From assembly GCA_973895155.1 (NCBI GenBank), contig OZ316891.1, positions 10,169,875 to 10,233,874 of the forward strand: 64,000 bases of DNA, read 5' to 3'. This stretch comes from Marsupella aquatica. Its lineage: Eukaryota > Plantae > Marchantiophyta. The notes below the pieces were generated by a model, which was not told the origin of the DNA, searched no databases, and saw only the letters and a program-made list of their open reading frames with translations. The number at the start of each line of letters is the position of its first letter. Position 1 is the stretch's first letter. Positions 1 through 64,000 of this stretch are shown one piece after another. A program made the position numbers and the translations under genes.

Positions 1-33
1 GAACATATTTTCTGCGGGTGGGTTACTTCGAAC

Positions 34-230
34 TTTTTGGAGAGTGTCCGCAGGACATTTGATCTCACCAGGTTTTGGCGACAAATCAGCATGTATCAAG
101 TTCAGATTTAAGCCATACAACCTAGAGAAAAAGGAAATTTTTGGAGAGTGTCCGCAGGCCATTTGATCTCAACAGGCTTTGGCGAAAAATCAGGACGTAT
201 CAAATTCAGATTTAAGCCATACAACCTAGA
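34..230. repeat. Two diverged ~95-bp direct repeats
   Basis: TTTTTGGAGAGTGTCCGCAGG..CATTTGATCTC...TTCAGATTTAAGCCATACAACCTAGAG occurs at ~34-127 and ~138-230. Confidence 0.85.
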
Positions 231-1426
231 GTGGATGGAATTGAACATACGCATAAGCAGGGGATTGCACACAACTGACCTCACTAATAACTAGATTTCC
301 AGTGGATTTCATGTGCTAAATTTATCATCAATGGACCGTCTAATTCACCTATATTTGGGCTAAATCCTTTGCTCGAAGTCATTCTTCAGTACTGCAAGCA
401 AAAGGCACAATTTAAGACACGCCTCAGTCAAACCCTGTTTCCCAACCAGTTCACTCATTCCGAATAGATTTACCACACCAGGAATCAAACCCATCGGAAT
501 AACTCGGAAACCTAGTCAATACACAGGTCATCAGATCCTTGGTTGTCAGATCATTCACATGTGTGATTGAGACTGAATAACTTAGGTCAATGGTAAGATT
601 TCCATGCTGACCGGACTTTCGATCTGCAGTTCTCAGCTTCTCTCTCCCTCAGAAGGTCGAATCTTGCAAGAACATGCAGATGAAATCCCCAGGTTATCGA
701 GTCCGATTAACTGGCAAGCTTGCAAATCAAGTGTTCAGAATCTTCCTGCTTGCGTTGTTCAAACAACCGTGTGCTGCCAGCTTTCAGATAAGCAACGAGA
801 CGTAGGTCATGGATGCGGGTGGCCATTGCAAAACCCAAGATCACGTAAACCTACAACTACGCTTGCCTCTAAAAGTCACGACACCACCATTTGAGCTGAG
901 CATTCTTCAACCAGGTGCATGCCTGGCTCTGTTGCTGTATTAAAGCAGACGAGCTTTAAGGTGCGCATAAGGATCACAGAAAACCATCACACTGGGATTC
1001 GACGTTATCGCAGCTAGTTGGAGAATAGAGGACTCTTCAGTGACAACCCCAGTGCACCAACCAGGAATTTGTCAACTTACCCTCATGAAAAGTTTAGTCC
1101 AGAGCAGAGAATCAACGTAATCGGAAGATCAGTATTACAAGAAATACTGCTACTGTTCTGATTCAGTGCAAGGGAGTTAACCTTCTAATGTTTGCCCCAA
1201 AATGAATATGTAAAAATATTGCACAATCTCAAGATCAACCTTATGGCAGCACTAGGCATATTCAAAGGAATGAGGCTTATGCTGCAATAAATATTCCTAT
1301 CCTTATGGTACATTACTGTAACCCCGGGTGACATCAGACCGAGTCAAGAGTACCAAACATGAGAGTAATTTTGTTGACCATTGACAAGGAATGTTACAAT
1401 GAGTTAGAGCACCTGTCAATTACTTC

Positions 1427-4019
1427 TTAGAGAGTCCAACCTTGTTCAAGAAAGTTGACCACAAATATTATGATCTGTTGTGCACCGTCGTTCACAGCTC
1501 CCAGCAGAAGCTCCCAGAAATAAAGATCCACGGCTAAGGCTGCAGAGAGGAATAAGAGAGCCATTGTTTGATACCTATTCAGAGGCCACCCTGAAACTTT
1601 GGCCAAAGTACCAAGAATGTCACCAAGGGCGTCTTGTTGGATTTCTCTTCTTCTTTTGATGGACCATGCTGTCCGCCATTGTATGTCTGCTGGGTAAAGT
1701 CCAAATTCTCTACGAAGACGACTATCCATGTCAGGCAGGTGGCCACTCCCATAGAAAACAGCTACTTTGTTGCAGCCTTCGTGTAGAGCTTGATGGAGTT
1801 CATCCATGGCTACTCGGTTACGCTCTCCTATTATTACTGAATTTTCGACCAGGGAAGAGGCACCGTCTGTCAAGCTGGCGGCAACAAAACATCATTGTAA
1901 GCTTACGATTAAGCGAATCATATGACACTGGATTATTCAACAGTTCCATTAACTGACGGGATAAATTCTCCATATAGATAGCAAGGCTAAACCCAAAGCA
2001 CACAAATTGAGAAGCATCTTCCAGGCGAGATCGACAGGTTCTTACTCAGTTGATATCTGTTTGGCCAGAAAAACTTTCAATGCCGAACCAAGATCGAATT
2101 CAAGCAAGGCCTTCATCTCTGGTGATTTCGCTAGTGGGGCATTTGACGGAGCACACACAACCTCAATAATTAACAAGCCAACAAGGGGCATTGGAAAGAC
2201 CCGGGAGACCCATAGTAACTTTGATCGCCATGGCTCGATGTCCTCATCTCGGTGGAGGTTTCGCATGATAGTTTTGGTGGAAATTTCGGTCAAATCTTTC
2301 GCAAACGAAAAAAATGTCTCGCCTCGCTCAAGCTGTCGGCAAAAAGAACCCACGTCACATCAAGTAAGGCTCAAACATAGGTCTCGGTCTTGAAGTTACC
2401 ACTATCAGTCTTAAAAAGACTCGTTCAAAGACTCCCTGCATGACACGAAGCACTGCCATGTCAAGCAGTATGCTTGGAATGGTAGCCAGGTCAGTGACAA
2501 GGTCAATGAACCTATATCACTCTAGCTTCTCAAGATTTTAGGGTTACAAACCTGCAATGACTGAAAAGTTTCATAGTCCAGGTCGGCATGATACCAATTC
2601 TCTCCGCGGTAGTCCATACAGTTCAGCTGGAAGTCCAGAGTTAATATAGAGGCCATTAGTTTTTGAATGGTCCCTATGATGCTGAACCCCCCGCCACTAC
2701 GCCCCGGACGTCGCTTGGGAGGCCTCCAGCGATACTTCACATTTCTGTTCGTATGCCTCGGGTTCTTATCGGCCACCATCTCATATAGTACTCGGTCGTA
2801 GCATGCAAGCTCATCTTGTAAAGCAGAGAAATACCTAAGTCAAACAAGCCACTCATCACGCTCCCACAAAGGTTCTCGAAATTAATGCACCCACTGTCCG
2901 ATAAGCATACTTTGGTTCCTGCAGCGAAACAACGAATAGACAGCAAACGAAGTCTGTGAGAGTACTCACTGCTTATCTGCAATGTGCACTGCAGCCACCA
3001 GATCCACCTATGCATGCCACCCCGAAACAACCTTCCGTTAGCTCGATGTAGAATCCTAGTCAACAACAATAATATGAGGCAAGTTCCATAAAGTCAAGGT
3101 CAGAAGGAGCAACCTCGTAACTCCCCCTAATCCTTTTCGTTCCAGTTACCAGTAGAGTTTATGACTTCGATAGCCACTGTCCCCAGTGTCATTTCTATTT
3201 AATCCTAGGCCATGACTATTGTGGGGTTCAAATCCGACGAGGGTCGGAATTCAATGGGGATGGAAACATGCAGGGGTAGAAAAGTGTAGACTGGAGCCAG
3301 GGCCCCTGATTCCAACAGCAATCCACGCCCGAGACATCAATGTTTGTCTAAAAGTTCTGAGACTCAATTAGTTTCGGTCGTCTGGGACAACCCCATCCCA
3401 CACTGATGATTCATCAAACCCAAGGAAGTATAAGCTATACCTGTTGTCTGTCAAAAAGACACCAGGGGAATGGCTTTCGGTAGGTGATGATGGCTGTCTG
3501 AAGCTCAGCTCCATCCGTTCCGTTGTCCCGGAATCGAGTGAAATCTCCAATTGATGTTAATGGACCGCCAATCACAATAGTATCATCTTCCCAATCCTCG
3601 GTTCCCTTAGGCTGCTCCGCCTGCTCCTGCTCCCACAAACCCCACAGGGACATCACTCTGCCGTTCCTTCGCCTCAGACCTGCAACTCTAACCCTGCCAC
3701 ACCGCATCCTCTGCCCAACATATCCCCATCGCCAGTTCTTCAAACTGCTACCAAAAAATGCCCTTCCTCCCCCAAAATCTCTAAAGTAATTCACATTCGA
3801 ATAATCCTCAGCATAACTCCCGCTGCAGCTCGATGAAGAATGAGAGGAAAGTCGACCTGTGGAACTGCTACGTGGAATCGTATCGGACGAGCCCCCTCTC
3901 CATCCCTGACTGCTATGAGTATTGAATTTGCAGCAACCCCTTTCTCGACTTTTCAAGCTAGTGACAAGTAATCCACCTGCGTTTGAGCCTACGGCTAGAA
4001 GAAATGCTCCCTGAGCCAT
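1427..4019 (-). CDS. Conserved plant plastid-type protein, TraB/GumN-like; 5 exons; recalled as resembling Arabidopsis At5g19540
   Basis: Exons 4019-3441, 3007-2970, 2834-2552, 2332-2046 and 1874-1427 join in frame over GT-AG introns. Ser/Arg-rich transit-peptide-like N-terminus. Motifs ELQTAIITYRKPFPW, VDLVAAVHIADK, YDRVLYEMV, LDFQLNCMDY..WYHADLD, IIGERN, FYGSGHLPD, plus a C-terminal hydrophobic helix. The family assignment is from memory, not a search. Confidence 0.85.
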
Positions 4020-6923
4020 CTTTAACTGACCAGAATCGGATTTTTTTCCCTCACTCCATCTCTAACCCGCCCCTCCTGCTCACCACCTGCCAAAAGACCT
4101 GTTGTACAACCCAACCCAAGATCAACATCTCAGAATCTTCACATGAATTCACTAAATGCAATCCCGGGCAACAGGGTGAGACTACTATTACAGCAAACGA
4201 GACCAAAAATCCAATCCGTTAAAAAAGCGGTCAAACAACAAGCTCTAGGTGCCATGTCCCAGACTTCCAGTTGCTTCTTCACCGAGCACATAATCTTCAG
4301 AGACTGGGATAACCTCTACACATGTGGGAAGGAAAGTAGAACGGACAAAAAAGAGCATTTTCTCTCTCACCTGGACGCTCAGCTTGGCAGGAATCAGGAC
4401 TAGGGTTATCAAATGCTCCACATATCACGCAGTAAAATCGGAATCTCCAAACTCGTGGTTGGAGATTTGTTGCTTGCTGGACGACGAGATTAGGAGAAAA
4501 CTGCACTGAGTCGAGGATTCACACAAGCAATGCTTCTCCGATTCCTCTTCATGCAGAAAGGCGGAACAGCCTCAGCAAGAGGCTGAGAGCAGTGAAAGGT
4601 GCCTTTGCGCCTTTCGTGGGACCTTTTAGATGGGAGAACGAGTGAATCTGCTGCTTCGTCACCATTTCCTGATCACCCATTCCTTCCTTTAGATTCCGTG
4701 GGAGGTGGGACTGCTTGGGACAGGATTCTGGTTAGTTTCACTCCTTTTAGTGCCCTTCGTGATTTTTCCGTCAGTATTTGTGAGTACATTGCTTGTAGGT
4801 GTATCAAGGTCCTTCCAGGGCATTAACGACTATAGCAGTCCCTCCTCACTCTGGCTGGATCTCTCTTTTTTTAAATTTGTTTGTTTTGTTTTGTGGGCGG
4901 GGGGAGGGGGCATTAGGGACTGTCAAAGCACGGTTTAAACTCAAGACATAAAAAGCTGTTATGGCCAGGACAAAATCATTGTGGGCTACCAAAATAAGTA
5001 CCCCATAATGGTGATACGTCCAAAGCCAAAAACACTTTACTTTGGTAACAGTAGAACTTTGACACGGCTTATTATATCACAGGCAACACAGTAGTACTTA
5101 TTTAATGCCCTTTGTGATTTATTGCTTTGTACTCTCAAAGGGCATGTTCAATATTTGGATCAACTCCTTATGGAAATTCTTGTCTAGTTTTACTAAAATA
5201 ATAAAGTTAAAGTCTTTGAGGTCTTTAAGTGTATTAAGGTCCTGTTACCATGACACATAATGCCTTGGAAACAGGACTTTAGTACATAAGTGGGGATATC
5301 AGGTTGGTGTAGTAGAGCTGAGATTTCTTTCCGGAGCTTGAAAAAATGCTCTGACGTAGTTGCAAACTACTTGAACAAGTACAAGAATTAACCAACAGAC
5401 CTAACATTGCTCCACGGAAAATGCTTCAATCTACAGTCAGGAATTGAATGAATAGGGTGACTTATTCCCAAGAGAGGGTATTAAGAGCACCCCGGAAGAG
5501 GACCTCCAACGGTGTAGTCTATTTCCTTCCTATTGGGTCTCAAACTTAGTAGTACCAAATTCATGATTCATAGTTTTTTGCCATAAAGATTGGTCATATG
5601 TTATGACCATAAGTCACTGTAGAGGGTAGTGAAAAAAAACATAACACTTAATTGTTCATAACCCTGTAAAAAGGCTATGGCCAAAAGCCATTGAAGCTTG
5701 GAGAAGCCCTACTATATACATTAGATGCAGCTTAAGGCTTATTGTATACATTCAATATAGGCATATAAAGTTACTTTTTTGGTATACTATATACAGCCAA
5801 GATGATATGCCAAAATGCAAGCCTAATTGTTATGGGACCGTCTTATATACTACCTCCTCAAACAGGCACCTTTGGATACTAATCATTAGATCTTGGATAA
5901 CACATGAATGAATCCTCTACTCAGTAAATGAGCTACAGAGTCTCTCTCAAATACAGTTCCACTAACAAAAAGCCTAGTAAGCTCATAATTGAACGGGGTT
6001 CCAGTTAATTCCAGTAAGCCGTTGAAGTTGCCCATTTTGGTTAACGTAGCATTAGAGCATACCACCAATAGCTGTTGGAGATGCTCTAAATAATGTGTTT
6101 TTAAATTTTTATGGTTTTTTTTTGTGTGGCTAGTTTGGCACATGTCACCTTATTTGGAGGCGAAGATCCTAGAATACTCATCATCTAATTTTTTGACTGT
6201 CAGATCACCCTAGATTCAAGGATGACCCTTAGATTCTAGCTAATCGTTGACAGGAAATCTACTTTAGCTAAGTTTAACACAAAGTTGAGATTGAATATGT
6301 TTGAAAGAAAACAGCTTTTTACTAGGTTACCCCCCATTCTGAGACTTATTACAAATGTAACCCCCATTCTAATTTAATTACTATACTGCCCCAATATGGT
6401 ACAAGGGTTCCAGTTCCAGTATTTGCACCCAGGAGTGAACCCTAATGGCTTGACTTCTTCCCATTTGGGTTAACTTAACCCACCCTGAGTCAGAGCAACC
6501 TGCTCCCGCCCAGCTCTACGGCCATGTTGCAGCCCTACTACAGGAAGAAATTGGCCACACTGAGCCCTACCCTAACAACAAGTTTTCCTTTCAGCTTTTG
6601 GTTTCAAGTCCAAAAAATAATGTTTTGGCCCATTGGCTTTTTGGCTATAATTTCATTTTTCCGGTTTTCTCTTTTACTTTCCCGCTTTATTTGTTTTTTG
6701 GCCTTTCATTGGGATCATGTTTCGGGGTTAGGTGTTTTTGTTCCTTTGCAGTCTTGGCTTGACATACAACCAAGTAGTGTAGAATGAACAAGCTTATTGA
6801 TACTTAGAGCTGGGTATGTAGCTCACAATTATTTTGGTTTTCTAATTCTAAGATCATTGCATTCTTTACAGATTGTCGTTCCTCTCTAAGTATTGACACA
6901 GAGTCTTGTCAGGTTTGCATGTT

Positions 6924-7123
6924 ACAGCTTTTAAGTACATTGCCACTAAAGATGTTTGAATTTACAATACTGCCACGGTTTCAGTATATAGCTCCCATAG
7001 TTACCTTGGTGAACTCGTCATCCATATTTGAAACCGTGACCTTTAATTTTATAAATACAACAAAACAATAGTGACAATATTGTCAATTAGAACATCTTTA
7101 GTGGCAAAGTATTTAAAAGTTGT
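6924..7123. mobile_element. MITE-like element with terminal inverted repeats (copy 1)
   Basis: Left ACAGCTTTTAAGTACATTGCCACTAAAGATGTT is the imperfect reverse complement of right AACATCTTTAGTGGCAAAGTATTTAAAAGTTGT. A related copy lies in inverted orientation at 45781-45975. Confidence 0.7.
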
Positions 7124-8171
7124 TGCAAGTTATGTGTACCAAAGATCACAGCAGACCAGGGAGACAAGAAAATATATCTTTTGACAGAGGTAGGTCCCCA
7201 ACCCAAGAATCAGCTACTCATAGGTCTGATACTTATTTCTGAGCATTTCATTGTAGAAACATCTTATTGACTTAGGAAAACCCCCAAAAACGAAAATGAG
7301 TTCACCTCCTGGAATCTGTCATTTATGCGGGCATCCATCAGGTTTTCCAGATCTGATTGTGAGTTGTGGTGCCAGTGGTGGAGGCCCAGAGCACCTGAGA
7401 TTAAACATAAGACTACCATGAAAGGTTTGAACTGACAGACAAGTATGTTGTCGTCGTCTTGTTGGACACGACAACTTGTCCGTTGTCAGCTCCAAAAGGG
7501 ATCAAATATTGGATATTTGCTTACAGTCCCTGGCCCGGGTCGGGCAGGGACAGGCCGGGGTTGGGGCCAGGACAGGTCAGGGTGTGGGGGGGTTGGGGGG
7601 GCGCAGGGCTGGGATGACCGGGTGTGACACAGGTTGGATGTGTGGTCCAGACCCCTCATTTGTAGGACAAGTTCAAACCGGGGAAAGCGCTTTGGGTGGT
7701 TGGCTGGTCAACTCCAGCATGGGTGAAGGCAAGATTCAAATTGATTACCCAAGACAGATTGCCATCTCGTGCTAGTTATGGCACCAGAGATTACACTGCA
7801 GAACGGAATAGGTAGTGGCATGAGCACTCTAGGAATTGTGTTTGGAGACTTTTCTAAATGACATGAAGTAGGCGCAGCCAATTTATTTTATCTGAGTCAG
7901 TTTTACGATTTTGATTTGTGGACATGTGCTTATCGTCGTTGCTTTTCTGGTGCACTCAAAGTGGGAGTATTGTCTACAAATTTCCTCTGCATGTCGGAGC
8001 TATTAAGATTGCAAATGGATGTGTGCAATTGTTGTGTAGTCCAGTTTAGCGCATTAAGGTGCTTGTCACACTTCACTTTGTCTACTAGTGTCCTTTCTAA
8101 ACACAGTTTGTCCTAATGACGAGTGCATCTATCATTCAGATTTCCTACGGGCAAGAACAGAAACACAAATA

Positions 8172-8313
8172 CTTTGTCTCCTAATGCAACAGAGAGTTGA
8201 GCCATATTGTGATACACCTCTTTATTAACCTGTCCCCCAAATTTTTTGTCTCCTAATGCAACACAGTTTAGCCATATTGTAATATAGCTTTTTATTAACC
8301 TGTCCCCCAAATT
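8172..8313. repeat. Two ~72-bp direct repeats
   Basis: TTTGTCTCCTAATGCAACA.AG..T.AGCCATATTGT.ATA.....TTTATTAACCTGTCCCCCAAATT appears twice in tandem. Confidence 0.8.
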
Positions 8314-8893
8314 ACCTATTGTTACCCCAAAACAAAATTAATTATCAATATATATCCCATTTCATATTTGAGTCAATATTAACTTGTATACGGTTTTCAT
8401 TGCCATGTGGCAAGTTGCTAGTCGGGACAGGGGGGTCAGAGAAGGTGATCTAAATAAATCCAAGCTACGAAGCAGATGTCCGGGATATGGAATTTTCCTG
8501 AGTTTTAAATAGAAATGCATGGAATGTCCCCGGATTCAATGTTCACCACTACTATTCTAGCCCAGAGATTTGATAGAGCTGCATAAGAGAATCGACTCTA
8601 GATTCAATAGGCCTTCTAGCAAATATAGACCAGAACGTACTCTTCATTCACGCTCTGGACATGTAAACTTAGTAACATTGTCTAATGAGAGAGGGTTTCT
8701 GCCAACTGACTTAGATAAAATCAGATAATTATAACTGAATGAATGAACGAGCGATAGTGTTCACGTGACCATCTTTTTTCACCTGTATGACTATGATCTC
8801 CCTGAAAGGACCACCTGCATGTGTTGGAGATATATATACAGAATCTTTGGATCCAAGGCTCGAGGGTTGGTCTCCTCTTGTCGTTAAATTCAA

Positions 8894-11415
8894 TCAGCGA
8901 AATCGTTCAATAAATTGTTCTGGGATGTTTCCCTCAAACATACCGATACCCCACTGCAGCTCACACGACCGAACTTCTGGCACGTCAGTGTGCGCATCGC
9001 CAATGTAGGATGGTTCGGGCTCATCAAGAGGGCACTGCATGTTATGTGGGTGATCAATAAAACATGGCCCGGGAAGGTTCGTTCTCCAGCAAGGTGGATT
9101 CGGGACCTGCTTCTTGTTGATCCCATACTGGTTGAACACAATGGGCTTGATCCCTGCAAGCCCGTGAGAGACGTACCCGAATGTGGACCTCGGACTGCTG
9201 ATGATATCGTCCGCGAAGCTCAGTAGCCATATATCTGCTATGACTTTCTTCTCGTGGGAAAGCTGCCCCGTTTGCTGCTCGCTCTCGGAGCTGGGACTGA
9301 AGATGTCCACCTTGCTGCCAGTTCCTTCCGTTTGCACACTTCTGTTGAAAACCTCCGCCAGATTTTCGGCATACTCCTTCCTCAGTGAAGTGAGCACCAC
9401 GGAGATGCGCTCGTCCACGTCTCGTGGCTTGAGATGAGCTCTTCCAATCCTATTGTTCGGATGTTGAGAAGCATTTATGGACCTGCGGACGTTGGGGAGA
9501 AGGCCGGCGTAGACAGCACAAGAGAGGATATGCTCGCTGATGACCGGCGTGTACCCATTGCTCCAGGCTCGCACTTGGATGGCCAGGCGGCGGTCAGCTG
9601 GTGCCATGTGGGATTTGTAGATGTTCATGATTCGCTCCCAGATTTCCTTTTGTGGGCTTAGTAAATACCTTCCGGCGTGGAGAAACACAGCTCGATCTGG
9701 GAACCAGGCATTGAGCCGAGAGCGAAAGCTTGGAACGAAATAGAATCCTGGGACACTGTACTGATTGCTGCGGTAGAACACCCACGGGATCTTCGTCACG
9801 AGTCTCTGCTCACCCTCACAGAAGAATTTCAAGTCGGACGGTTTCTGCCAGTTCGACAAGAACGCCTCCAAACGCGTTGGTATGTCTAAATTCTGACGTT
9901 CGATAGCGGTTGAATTGATCGAATTGAATGCTCGGTCGTAAAACATGCCGTGCATTTCCGCGCTCTCCCTGATGCGGTCGTCCGGGAAGTCCTCGGGCAG
10001 CACCCAGGAGGATCGAGGGAAGGGCTCACAAAAGAGGTGCTGGAGCTCGGCCCCACGGGTGATGAGCAGCACTCGATTGGTCAGCAGGGCGTAGACGAAG
10101 GCGGAGACGAGGGAGATGAGTTGGTTCCCTTTGCCGTCCAGGTCTCGCCAGACGAGGTACTGGCAATTGGTCGGGGCAGATCCTTGTAGCGCGAGATCTG
10201 TCAATGGATGGCCCTCGGTGCATTTTCTGTGGTGTGCTTCGTAGGTTCGCAGAGCACGGAGGAAGGCAGGTGCGGGGTGATAGTTCGAATTCCAGTAGCA
10301 GTGCTGTTCGTATTTGCTCCTGCATGCTTCCTGGTGCGTAGTCTCTTTTGGACTGACGGGATGATACTGGTGTTGTGCTGGTATGTACTTGCGCACTGCT
10401 CCAATTTCGTCATCACAGTCTGCACCAGAAACCCACGGGATATTACATATTGGCTAGTGACTCTCGCCAGTCTTTCCAACATTTCAAAACCCGACTTCCT
10501 TACTTTCCCAATGGTTCGCTATAAATGTCAACTGAACGAAACTTCAATCTTGCTAGGAGCAGAGTTTTGACATTAATTGTGATTGTCTTTGAAGTTCTGG
10601 TCCGGAGCTTCTCCCTTGATTGAGATAAGTCCACCTCTTTGGAAAGTCAGTCTAAGGCTCTGAGACTCTGAGTGACACCGCATAGATGAGTGTCCATTCC
10701 GTTGGCAATCTCAGCTTCCTCTTATTCATTCAGATTCATGCTAAGTTGCGATCGATGGAAAGCGATGGACTTCATCGTCTTTGTCAATGCCGAGGGATTT
10801 CGAATTCCCTTTATTGTGAAATATTGCAGTATCACTGTCATCGTAGTGATGTAGTTGCTTGAGGCAGCTTCGTGAAATTCAGCTACTAGTGAATGAATAT
10901 ATAAGGGGACTCGAATGGGCTATTCACAATACTGTTCAACAATGATCTCCGAGATTGAAAAGCCACACTGAACAGGAGGCCACCACAGTCAAGAAACTAA
11001 TAGTCAACTCGAAATCAGACTTTCACTATTCTTGAAATGATTGATGTAGCTAGCTACTGTGTGAACCAACAATGATCGAAGTTGAAGGCTCTATATCCTC
11101 CATTTCGCGTTCGTACTAGCAGCTACGTCAATCCCAACAATGGCCATGGATCGAGAACTTAATCAACGCGTCGACGAGAGAGTCAAGCTTGTTGGAGAGA
11201 GAGAGCTTACTGATATCGGACGGCCGTTGAACTCTCCTGTACTTGACAATGGCGACTCCGTCTCTGGAATATGACGAACCCGGCCCGCTCCGTCCAGCAA
11301 TGTGAGAGAAGCTCACGGTAGCGACCAGGAGTCCAATCAAACATACGCCGGAGAACGAGGCCCAATTCTTGGCACTCAATCGAACCGGTTTCCCCCCTCT
11401 GGCCGTTGAAGCCAT
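8894..11415 (-). CDS. GT37-family alpha-1,2-fucosyltransferase (xyloglucan/AGP FUT-like), type II membrane protein, 2 exons
   Basis: Exon 1 11415-11211 (short cytosolic tail plus TM helix, donor A|GTAAGC) splices in frame to exon 2 10419-8894 (acceptor TGGTGCAG). GT37 motifs: CRSKYE..LRTYE.HHRKC, G.GNQLISLVSAFVYALLTNRVLL, LFCEPFPRSSWVLP, AIQVR, DIWLLSFADDIISSPRSTFGYVSHGLAGIKP. Confidence 0.92.
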
Positions 11416-14020
11416 TGCTACGTAGGCTTTTCGACATGCACAGTCGTATCGATCAAGCAGTGTTGTGTGGCAGTTGCGAATATCCAGGAACAGTCACATT
11501 CACCCCGTCTGAATCGCGTATAGATCCTCCATCTCATATGAACAACAGACGAATCAAATCCTGGTTGGCAAGTAGCTTGAATTATTCACAGTTCCTCGTG
11601 TACACACTGCAAAAATTGTGTCGAATTCTCTCGTCTTCGCACAGGGAACTCTGAGAGAAAACCCTCGCACGCTTCTGGTTATGTAGTCCGGTCGACGAAC
11701 GTTATCTAACACCCGCCCTGCCTGTCAGCCTCTCTTCGGAGATTCGATAAAATGATGTCCAAAGGCGCTCTCTCTCTCTCCTCTCACTCCCACAACCATT
11801 GTTCCTTCTCCGCACTGAAGCCAACGTTGCGCAAATAGAAGAAGCTAGAGAAGATAATCATTTCATTCTCAAAGGTTTCCATGATCGAAATCCCGGCCTG
11901 CTGTTGGAACAGACGTTATCAAAGATCCTCTCCTCCTTGCAACGTCTTGCTTGGATATTCGATCTATGCAGACAAGCGTTCTTTTGCTCCTTCGACCAAC
12001 TTCTCCCCGTCCTCCTCCGCGCTAAAGAATAAGATTATCGTACGTAAGACTAGTAAATGATGACTACATCCTGAAAATTTCCCATGAGATAGGTCCCGGC
12101 CGGCTGCTGATGCAGACGCGCTTTGCCCCCGCCACTATGGCCATGCACCTCGTGGTCACTGCAGTTGAAAGTGAAATTTCCAACGCCTCAAACTTTCATC
12201 GCCAGGGGCAATGGAAGTTGCCAAGATAGAGGTCGCTAGGGATTGAGTCAGCGGGCACCTAAACGTCGGCACCTACACGTCAAACTCTCATCGGCTTTGT
12301 AGCTCCATCGTTACAGTACACGCTGGTCGAGGATTTCCGTTATAGACAATTTAGAGATGGATGTTTCGATCTTGAGAGGGTTTTAACGGTCAAAGTTCGC
12401 TGGACTCTGGCAGCTCCGTCGTCTTTCTTCTCGAAATCAATTCACTTGAAGTACAATCAGTGTACTGCATGCAGTTTCTTCCGCATTGTGTTTTGTTGAC
12501 GTTAAAGAACTAGCTACAATCTCTCCGCATGATTCCTTCCCAGCCCATGAGACGCACCGCGCGCGTACCAGAGAGCTCCATCGGGACTTCAGCGAGCCCA
12601 AGAAGGTGTGAATGAAGCCAATGACGAGTAGAGATGCTGAGGAATGTATCTACGAGAAACGGCCAAGACAAGTGCATTATTCTACATCCTTCGCACCATA
12701 GACTCTGCTATCGACCAGGTAAAGTTTTCAGGTGGAATAAATCCTCAGATTATTGGTGTGATGCACATTGTGTTGAAGACATCCAATCTGATCTTCAACC
12801 ATGTACCGGACAATAAATTGTTCCCGATGTGGGCCAGCCGTTCATAATTCAAATTAGGATGACGATCCTAGTACTTGACAGTTCTTCTGATTCTTTTCCA
12901 CTCTGAACCTGGAAGGAGCACAGATCTAGGTACGGAAACATCCGGATAAAGCAGGTGAGCGTTTAGACCTCTTCAAGGACGTCCAATATAGCCGGGGCGT
13001 GGTTGATTTGTCGACCACCATGGTTGGAAACCCCTGCTGGTAATCACACATCAAAATGTGGCTGCATTTATTGATTGAAAGGAAAAAACTAGTATTATCA
13101 CTGTATGCAGGGGTGTCGTACATAGTATATGTCATATTTTGATGTGCAGTTACCGAGACCCGTTGGAAACTATGATGCCAGCAGCACCATGTTGAACACA
13201 TAGACGTGCTGCCAAAGTAAATTAACAACAATGATTGCCCATCTCTACAAAACTAGACTAAACTAAATTATTCACAAATGTGTCTTCGAACACTGACAGC
13301 AGAGAGACCAAAAATAATGGAAAAGGATATTGCTCTAGTCACTGCATGATTTACCCTGCCGGTCTTAGATTGCTCCATTGTCTGTTTTTCCGGTATGGCA
13401 GAATCCGTATAGCTCACTACGAATAGAAGAAATACTACATAACTGAATTACAAAGTCTTGTGCTTTTACTACCGATCCAGATATTATAGCCCCGGTAAGA
13501 CATCTGAGTAGAAACTCCAGTAGACGATATCATCGTCAAGACCAAGCAATGTGAAGGGACTAGGGCCCATCTTCTGCAGTAAGGATCCCCTTGATCAGGA
13601 TTGGTAGACTCGTGATGTCCCTAAGCCAGCTGACGACCTGTTTATTTTAAAGAATGGTGAATAGTTCACAAGTGACTGCAAAGCAGCCCTCAAAGTGTGG
13701 TGTCCAGGCAAACTTTCCATACTTAGGCTGAGTCTATCATTTCTGGCATTGTACCTGACTGTATCATTACTGAACTTCGACTATCTAAAGAGCGTTGAGG
13801 TCACCTTTCCAATCAAGGGTTTGATCAAATCGAGAGTTCGACAATGCACGTTAAGCGGAGCCTGATTCCTGGATACACATCGTTCTCATCATCCACGTCA
13901 GAATAGTGAAACAATGTACATCAGGCGCTCATCGATGACCTTTCCAACAACGTGAATCGTCTTCCTCAACCGAAGACCTTGGGGAAAACTTGAGATTCGG
14001 TAATTACTAATGAGTTGCAG

Positions 14021-14124
14021 CAGACGTGACTATTCTGTACCTTCGCTATCGACGAGGTATTCTAGGTTGAGCCAGACGTGACTATTCTGTACCTTCGCTA
14101 TCGACGAGGTATTCTAGGTTGAGC
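14021..14124. repeat. Perfect 52-bp tandem duplication
   Basis: CAGACGTGACTATTCTGTACCTTCGCTATCGACGAGGTATTCTAGGTTGAGC occurs twice with no mismatch. Confidence 0.95.
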
Positions 14125-15389
14125 AAACAGGAGATTTTGATAGCAAAAAGAATGTTATTAGCGAGACACTAATGGTTTCAAATTTCGTTTGTTTTTTGGT
14201 GTCTTTTCTATTTTTTGTGTGCTTTTAAAGACTCCAGATGGCTAGCGAGCTCCCTTTAGCACAAAAGGGAGTCCCCAAAAGGGATGTTACCAACCAGGTA
14301 GTTGATAGCTAGGCAGTTGGATGTAGAAAAATAAGGGTCATGCAAAAATGTTTTTTGCTGGAGCAAGTAAAAATTTAACTGTTTTTTGGTCGTGCTGGTC
14401 GTGCAAGTAAACTGTTTGTTCGAAGGGACAGAGTCGTTACCCGATATCGACGGAGTAGACGACGACTCTGTCCCTTCGAACATCCCCTCAAAGTTACTGA
14501 CGGTCAAGTGACATGGCAATGCGAAACTGGCATAAAGCACAAATTGCAATAAACGCAATGAGATTGAGAGAATTTAATCTTTCGAGAAGACTGTCCTGTA
14601 CAGAAATGCAATTTGAAGTCAAGACAAGTCTTGCGAAGTGTCCTATCTGAACGAATGAGAGGCTGATATATTCACTGGGAACAGACCGGCACAGCCCCAA
14701 CTATGGACAGCAGACTGAGTTGCCATCTACCTCTACGGCCCTGTATACTCAGACTTCGACTATAAGAGTTTGTGAAAGACCAAACTCCGTGAATTTAACT
14801 CCCACTTTTATATTTGATACCATAAGAACTTTTCGAAAAGTCAACAAGTTTCATCCTCCGAATATTTACATGAGTTTTGATGCATTTTTATCTCCATATC
14901 TAGATTTCAGATCATATCAAAAACATATCCCTGGTCCTTCTTGTGAAACAATCTCAGACTTTTGTCCCGGTGAGTGGACTCCACTCGATCTCTCTGGAAG
15001 TGGCGTTGCTTTGTTGAGACGTTGAAGTTGGCTGCTCTATCAGTGGGTAATCACGCAGAAGAGAATCAACATTTGTACAGCTTCCACAGGTACCAAATAT
15101 TTGCTGTGAAAGAAACAAAATTCAATCTCCCAGCATTTGTCGCATATGTGATATGAATCAGTCAACAATCACATGTTTCACTCTCTCAGGAAGCTAGGGG
15201 AGATATTGTGCTTGCACAGTACTCTGGACTCTCCCTAGTATATTGGAAAATATTGACCAGAGGACTGAAATGGTGCTTGTAAAGTGCTCTGTGAATAAAT
15301 CTTTGACGACAATTGAACTTTCTACTACCCTATTCTCGTCCATTGTGCTCTGTGGAGAGAATGCTGGAAAATTTTGGTGAAGAGGATCA

Positions 15390-16025
15390 TCAAGAAGGAT
15401 TTATCTGTGAAAGTATGACTCCGATTACGGACGTGAACAAGAGGCCAGGCAGAAGAGGACCTGCAGCGCGGTATGCAGGTCCAACTATGGGAAGTCTTTT
15501 GACCACCACATGTGCAAATATGACACCGAGGCTGCTTGCTGGAACATATACTGCGAGCTTATTGCAGGCTGTTATCAAACCCATGTCTTTGAATAATGTA
15601 GTTGCAAAGATTCTAAAGTCCTCCAAAGATACCACCAGCTTTCCTCCCTCAAACAACTTCTCTTTCTTGATGGTACGGTCGACATCCAGCTGTAGAGACA
15701 ATGAAAAGGAATAGTAAGAAGAACCTTCGAATTGATAAAAGGAAACAAATTACCATCATCGCCAGTATACGAATATCACGACTACCTGTGAAGGAGCTTG
15801 AGGTAACCACTTCTCTGTATATTTTACGATCACATCATCATCCTCTATTGCAGCGAGCTTTTCATACACCCGAATTGCACCATTGAGAAGCTGATAGGCC
15901 TGGAGGCCAGAAAATTTGTGCTGTGATAGTCTCATGCACTCCTCATAGCTTGAATCAACAGCAGCTTGAAAGGCTGACGATGTCTCCAGTGTCTCCTCGA
16001 ACTTCTTCGATGGAGTTCCTCCCAT
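15390..16025 (-). CDS. Small conserved plant protein of unknown function with C-terminal hydrophobic segments; 2 exons, 179 aa
   Basis: Exon 16025-15786 (MGGTPSKKFEETLETSSAFQAAVDSSYEECMRLSQHKFSGLQAYQL...WLPQAPSQ) and exon 15689-15390 (LDVDRTIK...LPIVGP...VIGVILSQINPS) are joined by a 96-nt phase-0 GT-AG intron. The MGxxxS start fits N-myristoylation. Confidence 0.8.
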
Positions 16026-18237
16026 CGCTGTCAAAGTGTCCTGCTTACGACGCGCCACAGTGAGAAGGGAGAAATTTACAGAAACTAAAATCATAGAAAC
16101 CACAGAAATGTCCAAGCACCTTCCTTCCCATCACGCTTAAAGGCTCCTATTAAGGACAGTGACGTATTTGCTCCAGACAGAATTGACCAGCTCAAAATGA
16201 ACCGAGAAATGAATAAGATATCAATTATCCGAACATTTCCTGCCATGAAAGGCTTGACTTCCTGCTATCAAACTATTCATTCCTGCACAGGTAGTGCTGT
16301 TACCTGCAGTAAAGTCCGTCTCTTGGCAATGGGTTCAAACTTCTGTGGATCTTCCTCACCGGTCCTGAGCAAAGCTGCAATCCGAAAAGACGATGACAAA
16401 ACAGGTTGCTAAATGACTAACTATGGTGCATGAATGACATAGGATGTCAAAGGTGATTATCGAGATTAGCTGCATTGGATCCTGCTAAGATGTTTTGTAG
16501 TAATTAGCAGCGCATGTTTCAAGTGCAAATCGATTAGCAACACCGTCCTTTGGTAACCGATTAAGCTTCAACTTTGAGAAGCTGGAGTTCTACACCCTCA
16601 GAGGCCTTAATTGGAATGATGCTGGCGTATGTGACACACTCTTGGTATTAGTAAGAGAAGTGTGGACACCTTCTTCGATTTTAAGATATCAATTGAAGAG
16701 ACTGCGAAGTGCCCATGGCTACATATCCAGCTGTCCTCTCTGTGTTTCGGGACCAATTGGCGACCATAGACCTATTAGTCGAGGATTGACGGATAGCAAC
16801 TCGATGCAAGAACGACTTATGTTAACCTCCACTTCGGTGTTATGGATTCTCCACCTTGGACGAATAATGACTTCTTCACCCAAAAACACAAATAACAAAG
16901 TGTCTGAACGTTGGATGTTTCCCTGTTCTCGTCCTCGGAAGGGTCGTCTTGATTCGCATTACAACAATAACCGACCTTTATCACGGCTATGCATAGTAAC
17001 CGAACAATCAGCACAAAAATCCAGCAACGAGTTCGTACCCAACGCCTTAAAGAAGACAAGTGCAACGCGGATCATACTTTGTTAATAGTCCGAAATTGCC
17101 CGAATCATGACACTCAGGCGGGCGCGCCGTCAGGAAGCTTGCTTTCCCTGCTTCCGTGCTCCTCTCCAATCAATTGATACACTCATGTAGTCGCGAGAAA
17201 AGGAACGAGCACGGTCGAAGATGTTTTAGGAAGCTCAATTCAACAATTTTACTCTTGGTCCTCTTTGCTAACGGCAATAATTTATTTCTCTTAGATAGCA
17301 ACCTCCACAAAGCACAAAATGCAGGCCTCAATTCTTCATCCAAGTATTTTCCCAAGCTGGTTGACAAGAAACTCAATTCAATAGAGTGAAATTTCAGAAA
17401 CCGAATAAGCTACGTGACATCTCGTGTCACCTATACATCTACCGATTACAAAAGATAAGCTCCTCTCCTCTCCTCTCCTCTCCAACTGAGTACGCACGCT
17501 GACTGGGGCCGCAGAATTACAAGATTAGGATAGATCCTACAAGGGGAACACACGACATGTCTAACACTGCAAATGCGCTTTCTACAGACATTTCTAACTC
17601 TTCGTGGCGTAAACTGTGAATAGTAATGACTGTTATCTCTCCGATTTGATTGTGCATACAAGCTTGAGCTATGAGTCAGCGTGCAGGCGGCAACAAACCC
17701 TGCCGACCCTGGTAATCGGAACGAGTAGGTAACACTCTCACAGCCTCCCATTCTAATCCTCTTTCATACCATGGAAGTTGTTAAAACAGGACTTATTAAT
17801 CATCAACAGAACTATCTAATCCGAACAGATGAACCAGATTAAAGACAACTACTACAAGGCGCGGGTGCACACCGGCATGGGCTATGCACCGACTATTTCT
17901 GGGAAACCACCACTCATTTGATTTGCAAACGAGTCATAGAGGATTGCGTATCTGCTGAACGTCTGGTTTGAAATTTCCGAGCGCTACGGTGAGAAAACAG
18001 GAAGCATTCAATTGCTCCGACCAGAAAGAGACGTTCAAAACAATCAGCGAACAGAAAACAGAGACCTAGAATCACAGTACTACTTATTCGAAGTGCAAAC
18101 CAAAATTTGCGATTACCTTCAAAAGATTTCTCGATGATCACCAAACCAGTGTAAGAACTCCGTCTCAAAATTTCTTGGCTAAGTTCGTCTTCCGTCAATT
18201 GGTTACTAGTCACTTCACCGTTTGCCTCACATGCCTT

Positions 18238-19004
18238 TGTCGCAACTTTCAACAACATGGATCGGCTAGAAATTGAATCTAGTAACCTCCCATGTACATC
18301 TCAGTGGAATTGAATCTAGTAACCTCCTGTGTACATCTTAGTTCTTCGTGCTCTACCAACCGGCTACTTTCAACAACATGGATCGGCTAGTAATTGAATC
18401 TAGTACCCTCCCATGTCCATCTCACTGGAATTGAATCTAGGAACCTCCTATGTACATCTTAGTTAGTTCTTCGTGCTCTACCACCCAGCCCTTCAGGCTT
18501 GCACATCTGTTGTTAAGTGTGGTTTATTTGGAACACCCTCCCTTGGGCCACACTTGCTTCTCTTGGTTTATTTGGAACACCCTCCCTCGGACCAAACTTG
18601 CTTCAAGAGAAGTGCTAGGAATTGAATCTAGGACCCTCCCACATACATCTTAGTGCACTACCACTACCACTGAGCTAGAGGCCCTTCATGCTTGCACCAT
18701 CTCTTGGTCAAACACCCTTCCTTGAGCCATCCCCTTGAGCCATCCCTTGAGGAGTGCACTGTTTCAAGAGATTTTCTGATGACCTTTGGCTATGATATCA
18801 TGTTGGAACTTTCAACAATATGGACCAGCTAGTAATTGAGATTAGCACCCTCCAATGTACATTTTAGTGATCTACCACTGAACTAAATGCCCTTCATGCT
18901 TGCAGAGTCTCTTATTCAAGTGTGAATCATTTCAAACATTCTCCCTTGAGCCACACTTGCTTCAAGACTATTCATGATCTTTGGCCCTGATATCATGTAG
19001 GGAC
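18238..19004 (-). mobile_element. Tandem array of degenerate TRIM/SINE-like units (17-bp TGT..ACA mini-LTR + PBS-like + tRNA-like cassette)
   Basis: 17-bp sites TGTCGCAACTTTCAACA (18238-18254) and TGTTGGAACTTTCAACA (18801-18817), plus half site TGTAGGGAC (18996-19004). Minus-strand PBS-like TGATATCATAGCC (18800-18788) and TGATATCAGGGCC (18995-18983). tRNA-like GGGCCTCTAGCTCAGTGGTAG...GGGTCCTAGATTCAATTCCTAG (18684-18615) with several partial copies. Confidence 0.7.
18615..18684 (-). pseudogene. tRNA-derived sequence inside the repeat unit (not a functional tRNA gene)
   Basis: A-box TAGCTCAGTGG and T-arm CTAG-ATTCAATTC-CTAG are present, but this copy has an internal GTGGTA duplication and the copies differ from one another. 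Confidence 0.65.
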
Positions 19005-20300
19005 ACATACAAAACTAACACAACATACCTTATGAAATGTTGTTGAATGATTCACTTTTACCTTGCAAAGAGATTTTCCAAACATAGAAACTCTTTCCTT
19101 TCTCATTTGACTACTTTGGCCTTTGTCCACATACACAACAGGTGGAGCTAATTCCTCATCATCATAGGACAATTCTACCAGCTCTGTCACATCTCTTACC
19201 TTTTGTTTCCCTTTCCTCACCCATGCAATAGGCTCTTCCAACAAGTCAATTGTCTCCAAATAATCATTCTTGGGAATCCTATGCCTATCTTTCAAAGGTA
19301 CATACTCACCAAGGGGATCACGAAATGTTACTCTCTTTCCAGGAATGACAGACTCTGTAAATAGATCATCAAAGCGTACAGACTTAAATCCATTAGATTA
19401 TGTTTTCACCTTCAATCTCTTAAAACAACTCTTTTGGGGTGAAAGCTCTGTTTCTGTACTCTTTGGTGAAGCTTCTTCATCATCTGCAATCTCAGAATCA
19501 GTATGATATCTTCCCCAACTGCCAGTCCTAGGTTTTCGTACAAAAACTTCTTCAATTTCAACCTTAGTCACATTGCATGGGTCAACTATACATTTCCAAA
19601 GACATGTCATTCTCGATTTTTCCATGCCCTGTCCATTTAATGGAATTATCCAGCTAGATGCAGGAATAAAAATCCCAGATCTCACCATTTCAATTAGTGT
19701 AGAAAGAAATGTGGCATACAAAGGTCTATCTGTCCTATACTTATACCAAACATACATTCTTTCTACAACATTTTTGTTAGTCAAAGTCACTCTGGACTTT
19801 AGATAAGCTCGCCCATAAATAGAATGTAGTTGTTTTCCTGCAATCACAACTTCATCAAAAATGTTATACATTGCATGCAAGAAATGAGTTTTACCCATAT
19901 CTTTCAAACAATAACCTATCATTCCTTTGAATGTATGCAATTGTCTATTACTCAAGGATTTGCACATCACTTTACCTACAGGAGTCATGTTCTTCACACC
20001 CTGCCAACCCATGTATTTCCTAACAAGGACACCAAACGACCTGGCAGATTTGATTCTGGCTCTTACAACCATTTGCATGTGCAAATGACTCTCTAACTCT
20101 CCTCTCTCTAGAGCTACTAGACCAGATAAACAATGCTCTCGTATTAGTGTATCCATCAAACTCAACTCTTCAGTATGCACATCTGCACCAAGATATCCCA
20201 CTGTAATACTGAGTTCCATCACACTGTCCATTAAAGAAACATCTCCTTGGATGATAGCACGAGCTTTATGTTTCAAAGAAGCCATGTTACATGTGCACAC
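18993..20300 (-). pseudogene. Replitron-type HUH endonuclease/transposase with one in-frame TAA at 19400-19398
   Basis: Motif I-like ELSITVG, HUH motif ERGELESHLHMQ and catalytic-Tyr motif LHTFKGMIGYCLKD (YxxK); no helicase domain. ORFs 19398-20300 and 18993-19295 share a frame, and the 34 codons between them are open apart from that single TAA. Confidence 0.85.
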
Positions 20301-20369
20301 AACTCACGAGAGGTTGAACAGATACAGTCACGTAGCTCAAACAAAATGAAATATAAATATCGTTTGTTT

Positions 20370-20660
20370 TCACAGTGAAAAAAACCTTGCCTTTTGACTC
20401 CACAACAGTTTCTTCTTCCCCTGTCTAATCTGTGGGCCGGGTTTTAATATTCTAAATGGACCAGCAAGTATTTTATGGTTACCTTGACGACAAATCACCC
20501 AACAAAACTCTACGTCTCTTACACAATGAGGGGTTATTGCTTCTATGTTCTCTAAAATAAAATTTCCAATGTTTGATGTTGTGTAAGGAGCGATCAGGTC
20601 TTCTGGCAATTGTGAGTCTTCTGGAAACTCTTCTAGCAACCGTGACTCCACATTGGACAT
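20370..20660 (-). CDS. Hypothetical 96-aa ORF or upstream exon associated with the HUH transposase
   Basis: ATG-initiated, same strand, ends ~70 nt before the HUH ORF. Protein-like composition (MSNVESRLLEEFPEDSQLPEDL...); no family recognised. Confidence 0.35.
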   Translation of the reverse strand: MSNVESRLLEEFPEDSQLPEDLIAPYTTSNIGNFILENIEAITPHCVRDVEFCWVICRQGNHKILAGPFRILKPGPQIRQGKKKLLWSQKARFFSL

Positions 20661-20724
20661 TAATAAACTTAAGACTGTTCAAAAGACAGACTAATAACTC
20701 ATGCACAAGGAATTGAGTTGAAAA

Positions 20725-21109
20725 CTCTAGGTTAGTGAATGACAATGTTACAGCAAAATGAACTGACCAGAGAAATGTTAGCTAAGCCGACACCTCTAGG
20801 TTAGTGAGCGATGACTTTTATTGCAAAAAGAACTGAGCCGAAAGCTCTGGGTTAGTGACCAAGATGACTATTACAACAAAATGAACTGAGTAGGAAGTTA
20901 ATCGAGCCGACAGCTCTGGGTTAGTGAATGAGACAAGAGCAAAACAATAACTGAGCCGATAGCTCTGGGTTAGTGAATGAAACAAGAGCAAAAAGATAAC
21001 TGAGCCGACAGCTCTGGGTTAGTGAACAAGGCAAGAGCAAAAAGATAATTGAGCCGACAGCTCTGGGTTAGTGAACGAGACAAGAGCAAAAAGATAACTG
21101 AGCTGACAA
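20725..21109. repeat. Tandem array of ~49-bp units (7 copies)
   Basis: Core CTCTRGGTTAGTGA at 20725, 20794, 20845, 20914, 20963, 21012 and 21061, usually preceded by GAGCCGANAG. Confidence 0.92.
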
Positions 21110-21158
21110 TGGTAGCACACAATGAGAGGAAAGTTAGGCCACATCCAACTTCAATCCC

Positions 21159-21393
21159 CTGCAAAGCAAAGGCAGAGCCAAGCAAAGAACCTGATCACTA
21201 AGACTTGAGACTCGGGAGCGATGGCAGCGCTGAGCACTGAGAAGTAAGAGCATATTCACTGAACAAGAAAGGAGCCGCTGCAAAGCGAAGGCAAAGCCGA
21301 GCAAAGAACCTGATCACTAAGACTTGAGACTCGGGAGCGATGGCAACGCTGAGCACTGAGAAGTAAGAGCATATTCACTGAACAAGAAAGGAG
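21159..21393. repeat. 119-bp tandem duplication
   Basis: CTGCAAAGC.AAGGCA.AGCC.AGCAAAGAACCTGATCACTAAGACTTGAGACTCGGGAGCGATGGCA.CGCTGAGCACTGAGAAGTAAGAGCATATTCACTGAACAAGAAAGGAG starts at 21159 and 21278. Confidence 0.92.
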
Positions 21394-22199
21394 GTACTGA
21401 ACTGAGAAAGGAACTCGGCTTAAGTAGCTATGCAGCAAGTATAATCTACTCCCCAGACTAAATGCTAAGGTTAGTCACTCGCCCAAAATATTAGCCTGAA
21501 GACCAGATTATACACAACGTTCACTTTTCCTCATACTTTCAAACTCCAAAATACTTGGAAACCTCCAAGATACATGGAAAGACTTGTTATACTAGCTCAT
21601 GGGATCTCACTCAACTAGTCTTAAGCTCAATTTCTGCTCGTGCTCCACTTTGACTCCCACCTCCAGATGGTCTAGGTGCATAAGAAAGCACTGCCCATCC
21701 AAGATATGAACACCTGAGCACTGGAGGTACAGCTCCCTCGACCCAAATCATCTCCAGGGTAGACAAAATCTCATACATCGATCAATCACTCAGTCGCTAC
21801 TTGATCTGCTTGGTAAGGCGATAAGAGAGTTTGCGACAGGACTCAAATGCTTGTGCCAATTTCAAAGTAGCGTCCGTGCTCAAAGACTAGAGCCCCCAAA
21901 AAACCATCATCCCTGGAAGAATTACACCATCACCAGCAACGTACTTTCACATGGAGCTTCCTCGGTGGCCGAAAGACAAATTGCCACGAGAGATGGTTCC
22001 ATAACTTGCCCTGAATAGAGTCTGTGCCAGATAGCAGTGACACACCTCCATCGCCTCCCTCGGCCCACCTCTTGAACATGGATCGCCTCCAAGGCACGAA
22101 GAAAGAGCGCAACTACTCCTGCATCAAAGAATCGTCGCCCACTCGACTTCTCTGTGTTTCTTCTGTGAATGAAAAGTGAATGGCATCTTCAAAAGGAAT

Positions 22200-23100
22200 T
22201 GAGCAATATCGAGAGGCAGCGAAAGCAAGAGCAGACATCAAGAGCGAGAGCTGAGAGCTGGGATCCGATTGAGTCCAGCACTATCATCGAGCAAGAGCAA
22301 ACATCAAGCAGCATCGAGCAGATCAGTAGCAGCAACATCGAGTCCAGCTATCGAGAGGCAGTAGCAAGTGAGAGGCATCAAGCATCGAGTCCACCAGCAA
22401 GCGAGTTCACCAGCAACGAGTCCACCAGCATCGAGCAGCATTGAGCCTCTTCATGGACAAGTTTTGCCTCCTCCACAAGAGCTCTTCGGAGCAAAGCTTC
22501 AGACAGAGGACCTACTGTACAGCCGCCAGCCAGCAGCGACCAAGCCATCGAGAAGAGAGTCAGCATCCTCAAGTCCAGCAGCGAGAGTCAGCATCCTCGA
22601 GTCCAGCATGCAGCCGTAGCCGCATCATCAAGAGTAAATGAGCAACAGCATCGAGAGCGCAGCAGCAGTGAGAGATTGAGTCAAGCAGTAAACGAGTCCA
22701 GCTGCAACAACATTGAGAGCGAACAAGTCAAGCAGCAGTCAGCCAGACGAGTTTGAGCAGCACTCTAACATCGAGAGCATTAGCCACCAAGTGAGATCGT
22801 GAGAACCAGCCAGACCCAAATCAACCAATCCGCATCGAGCTTTGAAACAACGTGGCGATGGTAGCAACGGCAGCAACGATCAATCCCAAGCCCAGCTCAG
22901 CTCGTGATACAGCAACGATCGAGAGCATCAGTGAGCAGCAGCGATCGAGATGAGCAGTAGCGATTGAGAGCATCAGCAAGCATCAATGAGCAGCAACGGC
23001 AGCAGCGATCAAGAGCATCAGTGAGCCCTTCATTGAGAACAAGAGTGAGAGTATCAAGAGCAAGTTGTGAGAGCAATGACGAACATGCAGCACCCAGCTC
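22200..23100. repeat. Low-complexity, strand-biased degenerate repeat tract (AGCAGCATCGAG-like)
   Basis: Dozens of CAGCA/ATCGAG/GAGTCCAGC words with a strong A/G/C over T bias on the + strand. Confidence 0.75.
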
Positions 23101-23371
23101 ACCTCCAAAATGTACGTTTTTTGAAAACGTACCCCTATACCCGCCTTGGATACCCCTAACCTTGGATACCCCTATATTATTCCTTGGGATCGTTGCATGT
23201 GTACCCCACGCCTTGCATACCGACACGTTATTCTTTATTGGATACCCCCACCATTATGTAATTTTATGCATCTAATTGGATGCTTTCACCATAATGTAAT
23301 TTATGCCTAAATATCTCCTACTTTTTGCTAGATGCCAAAAGAACTTGGCATGTTCCAGGATGAGTATGCTA

Positions 23372-23488
23372 TATAGGGACTTCCAACAACATGGACCAGC
23401 TAGCCATGTACATTGATGTGCTCTACCATTGAATTTCAGGCCCTTCATACCTGTATCATCTCTGGTTTGAGTGTGGTTCATTTCCAAG
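23372..23488 (-). mobile_element. Isolated partial copy of the mini-LTR/tRNA-like unit
   Basis: TATAGGGACTTCCAACA (17 bp) is followed by ACATGGACCAGCTAG..CATGTACAT..GTGCTCTACCA.TGAA..GGCCCTTCAT...GTGTGGTTCATTT, matching the units at 18238-19004. Confidence 0.7.
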
Positions 23489-26400
23489 AGCCTAGCTTCG
23501 ACATTTGATAACTTTTCAGTCTATGGCTTTGGCAATACTGTCCTTTGGGTTGCAGTTCAATATTTATAACTTTCAGTACTCTGATTGCAATCTACTGCCA
23601 GGGCAACGGAAAGAATATTTTCAGGAGGGAGGGCAATTGAACTAGATGGTCACAAACAAGAAGGCAAACAACCATCAATGCAGCATCATTGTGCTGGAAA
23701 GAGGTGTCAAAACTATGTTCCCTTTTTCTTTTTGTTAAATCACACAGTTCCCTTGTAAAGTACTCCAGGTAACCTCTAGAGTAGTTGCTTCCTCCTTTAT
23801 TGGGTCTTTTTGCCTTTGTGATCCCACTTTGGCACTTTCTGTTCTTTGATGGTGAGATGTATATTTTAATACTCCTTTTACATATAGTACAATGATGTAT
23901 ATATTGAAGAGCACATTATAATTTTGAGAATTTTAGACTATCAATGTCATCTCAACAGTTCACCACAGGGGCCCTCTAGTGCTCAAACTATAGATAAATT
24001 CACAAGAAAATAGCATCTAGAAATAATTCATATTCATTTAGAAAGCACCAAAATAAAGTTTTTAGGGCACGAGATCCTATGATGGGAAATGAGTTTGACT
24101 CAAACAAAAACTCTGTGTGTGTGTGGGGGGGGGGGGAGCGGCACAGGCGCACCAAAGGCATTTCCATTAGGGGTGTAAATTAGGGACTGTCTAACCTTGG
24201 ACTCTGTATACAGTCCGCTCTTTTTGGATACTCAACTTCAAAGATAATGTGGCAGACTTGCTTGTGGCCGAGGACTGTAACCATGTGTGCACTATCTTGT
24301 GGAGTTGTCCCAATTTGATGGGGTGCAGTGTGACTCCACTGCTACTAGGGTTGGTTTTTCTGGGGAGTTTATCTGACCCCAAAACAAATGGTTAGACTAC
24401 CTTCCAACTCTACAGTCAGTTTCATGTGACAAACCCCAGTGGTCATCGAGCTGGTGGTATATAAATGTTATCTTTCAGGGCAAACCCAGAAAAAGGAGAG
24501 GGAGTGGGGGTCACCCAAATTTGAATTGCAGCCAGGTCTACATCTCTCAACACCCTACCCCATAAACTCTCCTTCAAGGGCTACCCTCACTACAGTAATA
24601 GATTGGGAAAAGGCAAACAAGACGATTTCCATCCTGTTAGGTCACCCCCACCATCACATTGTCTGGCCATTTTAAGTAAATTGGTCCTTTTTCTTTACAT
24701 CCTAAATTAGAAGTCATTTTTAAAGCTTGACTTCTCCCATGATTGGATTGGCTACGGTATATATCCAGTTGAGGAGAACACAATTATGAGGCAACTAAAT
24801 CTGGCCAAAGTGGTGGATTAGGGCCCACCAGCAGCAGCCCAGTTCTGTCTACAGTACCTAAAATGGGCACAATAGTTGTAGTGCAGGCTCATTATTTTTG
24901 TGACAATCCAGGAACAAATCAGCATTGTGCCCCAGCCTACAGAGTCCAACCCGAATCCCTAATATGCTCAACTAGATGCAGCTCGCAAATGAGAAACTAA
25001 TAGAAAGAAAACCTGGCAACTCCTCCATGCCTTCAGCAGTGTTGTTGGGTCCAGTCTCCCTTGCATCCTCTCGAGATTCTGGATTAGCGGAACAAGTAGC
25101 ATATTTGAGCCGAGCTTGCTCTGGTAGTCCTTCTCCTCCCCCCTGTAGCTCGGGCAGCTGCTCCCTCACCTGTGTTTGCCCTTGCAAGAGTGATCACTCA
25201 TGTTCACAGCTCGTGCCTTTCCATGGCTGCGTCTTGTTCCTTCCTTGGACAACTTGGTTCTCGCAATCATGGAGGATCAATGGAGATTGAGGCCCCTGCG
25301 CAATAGGAGATGGAGATTGGGTGCAGCGCACAGTCTGGCCGGAAGAAGCTGCAGCACGCAAGATGCACAGTGTGATACTATTGACAAGAAGTTTTTTCTG
25401 CTGAAAATCAAGGCTGAAAAGATTTTCAGTCAAGCCCTAAAGTGTTCAACCCTGTTTAGTTAACCGTAGTTAGTTATACTCAACTCACCCATCATTGACT
25501 ATTTTACGGATATCTCTAAAGCCCCAGAATTTCATCCAGATATACAAAACTCATGGAGTGAGGGACACAAGTATGATACAAAACAAGACCCGCACACCAT
25601 TATCTTAGCACCTCACAACTTCATTTTTTTAAGCAATCATGAACACATTATACACTATCATAAACAACAAAATTATCTTGAGACCGGGAGTCCTTCCAAA
25701 AATCAACATAAACAAAATGAGTCTTCTTAGATAGAATGCTAAGAAACAAATTCGCCTAGGGCTGGTGGCCTACTCGGTTTTCAGATCATCTATCTATACA
25801 CTATTTTCTCTTTACTAGTGTCCTTTGTGTGCCATGTGTATCTTGTAGGCTATTGGTAGCAACTCACTATGGCACACATGAGGTCACACTTGCAAATCTT
25901 GACCGGGGAGTGATTGTGTGAAAGGTGGAAAGACCCTATAAGGATTAAATCAAAAATAATTCCCTCTTGAAAAGAGGTATCCCTTCAAGGCTAAAGGTGT
26001 GCAAAACATTAAAGTAAAAGTAAAAAATGCAAAGGAATGCGACCCAACAAGGGTCATTAAAACATAAATTGCATCAAAAAAACTTTACGAAACAAAAACT
26101 GAAAGGTAGTTCGCTTACTATCTTTCCAAGAAACATTTCCCAAGCTGCTAATGTATAAATGCATAAATCTTGTTTGAACTACAAGATTCCTTCCTCGAGT
26201 CTGCTCAATGAACAGTAAGGTTTTCATGTAAGAGTTTTCTTTCCTGAGTCTAGCCTTGACCATTAAGGTTGGTACGAATAGCCATTATGGAATCTAGACT
26301 TGCAACTTCTTTTTAAGTAATGGTGAAATTTTCAGCAATATGTCATATGTTGACCTGGTGGAAGTCAGAACGGGAGTCAGAACCAATGCGTTGCTCCTCC

Positions 26401-29400
26401 ACCCTCCCCCAGGGGCTTGATTGTGCTTTGACCCATTGGCCATTGTCTTGCTTGGAACAGTGAAAATAGCTTCTCTCCAATTAAAAAATTAAAATAGGTA
26501 GAGTGAAACAGAGGGAGCTCTTGGCACATTTCAGGTAACTTGCTTGTACTTTACCTTTTGCTTGTGAATAAAAAGTTTGCTCTCAAAACCAAATAAAGAG
26601 AACAAAAACAAAGGGAGTCAATGGGAGTAGATTTAAGGGGAAAGGTCTCGGAAGTGAATTGGGTCTTCAACCTTCCAAGTCAAGCTGTAATTGTGGGGAC
26701 TATGTAAATAAATCTCTTTCCTGGGTCTACAACTATAAAGATAGAAGCAAAGTCCTTCATTGTCCAGGAAGTTCTCTAGGGGAATCAAACTCTTGCTTAT
26801 TGTTTGCAATAAAAATACACGCTAAGTTCAATTAGAGAAGGGCCAAACAAAGTACAATGAGGAAAATACTAAAGAGGTCCAAAGCTGACAAACACTAAAC
26901 TCAAAACAAAGAGTCTTTGTTTTCTTTGCAAGGAAGGAAACCTGGCCTTGGGGTTTCACTTAGTGTATGTTTTAGCATACTATATGTGTACGGACCTAAT
27001 TAAAATACCCTTTTAATTGGAAGCTTGTGCGGCTCCATTCTGACGGTCTGGGCTCAAGAAATGATGGTGGTCAATGAAGTGCTAACACTAAGAAAGTATT
27101 GTCTATTGTCCACGTCCATCAACATTATCATTCTTAAACTATATAGTCTGTGACCTGAGTGATAGCTGGCAAAGCTCAATTTCAGTGATTCCTCATTGCA
27201 ATCATGGAGCCTGTTTGGGGACTGACAGTGAAGGCACAATGTGTCTGCAGCTATATCTTTGTAGCCCTCGGAATCACATAGAGTGGATAAAGTGCACAAC
27301 AGGGGCAAAAGACAATGTAATTTTGCTCTCTCCAAATGTGATGACATAACATGTCCATGAGTAGGAAGATGGTGATGTTGAATAGGAGCTCCCTGGAATG
27401 TTGTGTGGTCAACAAATTCTCAAAAACATTTCACTGCGTGTGCAGAAGCCAACAGTCATGAAACTTGACGGAAAGTGAGAATATAGAGCACATGTTAATG
27501 ACGAAACATAATTTCTTCAGCTACAGGAGGAAAATAGTATAGCTTTGCCCCAAACCATTTTATTTTTGCAAAATGGAAGTCTGACTTGGGAGGGAGGTGT
27601 TAGGAGTTGCACCTCCTCTTTTCTGATGAAATATCATTTATTTTGCCAAACCCTAAAACCACACTTGATGTCTATTTAGCAAAGTATCCCTCGAAGTAGC
27701 AACATCCTTTGGACATGTAAGCACATGTGTCTTTTGTGTCTTGCAGCTGTTCCAGTTTTCCTGGGTCAAGCCTTGTCTTGGGGCCCAAGGTCTTTGTTGT
27801 CCTTCCTTGCAGTAAAAGTATGACGAATTGCCCTCATCCAGGGCTACAATCTAGGAGGGGTTCCTCTTTTACTTCCCCACGCAAAAAAGGAACACCCGTC
27901 ACTAACTATAACAACCCACACTGCAGCGCTAGATACTCTCACTCCTATACTCTCCATCAATTTTTTGGGTGGGCAGCATTTGCTAGATTCCACCTCGGTG
28001 AGGATCTTTTTGCCAGTTTGGCAAAAATTAGCTACACTAGGTTTTTTGTCTTCCATAAGCCAGTGTCCCACCTATTCACAGACCCCCATTTTCCAGAATC
28101 TGATGGTTATCATGAAATCTAGGGAGATCCGACAGGTTAAAAGATAATTAAGAAAATTAAGGGGGTATCCTACCTTTTCCTTGACAGGCGAAGATGCTAA
28201 GAATATTAACGTCATCTTGGGCTAATATCACATTTTTGCCAAGGTGACACTAGCCACCTTGGCGAAAAAGAAAAAACCTATGCATTAAACTTATGCTGCT
28301 CCACGTCCATGTCATTGATGCCAATCCCTGGCATCTCAGGACATCCAGCGGAGGACCTCGGTCCACACGTACAGCTACCCGTCCATCCCCACGCCAAGTC
28401 CCTGACATTCGAGGACTTCAACAAGGAACATCTCAGCCCAGCCCAGCCCAGCCTGCCATCCTCCCCATCCCGTCCCTCCCCAACATACACTCCGTGGACT
28501 GCACTCCGTCCGTCCTGTCCCGTTCGTCCCCTCCCCAACACAGTACCCCGACTCCACTCCGTCCATCCACTCCAACCACGTATACTAGAGTACTAGAGGA
28601 CTCTGGCGAGACGAGAACGCTCTACCGTACTGTAGTTACCCAACTACAGTACAGTACAGGTGGCGAGCCCACACTGTCCTCGCTACAGGTACACAGTAGC
28701 TCGTTCCAATTCCGCTTGTACAGTACCGTAGTACGGTCCCTTACATACTCAGATTTGCGCGCGGTCCTGACTACAGTAGACTAGTCGTAGACTGTATTGG
28801 ACTGTAGCGGCGATCATGACGTGGCGTGACCTGACGGGCGAGGGCGAGGGCGAGGGCGGGAGGGAGGAGTGGACGGAGTGATGACTGATGAGGTCTCATC
28901 GGAAGAAAGCAATCTGTTGATTTGTTGTTTCCTCCTCTTCCTGCTCCTCCTCCTCCTCTTACTCGTCCTCGGCTCGGCCCTCCCCTGTTCTGTACACTGC
29001 TCTCTGCTCTGCTCTTTCCTCTGCCTCGCTTTTGGGGTCCTTTGCTGTGCTGTGTCAGTCTGGCCATTGCTGTGAGGGCTGCTTGGATTCGCGGTGCCCT
29101 GCCCTGCCCCTTGCTTTTTTTTCCTTTCCAGGCAATTCCATTCCGGGCTCGCCCTCCTTTGGATTTGCTTTGCTCCGGCGCTTTTTAAATTAACTTACCT
29201 ACCTTTCAGCCTTTCAGGGCTTCTTCCCGGATTTGCGATTTGCTTCTCCAGGACTGTTTCGCAAAGCGCAAGGATCAAGGTGGCTTTTTGATTTCTTCCC
29301 GGGCGCTTTGCCTCAGTTTCCTTTCTCCTTCTTGTTCCCGGGCTTGTTGTTTTACCTTTGGTTTGATTGCTGCTCTGCAGGCGTGTAGTGCGGGGTAAGC

Positions 29401-30063
29401 AAGAATCCAGGAGGGTTTCTGGAACTGTACTTTTATTTCTTGCCGGGCTTGCCTCCGTTGGATTGATTTCTGCTGGGGGCCTTTCCTCGCAAGGTGTCCA
29501 GTAGTGCAAAGCAAGGATCGAGGAGCCTTCCTCGTTCTTCCCGATTGCCTCGTGCCTCTCATCGTCAGCGTCAGCGGAGAGGAAGCGAGACAATAAGCCA
29601 GGGGAGGAGGGGAGGGGAGGGACGAGAAAGAGGAAAAAAAGTCGGCGCGGCGCAGTGTGCGCGTTTGCCCTGTCTGTCTGCCTATCTGTCGTATGCCCTT
29701 TTTTCGTGTGTCTGTTTGCGTGTTAATAAAGTTCCCACGGCATTGCGTACCATCGTCCCGTTCTGCTGCTCACCTGGACATTTTTCTTTCTTCTGCTGCA
29801 CCGGTTCTTTACACTGCTATTACTCGGCAGTGGAACGAAAGCTGTGCTGAGGAGGCGGTACTGCGTAGTGCTCGCGGTGGTTGTCATTGCGGTGCCGCAG
29901 AAGGCTAGGGTTGAAGGCAGGGACTCTTCGTTCTTCCCTCGTTCAGAGAACGAACGAGTAGACCTTCGAACGGACATCGGTGAGCGGCGGGCGGGCTATA
30001 TTCTGAGTGGGAGTTTTTGGAACTGCCGAGAGTACGGTATTGGTGCAGCATTTCACGAAGGAT

Positions 30064-33000
30064 ATGAGCAACGCAGGAGGCTCGGACAATCCTCCTGCAT
30101 TCCAGATGTCGGATCTGGGGGCGACACTTCCTGGCACAGGTCCGCTTTCCTTCATCTGTGCTATTCGACGCCTTTCTCTCACTCCTATTGCCGAAATGTT
30201 CACCTTCCTCTTGCGGACTGCGACATGGCCTTTTGTCGTGACTTAAATCTTGCGGCTGCCAAGCCCTGATGGCAGTCAACAGAACGCACCCGCAAGTCCA
30301 AATATCACACGGTCGATGATATGTTTGGAGATGAATTTGCAGCCTCCAGAAGGTCACGTTCACAGCGTCCATTTCTTCCTCTCATTGAACAAGAAAGTCC
30401 GTGGTGAAGTATTTCTGAAAGTCAGACTTGTCGTCCTCTAGTAGTGTAGTTTGGGATCACTATCCGTGCCTGGAAGTTGGTAAGGATTGGTTGGAATAGC
30501 AGTCTGGCACGCAAATGCTTGACGTTCGGTACAGGTATTCGCGATTCTTCCCGACTTTTAGTTGGACTTCCCCAATGATCGTTAGCTTCGCCGCGGATGG
30601 TTTGGCTTCCCATCCTAATGGACTTTGGATGGTGCTGCAGGTCTGAGTGCGGCGGACCGCGCAGGACTGGTCAGTGTTCTGAAGGTTGGTGCATTCTCGT
30701 CCCCTGTGCTGTTATCGAATGTTGTAACACTTACCATCCTTGGCTTTCTGATTTCGGTTTCATGATGTTTATCTCTCTCCAGGACAAGCTCCAGTTCCTT
30801 GCAGGGCAATCTTCTGGGTACCTCGAATCTCTATCCCCTAATGTGAAGGACCGAGTCGCCGTTCTTCAATCACTTCAGGTTGGCAGGCTGACATTGAAAA
30901 GCCGAATTTTGTTCCTCCATGATTTCCTCGTGAAATCAAGTCTAGAAATTGTTTGTTTCGACACTTTTATGCTGGAAACCTAATTGGTACTCATGTTTGG
31001 GTTGACTTAAGGTTTTCTGATGAGGATGGGAAAGAGCTGATAGTTACTTCTGTTGTGTCAGAGTGAGCATGATGAGCTTGAGGCGAAGTTTCACGAGGAA
31101 AGAGCTGCATTAGAAGCTAAATACCAAAAGTTGTATGACCCACTTTATAGAAAGGTAAGGTCTGGGTTCCTGTTGATTATGATGCCTCTGAAGCTTAGGT
31201 GCTATGGTTTCCTAACAGCAGTTGTTCACGAAAATTTTCTTTAAGGTGCAGCGTACTGAATTTTATTTTATCTCACCAAGCCTTTTGACCAGGGTCATGT
31301 ACAGCTTTCAGTCTCTGTCATGTCTTGGATTAGTAGGGGCTTTTGGCTTACTGGTTTAATTGCACAATGGAAAGGTCTTTACTTTCCTTTTTAGTGGTGT
31401 TATTTTTAGACAACTCCGCAATGAAAACATAGGTCCAGGCATCGGGAATGAGTTTGTTATCCTTAGCTCGATCCTACCTATTCTTGTTGTTGATGGCATA
31501 GTGTTAACTGGAAGTTGTGTGCCATTCCTCACACATTGTTTTCCCTTTTCCGCAGCGCTCTGATATTGTGAATGGAGTTGTAGATGTTGAACACAAGGCA
31601 CCTGAAGGAGAGACACCTCTTCAAGCCGACAAGGATGATGGTTTTCCCTCACCCTAACTGTAACTCCGAACGAGATTTTTTTAAGCTACCGACGGACCTG
31701 TTCTTGCCTTAGATGACAGAATGAAGAGAATGGAGCGTGAAAGGTTCTAGATATAATTTTGGGTCAGTTGGCAGTTGAATAAGTTTTTTAATCCAATGGG
31801 ATGAAAACCTTTGGTGTGCAGAGAAAGGTGTCCCTGAGTTCTGGCTAACTGCCATGAAAACGAATGAGATATTGGCTATCCAGGTATAAGCATCCTGTGG
31901 TTCAGTCTCACCGTTGTCCATCCGTTTAGAACCTTATCACTACATATTTTTATTAGGATTTAAAAGAGAAATCAGATGCTGTCCTCCTTTCATGTATGTG
32001 TCCTTGGGATGGTCCTGACTCAAAGCGTCTTCTCAGATCACGGAGCGTGATGAGGGTGCTCTAAAATACTTGAAAGACATCAAATGGAGCAACTTGGAAG
32101 ATAACAAGGGATTTAAGCTTGACTTCTATTTTGAACCCAATCCTTATTTCAAGAACACATTGGTAAGTCAACGGCGATGCTTTTACTCTTGTATGCTGGC
32201 GCCGGGCTTCGTGAGCCCTTATTTTGCGGACCTAAGTATGAGCGAGTTCTTTTATCACATAAGTGAAGATGAGGAACGAGACTAACTGATTTATTTTCCT
32301 GTACAGCTTACTAAGACTTATCACATGATCGATGACGATGAACCGATCTTGGAACGTGCTGTGGGGTAAGTTAATCAACCAGCGTGTAAAAAAAGCCGCG
32401 CGTTAATCAGATAGATATTTACTCAGGAAGGGATGAGATAAAGATCATGTTCCCGGGCAAGAGTATCTATCGTTTCACTGGGGCAAGGAGGTGATTAGGG
32501 CCCGGCGATGCGATGCAATTCAAGACTTAGCGTAGTAACACTAAAAGTTAGCATGTGGACAGAGTTAGAGGGAATTATAGTTGAACTACGGTTGTCGATT
32601 AGATTATTGGGCTAGAATTTGATGGTGTTAGTTCAAGCAGTAATGAAAGGTTTATGTCCGGATAACCTCCATCACGATACTAGGAGGGTGAGAGAATTAT
32701 TTACGCAGGAATTATGAAGATGTGAGTTGGGAACTTTGATTGCGAGGCATAGACTCCTGCCCTTGCTGACCTCTTCAGGCTATGTAGTCCATGAGATGAG
32801 ATGTTTCAGTGGAAATGTTCTGTACGATGCTTCTCAATCGTTGCCCAACTATCATATGCAAGAGTCCTAACGGTTTTGGAGTTCGACAATATTTGTGCAG
32901 CACCGAGATCGAGTGGAGTGTCACGAAAAATTTAACTCAAAAGGTGATGAAGAAGAAACCAAAGAAAACAACCAAGAATACCAAGCCTGTCACCAAGATA

Positions 33001-34320
33001 GAGCAGTGCGAAAGTTTCTTCAACTTTTTCAACCCACCCCAAGTACCTGATGATGATGATATTGACCAAGAGACAGTGAGTAAATTCTTTTTTGTGCTTT
33101 CTATTTGTGTGTTCTTTTTACCTTCTGTAGTCGAGTCTTGCCTTTCCCTATCGACTGATACTTTCTATATTGCTTCCAGGCTGAACAGTTGCAAGAGTTG
33201 ATGGAGCAAGATTATGATGTCGGGTAGGTCCGCTTAAACTTTCTCTGAAGTTGTGCAACCGTCTCTACTGAGCCTAGCGTTTGACTAGCGTTCCTTGTCG
33301 ATTTGTCTCCCAAGACATTGATTATGAATGTAACGAATGCAATTGGAGTCTATTATGATGTAACGAATGCAACTGTCATGAAGCGTGCTCTATTTCGTCT
33401 CTAGCATATGCATCAAACTTTCTTGTGACGTCCAGGGTAGGACAGGTGGTGTTGCTATCATTCTAGCCGCGATTTTTCTCGATTTGGCCGTTGTTGCATG
33501 TGTTGTTATTCAGGCCGTTGAATCTGCTTATTTAAGTCTTGGAATTGAGATTCACGAACAGTTTATTCCGTCTTATTTCTCTTACCATCCCTGATCACAA
33601 TTCGCCAATTTTGTCTCCTTACAGTTCTACCGTCAGGGACAAGATTATTCCCCATGCTGTCTCCTGGTTTACCGGAGAGGCATTACAAGCAGAGGACTAT
33701 GATGTTGAGGATGATGATGGTGAAGATGATGAGGATGATGAGGATGACGAAGACGACGAAGATGATGATGAGGATGATGATGAGGAGGAGGAGGAGGATG
33801 AAGAGGAGGAGGAGGATGTCCGTGTTCGGAAGGTAAGTGATGCAGTGTGTGATGGTGGACAGAATGTGAAAGGCTGTCCCTGACTTGTTGGTACTTTATA
33901 GCTAACCATTATCATGTGCGGCATTTATATTACAATATGCTACGTCTCATCCATGATACTATTTTCAGTTATAGGGTCTCTTAATTGAAGCCATTTTCTG
34001 AATTTTTTTATGTGGTTCTCTCTGCCAGCAGAGAGGTGGGCTTGCACCAAAGGTGAGATTCGTAGCCAAACAATTGTGGTTCAAAACTTGTTCCCACACA
34101 TGTTCCTCTACCTGTCAGATCTTAGGTCAGGAGAAGATATAGCAGCCACTTTTGTTTGCTCTTCGAGCAGAGTTTTGCGACTTCTGCACCAGAGAGACTC
34201 TGTCCATTTTCTCGCTCCCATCTCACATATTTGGGGACTGAATTTCAGGGTGCACCAAAGGGTGGTTCAGCAGCAGCAGGGCAAGGTGTTGAGCAACCAC
34301 CAGACTGCAAACAGCAATGA
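30064..34320 (+). CDS. NAP1: Nucleosome assembly protein 1 (NAP1 family histone chaperone), 13 exons
   Basis: Exons 30064-30139, 30641-30684, 30783-30878, 31062-31154, 31556-31640, 31822-31883, 32037-32162, 32307-32365, 32901-33075, 33180-33223, 33625-33832, 34029(or 34032)-34052 and 34249-34320. Motifs [81 protein letters not shown], an acidic tail and the C-terminal CKQQ farnesylation box. Confidence 0.97.
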
Positions 34321-36430
34321 GCAAAATCTGCACTGCACTAGATTGGCGGTCGACTTTGTACTCTTTTTCCTTCAGATCTTTTTCAGACAGCATTTGTTCA
34401 TCTTCTGGTTATTCTGGGGACATTTGGACTCAAGCGAGTCCTTTGAAAGGTAGAGCGTATGATACCATCTCTTAGTTTTTTAGGCTTCCACTATTAGGGA
34501 GGAGCTGTCGTTTCTGCAGTTGGGTAGGTTAAGGACAGCTAGATTTTATTAGGGTACAGGAGTTATATCGACTTGTGCCATGTATTAATAACGGGGTAGG
34601 ACAGTAAGGAGCGAGGAGTCAGAGATCTGACGCCTCTACCATTCTTCCCTAGTTTTTTGCTCACCTAAATATTTCAGTCCTGTTCCTTTTAGGTTGTCGT
34701 AGTCTTTAAAATTATTTGAGAAGTTGAATCTGATTCTCTTCTACTTCCATAGCCTGTTCGTCTCATGTGGAGTTGAGTCTCTCCTAGAGCTTGAGATTCT
34801 CAAATGAACTGCAATGGTGAGAAAGCACATGAGTCTGAGTGTCAGAAGCGCATGGATGTGTGTTGTGTCTGTTTTGAATCTTTGTGTTCGCGACCACGAA
34901 GTCTAAGGAGGTATAGTTACCGCTCGGACGTTTATTTAGTCGACACTGAAACTTTTGTTCAGCAGCATTCAAGCACCATTTGAGGGTTTAGTTTATTTAG
35001 CCGTCACTGAAATTCTTGTTCTGCAGCATGCGTTTGCGATCACAAAGTCTGAGGAGGTATGGGTACCGCACGGACGTCGATGTAGTCGACACTGATATTC
35101 TTGTCAACAGCATTCAAACACCATTGAGGCATGTGTACCGCAAGGCTCCTCTAATGTTGGGTGTAACAAGTGGCATTAGTTTGGTTTTTGGGGGGCCCTA
35201 GGCATGTTCGTCGGCCGTGTCAGTCAAGGACATGACACTAAGCTTCTGTTAGGAATGCCGGAAGAAGTCTGATGTCCCACATGAGCTGAAGACGGGTATC
35301 CATCCCTAAATTCGTTCGAGATAGTTGAGCCATCCTGTTCTACGAGGAAATATCTAGTGCGAGTAATTTGTACATTGGAGGAGTTTTCACGATGGCATGT
35401 CTCCAAACCCTCTCTTTCAATTCCTGCTCCAGCTCCTGACTAACCATTGTCGCCCATCTCATCGATACCCAACACCAGATGCAGCCATGGTCAGATTAGG
35501 ACGCTTACAATCCGGGGCCAGGTGGGGCTTGTGACACTCCTCGCACTCGCACTCAGCTCACACAAGGTGCTGCGGCTGGTCTAGTCTTTAAGCTTGGCTG
35601 TGACTAATATATGACTAATATGTGACTGCGTGAACACATCCCCTCTCGTTGTAATAGGTGAAGTTTACGTGTTATTCTCAGGAATGCTAGGAAGAGGTCT
35701 TGGGTCATGTCAAGGAAGGCTTTCAGAAAGTATAGATGGGTTATACGGAGAGGTCTTGGGTCATGTCAAGGAATACATTTAGAAAGCATAGATGGGTCAT
35801 TTCTTATAAAAGCACACAAAACAGGGTTTTTGGGTGCTGTAAGGGAAGGCCACAACAAAGCTCACAAGGGTCGCTTTTCATCAGCAGGAATGCAAAAACG
35901 AGGATTTTGGGCCCTGTTCGGGCAGGCTTTCCCCAATACCTTAGCTGCAAACTGTTTATCAAACGTTGCCGAATTTTGGATAGAGCGGAACTTCTCCGTC
36001 AGGTTGGCTTAACTGAGCGCCCAATGATATGGTAAAATGAATTAATGTGAATTATCACTACGGTCAAGGTAACTCCTCCTCGACAATATATGGGATACTG
36101 AAAACTGCCTAAGAGTAAGCCACTAAACCAGCATGTAAAACATAGGCTTTATACTGTCGTACTTCTCTTGGTACTTCTCATTAAGACCATGATGTTTTAA
36201 TTAGTTTATGAAATAAAAAATTAAGGCATTTTAACTTATTGATAATAAATTTTACTGTACCTTATTTAGAGTACTTGTGACTTTAATCAGTTTATGAAAT
36301 CCCATATTATTCAAATATATTGAAAAAATAATTTTTCTAAGAAACTAAATGAAATAAAAATGCACAACTTGAAAGTAAGGAGAGGTATTGTTCCTTACTT
36401 TCTGGGCGAAAGAGAAGACAGGACATTAAA

Positions 36431-36758
36431 TAAATGCACTCCTAGCCCACACATGACTTTGTGGTAATTCACTTGAGGAGAGACTGATAAAATGCACTCC
36501 TAGCCCACACACATGACTGTGTGGTAGTTCACTTGAGGAGAGACTGATAGGTTTTGTGGTATGTGTGGTATGAGGAGAGACTCATAGGTCTTGGGTTCAA
36601 TTGTTGTTATGGGTAACTTTTTTCCGCTGTTGTGATTGACTCTATTCTTTCTGTGGGGTTTCATAGATTTCCCCTATAAAAGGGAGGAAAATAATGGAAA
36701 CTTCTTTCTGTGGGGTTTCATAGATTTCCCCTATAAAAGGGAGGAAAATAATGGAAAC
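36431..36758. repeat. Two adjacent tandem duplications (~59 bp and ~56 bp)
   Basis: AAATGCACTCCTAGCCCACACATGACT.TGTGGTA.TTCACTTGAGGAGAGACTGATA twice (36431-36549); TTCTTTCTGTGGGGTTTCATAGATTTCCCCTATAAAAGGGAGGAAAATAATGGAAAC twice (36645-36758). Confidence 0.85.
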
Positions 36759-38576
36759 AAACCAAAAAAAAAGTAAAGAGAGGTATCCGTCCTTGTTTTC
36801 TGGGCAATAGACAAGTACATTAAATTGAATATATAAGTCAATGTACCTTAGGGGTATAATATTTGTGATTGAAAAAGAAACACTCTATTCTTGTATTCTA
36901 TTTTTAGACTTTAGTTTGAGAGGAGGCTCTCTATTTAGGTGAACATTGGAAAACTTTTGACCAATGGATATACAACGTTTGGATTGTGTCTATCTTGAGC
37001 CTGGTGAATTGAACCTTGTCACCTTATAATAAAGAATATCAAACAAACACTTATTAAGGAAAAAACAAAATTTTAGTATATGAATATATATTTCTAGCAT
37101 ATCTAATAAAAACTAAGTACTTGAAAAATTACAAGGGTAGGAGAAATAGCTAAATTTATAAAAGTGAAAGCATACACTAGACCATATGTATATAACATCA
37201 CATAGCCATCTCTTCTAATAAGACAAGATAGAGAGAAGGTGTACTGCCATAGATACCCTAAACCCTAAACTTCCGTAATTCTCATAAAAGTTACATAAGG
37301 TCATTAGCGCCTGTGCCAAGCCCCTCAATTGAATTTGTAGGTGGGAAAGAACTATCGTTAGGGACCCCATGGGAAGTAGTTCCTCCCAAAATTCCTGGAT
37401 GCATGTGCAATCACGTCAGCATGATTTGTCACAAACAAGAACATTATGCAAAAATAACCAAATCTAATTATTTGTGTTTAAGACAAGGCAATAAAAAAGC
37501 TAACACCCTGTAACTATAAAACTAATGGAAAACTGAAAAGTAATATTTCAATTAAAAATGAGGAAAATAAAGTGAACAAAAAAAAAGTAAAAATATGGGT
37601 GAAAGAATATGTTCAATGGATGAGTTGTGATTATCTGTAGTTTCTGGTAATCTATTTCAATTTTCTATTTAACTTACACATTTTTGAATTAATGACAAGT
37701 ATAAAGAAACTCTTCAACTACTCTAACATTTACCAAAGTAGGATAAGAAACCCGAGAAACTTTTCAACTTCTCTAACATTTGCCAAAATAAGTTAAGAAA
37801 GTCTTTGGCTACTATGGTCTTTAATGAAATTTGCCTACTACCTTTAAAATTCACTTCATTTAGAATCCTCCATTTAGTCTTTATCCTCTCGTCTATTTAT
37901 CCAAAGTGCAACTCTTCATGGTGCCAAACAGTTCAATAAAATAAGTTTACATAACCAAGGGGTCCTCAACTAATTTTATATGGTGTACTTTTCATATAAC
38001 TTGTCATTACATTGTGTTCTTTTCATAATTTATTAGTGACTATTAGCCTTTATGAGCGCTTCGAAGCATACCACGTCAAAATTTATGGAAATGGTTTGGA
38101 GCCCAAAAAAATAAAACGTGTTGTTATTAGAAGGCACAGAAGGTCCAAAAAAACTAATGAGGAGAATAAAAGTCATTGTAAGGGTAAAAAGTTCCAAACT
38201 TTTTGTGCCCTGTCATTTTGCCTCTATGGCAACTGATATACTTGGACTTCACTGATAACTTTTGATGTAATCATACTCCTAATGAGTGTCCTCCATAAAT
38301 GCTCTGAAAATGACAAAGTGAAAAATCACAAAAGGGATAAGTATATAGTAATTTACAAGGTATAGTGGGATATAATGGCCCAAAAACAAGCTTTATTTTT
38401 GGGTATTATAATCTCCCATTATGTTCCGATAACAAGATACATTTAAAGACCTAAGAAATTTTTATTTTTGCTAATTTTAGTAGTAGAGGAGAATGTTTCA
38501 GAATGATGCCAACAGGACACATGTGTAGGCCAGAGTTGTGAGCATTTTGCCTTGCCTGGAAACCCTAGATTCAGAA

Positions 38577-38754
38577 TTGATCTGGTATTCTTTAATGCTG
38601 TTTACAGAGGTGTGCCTAGTTCTGCTGCCATGTGGGATGCCCCTGGGGTGCAGGAGAGAAAACCTTACTCAGATTTGATCTGGTATTCTTTGATGCTGTT
38701 TATAGAGGTGTTACGCCTAGTTGTGCTGCCATGTGGGACACCCCTGGGGTGCAG
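38577..38754. repeat. Two ~97-bp-period direct repeats
   Basis: TTGATCTGGTATTCTTT.ATGCTGTTTA.AGAGGTGT..CCTAGTT.TGCTGCCATGTGGGA..CCCCTGGGGTGCAG twice. Confidence 0.85.
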
Positions 38755-39173
38755 AGGAGATGTTCCTGGATTGTTCTCCTTTGAAGTTTTTGAACTCTTC
38801 AATTTCAAGCAGATCTTAAGTTCTCTCATTTACACAAGCAACATATGTGGTTGATGTTCTTTAAAAGTTGCTGATCATAAAATCCAAGTGCGGTGAGACT
38901 CGGTTTTAGTTGGGTTAATTGTGGAAGGGTTAAGTACTAACCTTGGGTTTAGCTGGGTTAGTTCTACTAGGGGTCAGTACACTAGGCTAATTTGACTAGG
39001 GTTATTAGGCTTTGTAGTGTATTTAAATCTGTGCTGACCAAAACCCCAGTAAAAATCCTAAGTAAACGTAAACTCTACTATAATTAATTATGTGGTGGAC
39101 TAAATTCTAGTGTATTTAACCGCAGTGGAGGTAAACCAGTATGATAATAGAGAAGGCGGCTTGAATTCCTTGA

Positions 39174-39594
39174 TGTTGAGCATAGACGACGATCGCAACG
39201 GCAAGCCCATGAACCATCCAACGCACAATAGTCGACACAAGAGATACGTGGTTCACCTCCTTGAGGCTACGTCCACGGGAACACACAAGAGAGCTTTACT
39301 GAACTCTAAGCCCATCAGCTATACCGAGTCTCCACAGTGTAAGCTCTCCCTATCTCTCAAGTGGCTCCATACCAATGAGCCTTGGTTCTACCTCTCCAAG
39401 CACACATGCCTCTTATGATATAGTGTGCAACTTAGTTGTACCTAACCACATAGTTGTACCTAATCACGTAGTTGTACCTAACCACATAGTTGTACCTAAT
39501 CACGTAGTTGTACCTAACCACGTAGTTGTACCAACCCACGTTGTTGTACCAACCACGTCATACCTAACCTAGACGTAAGAGTAAATACCCAACA
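39174..39594 (-). repeat. 3' LTR of the copia element
   Basis: Identical by eye to 45250-45670 and adjacent to the PPT. Confidence 0.97.
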
Positions 39595-39784
39595 ATCTTC
39601 CCCTTGACTCTGGTCTAGGGGAGAGTAATACTGCCAATGTATATGATCCCTCAGCGGGAAGTTCTGGACAAAAACCAAACTGGTTTCCCTCTCTAACTAG
39701 AGCAAACCAGAACTAAGCCGTAGCCTAATACATAGGAATGAGGAAGAGCATATATCAGTAATTACAATGAATGTTAAGAAAACT

Positions 39785-42700
39785 CTACTTGTGATGCAAT
39801 TGCAAAACCTGCAATACGTCACGGTGTCTAGAGAAACTCTCCAAAGGAATCACTTTGGTAAATGCGTCAGCCGGGTTGAGTTTACCATCAATCTTGACTA
39901 GCTCAAACAAATTATCAGACACAGCCTGCCTGATAAAATGGTACCTGACATCAATGTGCTTCACTCTGCTGTCCATCACCTGGTTCATAGCAAGGTGGAG
40001 CGCACTTTGACTATCACAATGGAGCTTCACATTCCCCTGTGGCAATCCCATTTCAGTGATAAGTCTATCCAACCAAATTGCTTCCTTTGCTGCTTCCGCA
40101 GCTGCAACATACTCCGCTTCTGTAGTAGACTGAGCAATACACTTCTGCAAAGTAGACCTCCAACTTATGCATCCACCGCCAAGTGTGAACACGTATCCTG
40201 TTGTTGATCTCATTCGGTCCAAATCTTGTCCATAGTCAGAATCAACATAGCCAATCAATGATTTAGCATTCTTTGCATTCGCATCAAATAAAAGACCATG
40301 ATCCACGGTACCCTTCAAGTACCTGATAATCCACTTCACTGCTTCCCAGTGTACCTTCCCTGGATTTGACATGTATCTGCTTACCTTGCCCATAGCCATG
40401 GCAAGATCAGGTCTAGTGCAAGTCATCAAATACATGAGACTCCCCACTGCCTTGTCATACGGAACCTTTGACATCAACCCCTTCTCTGTGTCATCCGTAG
40501 GACAGAACGCTGATGATAACTTGAAGTGTGGAGCCAACGGGGTACTTACTGGCTTGCTATTCCCCATGTTGAACCTTGCAATTACCTTCCTCGCATAACT
40601 GCTCTGCGTCAACCATAGCTTGCCAGCCTCCAAGTCCCTAGTGATCTCCATACCCAAAATCCTCTTAGCTGGCCCTAAGTCCTTCATCTTAAACTCTGCA
40701 CTAAGCAGTGCCTTGAGCTTAACAATCTCAGACCTATCCTTGGCTGCAATTAGCATATCATCCACATAAAGTACTAAAACAATGAACCCAAATACAATAT
40801 TCTTTACCGATTTCAAATACACACAAGGGTCAAATACACTTCTGTGAAAACCTTGTGACCGAATCCAATCGTCAAACTGCTTGTTCCACTGTCTTGGTGA
40901 CTGCTTCAACCCATACAAGGATTTCAGCAATCTGCAAACCAATTCCTCCTGTCCTCTCTTCACAAAACCTAGCGGTTGTCTCATGAAGATCACCTCTTCC
41001 AATGTGCCATAGAGGAAAGCTGTGACAACATCCATCTGATCTAGCAGCAGACCAAACATTACAACAAGTACACACAATAGTCGTATTGTAGAGTACTTAG
41101 CAACTGGTGAGAAGACCTCATTGTAATCCACACCTTTCTCTTGTGTGAATCCCTTTGCTACCAACCTAGCCTTGTAGACCTTCGATCCACCTCCTATGGA
41201 ATTATCCTTCAGCTTGTAAATCCACTTGCTGTCCACCACTTGCTGACCCTTAGGCAGCTTAACAAGCTCCCAAGTTTTGTTGTCCTTTAGTGACTGCATC
41301 TCCGTTTGCATTGCTGCAGTCCACTTCTACTTCTCCTTTTGAAGCACTTGCCTCATGAAATGAAGAAGGTTCCCCTTCTTCCAAAATTAACGCATCACCC
41401 TCATCATCAGTTGCAAAATCATTTTCTTGCAGTTGAGATGAATCAACCCACTGTCCATACCTTGGTGGAGCACGTATAGTGCGACCAGATGTTCTTCTAG
41501 CCGATGACTTCGGTTGATCTGCGTGTGCTGATACAATTTGAAGCTCAACAGCATCCACTTGCTGCTCACCAGCATCAACAAACTCCTCTGGTTCCTCTGG
41601 CACAAGAACCAGCTCCATAATTGGAGTAACTCCTTCTCTCCGGTCATGCACCTCATAACCAATCTCCCCCTCAACGAGATCCGGGATAGGAGATTTTCCT
41701 TTGTCAGTACGGGAGACCTGAGTATTCTCCCCCTCCTTCAATAATCTGGATTCATTGAAGGAAACATCCCTACTGACAACAAGCTTACAGGCAATAGGAT
41801 CCCATAGCCTATAGGCTTTCACACCACTCTGGTACCCAAGAAAAACACATTTCTTGGAGGTAGGATCCAACTTGGTCCTATTCTGCTTCGGTGTGAGAGC
41901 ATATGCATCACTTCCAAAAACTACCAAGCCATGATAGTCTGCTTGCCGCTTATAGCGCATCTCAAATGGTGTTTTGAAATTGATAGCACTAGAAGGAGAA
42001 AGATTTACCAAATAAGCTACGGTATTGATAGCTTCTGCCCAAAATTCTTGTGGTAAACCTGATTGGCTCAACATACTCCGTGACCGCTCCAACAGTGTCC
42101 GATTGAGCCTCTCAGCGACACCATTCTACTGCGGAGTATAAACTGTGGTGAGATGGCGAGTTATCCCCTGTTCTGAACAGTACTCTTCAAATTCCATTGA
42201 AGTGTACTCCCCGTCGTTGTCTGACCTCAGACTCTTCACCCTTGTATCCAAACACTTGATCGTGTTTCCAGTCTGATTCTCCACCTGGGCCTTCCACTTC
42301 TTAAAAATGGACAAGACATCAGACTTATGCGTCATGAAATAAATCCACACAAATCTTGAGTAATCATCAATAAATGATACATAGTACAACTTTCCAGAGT
42401 GTGAGGGAGTCGAGGATGGACCCCACACGTCACTATGTATGTACTCAAGAACCGCTTTGGAACGATGAGTTCCAACACCAAAAGCACGATGATGCTGCTT
42501 TCCAAGAATGCAATGCTCACAAAACTCTAATTTACAAGATTGCAAATCAGAAATGAGTCCATTCTTCCGTAAGATAGCCAAACCCTTCTCACTCATGTGG
42601 CCTAGCCGTGAATGCCACAGTTGAGTCATCTCCTCGTGAGACTTGGTTACATTGGCCTCTCCACATACAGTATTGCCCTGTAACACATACAAATTCTTTT

Positions 42701-43058
42701 GTCTACTCCCCTTCAAAATCACTGTCTCTCCCGACCTGACTTGAAGTTCACCATCAATAACGCTCCATTGATGACCATTTGAATCCAACACACCGAGTGA
42801 AATCAGATTCTTACGCATGCCAGGTACATACCTGACTCCGGACACTGTGCGCACAGCGCCATCAAACATTTGAATCTTCACAGACCCAATTCCCTCAATT
42901 TGACAGGAGTGATCATTTCCCATCAGAACTGAACCGTTTGAAATAGAGTAAGAACTGAAAAACTCACGAATGTAACAAATATGAAAAGAGCAAGCACAAT
43001 CAAGAATCCACACATCATCTGCTCTCCTAGATGACGTGCACAGGGCATACCCCCGGCT
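39785..43058 (-). pseudogene. pol: Copia pol (protease, GAG-pre-integrase, integrase, RT, RNase H), disrupted
   Basis: Motifs WILDCACSFHIC, LWHSRLGH..CEHC, HSDVWGP/FIDDYSR/SDNDGEY, YKARLVAKG, LYGLKQSPRQW, LYVDDML, YVDSDY, STTEAEY. Lesions: TAG in PQ*NGVAER (42128-42126), and a frameshift plus TAG near 41340-41325. Confidence 0.95.
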
Positions 43059-44099
43059 TCATAAAACATACTCATCATTGAGTAAATCAGCTTCTCCATC
43101 AGCCCTAGCCACATTTGCCGATGAAGTTTCCGCTGCCTTTCCCTTACAGTCTCGCTTGAAGTGTCCAACTTGGTTGCACTTCCAACATGTCACCTGCCTC
43201 CTCTGAGGGGATTTACCCTTGGACTTAGATCTGGATTTAGATCTAAACTGGGTTCTACGGTCCCCAGTTGGTCGCTGCATACCCCTCCCACGGTTAACAT
43301 TGAGGGCAGCACCAGATGATGAAGGCTGTGATGTGATGTGCATCTTCTGCTGAAGATCATCACTAAGCAGAGAACTTACCACGTCATTATATGAAATGGT
43401 ATCCCTATCACGATGCAACAACACTCGTGATAGGGACTGGTAAGATGGAGGCAATGAACTAAGAAGCTGCAGAGCCTTTGTCTCATCATTCAAAGTCTCC
43501 CCAAGGTTTTCCAAGTCAACGACCATGTCGTTGAAAGCATCCACATGGTCTTGCAACTTTGTGTCGGATTCCTTCATCCTGAAACTCATGAGTTTGTAGG
43601 AAGTGTAGAGCCGGTTCAACAACTCCTTGCGGTGATACTTGCTCTGCAATTCCGCAAACAAGGACATGCAATCCTTATGTGCACCCAACTGCTTGATGAT
43701 GGGAGGCATGAGATAGAGTGTAACACACCACACTCCCTGCTCCTGCATGCGGTCCCATTGTTTCTCATCAACATCGTCTTCACGAGGGCTCAGCAGTTGG
43801 CCCATCCCTGACGCATAGAGCACTCCCTTCACCTGCTTCTCCCATAGCAAGTAGTCAGAGCGCCCATCATACTTTGTCACTTCATACTTGGGTCCCCCAA
43901 GCTTGAAAGTCCCCATCTTCTTCTTTGGCACTACCGTGAGCTCCGGTAGTAGTACTGCTTCCTCCACCACACGCCGCACCGGTGATGGTATCGGTGTCAC
44001 GTGCTCTTCCTCCTGCTCCTCTCTCTGCCCCTGAAACCGCCGCGGTGATTCTCGTGCTTCAAGTTCCACGTCTTCGAAAAATTCCTCCGAATCACTCAT
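43059..44099 (-). CDS. gag: Copia Gag (UBN2-type, CCHC zinc knuckle), intact 346-aa ORF
   Basis: KYDGRSDYLLWEKQVKGVL, LQDHVDAFNDMVVDLENLG, KALQLLSSLPPSY and CWKCNQVGHFKRDC. Confidence 0.93.
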   Translation of the reverse strand: MSDSEEFFEDVELEARESPRRFQGQREEQEEEHVTPIPSPVRRVVEEAVLLPELTVVPKKKMGTFKLGGPKYEVTKYDGRSDYLLWEKQVKGVLYASGMGQLLSPREDDVDEKQWDRMQEQGVWCVTLYLMPPIIKQLGAHKDCMSLFAELQSKYHRKELLNRLYTSYKLMSFRMKESDTKLQDHVDAFNDMVVDLENLGETLNDETKALQLLSSLPPSYQSLSRVLLHRDRDTISYNDVVSSLLSDDLQQKMHITSQPSSSGAALNVNRGRGMQRPTGDRRTQFRSKSRSKSKGKSPQRRQVTCWKCNQVGHFKRDCKGKAAETSSANVARADGEADLLNDEYVL

Positions 44100-45249
44100 A
44101 TGAGAAAATCACAAAAATTGTTGTTTTTCACAACTTCTCAAAAACTTGAAACTCAACACCGCCGCGTAGCCCACAAAGCTAGGAGTCCAATACTGAAAAC
44201 CGAAATCAAAATCGAAATTTGACGGAAAAGTTATTCAAATTTTGGTCGAGGTGGGTAAAACCTTGGGAAACTCCCCCGTTTTGACCACCTCAGGGAATAA
44301 CCGAAATACCAAGTACAACCCGTTGTCGGAATTACGATGTGATTGGTGCGCCGCGTTGCCAACTTCAATGGCTACGACCTCGCCAAAAAATAACCAAAAA
44401 AGTTACCGTTCAACGGATGAAATCTTTGTCGGACGGTCAAAAAATAGCTCTATGGTTTTTTGGAATATTCTATGACCCTTGTACAGGCCCTGTGGGAATT
44501 TTGGAAGAACAATCGAGGGGCTGACACGTGTCCTCGAACCCCCAAAACCCCCTACCACCCTTCGTCGTCGAAATCTGGTCGCGCGCGCAGAAAATACACA
44601 CGGCAGAATGTACCCCTCGACACCAAACGCAAGATATCTCACTCGGGTTTTGACGAAATCAAGATCTGATTTCAGATTTAGAAACTAGACTTCGAGGCGG
44701 TGAAGATCGATATAAGAAGCACCCAAAACGAGGAAAGAACGAGGGAGAAAAAAATTGGTAAAGATGACAGATTTCTCTCAATTGCCATAGCCAATTTCGA
44801 ATCAGTTTTTCAAAGAGAAAAAATGGTACCTTGTCAACAACGAATGTTGATCAATTGCACTTGGTGCCGTCACCAATCCAACAAGGTAATTGATTTTGCT
44901 TAGCCTTCCTCTTTGCATCAAAGAGCCAATCCCGGACTCAAAACAATCGTCTTGCCTCAATCTCTCCATTGAGTCAAAACACTTGACGCTTCTCCCTCCG
45001 AGTCGATTGTCAACTTTCTTCACAAAATCCAGAACGACAAAAACTTAGATCTCTCTGCACCACGAGCTCCGTTCAGCGATTTCTTCACACCGTTAGAAAG
45101 CTCTTGCCCCGATCTATCCGTTGAGCCCATAAACTCCAAGTTCCATGTGACGGAACTTCGGGAAATCCACCGACACTCAACGCTGGAAAAACCGTAATGA
45201 AATCCCGTCACGAACACACGTCACCTTCCAAGCATGCTCTGATACCAAT

Positions 45250-45670
45250 TGTTGAGCATAGACGACGATCGCAACGGCAAGCCCATGAACCATCCAACGC
45301 ACAATAGTCGACACAAGAGATACGTGGTTCACCTCCTTGAGGCTACGTCCACGGGAACACACAAGAGAGCTTTACTGAACTCTAAGCCCATCAGCTATAC
45401 CGAGTCTCCACAGTGTAAGCTCTCCCTATCTCTCAAGTGGCTCCATACCAATGAGCCTTGGTTCTACCTCTCCAAGCACACATGCCTCTTATGATATAGT
45501 GTGCAACTTAGTTGTACCTAACCACATAGTTGTACCTAATCACGTAGTTGTACCTAACCACATAGTTGTACCTAATCACGTAGTTGTACCTAACCACGTA
45601 GTTGTACCAACCCACGTTGTTGTACCAACCACGTCATACCTAACCTAGACGTAAGAGTAAATACCCAACA
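45250..45670 (-). repeat. 5' LTR of the copia element with an 18-bp tandem array in U3
   Basis: Adjacent to the PBS; about 7 copies of TAGTTGTACCTAAYCACR at ~45509-45633. Confidence 0.97.
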
Positions 45671-45780
45671 CTTGACACCGCCTCCCCCTTGCCTATTACA
45701 AATGCCCTCTCTTTAGTATGTACACTGTATTTTGTAGAATCATATGTGCTGAATCATATATGCTGAATCATATGTTCACA

Positions 45781-45975
45781 ACAGCTTTTGATTACTTTGC
45801 CACTAAAGATGTTCTAATTCATAATACTGCCACTGTTTTTTCTGTATTTACAAAAATGTCACTATTTTGTATACGGATAACAAGTTTACCAAGGTAACTA
45901 GGGAAACTATATACGGAAACCGTGGCAGTATTGTAAATTCAAACATCTTTAGTGACAATATAGTTAAAAAGTTGA
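45781..45975. mobile_element. MITE-like element (copy 2, inverted relative to 6924-7123)
   Basis: ACAGCTTTTGATTACTTTGCCACTAAAGATGTTCTAATT ... GAAACCGTGGCAGTATTGTAAATTCAAACATCTTTAGTGACAA; it shares both arms and internal words with copy 1. Confidence 0.7.
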
Positions 45976-47417
45976 TGCGCACAAATCGTATGCACAGAAA
46001 AACAATTTGAAGGCATTTTCTGGCCCCCACCACAAAACTTCTGTCCCTCTCCAAAACAATTTAGAATGCAAGTTTGAAAAATTCAAGTATTTGATATAAA
46101 AAAACTCATTATCAAAGTATACATTGTTTTTAAAGTTCAAAATTAATTATGACTTTATTGTGCTATATTTGGAAAGGGTAACAGTATCAATTTTCCACGA
46201 GGGCATGCACTAACATGATGGTCCCTATGATAAGCTAATAATACTTAATAGGAGCCTGATAGCTGTCTTGGTTCACAAAATAACACTTTCAAGCTCCCAC
46301 CATCAGACTGCAGAATATCAAAGTATGACTTGTTTCTCTGGTTGGTTCTGATGCTCAGTCAAAAGACGTGTTCCCTACCTATTTAGATCAAACAGTAAAA
46401 TTTTCAAGGCATTTCACCTGATATAATTTTTCTTGGGCTTCTTTCTGATTTCACATAATGTTTGCAACATCACATTTCTGGGCTGGACTTCAGAATTGTT
46501 TTAGTGTTGTCTACTATCTGCTAACTTAATTACTACCAAGGCAGGTGTTGTCATAAATGGAATTTATAGTGAACCGTAAGTCTAAGCAGGCTCCCACGAA
46601 TTCACCGCCAACCAGCACTCATCCATGGAATGCACCATAGTTACTATGATTGCACAGGATATCATTCATGCACTTCTCCATGGCCTGCACTATTTAATAA
46701 AGTGTATGGGAAATCACTTATGCACTTCCCCAATATGTTGTCACTTATGGTGGACTCCTCACTCAAAAGTTTCCCCTTTGCCATTGGTCAGGTTTTACTC
46801 ACTTTCTGGTTACAGGGATACAGGCTAGTAACCCTAGATGAGATTGCCATTAGCCTACACATAAATTGGTAAGGAAGATAGTTTCCAGGTGGGTAAACCA
46901 TTTTTGGAGGTCCCTCCAAATCTATGTCCATAATCTTCTCCCCATAAAGTCATGAAAGCTAACTATTTTTGGACCATATTTATGTATTGTAATGACGGTG
47001 CTATTTCCAGAATGTTTGGCCGAGAAGGTCATTATAGTTAACTATTTCCTGGACCATATTTATGTACTATATTGACAGTCTGGGCTGGGTTCTAGAATGA
47101 ACACTTCCACCACAATGCTCAGAAAAGATGATTGTCATTATCCTATGTGTAAGGAGTATAGTGCAGCGTGTATTAGTGCTAGGACAGTGCAGGTCAATCA
47201 TTTTTTTGTGGGCAAAAATTAGCAAATACTTACCTAAAAAGCAGGTAGGCTAATGATATTCAGGCTCAAATTTAAAAAATTAAGTTTCATTAGCCACCAC
47301 CTAATGCACTATGGGGGAGTGTTAGCCAGGGAATATTCTACAATAGTAAAAAAGTACTTGTGATTGAAGAAAATATTCCTTAACCAGACCTGTGCGTGTC
47401 TGTAGGGTAAAATAGTA

Positions 47418-47820
47418 GCCACCTTGGCTATGTCTAAAAACAAGAAAAAAATGGCCGGTGCAGGCCAACCAACCACGTGGTCTCTTAATATTACAAGGAT
47501 TTTCTTTCTAAATACAACCCCAAAAATGCCACCTTGGCTAATGTTTAAAAATAAGAAACAAATGCCTGATGCAGGCCAACGAACCACGTGGTCCCCTAAT
47601 ATTACAAGTATTTTCTTTCTAAATACAACCCAATGGCTCCCCTAATATTACGAGCATTTCCTTTCTAAATACAACCCCCAAAAAAGGCAATCTGCATAAG
47701 TGTAGGTCCTAATATTACAAGTATTTTCTTTCTAAATACAATCCAATGGCTCCCCTAATATTACGAGCATTTCCTTTCTAAATACAACCCCCAAAAAAGG
47801 CAATTTGCACAAGTGTAGGT
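47418..47820. repeat. Nested tandem repeats upstream of ACP
   Basis: Recurrent CCTAATATTAC.AG.ATTT..TTTCTAAATACAACCC; two ~110-bp units each containing CCACGTGG, followed by two further ~115-bp units. Confidence 0.85.
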
Positions 47821-48547
47821 GGGCCTCAGTAAACCGCCTCAGTAAACAACAAAATTATGGTACAATGAAAGCCAGTAAGCTTTTTGGAGAATGATGCTCT
47901 ATTAAGTGGAGGAGAACGATGCTCTAAGTGACTAATAAGTGAGTAAAGTGGAGAGTGAGAGGAGTTCGTTCCCAGAAAAGTACCGGTGCGTTAGTTGGGG
48001 GTGGGGCGTGGCCGTGCGCCTCGGAAGCTCCGTGACGGCGAACGGGGAAGCGCTCAATGACAGCAACGGGGACGAGAGAGGTCTAGAGGGCAACAGTGTG
48101 GTGGTGGTGGTGGTGGTGGGCACAGAATTCTTCGATCGATTTTTCCGAGACTTCGCGTGATGTTATGATCGCCGCCCCTCGCTGCTCCTCGCTTCTCCTC
48201 GTTTGTACCGATCCTGCATGCCCCGGCGTTATAACCTCGCCGATGCGAATGCTGCAAACCACTGAGGTCCCATTGTCCCATCGCATTTCCAGTTCCGAGT
48301 GAGTGAGTGAGTGAGTGATTCAGTGAGCGCAGTAGTCCTTCTTGTTTGAGTTCATCATCCATTTCGGCCCCTCTCCTGTTGCTCTGTGGTCTGCTGCTTC
48401 TCACACTAGCATACACGCACGCACGCACGCACGTACTCCGAGCTCATCCATCACTCGGCAAGAACATTGCATCGGAGGGCCCGCCACTCTTCTCTCGTCT
48501 GCCTCTCGGTGCAAATCGAATTTTCGGACTTCAATTGTGAAGCTGAG

Positions 48548-49909
48548 ATGGCCGCCGCCGCCGCCTCGTTCGTCGCCATGTCGCTCGGGACCTCTGCTGC
48601 TCTTCAGACCGCAACGACCCAGAAATTGGTGAGATTTCGTTCTTCTGCACCCACTCTCTCTCTCGCTCTGCTGGAAGTGATAGAGTGATGATGCTGCTTT
48701 GCTCGATTCGGCTCTGCTCTGTTACGCTCGTGGTCTTAGATCAGAGCCAGCTGCAAGAGACTGAAACACGGACAATGCCAGGAATGGTTTGGGTGGTTGG
48801 GTGGTGCGATCGGGGACACAGCGTTCGTTAGAGCCAGAGGAACCGCCACTCATGGTGGCATTTGAGTTGAGAATATTCAGAGCTGGTTTGAACATGGTTC
48901 AAGCTTGCTCATCAGGAGCAGACGTAGACTGTTATTCTTTTCAATGGGGCATTGGAGCAGACTCTCCCTATGAATTTCTGGGTCCCGTCTCGTACGAAAG
49001 TGGGAAGAGAAGCCTACGCAAAAGAAATGGTCCTACTTAGAAACCAGAACCGTCCTATTCATGTAGGAGTGATTTTTCAAGAACGTGGAGCCTGACGTTT
49101 CATCGGGATCGAGCTAGTTTGCATTGTTCCAGAAACAAATCTGATCTATGTTTGTCGGTTCTCTTGCAGTCTGTGGCTAGATTCAATGGACTGAAAGCCT
49201 GCCCGGTGCTCAGGCAAAGTGCTGTCATCTCCCGCCCGGTTGCCATCCGACGCCTGACCATCAGTGCCTCTGTAAGTTACAAACTCTTCGACGTCTTTCA
49301 TGTGAAGCAAGTACTATTGCAGTGGACTATGGGCCTTGACCGATTTTTGGTTTCGATATTGTCCTCAGGGTATGAACCGATTTGCCTTTCTGCAGTGTTA
49401 ATCCCATTGGCTGGTTGCTGTACAGGCTAAGCCAGATACTCTCTCAGCTGTTCAGGGGATCATTGCCCAGCAACTGGCTGTAGGCGTCGAGAAGGTGCTC
49501 CCTGAAGCCAAGTTCGCCGATCTTGGTGCTGATTCTCTTGACACGGTAAGCAGTTCCACTGTGAAAGACTTGAAGTGGAAATAGTCACTACACTGGACGA
49601 TGCTGAGGAATATTTATTTTTTCGCTTCCATAGCCTGCCACAGGAAATGCTTGGCGTCCACCTGAAGTGCCTTAAGGCATGTCCATTTTCCGTCTTCCGG
49701 ACCAGAGCCTGTCCTCGGCCACCAATGAACGACGAATGTTATGTCCAGAGGATTTATTTGTGGAGGCTGATTTGCAATGTGGGCGGATTCAGGTGGAGAT
49801 CATCATGGCTCTCGAGGAGACATTCAAGATCACCCTCGATGAGGAAGGTGCCCAGAAGATCTCAACCGTACAAGAAGCAGCTGACTTGATTCAGACCTCC
49901 ATCGAGTAA
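48548..49909 (+). CDS. ACP: Plastid acyl carrier protein, 4 exons
   Basis: Exons 48548-48628, 49170-49271, 49426-49545 and 49793-49909, all phase 0. A transit peptide is followed by AKPDTL...[12 protein letters not shown]|[13 protein letters not shown], which contains the phosphopantetheine Ser (DSL). Confidence 0.96.
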
Positions 49910-51184
49910 GAAGTTAGACCTCACATTGTATTTGACGACTTCAAAATCGTTCGTTTCGAAATTTAGAAAAATAATCCTTCATCAGTGATCCGGAATCGGT
50001 GTTGGATGAAACAATTAGAGCTGGGGAATCACTGCGATTCGTGGGTTCCCGACCTCATTCCACATTTTTGGGCTTGCCCACTGATATGGTCGGCATACGG
50101 ATTAGAGTAAGGGCATTGGCGGAAGAAAGTCTGATCTGTGTAGGAAAATACTCATTGTTGCAAGTCTAATAAAGCACTGGGTTCCTAAACATCCCCTGAC
50201 GGAGCAACCTGTTCTAGCTCGAATTGCATGGAAGTTTGTGAATGCATTCGAGTTTTGGAGGAGAATTTTAACGTTTCCAGACTGTCATGTCCGACACAGT
50301 CAGCTGACTCGGTGAAGCAAGTCATGGGGAATTAACACATGCATCAGTGATGAGGAATGAACATATTCATGGACAATGAGAAGCAGGGACAGATCAACGC
50401 AAGCTGAGACCTCTTTTCTGAGGGTTGTCGTTAACCGAGAACACCACTAGATGATGTATATCAATTGATAAAGTTGACAGCTCGAAAATTGTGGGAGTCA
50501 GGACGTCGGGTGTTATTCTGAAATGTCAAGCCTTTGTCCATTCTCCCCTGCACTATCTCCGAATGAGTCGGATCTGGTTTTCACATTTTTGTTCACGCCT
50601 CGAGTCGTACGCCCGTATTAGAATAAGTTGGAGTCATCGGGGATCTCTCATGTGTTGTCAAAGAAAGGGTTCCTCTCCTCTGTTTCTCCTTCTGAATCGA
50701 ATCTCCCGAGAATACGGGCGAGGAATGTCGTCCTCGTGAATCGAATCTTCCGAGAATAAGGAGCGAGGAATGTCGCCCGCAGCCGAAGCTTGCATTCGTC
50801 CGAAAAGGAATCTTTCTGTGGGCGTCTCACAAAGATGGCAGCATAGAGGATGACAGCCTGTACCGAACGGACCAACCTACCCCACCGGGGATGTGTCCTC
50901 TACCAGAAGTCCAAATGCACGGTTGTCGTCTGCCCAGACTGCCTGTGATGTACAAACCCTCCCTTAAACCTCTCCACTCCGACAGGAATCAAATCCATCC
51001 AAGACGAGATCCGTCTCATGCCTTCGGAATCGTCGAACCGTCCAACAAGACTTAAGGTTCCTTCATGTTGTCGTCTTTGCTTCCAAACGACAACCATCGT
51101 CTCTCGATATTCATCAGTAAGTGTTTTCAGCTCATATCCCATACTGGATTATATCCCCAAAAATGCAATGTACACGTCTGTACC

Positions 51185-51475
51185 CGTCAGAATGGGAGTA
51201 AATCTATTCACCTCATATCTAAAACATTTAACATACTCCTACAACTTCACTCCATGTCTATCCCGGATGGAGCTTCTCAAAAGTCTCGATATTCAGTGAA
51301 GCTCTTCACCTCACATCGCAACTTGAATACAGCCCCCAAACTGCAATCGACTTCACGGGTCTCTATCCGTCAGAATTGGAGTAAATCTCTTCACCTCATA
51401 TCTAAAATATCCCAAAGATTATTAGTCCGCAAGCTTCTCACCGTCTCTCTCCCGAATGGAGCTTCTCAAAAGTCT
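51185..51475. repeat. Two diverged ~105-bp direct repeats (period ~183 bp)
   Basis: CCGTCAGAAT.GGAGTAAATCT.TTCACCTCATATCTAAAA...TCCCG.ATGGAGCTTCTCAAAAGTCT twice. Confidence 0.75.
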
Positions 51476-54400
51476 GGATGAAAACATTGATCACGTCAGC
51501 TGTCGCAGAGGAACAAACAGAGAGAATTGACACGCAGCAATGTTCACGTCCAGTCCTTCGAGAAATTCCAATGAATGCATGTAGTGTAGTGTACTGTAGT
51601 GTACTTCAAAGCCAATCCTTCTCATGTCAACAACGAGAGCGTCTCTTGTCCTAATTAAGCTTTGAAGCGAACCTCTGTCGCTCTGCATGGAAACTGCGTC
51701 AATCCGAAAGGATTTCTCCAACTAAATCACCACCATGTCATCCAAGAATCGAAATGGTCACAACACATCCATAATCAGAACAAAACTCATGTATAGAGAG
51801 TTGAATTTGAGTAAACGAGGGGTCATGTCACTGCAAGCAGCTGCGAGAGTGAGGCGATGTGACTCGAATTTGACGCTGGCTCTCAACCCATTCTGTACAG
51901 CCTCCTCTCCTCCTCCAGCTCCGCCACCTTCATCACTCCTGCACAATTTTTGGCGTGAGCTTTCGTGATGCTCAAGTTGTTTAGGGTCTTCCAGGGATCA
52001 CAATTTTCATTGCTTGGTTCAGCAGAAAAAGAATCTATGAAACAAAACAAATAAAGTTTCCATCGTCCACCAGGTTTGACAAAATGCCCTGCCCCATACA
52101 CCATTTTGAAATGTTTTTTTTTTTTTCCTCAAATAACGCTTTTGCTGTGTATAAAGTTTCCTTGTTTTGGGTGTTAAAAATGCTTGGTCCATTCGAGTCC
52201 CAAACGTGATGGTCCATCCAAGCATCATCAACATAATGGACACCCAACCAATTCGGGTTCAAACAAAAATTCTATCTGGGAGAGTGAAAAATGGTTCAGT
52301 CCTCCAGAGGTAAGTGCTCCATGTCATTCATTCCCACGAGAAAGGGTAGACCCCTCACCCCTATTAGTGCTAGCAGCTACTGTAATTAGTGTAGTAAGAA
52401 ATTAGTACTACTAACAAGCAGAGGGTAATTAGAGCTTTTCTACTCTAGTTCATGCTAGGGCCAAGGATAATCCTACGAAACTATTTTTAAAGTGCATGAA
52501 TTTTATTTATATAGGTAGCACTAATTCATCAGTATGCCCAAAATTTGCTTCACCTGAGTTAGTGCGATTAAAACTAATTAGGGTGAATAATGTAGGCTTG
52601 CAGCAGCCAACTCAGGGAGAGCTGCAAACTGGGCATAAGTATTCATTGGGGACGTGGTTGAGGTTTTGCACATGTGGGGACTGTTTTGACAGCTGCTGCT
52701 GTGGCTGGTGCTCATTGGGATGGAGGTTTTTTGCTGTATGGCGACAACAGGATGTGTTTCCATCCAAGTGGACCAAGTTTCAACCAGCTTTTCATTTGTG
52801 GATGCGGAGTCCTGTCAGCAAGTCCAAAACTGCAAACCATTAAAAGATATGAATAAATTCGTGAAATTGTAGGGCCATGGGAATCTTTTGGACCACCAAT
52901 TTTACGTGTCAAAATCCCCTTCATGTTGGTAACTATGGGTTTGGCATATAACAGACATGCATAAGGGATTGGAAACCAACCCCAACAAAATGGGACACTC
53001 GACCCATGCCTTTGGTTAAGACTTACCTAATTATAGTACATAGAGTGTCTCCACTAAGTAGTCTTGACTTTGGCCGGGTTCACAATCTGTCGCTTCAATG
53101 AGTATTTCCCACCTGATTGAGTTGGCAAACATAAAAGGCAACCACAGTCACAATCTATAGGTGTTCTGGAATAACCGTCATACTAACTGACTTTTGGGTC
53201 TTAGGCGGGAGTGTTTTCATGTGGTCAAAGTCACATTTGTAGTCGACACCAGAAATATAGCTCTGTGGGTGGTACTGTAGAATGTAGCGAAAAACAACAA
53301 ATACTTTTCCAAATCCTGTGGCGGCCAAAGGCACGAGACCTAGTAGGTAATTACTGAACCGTAGCATCTGAAGCGTCATAATAGGAAAGTGGGGTGGTAT
53401 TGCTTCCTACTGACCCCCCGCCGCGTCCGGAATATCAGACAGAGGCCCAGGGAAAGGTATTTTCTGCCCTTTCCTGTTCTTTCAGTGTGCCTCCGGCGTA
53501 GAGCGGGAGCCTTACGGCCCAATCCAAAAGGATGAATGGAATGTTTCTTTATAAACAATTTTTTGATGAATAAATTCAAAAACCTGGTTTAGATATTGTT
53601 TCCATCTTATTTATTACACCCATTCCAGAAAAAATGATACTTCAAGACTATTCTCAAGCTTCCGTCTGCTTCCTGAGAGAATTTAAATTAAGTATGTTGG
53701 TCTTTTTTGCTGGTGTAGTCCTTGAGGGAGAATGCTCTTACAAGTTGTGGTAAAAGCAGATATATTCCTCCTGGGAGGTTATGCTTACTCGGTAGATGAC
53801 ATTTTGCATATTTAGCACAAGCAGGAGCACAGGTTCCATTATGCTATGTTATGCCATCTCAGTGTTGATGCACAAGATATTGGTGCACTGAACATTGTTG
53901 GCACAAAGTATGGTAAGCAAGGGCCAATACGGAGAAATTGTTCACACCGAAGATAGTCCACATGAAAATTTTTTGCACAAATTTTAAATTGCTTGTACAA
54001 AAGATGCAATAGTTGCATGCAAAAATCATCAGCTACCCTTATTTGTGCACTTGAACACAGCAAAGGGGATGGAGGAATTAAGAGACAGGCCTGGGAGAGA
54101 GGGGGATAGAAATTTGGGCAAGCTGGACATGACTCATGATGGGGCATGGCGGTGCCTGGCAGAGCAGCTTTCAGTTAACCACTGCCGGTTAGGCTACAGA
54201 CCGAAGGTGGATCGCCCTTGGAGCTTATTTAACCCACCTACAATTTAAAAGGCAGGTTGATCATTGAGAGTGAATGCATGAATTGGCCTGCAGTTCTTGT
54301 AAAGCAAATTGCACTCCTTTCCACACATTATATGTCCCAATTTGATTTTAGAGGGAAGAAGTAGAGGACAAATGCCCCATAGGTCTTGTCAACTTAATAA

Positions 54401-54817
54401 AAAAACCAAGATTAGTACAATAGCACTTGATAAACTGTTCACATTAGCCAAGGTTTGCGCTAAAACTTCCATATGATGCTGCAATTCCAGAAATAATTTC
54501 TCCAGATTTCATTTTCTAACTTAAGATATCTATGTATGGAGTGATACATCAGTCTTTACATCAAATCGCTTAGACTACTTCTAAATATGCATTAAAATAA
54601 TCCTCCCTGATTCACAACAGACACCTATAATTTAGTCATTGGGAGCTAATAATTTGTTTTTGATGAGCCTGATTGCCCTACAGTAGTCAAGAAACTAACA
54701 CCGGAATTACCAAAGCTCAACCCTAAACATAAACCTAGCTTGTTCAGACCAAAACCTTCTGAAGTGAACTTCAATAAATGCAAATTGTTTGAGCAAAGGC
54801 ACCAAAGTTTGGATATG

Positions 54818-54931
54818 TTTGGATAACCCCCTAGAGGTGCTTTACAATCTTGAGGAAGTAGTCATTTGGATAACCCCTAGAGGTGACCATTTCCTCAAGA
54901 ATTTGAAACTACCTCTAGGGGTTATCCAAAT
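54818..54931. repeat. Two direct copies and one inverted copy of a ~20-bp motif
   Basis: TTTGGATAACCCC(C)TAGAGGT at ~54818 and ~54865, and its reverse complement ACCTCTAGGGGTTATCCAAA at ~54911. Confidence 0.8.
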
Positions 54932-56885
54932 ATCTCCAAACTTTGACTTGGGTTTATGTTCAGGGGTGAGCATTGACTTGGGCCGAATGCTTGTAATGTA
55001 GGATATATCAAACAAATGGGCCACCCAGGTCTTGAAGAAAGCCAACTGGACCCACTAATTGTCACGTACACTAGCATCTGTCAACAGAATGGCTTTAAAA
55101 GACACCGGTTTAAATGGATTAAATTTGGACTTTGAGTGGAAATGGCTGGAGTTGGCTTAAATTACAGAACTGAGGGCCCATTCAGGTATGATGTCTAGTG
55201 TCTACCAATCCTACAGAGCAAGGACTGGGCCCAAGTATATGCTGATATGGAGTGTTTTGTTTTGTCTAGAATATTAGGCGGTGGTGGTGAAACACTTGCA
55301 AAGTTTGGCTCCAAGACCTCCTTCATTCAAGGGATTTGCACTTACTGAATTTCATTTCAAAACAATTTTGGTCTGGGCTCTATCTGTAGAGCAAGAACCC
55401 CTCCAGTTTTGGTGAAAAGAATCACAAGTGCCCCCATTGCCTTGTAATGTCAGTCAAATGGGCCTCCTGAGCTCTTGTACAGCCAACTGCATTAGCCATT
55501 TCCTGTCAATACACATTATAGTGTCCAGTTTAAATTCTTTACAAGCTTCCCTTGGAAACTCATTTATTGCCTATTTGGTCCTGCCATTCAATGCTGCCAA
55601 TTACCATGAGCTGCCCATCGCTCATAGAAGGTGATGACATGAAAGTGTATGTTTTCACATTTTTGAATGCTTCCTGCATTGATTTCCGCAAAGAGGGCTG
55701 GCTGGCAGGCGTAGCCCCCAAGAACAACAGCAAAATCTAGGAAATTGCACACATCATCCTTGGCAGGGCCTTTCACTTTGTTGGCTTTTGGTTGGGTCCC
55801 CTTGGCTTGTTTTTCTTGGGGCCCTTTCCCCTCTTTCCTCCCCTTCATTGGGTTGCTTCCCCTTTGGGATCATGTCTCTTGGTTCGGCGGTTTTGCCCTC
55901 GGGCACTGTGATATATGCTTCCTGAGGACAGAGTCAAAACATTAGTTATCTAAGCCAGCTGTTTCATTGTAGCAAGTGAGATGTTGACTTCAAGCTTCAT
56001 CAGTCAACCAACTTTTGCACAAACCCCCAACTCAAAGTAGGGTTCACCAAAGCATTCTGCACACAAAAGGACTTGACACTAAGAAAATTTGGATGTCACT
56101 CACCTATCACCTATGTGGAAATGGACAGGGCAACATCTAAGATTGAGACCCAAGGGGTTGTAATAAATGAGTTCCCACTAACATGGAAATGAGCAACCAG
56201 CCAACATATAAGAGTGACTAGATCGAGAAAAAAGGGGTACTAACCTGAATATACGTGAGAGTGACAGTATAAAAAAGACAAGAGTTTACCATAAAATCTA
56301 GGGGCAAATGGTATCGACAATATTGCATTTTGGGCAAAAACCTCAGTCACCGTAGAGTCTTGCTAAAAAAGAGTCATGGTGAGATATTGTTGGCTTGGTT
56401 GAGCTCCTGAAAATTGTGCACAGTACCTCCTGTGGGTACATTCAGTACAACTCAAGGTGGAACTGCTTTTTTTACCTCCCCAGCACAAAAAAACTAGTTT
56501 TGTATAAGATAACGTTCTCTGGGCTGGGTTACTAGCTACCCTATGACCAGAAAGTGAGTGAAAGTTGACTTAGCCCCAACCCGAAAAGTTCCCTAGTATT
56601 CTGGGAGCAGGGGTTCAGGCTAGAACCCTTGCCCAGACTTCCTGTATAGTACATAATTACTGTCCAAAAAAAGGTTACTCATAATGCGATTCCTAGCAAG
56701 AGATTATGGGAATAGCAAGTACCTATGAAATGATTTACACACTGTAATCTGCACTCCCTACATAATTAGGTTGCTACTCTCACTCCTGTGTACACTCCAG
56801 GAGACCATTTGCCATTTGGCCTTCACTACTAGAAAGAACTGCAGGCCTCTCGACCCTCATGCCCCCACTTTACTGAAAACTCTGT

Positions 56886-57247
56886 TGGCTCCCTAAATCT
56901 TGTAAAGCCACCCTTACTGGATTACCTCCACCTCAATAGATGTAGAGTGAATAAAAAAACGACAATGACTCCCTAAGTCTTGTAAAGCCACCCCTTGCAT
57001 TGCCTCTACCTGAATAGATTTCACGTCAGACTGAAGGAACAAAAAAAAGCCAATAGCTCCTATGTCTCATAAAGCCACCCTTATTCCATTGTGTGGGGAT
57101 TGAAGGAAAAAAACAGAACAATGGCTCCCTAAGTCTTGTAAAGCCACCCTTATTGCATTGTGTGGGGATTGAAGGCAAAAAAGACAATGGCTCCCTAAGT
57201 CTTGTAAAGCCACCATTATTGCATTGTGTGAGGATTGGAAGGAAAAA
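56886..57247. repeat. Tandem array of ~65-85-bp units (5 copies)
   Basis: CAATGGCTCCCTAAGTCTTGTAAAGCCACCCTTATTGCATTGTGTGGGGATTGAAGG(A)n, repeated with divergence. Confidence 0.9.
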
Positions 57248-58067
57248 GATACATAGGTGAAATCTACCATAGTTCCGATGCTGTCCATAAACTGCCACTC
57301 CTGGGAGATCGATGCAAGCTGCGGCCAGTTCTCTCGTAGCGCTTCTCCATCCAGTTCAAACGAATGCTTCATGCTGCTGCTGGAGGTGCCAAGTGTACGC
57401 AGCGTCATCCTCGTCTTCCCAGAGCTGCTGTAGAACCATTTGGTAATTCTACCTCTGTGAAACATTGGATGCAAATCTTTCTCGATGTAATTAGAAGTGG
57501 TCAAGAAATTCAAAGTCTAGGTCATGAAATGTCTCGTCGTCGAGATCAATTGACGTAGAGATATGGTCCAGTGCAGAGTTGTACCCCGCAGCACATTAGT
57601 GGAAAATGGGGATTGAAATCTGGAAATAAACCGTGGGGCCCTACTGTAGTGAGCCTGTGCAATTAGTTTTTCCACGAAGCAAATCCTCGAGTCGCTGCCA
57701 ACGTGCTTGGTGCACCTGAAGCCAATCTTTGGAGTGGTAAAGAGCATTCCACGGACGTAAAATCTGAGAAGTTACAACATTAGTCACTAAGGGACTGAAA
57801 TTCTAGTATTCAGTTGTTTTTTTGTGTGAACCTGATCGTCCTTACGGTAATCGCAGCAGCAGAGAAAACAATCACCTCGTTAGGTGGACGAAGAAGATCT
57901 TAGTTGCACGAGAGGAAATAGCGGATTGTGCTTGCTGGGGCTGAGGTTTCAGTAGTAGCACGAGAATCAGCCGAGCGACGAGGCTTTGCTTTCGGCCAAG
58001 AAGAGCAGGGAAGCGGTTGCGCCTCTGGATTATTTTGTTGCAGCTGTTGTTGTTGCTGTTGTTGGAG

Positions 58068-61000
58068 ATGGTAGCGGTTTCAGCTTCTATGATCGTTGGT
58101 GCTGTCTTCGGATCCGTGACTGCGCGGCAGACGGCTGCAGCCCAGGTGTGGATTTTGATAGCGAGCGCTCTTTGAGAGATTCAAGGACTGTCCTGTAATC
58201 TTCCCCCCGTTTTTCCATCTCAGCTGGTGTTCGTATCTCTGTAGTAGATGTGGTCATTCAAGAGTAGTTTTTCTGTTCTCTCAGTGACAATAATGCGCGA
58301 TTTAGAATGTATGACGTTGTCATCTATTGGAATCTATGGTCTTTTCCAACATGAAGATATCGTCGTTTCTACCTGTTTGCAATCTGTGATGGGCGGTACG
58401 TACTGTGACAGAAATAAGTTTTCCCAGTGTTTTCTGTGAACAGTATCCTTGATATAGAAACTATGACACGCCTGGGAAGCTTCTGAGGTAGAACTCAGGT
58501 GCTTTGTATCTCTCTCGAGTTTGTGGTGGACTTGTCCACGCAGAATGAGGTCTGCTTCACTTGAAAGTTGACGTTATAAAAGTCAGTGGGTGCATTAGCA
58601 TGTTAGTTTTTTTCCATGGTTTCCGTCCCAAGAAGTGAGATTGCAACTCATGTGGTGTGGGTTGCTTTAGTCGTGTTGTGGCGTCTGGGTCCATAGCTTT
58701 GTTGTTGGTCGGAGTTCGTGGTCTCTACTTCTGGAGTATCTTATTGCAACTATGTAGGAGCTGAGGAGTCCTTTTACTTTCCTTCATCATTTGTTTCGTC
58801 AGCATTGATGGACTATCGAGAAGTTTGTCTACTGTGCTGTCTTTTTCTGTACAACTACTTTTGGTTCACTAGTGAAGCCTGGATCTTAGCGTTTTGTAAT
58901 CTGACTCTCATTTCTACATTCCGTTTTGCAGCCGGTTGCCACATTCAATGGATTGAGACCGCGTCCCGTGTTGAGGCAAACTGCAGCCTTCCGCCTCCCT
59001 GTGGATCCTCGGAAGTTGACCATCACCCCCGCTGTAAGCTCTTACATCGTATTCCCCTTTGAATGACGAGACGAACCAAAAATCTACCTTAGAAAACAAC
59101 CATCTTCTTGTTATCAAGTGGGTGGGTTAGGGGTTTTGTGAAGTTGACACATCTGGAGTCTTGGTCTGAGGCTGGCTCGCGTTTATAGCACCATTTAATC
59201 CAGAGGCCAACGACACAATCATGTAGATTAATATCATTTGTTTTCATCGGGTAATATGAATCTAATGACTTGAAATAGGTACTGCATTTGACAATGTATG
59301 CACCCTACAATCCTCTAGTTTCATCCGAGTAATTTAGGAGTTGTTCATGGAAAATGAGATGTATTCATCGACTTGCCTGCCTGGATACTTTCACTTCTGA
59401 GCTTGAAATGCTTTTGGGCTTTGTCCGTGGTGATAGAGTCTCGGGTTAAGGGCAGTTGTCAGCTCTATCTCATAAAATTTTGTAGTTTGTGGTGTCAAGG
59501 TACGAGGGTGGAATGTGTCTCGCGAGATGAGACTTGTCTCATACTTCCTTAGGTCTTGTTCTCGAATGCTCGAACGAAGAGCTTGAATATTTCGCGTCTA
59601 TCAAATATTAGACCCAGCAAAGCGGGTAAAATATGGACCCTCGTCTGTTAATTTGTATGTTCATGTTTGCCACTATGCTATGGAGTAACCCTCACATCCA
59701 AACATTATGCCTTCTCACATATGCTATATTAGTTCTGGCACAATTACCACGGCCCCCACTGTTTCCCTGGGTCACCCGGTATTTGTCCCTGCGGACAGAC
59801 GGATGGAAGGAAGGAGAAACCTTTGTTCCTTTAAAGCCCTCACTAGCTCGGGATTGAACGCACACGTCGGAACCATGATCAGTGCTGCAACTTTTTTTTC
59901 CTTCAGGGGTCTGCAGTCAGGTTGACAAGAGTCGCACTCGTGGAAGGCACTGTTGCTCACACCGTTTATGATTTCCCTTCTGCACCAATTCTTTTGCCAG
60001 AAGGGCCATGGACACAGGTAGGTTTCAAATTTATTTCCCTGTTGATATGTTTTCCATTAAAGCTGTCCTTCTATCAATGATGTTGATTTTCGCGTATTCA
60101 TGATGGACCCAATAGATTTTGATGGATAGGTTTAGTGATATAGCACTCAATGGGTGATCCTGGGCAATTTTTGCTGTGCACCAGGCTTACACTTTGTGCT
60201 TAACTGTTCTTACAGATCCCTGGAGGTGTCACTGCTGCAAGTGGTTTCAAGGCTGCAGGACTTTATGGAGGACTACGTGCCGTTGGACAAAAGCCAGACC
60301 TAGCTTTGATCGTGGCTGATGATGATGCAGTCGTAGCAGGTTGTTCTGCTCCCTTTCTCGAGGAGTTTGTCCATGGAACTCTGCAGAACTCTAGGCATTA
60401 TAATCTATGTAAATGGTTCCTTCTTGTTCTTAACTGTCTCATTTCATGTGTTCAAATCTTTGTCCGTGATTGTAAGGACATCTTGTGCACATAGAGACAG
60501 GTGTTCCAAACGCAGGCGAACTGTCACTATCTTAAATGTTTAGAAGTCTTTGTTGAATTTCTTTTTCAGGAACGTTTACAAAGAATCTCATGGCAGCTGC
60601 TCCCGTTGTTTACTGCAAAGATGTTCTTGCGAACTCCTCTACCGTGGGTCCTCCTTGTCGTTGCACCCCTGATCACTTCTATATTCGTGGTCCTAGAGTT
60701 TGCTGCTGCTGTCCAAGTGCTTTTGAGTTTTAGACTCCTAGCTGAAACTTCGAATTTATGAAAGTTAGATGTGCTTGTCTCAGCCACCTTAACAACGTAA
60801 ATCATATTAAAAAATTGTGCTTTGCAGGCCCGTGCCATTCTTGTAAATGCTGGACAAGCCAATGCAGCCACGGTCAGTTTGTGCGACTCTTCTGCTTTCT
60901 CGCCACTTTACTAGTCGATGATTTCACACATAGTTTCATGCGCATGGGTTACACTAGCTGAGTGGAAATATTCTATGTACTGATTTTGGTGCTTTGAATG

Positions 61001-63927
61001 TACCATACAATGACACCTTGTCAATTCGGAAAGATATGTTAATCTCGGTTCGGAATGCAAATTTCCTGTTGCAAGAGACAAAATTCTTTAATATCTGGAG
61101 TCATAGTCTATCAAGACATACTTAATTTTGACAGTTGTGTATCTGGCGAGGGTAGGGTGATGCAGGCTATCAGGACACCTTGGATTGTGCTCGAGCGCTT
61201 GCTGAGGTGAGACAACTTTCACTTTGAATATGGGCAATCACTGTTCTCTGAAACCTGACTGACGCGTTACGATAAATCATTATTGCTGACAAACGTAACA
61301 TGGCTCCTGTTCAGCTACTTGGGATTGATGGAGGGGCCGTGCTTATTGAATCAACTGGGGTCATAGGACAACGAATAAAAAAGGTCAGATCAAGTGTGCC
61401 TACTGCTTTCCTTCCAAGGATTGTGCAACTGTGAAAGCTTGTAATCTTATTTGTAGGAAGAGTATCGTCTCCAAATATGAGTTGACACTGTTATCTTGCT
61501 GAGTTTGGACAACTCCATGGGACTGTTGTGAATTTTCTCGACTACCTTTGTTCCCATTCATGCGTCTTCTTTGGCGCTTTAGTCTCTGTCAGTGCGAATT
61601 ACATGACATCTCTCTCTGAGTCTATGAAAAGCTGGGGTTGGTGGCGTGCTTTTGGACGATGAATTTGTTCCTTTTGGAGATTTATTCAAATTCTGAAGCA
61701 TTGACTGATCCGTGCATCGTTATCCAGGGAGCACTACTCGAGTCTCTACCAAAATTGGTAGCATCTCTTTCTGCTAGTGAGCAAGCGTGAGTTTATCTCG
61801 GGTTTTTTTGCGATCTTAAAAGTAGCTGTTTCACAGCATGAACTTCACAGACTGGCCGTAAACTTGAATCACCAAATAGAAAAACGAGTTTCTGACGTCC
61901 TATGGATTTTAGTCCCCTCAATTGATCCAAGTTTTCCAAGGATCCAAGTTAATTGTTTAATTTTCTTTATGGTTTTTCCTTCATTCAGGGCAGAGTCTGC
62001 GGCCATAGCAATTACAACAACTGATCTTGTCAGTAAAAGTGTTGCCATCCAAACTCTGGTAAGTTTCTTTTACATGATTAGATAAGGCATGTGCATGGGC
62101 CTCTTTAGGCGCCACTGTCCATGACAAAACCTGGATCCACCAGGTTCCACCATTTTTAGTACCTTTTTCCTGAAAATGTGGAGCAAAGTCTAACCCTAGA
62201 GGAGAAGAATGTGAAAAAGGGAGTAGCCTTGGACACTTCTCCTTTTATATGGCCAGTGGTGGTTTAAAGTCAATCACACTTAATCAGCATCGTTAAATTT
62301 ACCCGATCAATTGATGTGGATAACAAAGCTTAAGGGGATCGTATTAGGATGTGGGCAATGGATGAATAATCCAGGGCCTATATGACCTTGCTCTGATTTT
62401 TCTCTGTTTACCCGTTCAAAATGAACAACTGGAGTCTTATTCTATTTGCGTTGCTTTGAAGGTTGGGAGGACTGAAGTGAAACTGGGAGGAATCGCCAAA
62501 GGATCAGGCATGATTCATCCGAACATGGCCACCATGCTCGGAGTAAGATTTCTTTCTGCTCAAGTTTCTCTCTCAAATTAAGACAATTAAGCTAGCTGTG
62601 ATTGGTGATCTCTTGCATCCCCTTCAGTTGAAATGCGCATGCGCTGCACCTAATTAGGCATCTAAGTATTTCCTTGATAAGCAGGTAGTAACCACCGATG
62701 CACGGGTTACAGCAGATGTATGGCGACCTATGGTCTTAACTGCTGTCAACCGCAGCTTCAATCAGATCACTGTAAGTTCCTTAAATTTGATTTTGGGTTA
62801 TTTAGAGCTGATACTCCTGTTATTTACTTCGACATTCTCTTCTGCTTTGTTCTGCACTGGAATTCAACCAAACTGGAGTGTTTGACAGTCGTTGTAATGG
62901 AGCACATTGCTAGGTGGATGGTGACACCAGTACCAATGATACTCTTCTGGCTCTAGCTAGCGGGAAAGCTGGTGGACCTTTGATTGACCGCCTTGATAGT
63001 CCAGCTGCCGAACAGTTGCAAAGTGCACTTGATGCGGTATGCTCATTTTGTTCAAATCATTAACATTGTTTGCGGATTGATTTGTAGCGGCATTTGGTCA
63101 TGACGCAATGAGCGCCCCATGATTTTTTAAGCATTTTGGTTAATCTCTGCCAAATAGGTGTAAAGCTAACTATCGAAGCTTGAAACTATGGACCCCATAG
63201 ATACTGACGTGAAGTTACCTTCAGGTTCTTAAAGGACTGGCGAAGTCGATAGCGTGGGATGGAGAAGGTGCGACATGCCTCATAGAGGTGTGTTTATCTT
63301 GCCAGCCCTTCGCACCAGTAAAGCCTTCTTGGGGTTCGAGGAAGTCAACGTTATGCATTCTTCAACGTTTTCCTCATAGAGATTCTGTCGTTCTGGTTAA
63401 TGTTCTTTCTCTTATTAGTCTGCCTGGTAGTATTTTATTTATTTTGACGAGCCCTCCGCTGATTCTGTCCTCTAGGTGAAGGTGACAGGGGCAGAGACGG
63501 AAGCTGCTGCAGCTGCTGTGGCAAAGTCAGTAGCTGCATCGTCTCTCACAAAGGTAAGAGTGAAATGTGCACTTGGTTGTTTCTATTGCTCTGAGCCTTT
63601 GTATGGCTGAGCTAACCCTTCATAGGACCATAATTTACGTGTTTCTGTCACATAGAAGTTTGGGGCTGTCGCAGTTTTGTGAACATATTGTCTCGTCTAG
63701 TATTAAACGGCTGAAACGCTCGTCATGTGACTCAAAGCTTGCATACTTAACTGTCGTATTCTGGTATGTTGTGGAGCGCAGGCTGCTATTTACGGAAGGG
63801 ACCCCAATTGGGGGCGCATTGCCTGTGCAGCGGGCTACTCGGGTGTTCCTTTTGACCCTCTTGAACTCCGGATTCAGCTCGGTGACTTTTTGCTAATGGA
63901 TGCTGGCCAACCGATCGCTTTTGACCG
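58068..63927 (+). CDS. argJ: Plastid arginine biosynthesis bifunctional protein ArgJ (ornithine acetyltransferase); at least 16 exons, 3' end beyond the window
   Basis: Exons 58068-58145, 58932-59033, 59907-60017, then further exons up to 63782-63927. Motifs [67 protein letters not shown]|TMLG (autoproteolysis Thr), [24 protein letters not shown]. Confidence 0.96.
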
Positions 63928-64000
63928 GTATTGTGTACTTCAACACTTGATGTATCTCGGTGCTCAAGATCATTCTGGATCATAGTTGGCTTGTTCTGAT

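What the first reader, a model, noticed from the sequence alone, without database searches (positions are those of the whole stretch)
18238..19004. Tandem retro-like unit with a 17-bp 'LTR', a Met-PBS-like site and an embedded tRNA (Pol III) cassette
Seen in sequence: read on the minus strand, the ~195-bp unit is [TGTTGAAAGTTCCAACA]-[TGATATCA(T/G)(A/G)GCC]-~95-nt spacer-[tRNA-like GGGCCTCTAGCTCAGTGGTAG..ATGTACAT..GGTCCTAG.TTCAATT.CTAGCTGGTCCA]-next 17-mer. The 17-mer has the TGTTG..CAACA ends of an LTR. It is followed directly by a two-mismatch version of the tRNAi-Met PBS (TGGTATCAGAGCC), the same ends and PBS used by the copia element at 39-45 kb. The array starts exactly at a 17-mer (18238) and stops half-way through one (19004). 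Established knowledge: TRIM LTRs are usually about 100 bp or longer, and Cassandra TRIMs carry a 5S Pol III promoter. Inference: this may be a minimal non-autonomous retroelement that has shrunk its LTR to the integrase attachment ends and uses a captured tRNA as promoter, parasitising copia RT/integrase and forming tandem arrays.
Basis: partly seen in the sequence, partly recalled or inferred. Interest (0 to 1): 0.8.

Follow-up and report, generated by a model that had tools for sequence, protein, structure and literature searches.

The report
tRNA-bearing mini LTR retrotransposon in liverwort
This is a decayed head-to-tail cluster of a tiny gene-less jumping element whose end repeats are about 138 bases long (not 17) and carry tRNA-type promoter motifs, a kind described in 2024 as Helenus, here in what is likely a liverwort, so it is probably a new host record and not a new kind of element.

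Summary
The true LTR start follows a polypurine tract inside the supposed spacer, and the tRNA-like cassette lies inside the LTR. The unit is LTR (138) + PBS-to-PPT interior (57) = 195 bp: a TRIM with tRNA-derived LTRs, i.e. Helenus (Kojima 2024), whose only listed plant family is in Selaginella. Contigs of other copies from four public runs confirm both LTR ends, the PPT, an intact box B, a Met-type PBS (best 12/13) and 58-59-bp interiors elsewhere. The array stops 'half-way through a 17-mer' because a 4.37-kb insertion carrying a Replitron transposase split the 5' LTR, whose main part lies at 23489-23374. A host gene points to a liverwort. Only one unit is intact; the rest is truncated or locally duplicated, as is common for tandem TRIMs. 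Pol III transcription and Copia dependence are inferred, and the neighbouring copia is not shown to be the partner. This scan has noted Helenus-type elements in other genomes before. New member of a known kind; interest 0.22.

The parts
23490..23494 (-). Left flank 5-mer TAGGC, candidate target-site duplication of the whole array
   Evidence: 4 of 5 match to 18237-18233, P=0.014 at fixed places; boundaries were chosen after inspection
23374..23489 (-). LTR1: main part of the 5' LTR (U3 and degenerate tRNA-like cassette with a 20-bp deletion), cut before its last 2 bases
   Evidence: 81 of 107 aligned bases identical to LTR2; contigs of other copies stop matching at 23487 and go on with CA on the + strand then mixed flanks, 6/5/7/7 contigs, agreement 0.50-0.56
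19005..23373 (-). 4369-bp insertion inside LTR1 carrying a Replitron HUH transposase frame (20303-19398); flanked by GTCCCTA at 23380-23374 and 19004-18998; may hold further nested DNA
   Evidence: Pfam Replitron_HUH E 6.9e-14 and Replitron_C E 4.6e-06; 7/7 duplication; very many other contigs match 23320-23375 and end there with mixed flanks
18996..19004 (-).
   Evidence: contigs of other copies match up to 18998 (table 8)
18939..18995 (-). Interior 1 (57 bp): PBS-like 18995-18983, left arm of an inverted repeat 18959-18951, PPT 18947-18939
18801..18938 (-).
   Evidence: loose ends at 18801 in 10/6/8 contigs of X1/X3/X4 with agreement 0.42-0.48; other copies differ at 18934, 18939, 18940 so as to give a longer G-rich PPT and a TGTTGGAA start
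18715..18800 (-). Interior 2 (86 bp): PBS-like 18800-18788 and a 13-bp local triplication of the PPT end
   Evidence: 44 of 56 aligned bases identical to interior 1
18613..18714 (-). LTR3, partial (U3 deletion, 3' end missing) with the best-kept cassette: box A 18677-18667, box B 18628-18618, T-arm-like 18631-18615
18536..18612 (-). Two copies of the interior 3' end with PPT (18612-18580, 18562-18536) around a 17-bp LTR start: a 44-bp local duplication
18238..18535 (-). LTR5 (18535-18363, with a 37-bp internal duplication) and a 121-125-bp duplicate of its 3' part (18362-18238) ending GCGACA
   Evidence: (87 of 94 identical between the duplicates)
18233..18237 (-). Right flank 5-mer AAGGC, candidate target-site duplication

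Best explanation
The stretch is a decayed tandem array of a non-coding miniature LTR retrotransposon (TRIM) with 138-bp LTRs that each hold tRNA-type box A/box B motifs and a 57-bp interior running from a Met-type primer-binding site to a polypurine tract, which is the Helenus architecture; it was likely transcribed by RNA polymerase III from the tRNA cassette and likely mobilised in trans by a Copia element. Inferred cycle: Pol III would start at the tRNA-like 5' end inside the 5' LTR and read through PBS, interior, PPT and into the next LTR (no T4 run lies in the element on this strand); host initiator tRNA-Met would prime minus-strand synthesis; the tRNA-plus-U5 part would serve as the repeat for strand transfer; the PPT, held in the loop of a short inverted repeat as in many Ty1/copia elements, would prime the plus strand; a borrowed integrase would insert the TG...CA ends with a 5-bp duplication. 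The multi-LTR form likely arose by read-through or unequal recombination, then decayed through deletions and 13-121-bp local duplications, and a Replitron-carrying insertion split the 5' LTR. This copy is most likely dead.
For: Shown: four PPT+TGTT junctions within 410 bp, of 13 such strings in the whole window. Full LTR and interior read directly. Other copies in four runs (94/52/133/142 contigs laid): LTR 3' end at 18801 (10/6/8 contigs in three runs, mixed flanks); G-richer PPT and TGTTGGAA start (6-19 contigs per run at each of 18934, 18939, 18940), which makes an 8-bp terminal inverted repeat with TTCCAACA; box B GGTTCAA in loose ends at 18839 (8/5/13/12 contigs); LTR-PBS-58/59 bp-PPT-LTR joints at two other loci; LTR 5' end at 23489; one contig with TGGTATCAGAACC directly after TTTCAACA. 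Box A+B pair unique in the window, 0 in 20 nulls; local alignment of LTR3 and LTR2 to a real tRNA beats 500 of 500 shuffles each. Sizes and layout match Helenus-1_SMo (LTR 120, interior 85, Met-type PBS). The inverted repeat around the PPT/LTR junction is a described Ty1/copia feature (PMC2829016). Tandem TRIMs are common (PMC4717578; PMC13570524), and tandem Helenus arrays are noted for LTR-11_DR.
Against: No tRNA call by ARAGORN or Rfam, and the cassettes do not fold as cloverleaves (z -0.36 and -0.28). No perfect TGGTATCAGAGC was seen in any TRIM copy: of 5 readable PBS-like stretches of other copies in the rows shown, 3 begin TGG and 2 begin TGC, and table 3 shows no row for 18798 (8 rows hidden). 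The outer TSD is only 4 of 5. LTR identities are 72-76% with about as many transversions as transitions (12 vs 14 for LTR1/LTR2), which could mean that the LTRs come from different subfamilies. The PPT hairpin is modest (8 and 17 of 200 shuffles fold as well). No similarity to the neighbouring copia beyond generic motifs. Pol III use and mobility are untested.
Confidence: 0.88

Rival explanations
1. One reading: a minimal element whose LTR is just the 17-bp attachment sequence, with the tRNA cassette in the interior.
For: The 17-mer has TGTTG and CAACA ends, is followed directly by a PBS-like site, and the array ends at or within such 17-mers.
Against: No PPT precedes the 17-mer, whereas PPT+TGTT stands 121 bases upstream. 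Contigs of other copies run through 18817 (e.g. pieces 18784-18839) and break at 18801 and 23487. The break at 19004 is explained by the Replitron-carrying insertion. A 17-bp repeat would leave almost nothing for strand transfer (inference).
Confidence: 0.02
2. An ordinary TRIM (Pol II type) in which the box A/box B likeness is a relic of an old tRNA-SINE insertion or chance and no longer acts as the promoter.
For: No tRNA call; box B is decayed in every window copy; Kojima himself proposes SINE insertion as the origin and has no experimental proof of Pol III use.
Against: Other copies keep GGTTCAA within a CTAGG/CCTAG stem (loose ends) while their U3 parts diverge (loose ends at 18516, agreement 0.57-0.59); the cassette sits at the same place in every LTR; no poly-A tail.
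Confidence: 0.07
3. The cluster is a patchwork of separate insertions of related subfamilies into or beside each other, not one tandem element bounded by one TSD.
For: LTRs differ by 24-28% with many transversions; U3 starts differ between LTR2 and LTR5; TSD 4 of 5 only.
Against: All parts are head-to-tail on one strand in LTR-interior-LTR order; LTR1 lacks exactly the terminal CA that stands before the first PBS, with a 7/7 duplication (P 5e-5). This rival changes the history of the locus, not the element type.
Confidence: 0.2

Closest known systems
Helenus (TRIMp3), Kojima 2024, Biology 13:119, PMC10886601; nearest family Helenus-1_SMo of Selaginella moellendorffii. Seen: parts 1-4 of 6 of the text (abstract to Discussion), passage searches, supplement searches and part 2 of 11 of the supplement.
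   Same: Non-coding, under 1 kb (a two-LTR unit would be about 333 bp against 325 bp for Helenus-1_SMo); tRNA-like box A (TRGCY...YGG) and box B (GGTTC in other copies) near the LTR 3' end; PBS and PPT at the ends of a short interior; Met-type PBS directly after the LTR's CA; by eye similar LTR start, GATCCAT...TTCCAACA end and an inverted repeat around the PPT; tRNA part not a working tRNA; tandem arrays known.
   Different: Host is likely a liverwort; the paper's table has one Viridiplantae row and no Marchantia, Physcomitrium or Calypogeia entry. LTR 138 vs 120 bp, interior 57 vs 85 bp. No T4 run before the LTR end. This copy is old, multi-LTR and interrupted. Common ancestry with Helenus-1_SMo was judged by eye only and is not established.
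Cassandra TRIM and its tandem arrays (PMC7215508, passages seen)
   Same: Pol III gene-derived cassette in the LTR, Met PBS, LTR-interior-LTR tandem arrays.
   Different: Cassandra carries 5S rRNA sequence, not tRNA boxes, and is 565-860 bp long; no 5S match here.
Tandem-array TRIMs (TA-TRIMs) and SMARTs (PMC4717578 and PMC13570524, passages seen)
   Same: Shared LTRs between short interiors; arrays of 3 or more LTRs that often keep a TSD; truncated and rearranged derivatives.
   Different: Ordinary TA-TRIMs have no described tRNA cassette; that survey of 48 genomes found no TRIM in Physcomitrella, and no liverwort appeared in the part of its table that I saw.
Replitrons (Craig 2023, PMC10288648; passages and section 9 part 1 of 2 seen), for the insertion at 19005-23373
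   Same: Replitron HUH and C-terminal Pfam domains, non-seed plant host, short direct repeat at the ends, hairpin near the right end.
   Different: Here the 7-bp repeat looks like duplicated target, since other copies of the left end do not carry it in full; Craig saw target duplications only in Chlamydomonas. Not followed up.

Membership tests
Helenus (TRIMp3) | Two or more direct LTRs with TG...CA ends | tested here: met
   LTR2 18938-18801 complete; ends confirmed by loose ends of other copies at 18801 and 23487
Helenus (TRIMp3) | Non-coding, shorter than about 1 kb | tested here: met
   Interior 57 bp here, 58-59 bp at two other loci (tables 5 and 5c)
Helenus (TRIMp3) | tRNA-derived sequence inside the LTR with box A (TRGCY, YGG) and box B (GGTTC) | tested here: met
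   Box A exact in LTR3, box B one change away; unique in the window, 0 in 20 nulls; GGTTCAA in 8/5/13/12 contigs of other copies. ARAGORN and Rfam give no tRNA call
Helenus (TRIMp3) | PBS just after the 5' LTR | tested here: met
   11/13 twice in the window, 12/13 in another copy; no perfect copy seen
Helenus (TRIMp3) | PPT just before the 3' LTR | tested here: met
   Four junctions at 18947, 18723, 18588, 18544; G-richer in other copies
Helenus (TRIMp3) | 5-bp TSD (plant and fungal families) | tested here: inconclusive
   TAGGC/AAGGC, 4 of 5, P 0.014; both flanks of other copies could not be read together
Helenus (TRIMp3) | Interspersed multi-copy family | tested here: met
   52-142 contigs per run laid, many with unrelated flanks at the LTR ends; no copy number can be given
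Helenus (TRIMp3) | Transcription by RNA polymerase III (proposed, unproven for Helenus itself) | not testable with these tools
   Needs RNA data or an experiment
Cassandra | 5S rRNA-derived sequence in the LTR | tested here: not met
   No 5S match in Rfam scans at E<=10
tRNA-derived SINE | tRNA head at the 5' end, A-rich or simple-repeat tail, no LTR/PBS/PPT | tested here: not met
   The cassette is internal to an LTR, is followed by an LTR end and PBS, and has no tail
   No PPT there; contigs of other copies run through 18817

The most novel reading that the evidence does not exclude
Probability: 0.25. Interest if true: 0.45.

Novelty: new member of a known kind. Interest (0 to 1): 0.22.

Why it matters
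It removes the striking claim (an LTR shrunk to 17 bp) and files the locus under a class described in 2024. What remains is modest but real: Helenus had a single plant family on record, so a multi-copy family in a liverwort extends it to bryophytes and raises a testable question about an ancient land-plant lineage. Such elements also inflate tRNA pseudogene counts and scatter Pol III promoters through a genome. At roughly 333 bp for a two-LTR unit it is near the lower size limit reported for Helenus (311 bp) and shows which cis signals (ends, PBS, PPT with its flanking inverted repeat, Pol III boxes) a minimal LTR parasite keeps.

Tried and rejected
No whole genome is held for this window, so the genome-wide BLAST and TSD survey could not be run; laid contigs were used instead. 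ARAGORN and Rfam at E<=10 on three stretches gave no tRNA or 5S match, only chance snoRNA/CRISPR-type hits. An exact-pattern scan of metagenome contigs for box A + LTR end + PBS gave 1 hit, which is a bacterial tRNA-Gly: rejected as chance, then used only as a tRNA for the alignment test. No RNA holder listed. TRIM vs the window's copia: no significant similarity; the copia's PPT junction does not fold into the flanking hairpin at minimum energy (z -0.77; 1088 of 2000 shuffles as good). The two outer flanks have no other match in the window, so no empty site could be checked. The PPT hairpin as a sign of plant-specific ancestry or as a new feature: rejected, because by eye it is present in 20 of 23 fungal Helenus interior/LTR pairs printed (many related to each other) and it is described for Ty1/copia elements. 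The tRNA isotype could not be assigned. Earlier scan notes by sequence and by place: none. In one search runs X1 and X2 gave no cover of the window's own copy over much of 23180-23660, and the left junction of the insertion is crossed by X3/X4 contigs with only 24 letters on one side, so it does not count as bridged.

Full report
What is in the sequence. It is not a regular 195-bp tandem: Tandem Repeats Finder finds only 121-, 37-, 44- and 13-bp periods, and a search with up to 4 mismatches finds one exact 17-mer (18817), one with 2 mismatches (18254) and one with 4 at 23388, besides the reverse readings of the first two and five scattered 4-mismatch hits elsewhere. The array is real DNA: four public runs from two studies hold it. 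X1 spans it in one identical piece and may be the source of the window; X3 and X4, from the other study, cover most of it with contigs that have no differing letters, including the junction at 19004/19005.

The LTR is 138 bp, not 17. Inside the supposed spacer, a purine run followed by TGTT occurs four times (18947, 18723, 18588, 18544), of 13 such strings in the whole window. This is the PPT/LTR junction of an LTR retroelement (established knowledge). Contigs of other genomic copies, laid at 80% likeness (94, 52, 133 and 142 contigs in X1-X4), test this independently. They leave the window at 18801 with unrelated flanks (10, 6 and 8 contigs in X1, X3, X4; agreement 0.42-0.48), which fixes the LTR 3' end. 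They run through 18817, so the 17-mer's 5' end is no boundary. At 18940, 18939 and 18934 most laid depth reads G on the minus strand (6-19 contigs per run and place), giving a G-rich PPT and a TGTTGGAA start that is an 8-bp inverted repeat of the TTCCAACA end. Joints 18965 to 18784 (all four runs, 15 letters between) and 18966 to 18784 (X2, X4, 13 letters between) show LTR-PBS-interior-PPT-LTR with 59- and 58-bp interiors at other loci. These tables are cut by the tool (218 loose-end rows and 473 pieces hidden), so the counts are of rows shown, and depth is not a copy number.

The tRNA-like cassette lies inside the LTR. A scan for a generic box A/box B pair (full consensus recalled; its cores TRGCY, YGG and GGTTC are those given by Kojima) finds one pair with at most 1 mismatch in the 64-kb window, in LTR3 (18677 and 18628), and none in 20 simulated windows; at 3 mismatches 3 of 4 hits are in the array. 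LTR3 and LTR2 align to a real tRNA better than all 500 shuffles each. Other copies carry GGTTCAA at box B (loose ends at 18839 in 8, 5, 13 and 12 contigs). Against a working tRNA: ARAGORN and Rfam call nothing and the cassettes do not fold as cloverleaves. No T4 run lies in the element on the minus strand.

The PBS. At 18792 most laid depth in X1, X3 and X4, and a quarter in X2, reads G on the minus strand, restoring the GAGCC end. One X2 contig reads TGGTATCAGAACC directly after TTTCAACA, 12 of 13. Of five readable PBS-like stretches of other copies in the rows shown, three begin TGG and two TGC; none is perfect. A Met-type PBS is well supported, a perfect one was not seen.

Why the array stops half-way through a 17-mer. 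A further LTR lies 4.4 kb away on the same strand (23489-23374; 81 of 107 aligned bases identical to LTR2). Other copies leave the window at 23487 and continue with CA on the + strand and then mixed flanks (6, 5, 7, 7 contigs), which fixes the LTR 5' end at 23489. This LTR lacks its last two bases; they stand at 18997-18996, right before the first PBS, and GTCCCTA is duplicated at 23380-23374 and 19004-18998 (P 5e-5 at fixed places). The 4369 bp between hold a frame with Replitron HUH and C-terminal domains, and a very abundant terminus ends at 23374-23375. So a Replitron-carrying insertion split the 5' LTR (inference, strong). The whole structure is then flanked by TAGGC and AAGGC, 4 of 5 (P 0.014, boundaries chosen after inspection), a plausible but unproven TSD. 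LTR identities of 72-76% mean an old insertion or a mix of subfamilies.

Host. The xyloglucan fucosyltransferase frame at 8894-10453 has its best hits in Calypogeia fissa (77%), Marchantia polymorpha (60%) and Riccia sorocarpa (52%), against 40% for Ceratopteris. One gene, so 'likely a liverwort, probably a leafy one'. Replitrons are reported from non-seed plants including liverworts and not from seed plants (PMC10288648, passages), which fits.

The neighbouring copia. It spans 39174-45670 with identical 421-bp LTRs, a perfect TCAAG duplication, TGTTG...CAACA ends and TGGTATCAGAGC two bases after the LTR, so a young Met-primed Copia exists in this genome. It shares no significant sequence with the TRIM (best E 1.3); that it is the partner is not shown. 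Copia dependence rests on the Met-type PBS, the probable 5-bp TSD and a short inverted repeat around the PPT/LTR junction (18959-18951 with 18925-18917; 8 of 200 shuffles fold as well, and 17 of 200 for the second junction), a feature described for Sireviruses and almost half of classic Ty1/copia elements (PMC2829016, passages).

Comparison with what is known. Kojima 2024 (PMC10886601; parts 1-4 of 6 read; supplement searched and part 2 of 11 read) defines Helenus as TRIMs with a tRNA-derived sequence in the LTR, a PBS and a PPT, 311-1263 bp long, with 5-bp TSDs in fungi and plants, Copia-dependent in fungi, sometimes in tandem arrays, and not shown experimentally to use Pol III. Its only plant family is Helenus-1_SMo (LTR 120, interior 85). 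By eye that family shares with this one the Met-type PBS without spacer, the position of the cassette, the last part of the LTR and the hairpin around the PPT; the tRNA part and the hairpin are general to Helenus (hairpin seen by eye in 20 of 23 fungal pairs), so common ancestry is open. Tandem TRIMs are common in plants: 129 subfamilies in 35 of 43 genomes (PMC4717578, passages), 97 tandem copies in sugar beet of which 73 keep a TSD (PMC13570524, passages), and Cassandra arrays with multi-unit transcripts (PMC7215508, passages). I found no report of Helenus in a liverwort or moss in searches (listings only, plus passages of PMC12859917 and PMC13570524) or in the Helenus paper's text and table; Repbase, Dfam, subscription journals and supplements of liverwort genome papers were not seen. 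Earlier notes of this scan report Helenus-type elements in other genomes; they came after my reading was fixed and I did not test them.

Verdict. Observation partly confirmed; interpretation right in kind and wrong in its novel part. It works like, and passes the testable membership criteria of, Helenus, with the TSD inconclusive and Pol III use untested. New member of a known kind, in a new host lineage. Interest 0.22.

Noticed in passing
window 19005-23373 (minus): Insertion with a Replitron transposase frame (20303-19398, 301 aa; a second open frame 19397-18993 follows), flanked by a 7-bp direct repeat that looks like duplicated target; Craig 2023 saw target duplications only in Chlamydomonas. 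Hairpins lie near both ends.
   Followed up: partly
window 23320-23375: A 55-bp terminus with very high summed contig depth (5756 in X1, 77117 in X4, against about 20-130 for single pieces): probably the end of an abundant, perhaps non-autonomous, Replitron-related family.
   Followed up: no
window 20700-23180: Inside the insertion: tandem repeats of 49-53, 119 and 14-28 bp and a CAG-rich degenerate region; possibly a further nested element.
   Followed up: no
window 23374-23611: One contig each in X3 and X4 matches LTR1 plus its upstream flank at about 88-90% and continues past 23374 with other letters (records 20 and 28): possibly a paralogous copy without the Replitron insertion; its further letters were not shown.
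   Followed up: no
window 39174-45670 (minus): Young Copia element: identical 421-bp LTRs with an internal 18-bp array, perfect TCAAG duplication and Met PBS, yet its gag-pol is broken into four frames.
   Followed up: partly
window 18959-18917 and 18556-18515; supplement of PMC10886601: An inverted repeat holds the PPT and the LTR start in a loop; by eye the same geometry occurs in Helenus-1_SMo and in 20 of 23 fungal Helenus pairs, with different sequences. Described for Ty1/copia (PMC2829016), but the words hairpin and inverted do not occur in the Helenus paper's main text.
   Followed up: partly
window 8894-10453 (minus) and 32800-33201 (plus): Host genes: a xyloglucan fucosyltransferase frame without stops over 519 codons, and an exon of a nucleosome assembly protein with an acidic tail near 33.7 kb.
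   Followed up: partly
window 47418-47820, 56865-57247, 36432-36758: Further short tandem arrays (111-113, 66, 57-60 bp periods) of unknown origin.
   Followed up: no

What the first reader, a model, noticed from the sequence alone, without database searches (positions are those of the whole stretch)
18993..20300. Replitron-type HUH endonuclease with a hidden ~135-codon C-terminal extension
Seen in sequence: HUH (HLHMQ) and single-Tyr (GYCLKD) motifs with no helicase. After the TAA at 19398 the frame stays open (SNGFKSVRFDDLFTESVIPGKRVTFRDPLGEYVPLKDRHRIPK...) to 18993, so the original frame was ~435 codons with one nonsense change. A possible donor AAG|GTATGT near 19028 suggests a further exon was separated by the repeat array. 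Established knowledge: Replitrons are a recently defined group of eukaryotic HUH transposons of green algae and non-seed plants, distinct from Helitrons and closer to Rep-type HUH proteins. Inference: this is a recently inactivated copy of a family with a long charged tail. The catalytic core lies before the stop, so the 300-aa product could still be active.
Basis: partly seen in the sequence, partly recalled or inferred. Interest (0 to 1): 0.72.

Follow-up and report, generated by a model that had tools for sequence, protein, structure and literature searches.

The report
Liverwort Replitron with stop-truncated tail
This is one copy of a known kind of plant jumping gene (a Replitron), likely in a liverwort, whose enzyme is cut short by one premature stop; relatives read through that stop, and the lost tail carries a short motif shared across the family that likely docks a host protein, possibly the RNA-surveillance helicase MTR4.

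Summary
Observation confirmed. The minus-strand ORF 20285-19398 (295 aa) passes both Replitron Pfam cut-offs and models as a circovirus-like Rep. The frame stays open 134 codons past the TAA, far beyond chance. Sibling contigs read GAA (one type GAT) at that codon in 8 of 12 contigs; 2 carry the TAA, 2 are unresolved. A published Bazzania transcript protein (Craig 2023, Dataset S5) runs through the same position and aligns with the extension by eye. So this is a Replitron copy, likely of a leafy liverwort, with one nonsense change: a new member of a known kind. Corrections: motif II is HUQ (H69-M70-Q71), not HLH; the donor at 19028 is untested and no further exon is needed. New here: Replitron tails, called unalignable in print, share two short motifs, RY[F/H] and acid-[Y/F]-[I/V]-P-L (19 of 82 tails against 1.6 shuffled). 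The TAA removes the second, which resembles the Mtr4-binding peptide of Trf4/PAPD5; binding was not tested. This scan noted decayed Replitrons before in another genome.

The parts
19398..20285 (-). Replitron transposase ORF as it stands: 295 aa, ending at a premature TAA
   Evidence: (PF21859 52.8 bits, cut-off 28.5; PF21860 27.4, cut-off 27.0)
19845..20219 (-). Y1 Rep (HUH-class) nuclease domain, residues 23-147: motif I S26-T28, E60, motif II H69-M70-Q71, motif III G124-Y125-x-x-K128
   Evidence: model pLDDT mostly above 90; circovirus Rep Z 10.0, rmsd 2.9, 96 aligned
19542..19769 (-). Helical domain 2 (putative oligomerisation domain), residues 173-248, complete
   Evidence: PF21860; helices 173-248 in the model
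19503..19511 (-). RY[F/H] motif (R259-H261), kept in the truncated product
   Evidence: R[YF][FHWY] in the first 35 tail residues of 47 of 90 homologues, shuffled mean 1.4
19398..19400 (-). Nonsense codon 296 (TAA; siblings GAA or GAT)
   Evidence: C on + at 19400 in 8 of 12 contigs covering the site, four runs, two studies; two contigs identical to the window
18993..19397 (-). In-frame 134-codon extension: the lost C-terminal tail
   Evidence: collinear by eye with WZYK_B_trilobata_1
19293..19307 (-). EYVPL (327-331), the family-wide acid-aromatic-aliphatic-Pro-aliphatic tail motif, lost by the stop
   Evidence: resemblance to the Trf4/PAPD5 peptide from PMC4330371
19152..19214 (-). KGK plus hydrophobic-acidic stretch (358-378), shared with the Bazzania protein; SIM-like by recall only
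   Evidence: 7 of 21 identical, hand count; SIM patterns not enriched family-wide
19023..19031 (-). Donor-like AAG|GTATGT, untested
   Evidence: no RNA data
18240..19004 (-). Array of ~200-bp units with a tRNA-like core; supplies the final TGA; unclear whether part of the element
   Evidence: solo copy at 23371-23498
20705..21110 (.). 49-bp tandem array upstream; the element's left end may lie near 20650-20720 (undefined)
   Evidence: contigs unique to this locus start at 20642/20657

Best explanation
This is a copy of a multicopy Replitron DNA transposon, likely of a leafy liverwort, whose transposase gene carries one nonsense change at codon 296 that cuts off a real coding tail, so the copy is likely crippled or dead. 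Shown: Replitron domains and catalytic residues, an open coding-like tail, sibling sequences that read GAA/GAT through the codon, and a published liverwort transcript protein that continues through the same tail. Inferred from the family (Craig 2023): the intact enzyme of about 430 aa would nick the element's ends in single-stranded DNA with Tyr125 and a metal held by E60/H69/Q71, likely as a multimer through domain 2, and copy-and-paste the element using host replication or a host helicase. Inferred here: the tail is likely disordered and works as a docking arm whose short motifs (RY[F/H], acid-[YF][IV]PL) bind host nuclear proteins. The truncated protein keeps nuclease, domain 2 and RYH but loses EYVPL; its mRNA would have a stop 370 nt or more ahead of the old end and is likely a target of nonsense-mediated decay (own knowledge).
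For: Pfam PF21859 and PF21860 above cut-off. Catalytic positions match the family. Model matches circovirus, PCV2 and nanovirus Rep nucleases, Z 10.0/9.4/9.0. Extension open in 0 of 5000 shuffles with core-like codon bias. Siblings: 8 of 12 contigs over 19400 read G on the minus strand; X1 record 4 and X4 record 16 bridge the site with more than 31 letters each side and differ nearby only by an in-frame 3-base gap; the TAA is in X1 record 5 and X4 record 17, identical to the window over 85 bases. WZYK_B_trilobata_1 aligns to residues 301-349 (18 of 49 columns identical, one gap) and 357-377 (7 of 21), and a Plagiochila protein has the same motif neighbourhood (by eye). Tail motifs enriched over shuffles and found de novo without the window's sequence. 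Neighbouring host gene closest to Calypogeia, 77%.
Against: Two of 12 contigs (one sequence type, about 88% identical; X1 record 6, X4 record 18) show no listed change at 19400, so they may share the stop; by my reading of their loose end that type is frameshifted just after. The two TAA contigs have only 30 letters on one side, one short of the tool's bridging rule. The 11 listed variant sites in the extension are 4 synonymous and 7 non-synonymous, no sign of present purifying selection, though only displayed rows were counted. The extension alone found no database homologue, and the two closest full database relatives have other or missing tails. 29 of 105 homologues have tails shorter than the 47 residues kept before the TAA (many are fragments), so a short tail may suffice. 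Element ends were not found.
Confidence: 0.82

Rival explanations
1. The 295-aa product is a working short transposase or helper allele; the tail is dispensable, so the copy is not inactivated.
For: All catalytic residues, domain 2 and RYH lie before the stop; no frameshift in the core; the TAA occurs in two runs of one study as well as the window; curated Replitron proteins vary widely in tail length.
Against: The stop removes the motif that is the top 5-letter pattern of Replitron tails; most sibling contigs read through; a long 3' region after the stop would likely trigger decay (own knowledge).
Confidence: 0.12
2. TAA is the normal stop of this family and the extension is 3' UTR, open by chance.
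For: No database homologue of the extension alone; one sibling type unresolved at the codon.
Against: 0 of 5000 shuffles, coding-type codon bias; GAA/GAT in 8 of 12 contigs; collinear transcript protein in Bazzania.
Confidence: 0.02
3. The tail continues into a further exon spliced from the donor at 19028, separated by the repeat array.
For: Good donor consensus followed by T-rich sequence; the TGA lies in repeat sequence that begins at 19004; Replitron-1 has introns (PMC10288648).
Against: Other donor-like sites lie within the extension; the Bazzania tail is already matched in length without another exon, though its true end is unknown; the downstream ORF 17914-18300 lies mostly in sequence at single-locus contig depth. 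This rival is compatible with the best explanation and concerns only the last residues.
Confidence: 0.2
4. A domesticated host gene derived from a Replitron, or an endogenous CRESS-virus Rep.
For: Core intact; fold closest to circovirus Reps.
Against: At least four sequence types at the codon within the runs; Replitron-specific domain 2 and no helicase domain; repeat-rich neighbourhood.
Confidence: 0.04

Closest known systems
Replitrons (Craig 2023, PNAS, PMC10288648), especially the leafy-liverwort 1KP transcript proteins WZYK_B_trilobata_1/2 and NWQC_P_asplenioides_1
   Same: Motifs SUTU, HUQ, GYxxK and the conserved Glu; domain 2; no helicase; short basic N-terminus; tail collinear with the Bazzania protein. 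I read parts 1-5 of 7 of the main text, Datasets S1 and S3 whole, S5 all four parts (entries cut at about 400 letters) and part 2 of 9 of S4.
   Different: Genomic copy with a nonsense codon; Dataset S1 lists no liverwort genomic consensus, only 7 transcripts from 5 Jungermanniopsida in S3. The paper calls the tails unalignable and names no tail motif. Ends, direct repeats and target site not determined here.
CRESS-DNA virus Reps (circovirus, nanovirus) and pMV158 RepB
   Same: Nuclease fold and HUQ/Y1 chemistry (Z 10.0 to 7kii, 9.4 to 8h56, 9.0 to 6h8o, 7.4 to 8amu).
   Different: 12-14% identity; no SF3 helicase; Replitron domain 2; chromosomal multicopy element.
Helitrons
   Same: Eukaryotic HUH-class transposons.
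   Different: Single Tyr (GYCLKD, not YxxKY), no PIF1-type helicase in the 430-codon frame.
Trf4/Trf5/PAPD5 Mtr4-binding peptide (PMC4330371, passages read; ELM classes named in PMC10767929, passages read)
   Same: Short acid-aromatic-aliphatic-(Pro)-hydrophobic motif in a poorly conserved, likely disordered region: vertebrate EQxDF(I/L)P, yeast NxDFIx(F/L) against Replitron acid-[YF][IV][PS][LF].
   Different: C-terminal rather than N-terminal; five residues only; present in about a quarter of tails; binding untested. The likeness of RY[F/H] to the Air2 core-binding motif is recalled and was not confirmed in any passage read.

Membership tests
Replitron | Rep domain matching PF21859 | tested here: met
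   52.8 bits, cut-off 28.5
Replitron | Motif I SUTU, conserved Glu, motif II HUQ, motif III GYxxK with one Tyr | tested here: met
   S26-I-T28-V, E60, H69-M-Q71, G124-Y125-C-L-K128
Replitron | Adjacent helical domain 2 (PF21860) | tested here: met
   27.4 bits, only just above the cut-off of 27.0; confident helices 173-248
Replitron | No fused helicase | tested here: met
   No Pfam family on the 134-aa extension, no PDB sequence match for residues 249-430 at E up to 10; an unseen further exon is not excluded
Replitron | Fold like CRESS-DNA Rep nucleases | tested here: met
   Top six VIA-align rows are viral Rep nucleases, Z 10.0-8.0; Foldseek gave no row at E up to 0.001
Replitron | Multicopy family in the genome | tested here: met
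   At least four sequence types over the stop codon, up to four contigs within one run; copy number not measured
Replitron | Short direct repeats at or near the termini; 2-4 kb element | tested here: inconclusive
   Ends undefined; only one shared 10-mer between left and right zones, 20456 and 18820; no genome held
Replitron | Copy-and-paste mobility | not testable with these tools
   Needs de novo insertions or an assay
Replitron | Host among algae, protists or non-seed plants | tested here: met
   Neighbouring fucosyltransferase: Calypogeia 77%, Marchantia 60%, Riccia 52%, seed plants about 35%
Helitron | Y2 motif and fused SF1B helicase | tested here: not met
   GYCLKD has one Tyr; no helicase domain in the frame
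CRESS-DNA virus Rep | SF3 helicase fused behind the nuclease | tested here: not met
Mtr4-core-binding motif proteins (Trf4/PAPD5 type) | Motif resembling DF(I/L)P / DFIx(F/L) in a disordered region | tested here: inconclusive
   Resemblance only; the ELM patterns themselves were not seen; tail model pLDDT 33.8 from a single sequence
Mtr4-core-binding motif proteins (Trf4/PAPD5 type) | Direct binding to MTR4 | not testable with these tools
   No eukaryotic MTR4 sequence was available to the complex predictor

The most novel reading that the evidence does not exclude
Replitron transposases across algae and land plants carry in their 'unalignable' tails a two-part mimic of the TRAMP complex's Mtr4-docking peptides (RY[F/H] right after domain 2, acid-[YF][IV]PL further out) and use it to capture the host MTR4/HEN2 helicase, either to shield their own RNA from the nuclear exosome or to clear RNA from R-loops at element ends; this copy is a natural deletion allele of the second motif.
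Probability: 0.13. Interest if true: 0.75.

Novelty: new member of a known kind. Interest (0 to 1): 0.36.

Why it matters
The locus itself is an ordinary damaged transposon copy. Its value is as a lead. Replitrons lack a helicase and their host partners are an open question (PMC10288648). The read-through shows that the tail is kept across leafy liverworts and that tails across the whole group share two short motifs that the founding paper does not describe. That gives a cheap test: pull-downs with tail peptides, and tail-deletion mutants of the active Chlamydomonas element. It also points to a genomic liverwort Replitron family with read-through siblings; the paper's curated genomic set has none from liverworts.

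Tried and rejected
No whole genome is held, so no genome-wide copy alignment. No RNA holder listed: no evidence on expression or splicing either way. Homodimer prediction of residues 18-265 gave no answer (score 0.00 in two runs, alignment not used): no evidence for or against multimers. Atlas look-up of the extension was unavailable. Extension alone: no homologue at E up to 10 among 6 candidates of 73-235 aa, no significant BLAST hit among 152 stored relatives (best E 1.2), none in 17 metagenome loci, which are distant (28-53% in best segments) and mostly broken. No second copy in the window. Terminal repeats and hairpins: nothing beyond one 10-mer and weak stems. SIM-like patterns are not enriched family-wide (1 and 3 of 82, as in shuffles). 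The motif is not enriched in N-terminal regions (2 of 61, shuffled 0.85). The tree of 67 cores is a quick search only; motif-bearing rows are not clustered (14 changes, shuffled mean 13.6). The tRNA-like units give no ARAGORN gene at default, no Rfam match, and only weak calls at a lowered threshold. Literature: 'replitron' is in 11 papers, 9 listed, none by title on tails or liverwort genomes; transposase + MTR4 + HUH endonuclease gave 0 papers; motif-word searches gave nothing relevant. Falk 2014, the TRAMP structure paper, is not held. [quoted passage not shown] The SI Appendix of Craig 2023 was not read and may bear on termini and on the alignment limits.

Full report
Observation. On the minus strand the frame runs from ATG 20285 to TAA 19400-19398 (295 aa) and stays open 134 further codons to TGA 18995-18993, 430 codons in all. 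The open stretch is not chance: 0 of 5000 dinucleotide shuffles stayed open, the other two frames hold 10 and 16 stops, and codon-position composition equals that of the core. The donor-like AAG|GTATGT is at 19031-19023, but similar sites occur at about 19309, 19199 and 19060. The last three codons and the TGA lie in the first unit of a repeat array that begins at 19004, so the native end of the frame is not certain.

Identity. The 295-aa protein passes Pfam Replitron_HUH (52.8 bits, cut-off 28.5) and, narrowly, Replitron_C (27.4, cut-off 27.0); the extension matches no family. HMMER found 658 relatives at E up to 0.001, of which the best 150 were listed. In an alignment with 86 stored relatives the conserved catalytic positions are E60, H69, Q71, Y125 and K128. 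The model is confident over residues 21-250 (mean pLDDT 86.8). Foldseek gave no row at E up to 0.001; the wide structural search ranked circovirus, PCV2 and nanovirus Rep nucleases first (Z 10.0, 9.4, 9.0). The host is likely a leafy liverwort: the fucosyltransferase at 8894-10453 is 77% identical to a Calypogeia protein, 60% to Marchantia, about 35% to seed plants. Craig reported Replitron transcripts from five Jungermanniopsida but no liverwort genomic consensus.

Is the stop a mutation? Contigs of four DNA-like runs from two studies were laid on 19325-19475. Twelve contigs cover 19400 (four in X1, three in X2, one in X3, four in X4; the X1 and X4 counts follow from summed depths, one X4 record not being listed). 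Eight read G on the minus strand, giving GAA, or GAT in one type. Two (X1 record 5, X4 record 17) are identical to the window over 85 bases, so the TAA is in reads and is not an assembly slip, although these records have 30 rather than 31 letters on one side. Two, of one more distant type, show no listed change and stay unresolved. The read-through types also lack three bases near 19386, in frame. X2 matches the window's flanks without differences and may be its source; it shows no TAA contig but one that differs from the window only at 19400, which may be a merged bubble or a sign that the stop is recent. Against present selection on the tail: of 11 listed variant sites in the extension, 4 are synonymous and 7 are not (only displayed rows).

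Is the tail protein? In Craig's Dataset S5 the Bazzania transcript protein WZYK_B_trilobata_1 continues without a stop past the equivalent position. By eye it aligns with our residues 301-349 (18 of 49 columns identical, one gap) and 357-377 (7 of 21); the Plagiochila protein shares the motif neighbourhood. These are hand counts, not a computed alignment. Its tail after domain 2 is 168 aa, against 171 to our donor and 182 to our TGA, so no further exon is required; whether its end is a true stop I could not see. Database searches with the extension alone found nothing, and a single-sequence model is unstructured (pLDDT 33.8; weak evidence).

Tail motifs. The paper calls the C-terminal regions unalignable. 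Among 105 of 152 stored relatives whose domain-2 end could be mapped, two short motifs recur. R[YF][FHWY] lies in the first 35 tail residues of 47 of 90 tails of 25 aa or more (shuffled mean 1.4). [YF][IVL][PS][LFM] is in 19 of 82 tails of 40 aa or more (shuffled mean 1.55, maximum 7 of 500 shuffles) but only 2 of 61 N-termini. Those patterns were chosen after seeing the data, so I repeated the search de novo in a reduced alphabet without the window's sequence: basic-aromatic-aromatic was the top 3-letter word (38 of 82, z 16.8), and acid-aromatic-aliphatic-Pro-aliphatic the top 5-letter word (6 of 82, z 11.6, against a best of 9.6 in 100 shuffles). The extension holds exactly that word, EYVPL at 327-331 (chance 0.6% strict, 4% loose). 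Motif-bearing rows are scattered over a quick tree, so this is not one clade's trait. Most tails (63 of 82) lack the strict motif, though some are fragments or have looser forms.

How it likely works. From the family (PMC10288648): a Y1 Rep transposase nicks and rejoins single-stranded element ends, probably as a multimer through domain 2, copying the element, and relies on host replication or a host helicase. These steps are inferred, not shown here. I infer that the tail is a disordered docking arm. The motif resembles the Mtr4-core-binding peptide of Trf4/5 and PAPD5 (yeast NxDFIx(F/L), vertebrate EQxDF(I/L)P; PMC4330371). Mtr4 is bound jointly by short Trf4 and Air2 peptides; that the Air2 peptide contains RYF is my recall and no passage read confirmed it. 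A five-residue likeness is weak, and MTR4 tracks RNA, not DNA, so it would serve RNA protection or R-loop clearing rather than unwinding the element. I put this at 0.13. This copy keeps nuclease, domain 2 and RYH and loses EYVPL and the KGK-acidic block; it is likely crippled and its transcript likely unstable (own knowledge of nonsense-mediated decay), but a working short form is not excluded (0.12).

Membership and limits. Every protein-level Replitron feature tested is met; Helitron and CRESS-virus features are not. Termini and direct repeats were not found, no genome is held, and splicing and expression are untested.

Verdict. The interest lies in the family-wide tail motifs, for which my searches found no description in print. 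Interest 0.36.

Noticed in passing
window 39174-45670 (-): Copia LTR retrotransposon with two 421-bp LTRs 100% identical, so very young, yet its gag-pol is split by two in-frame stops and a frame change (ORFs 43059-44108, 42126-43058, 41259-42125, 39785-41326).
   Followed up: no
window 18240-19004 and 23371-23498: About 200-bp units with a tRNA-like A-box/B-box core (label from recall), four to five in tandem after the transposase and one solo; related pieces occur on many contigs in X1-X3. Could be a SINE or satellite, or part of the Replitron's right end.
   Followed up: partly
window 20705-21393: 49-bp tandem array with a small hairpin per unit, followed by a 119-bp dimer, upstream of the transposase.
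   Followed up: partly
window 8894-10453 (-): Xyloglucan fucosyltransferase in one open frame of 519 codons, closest to a Calypogeia protein.
   Followed up: partly
window 23286-23500: Very high summed contig depth, with many loose ends at 23374 and 23487: edge of one or two abundant repeats.
   Followed up: no
window 20484 and about 20335: Donor-like AAG|GTAACC and a T-rich acceptor-like site upstream of the ATG suggest a 5' UTR intron.
   Followed up: no
P0127 tail (stored protein): A Replitron-like protein whose tail reads like a P-loop helicase (GNTGKS motif), which would be an exception to the no-helicase rule or a chimera.
   Followed up: no
L007-L009, downstream of 3546: Decayed metagenome Replitron copies with DFLPL in the core's frame, beyond a stop, within 900 nt of the core.
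   Followed up: no
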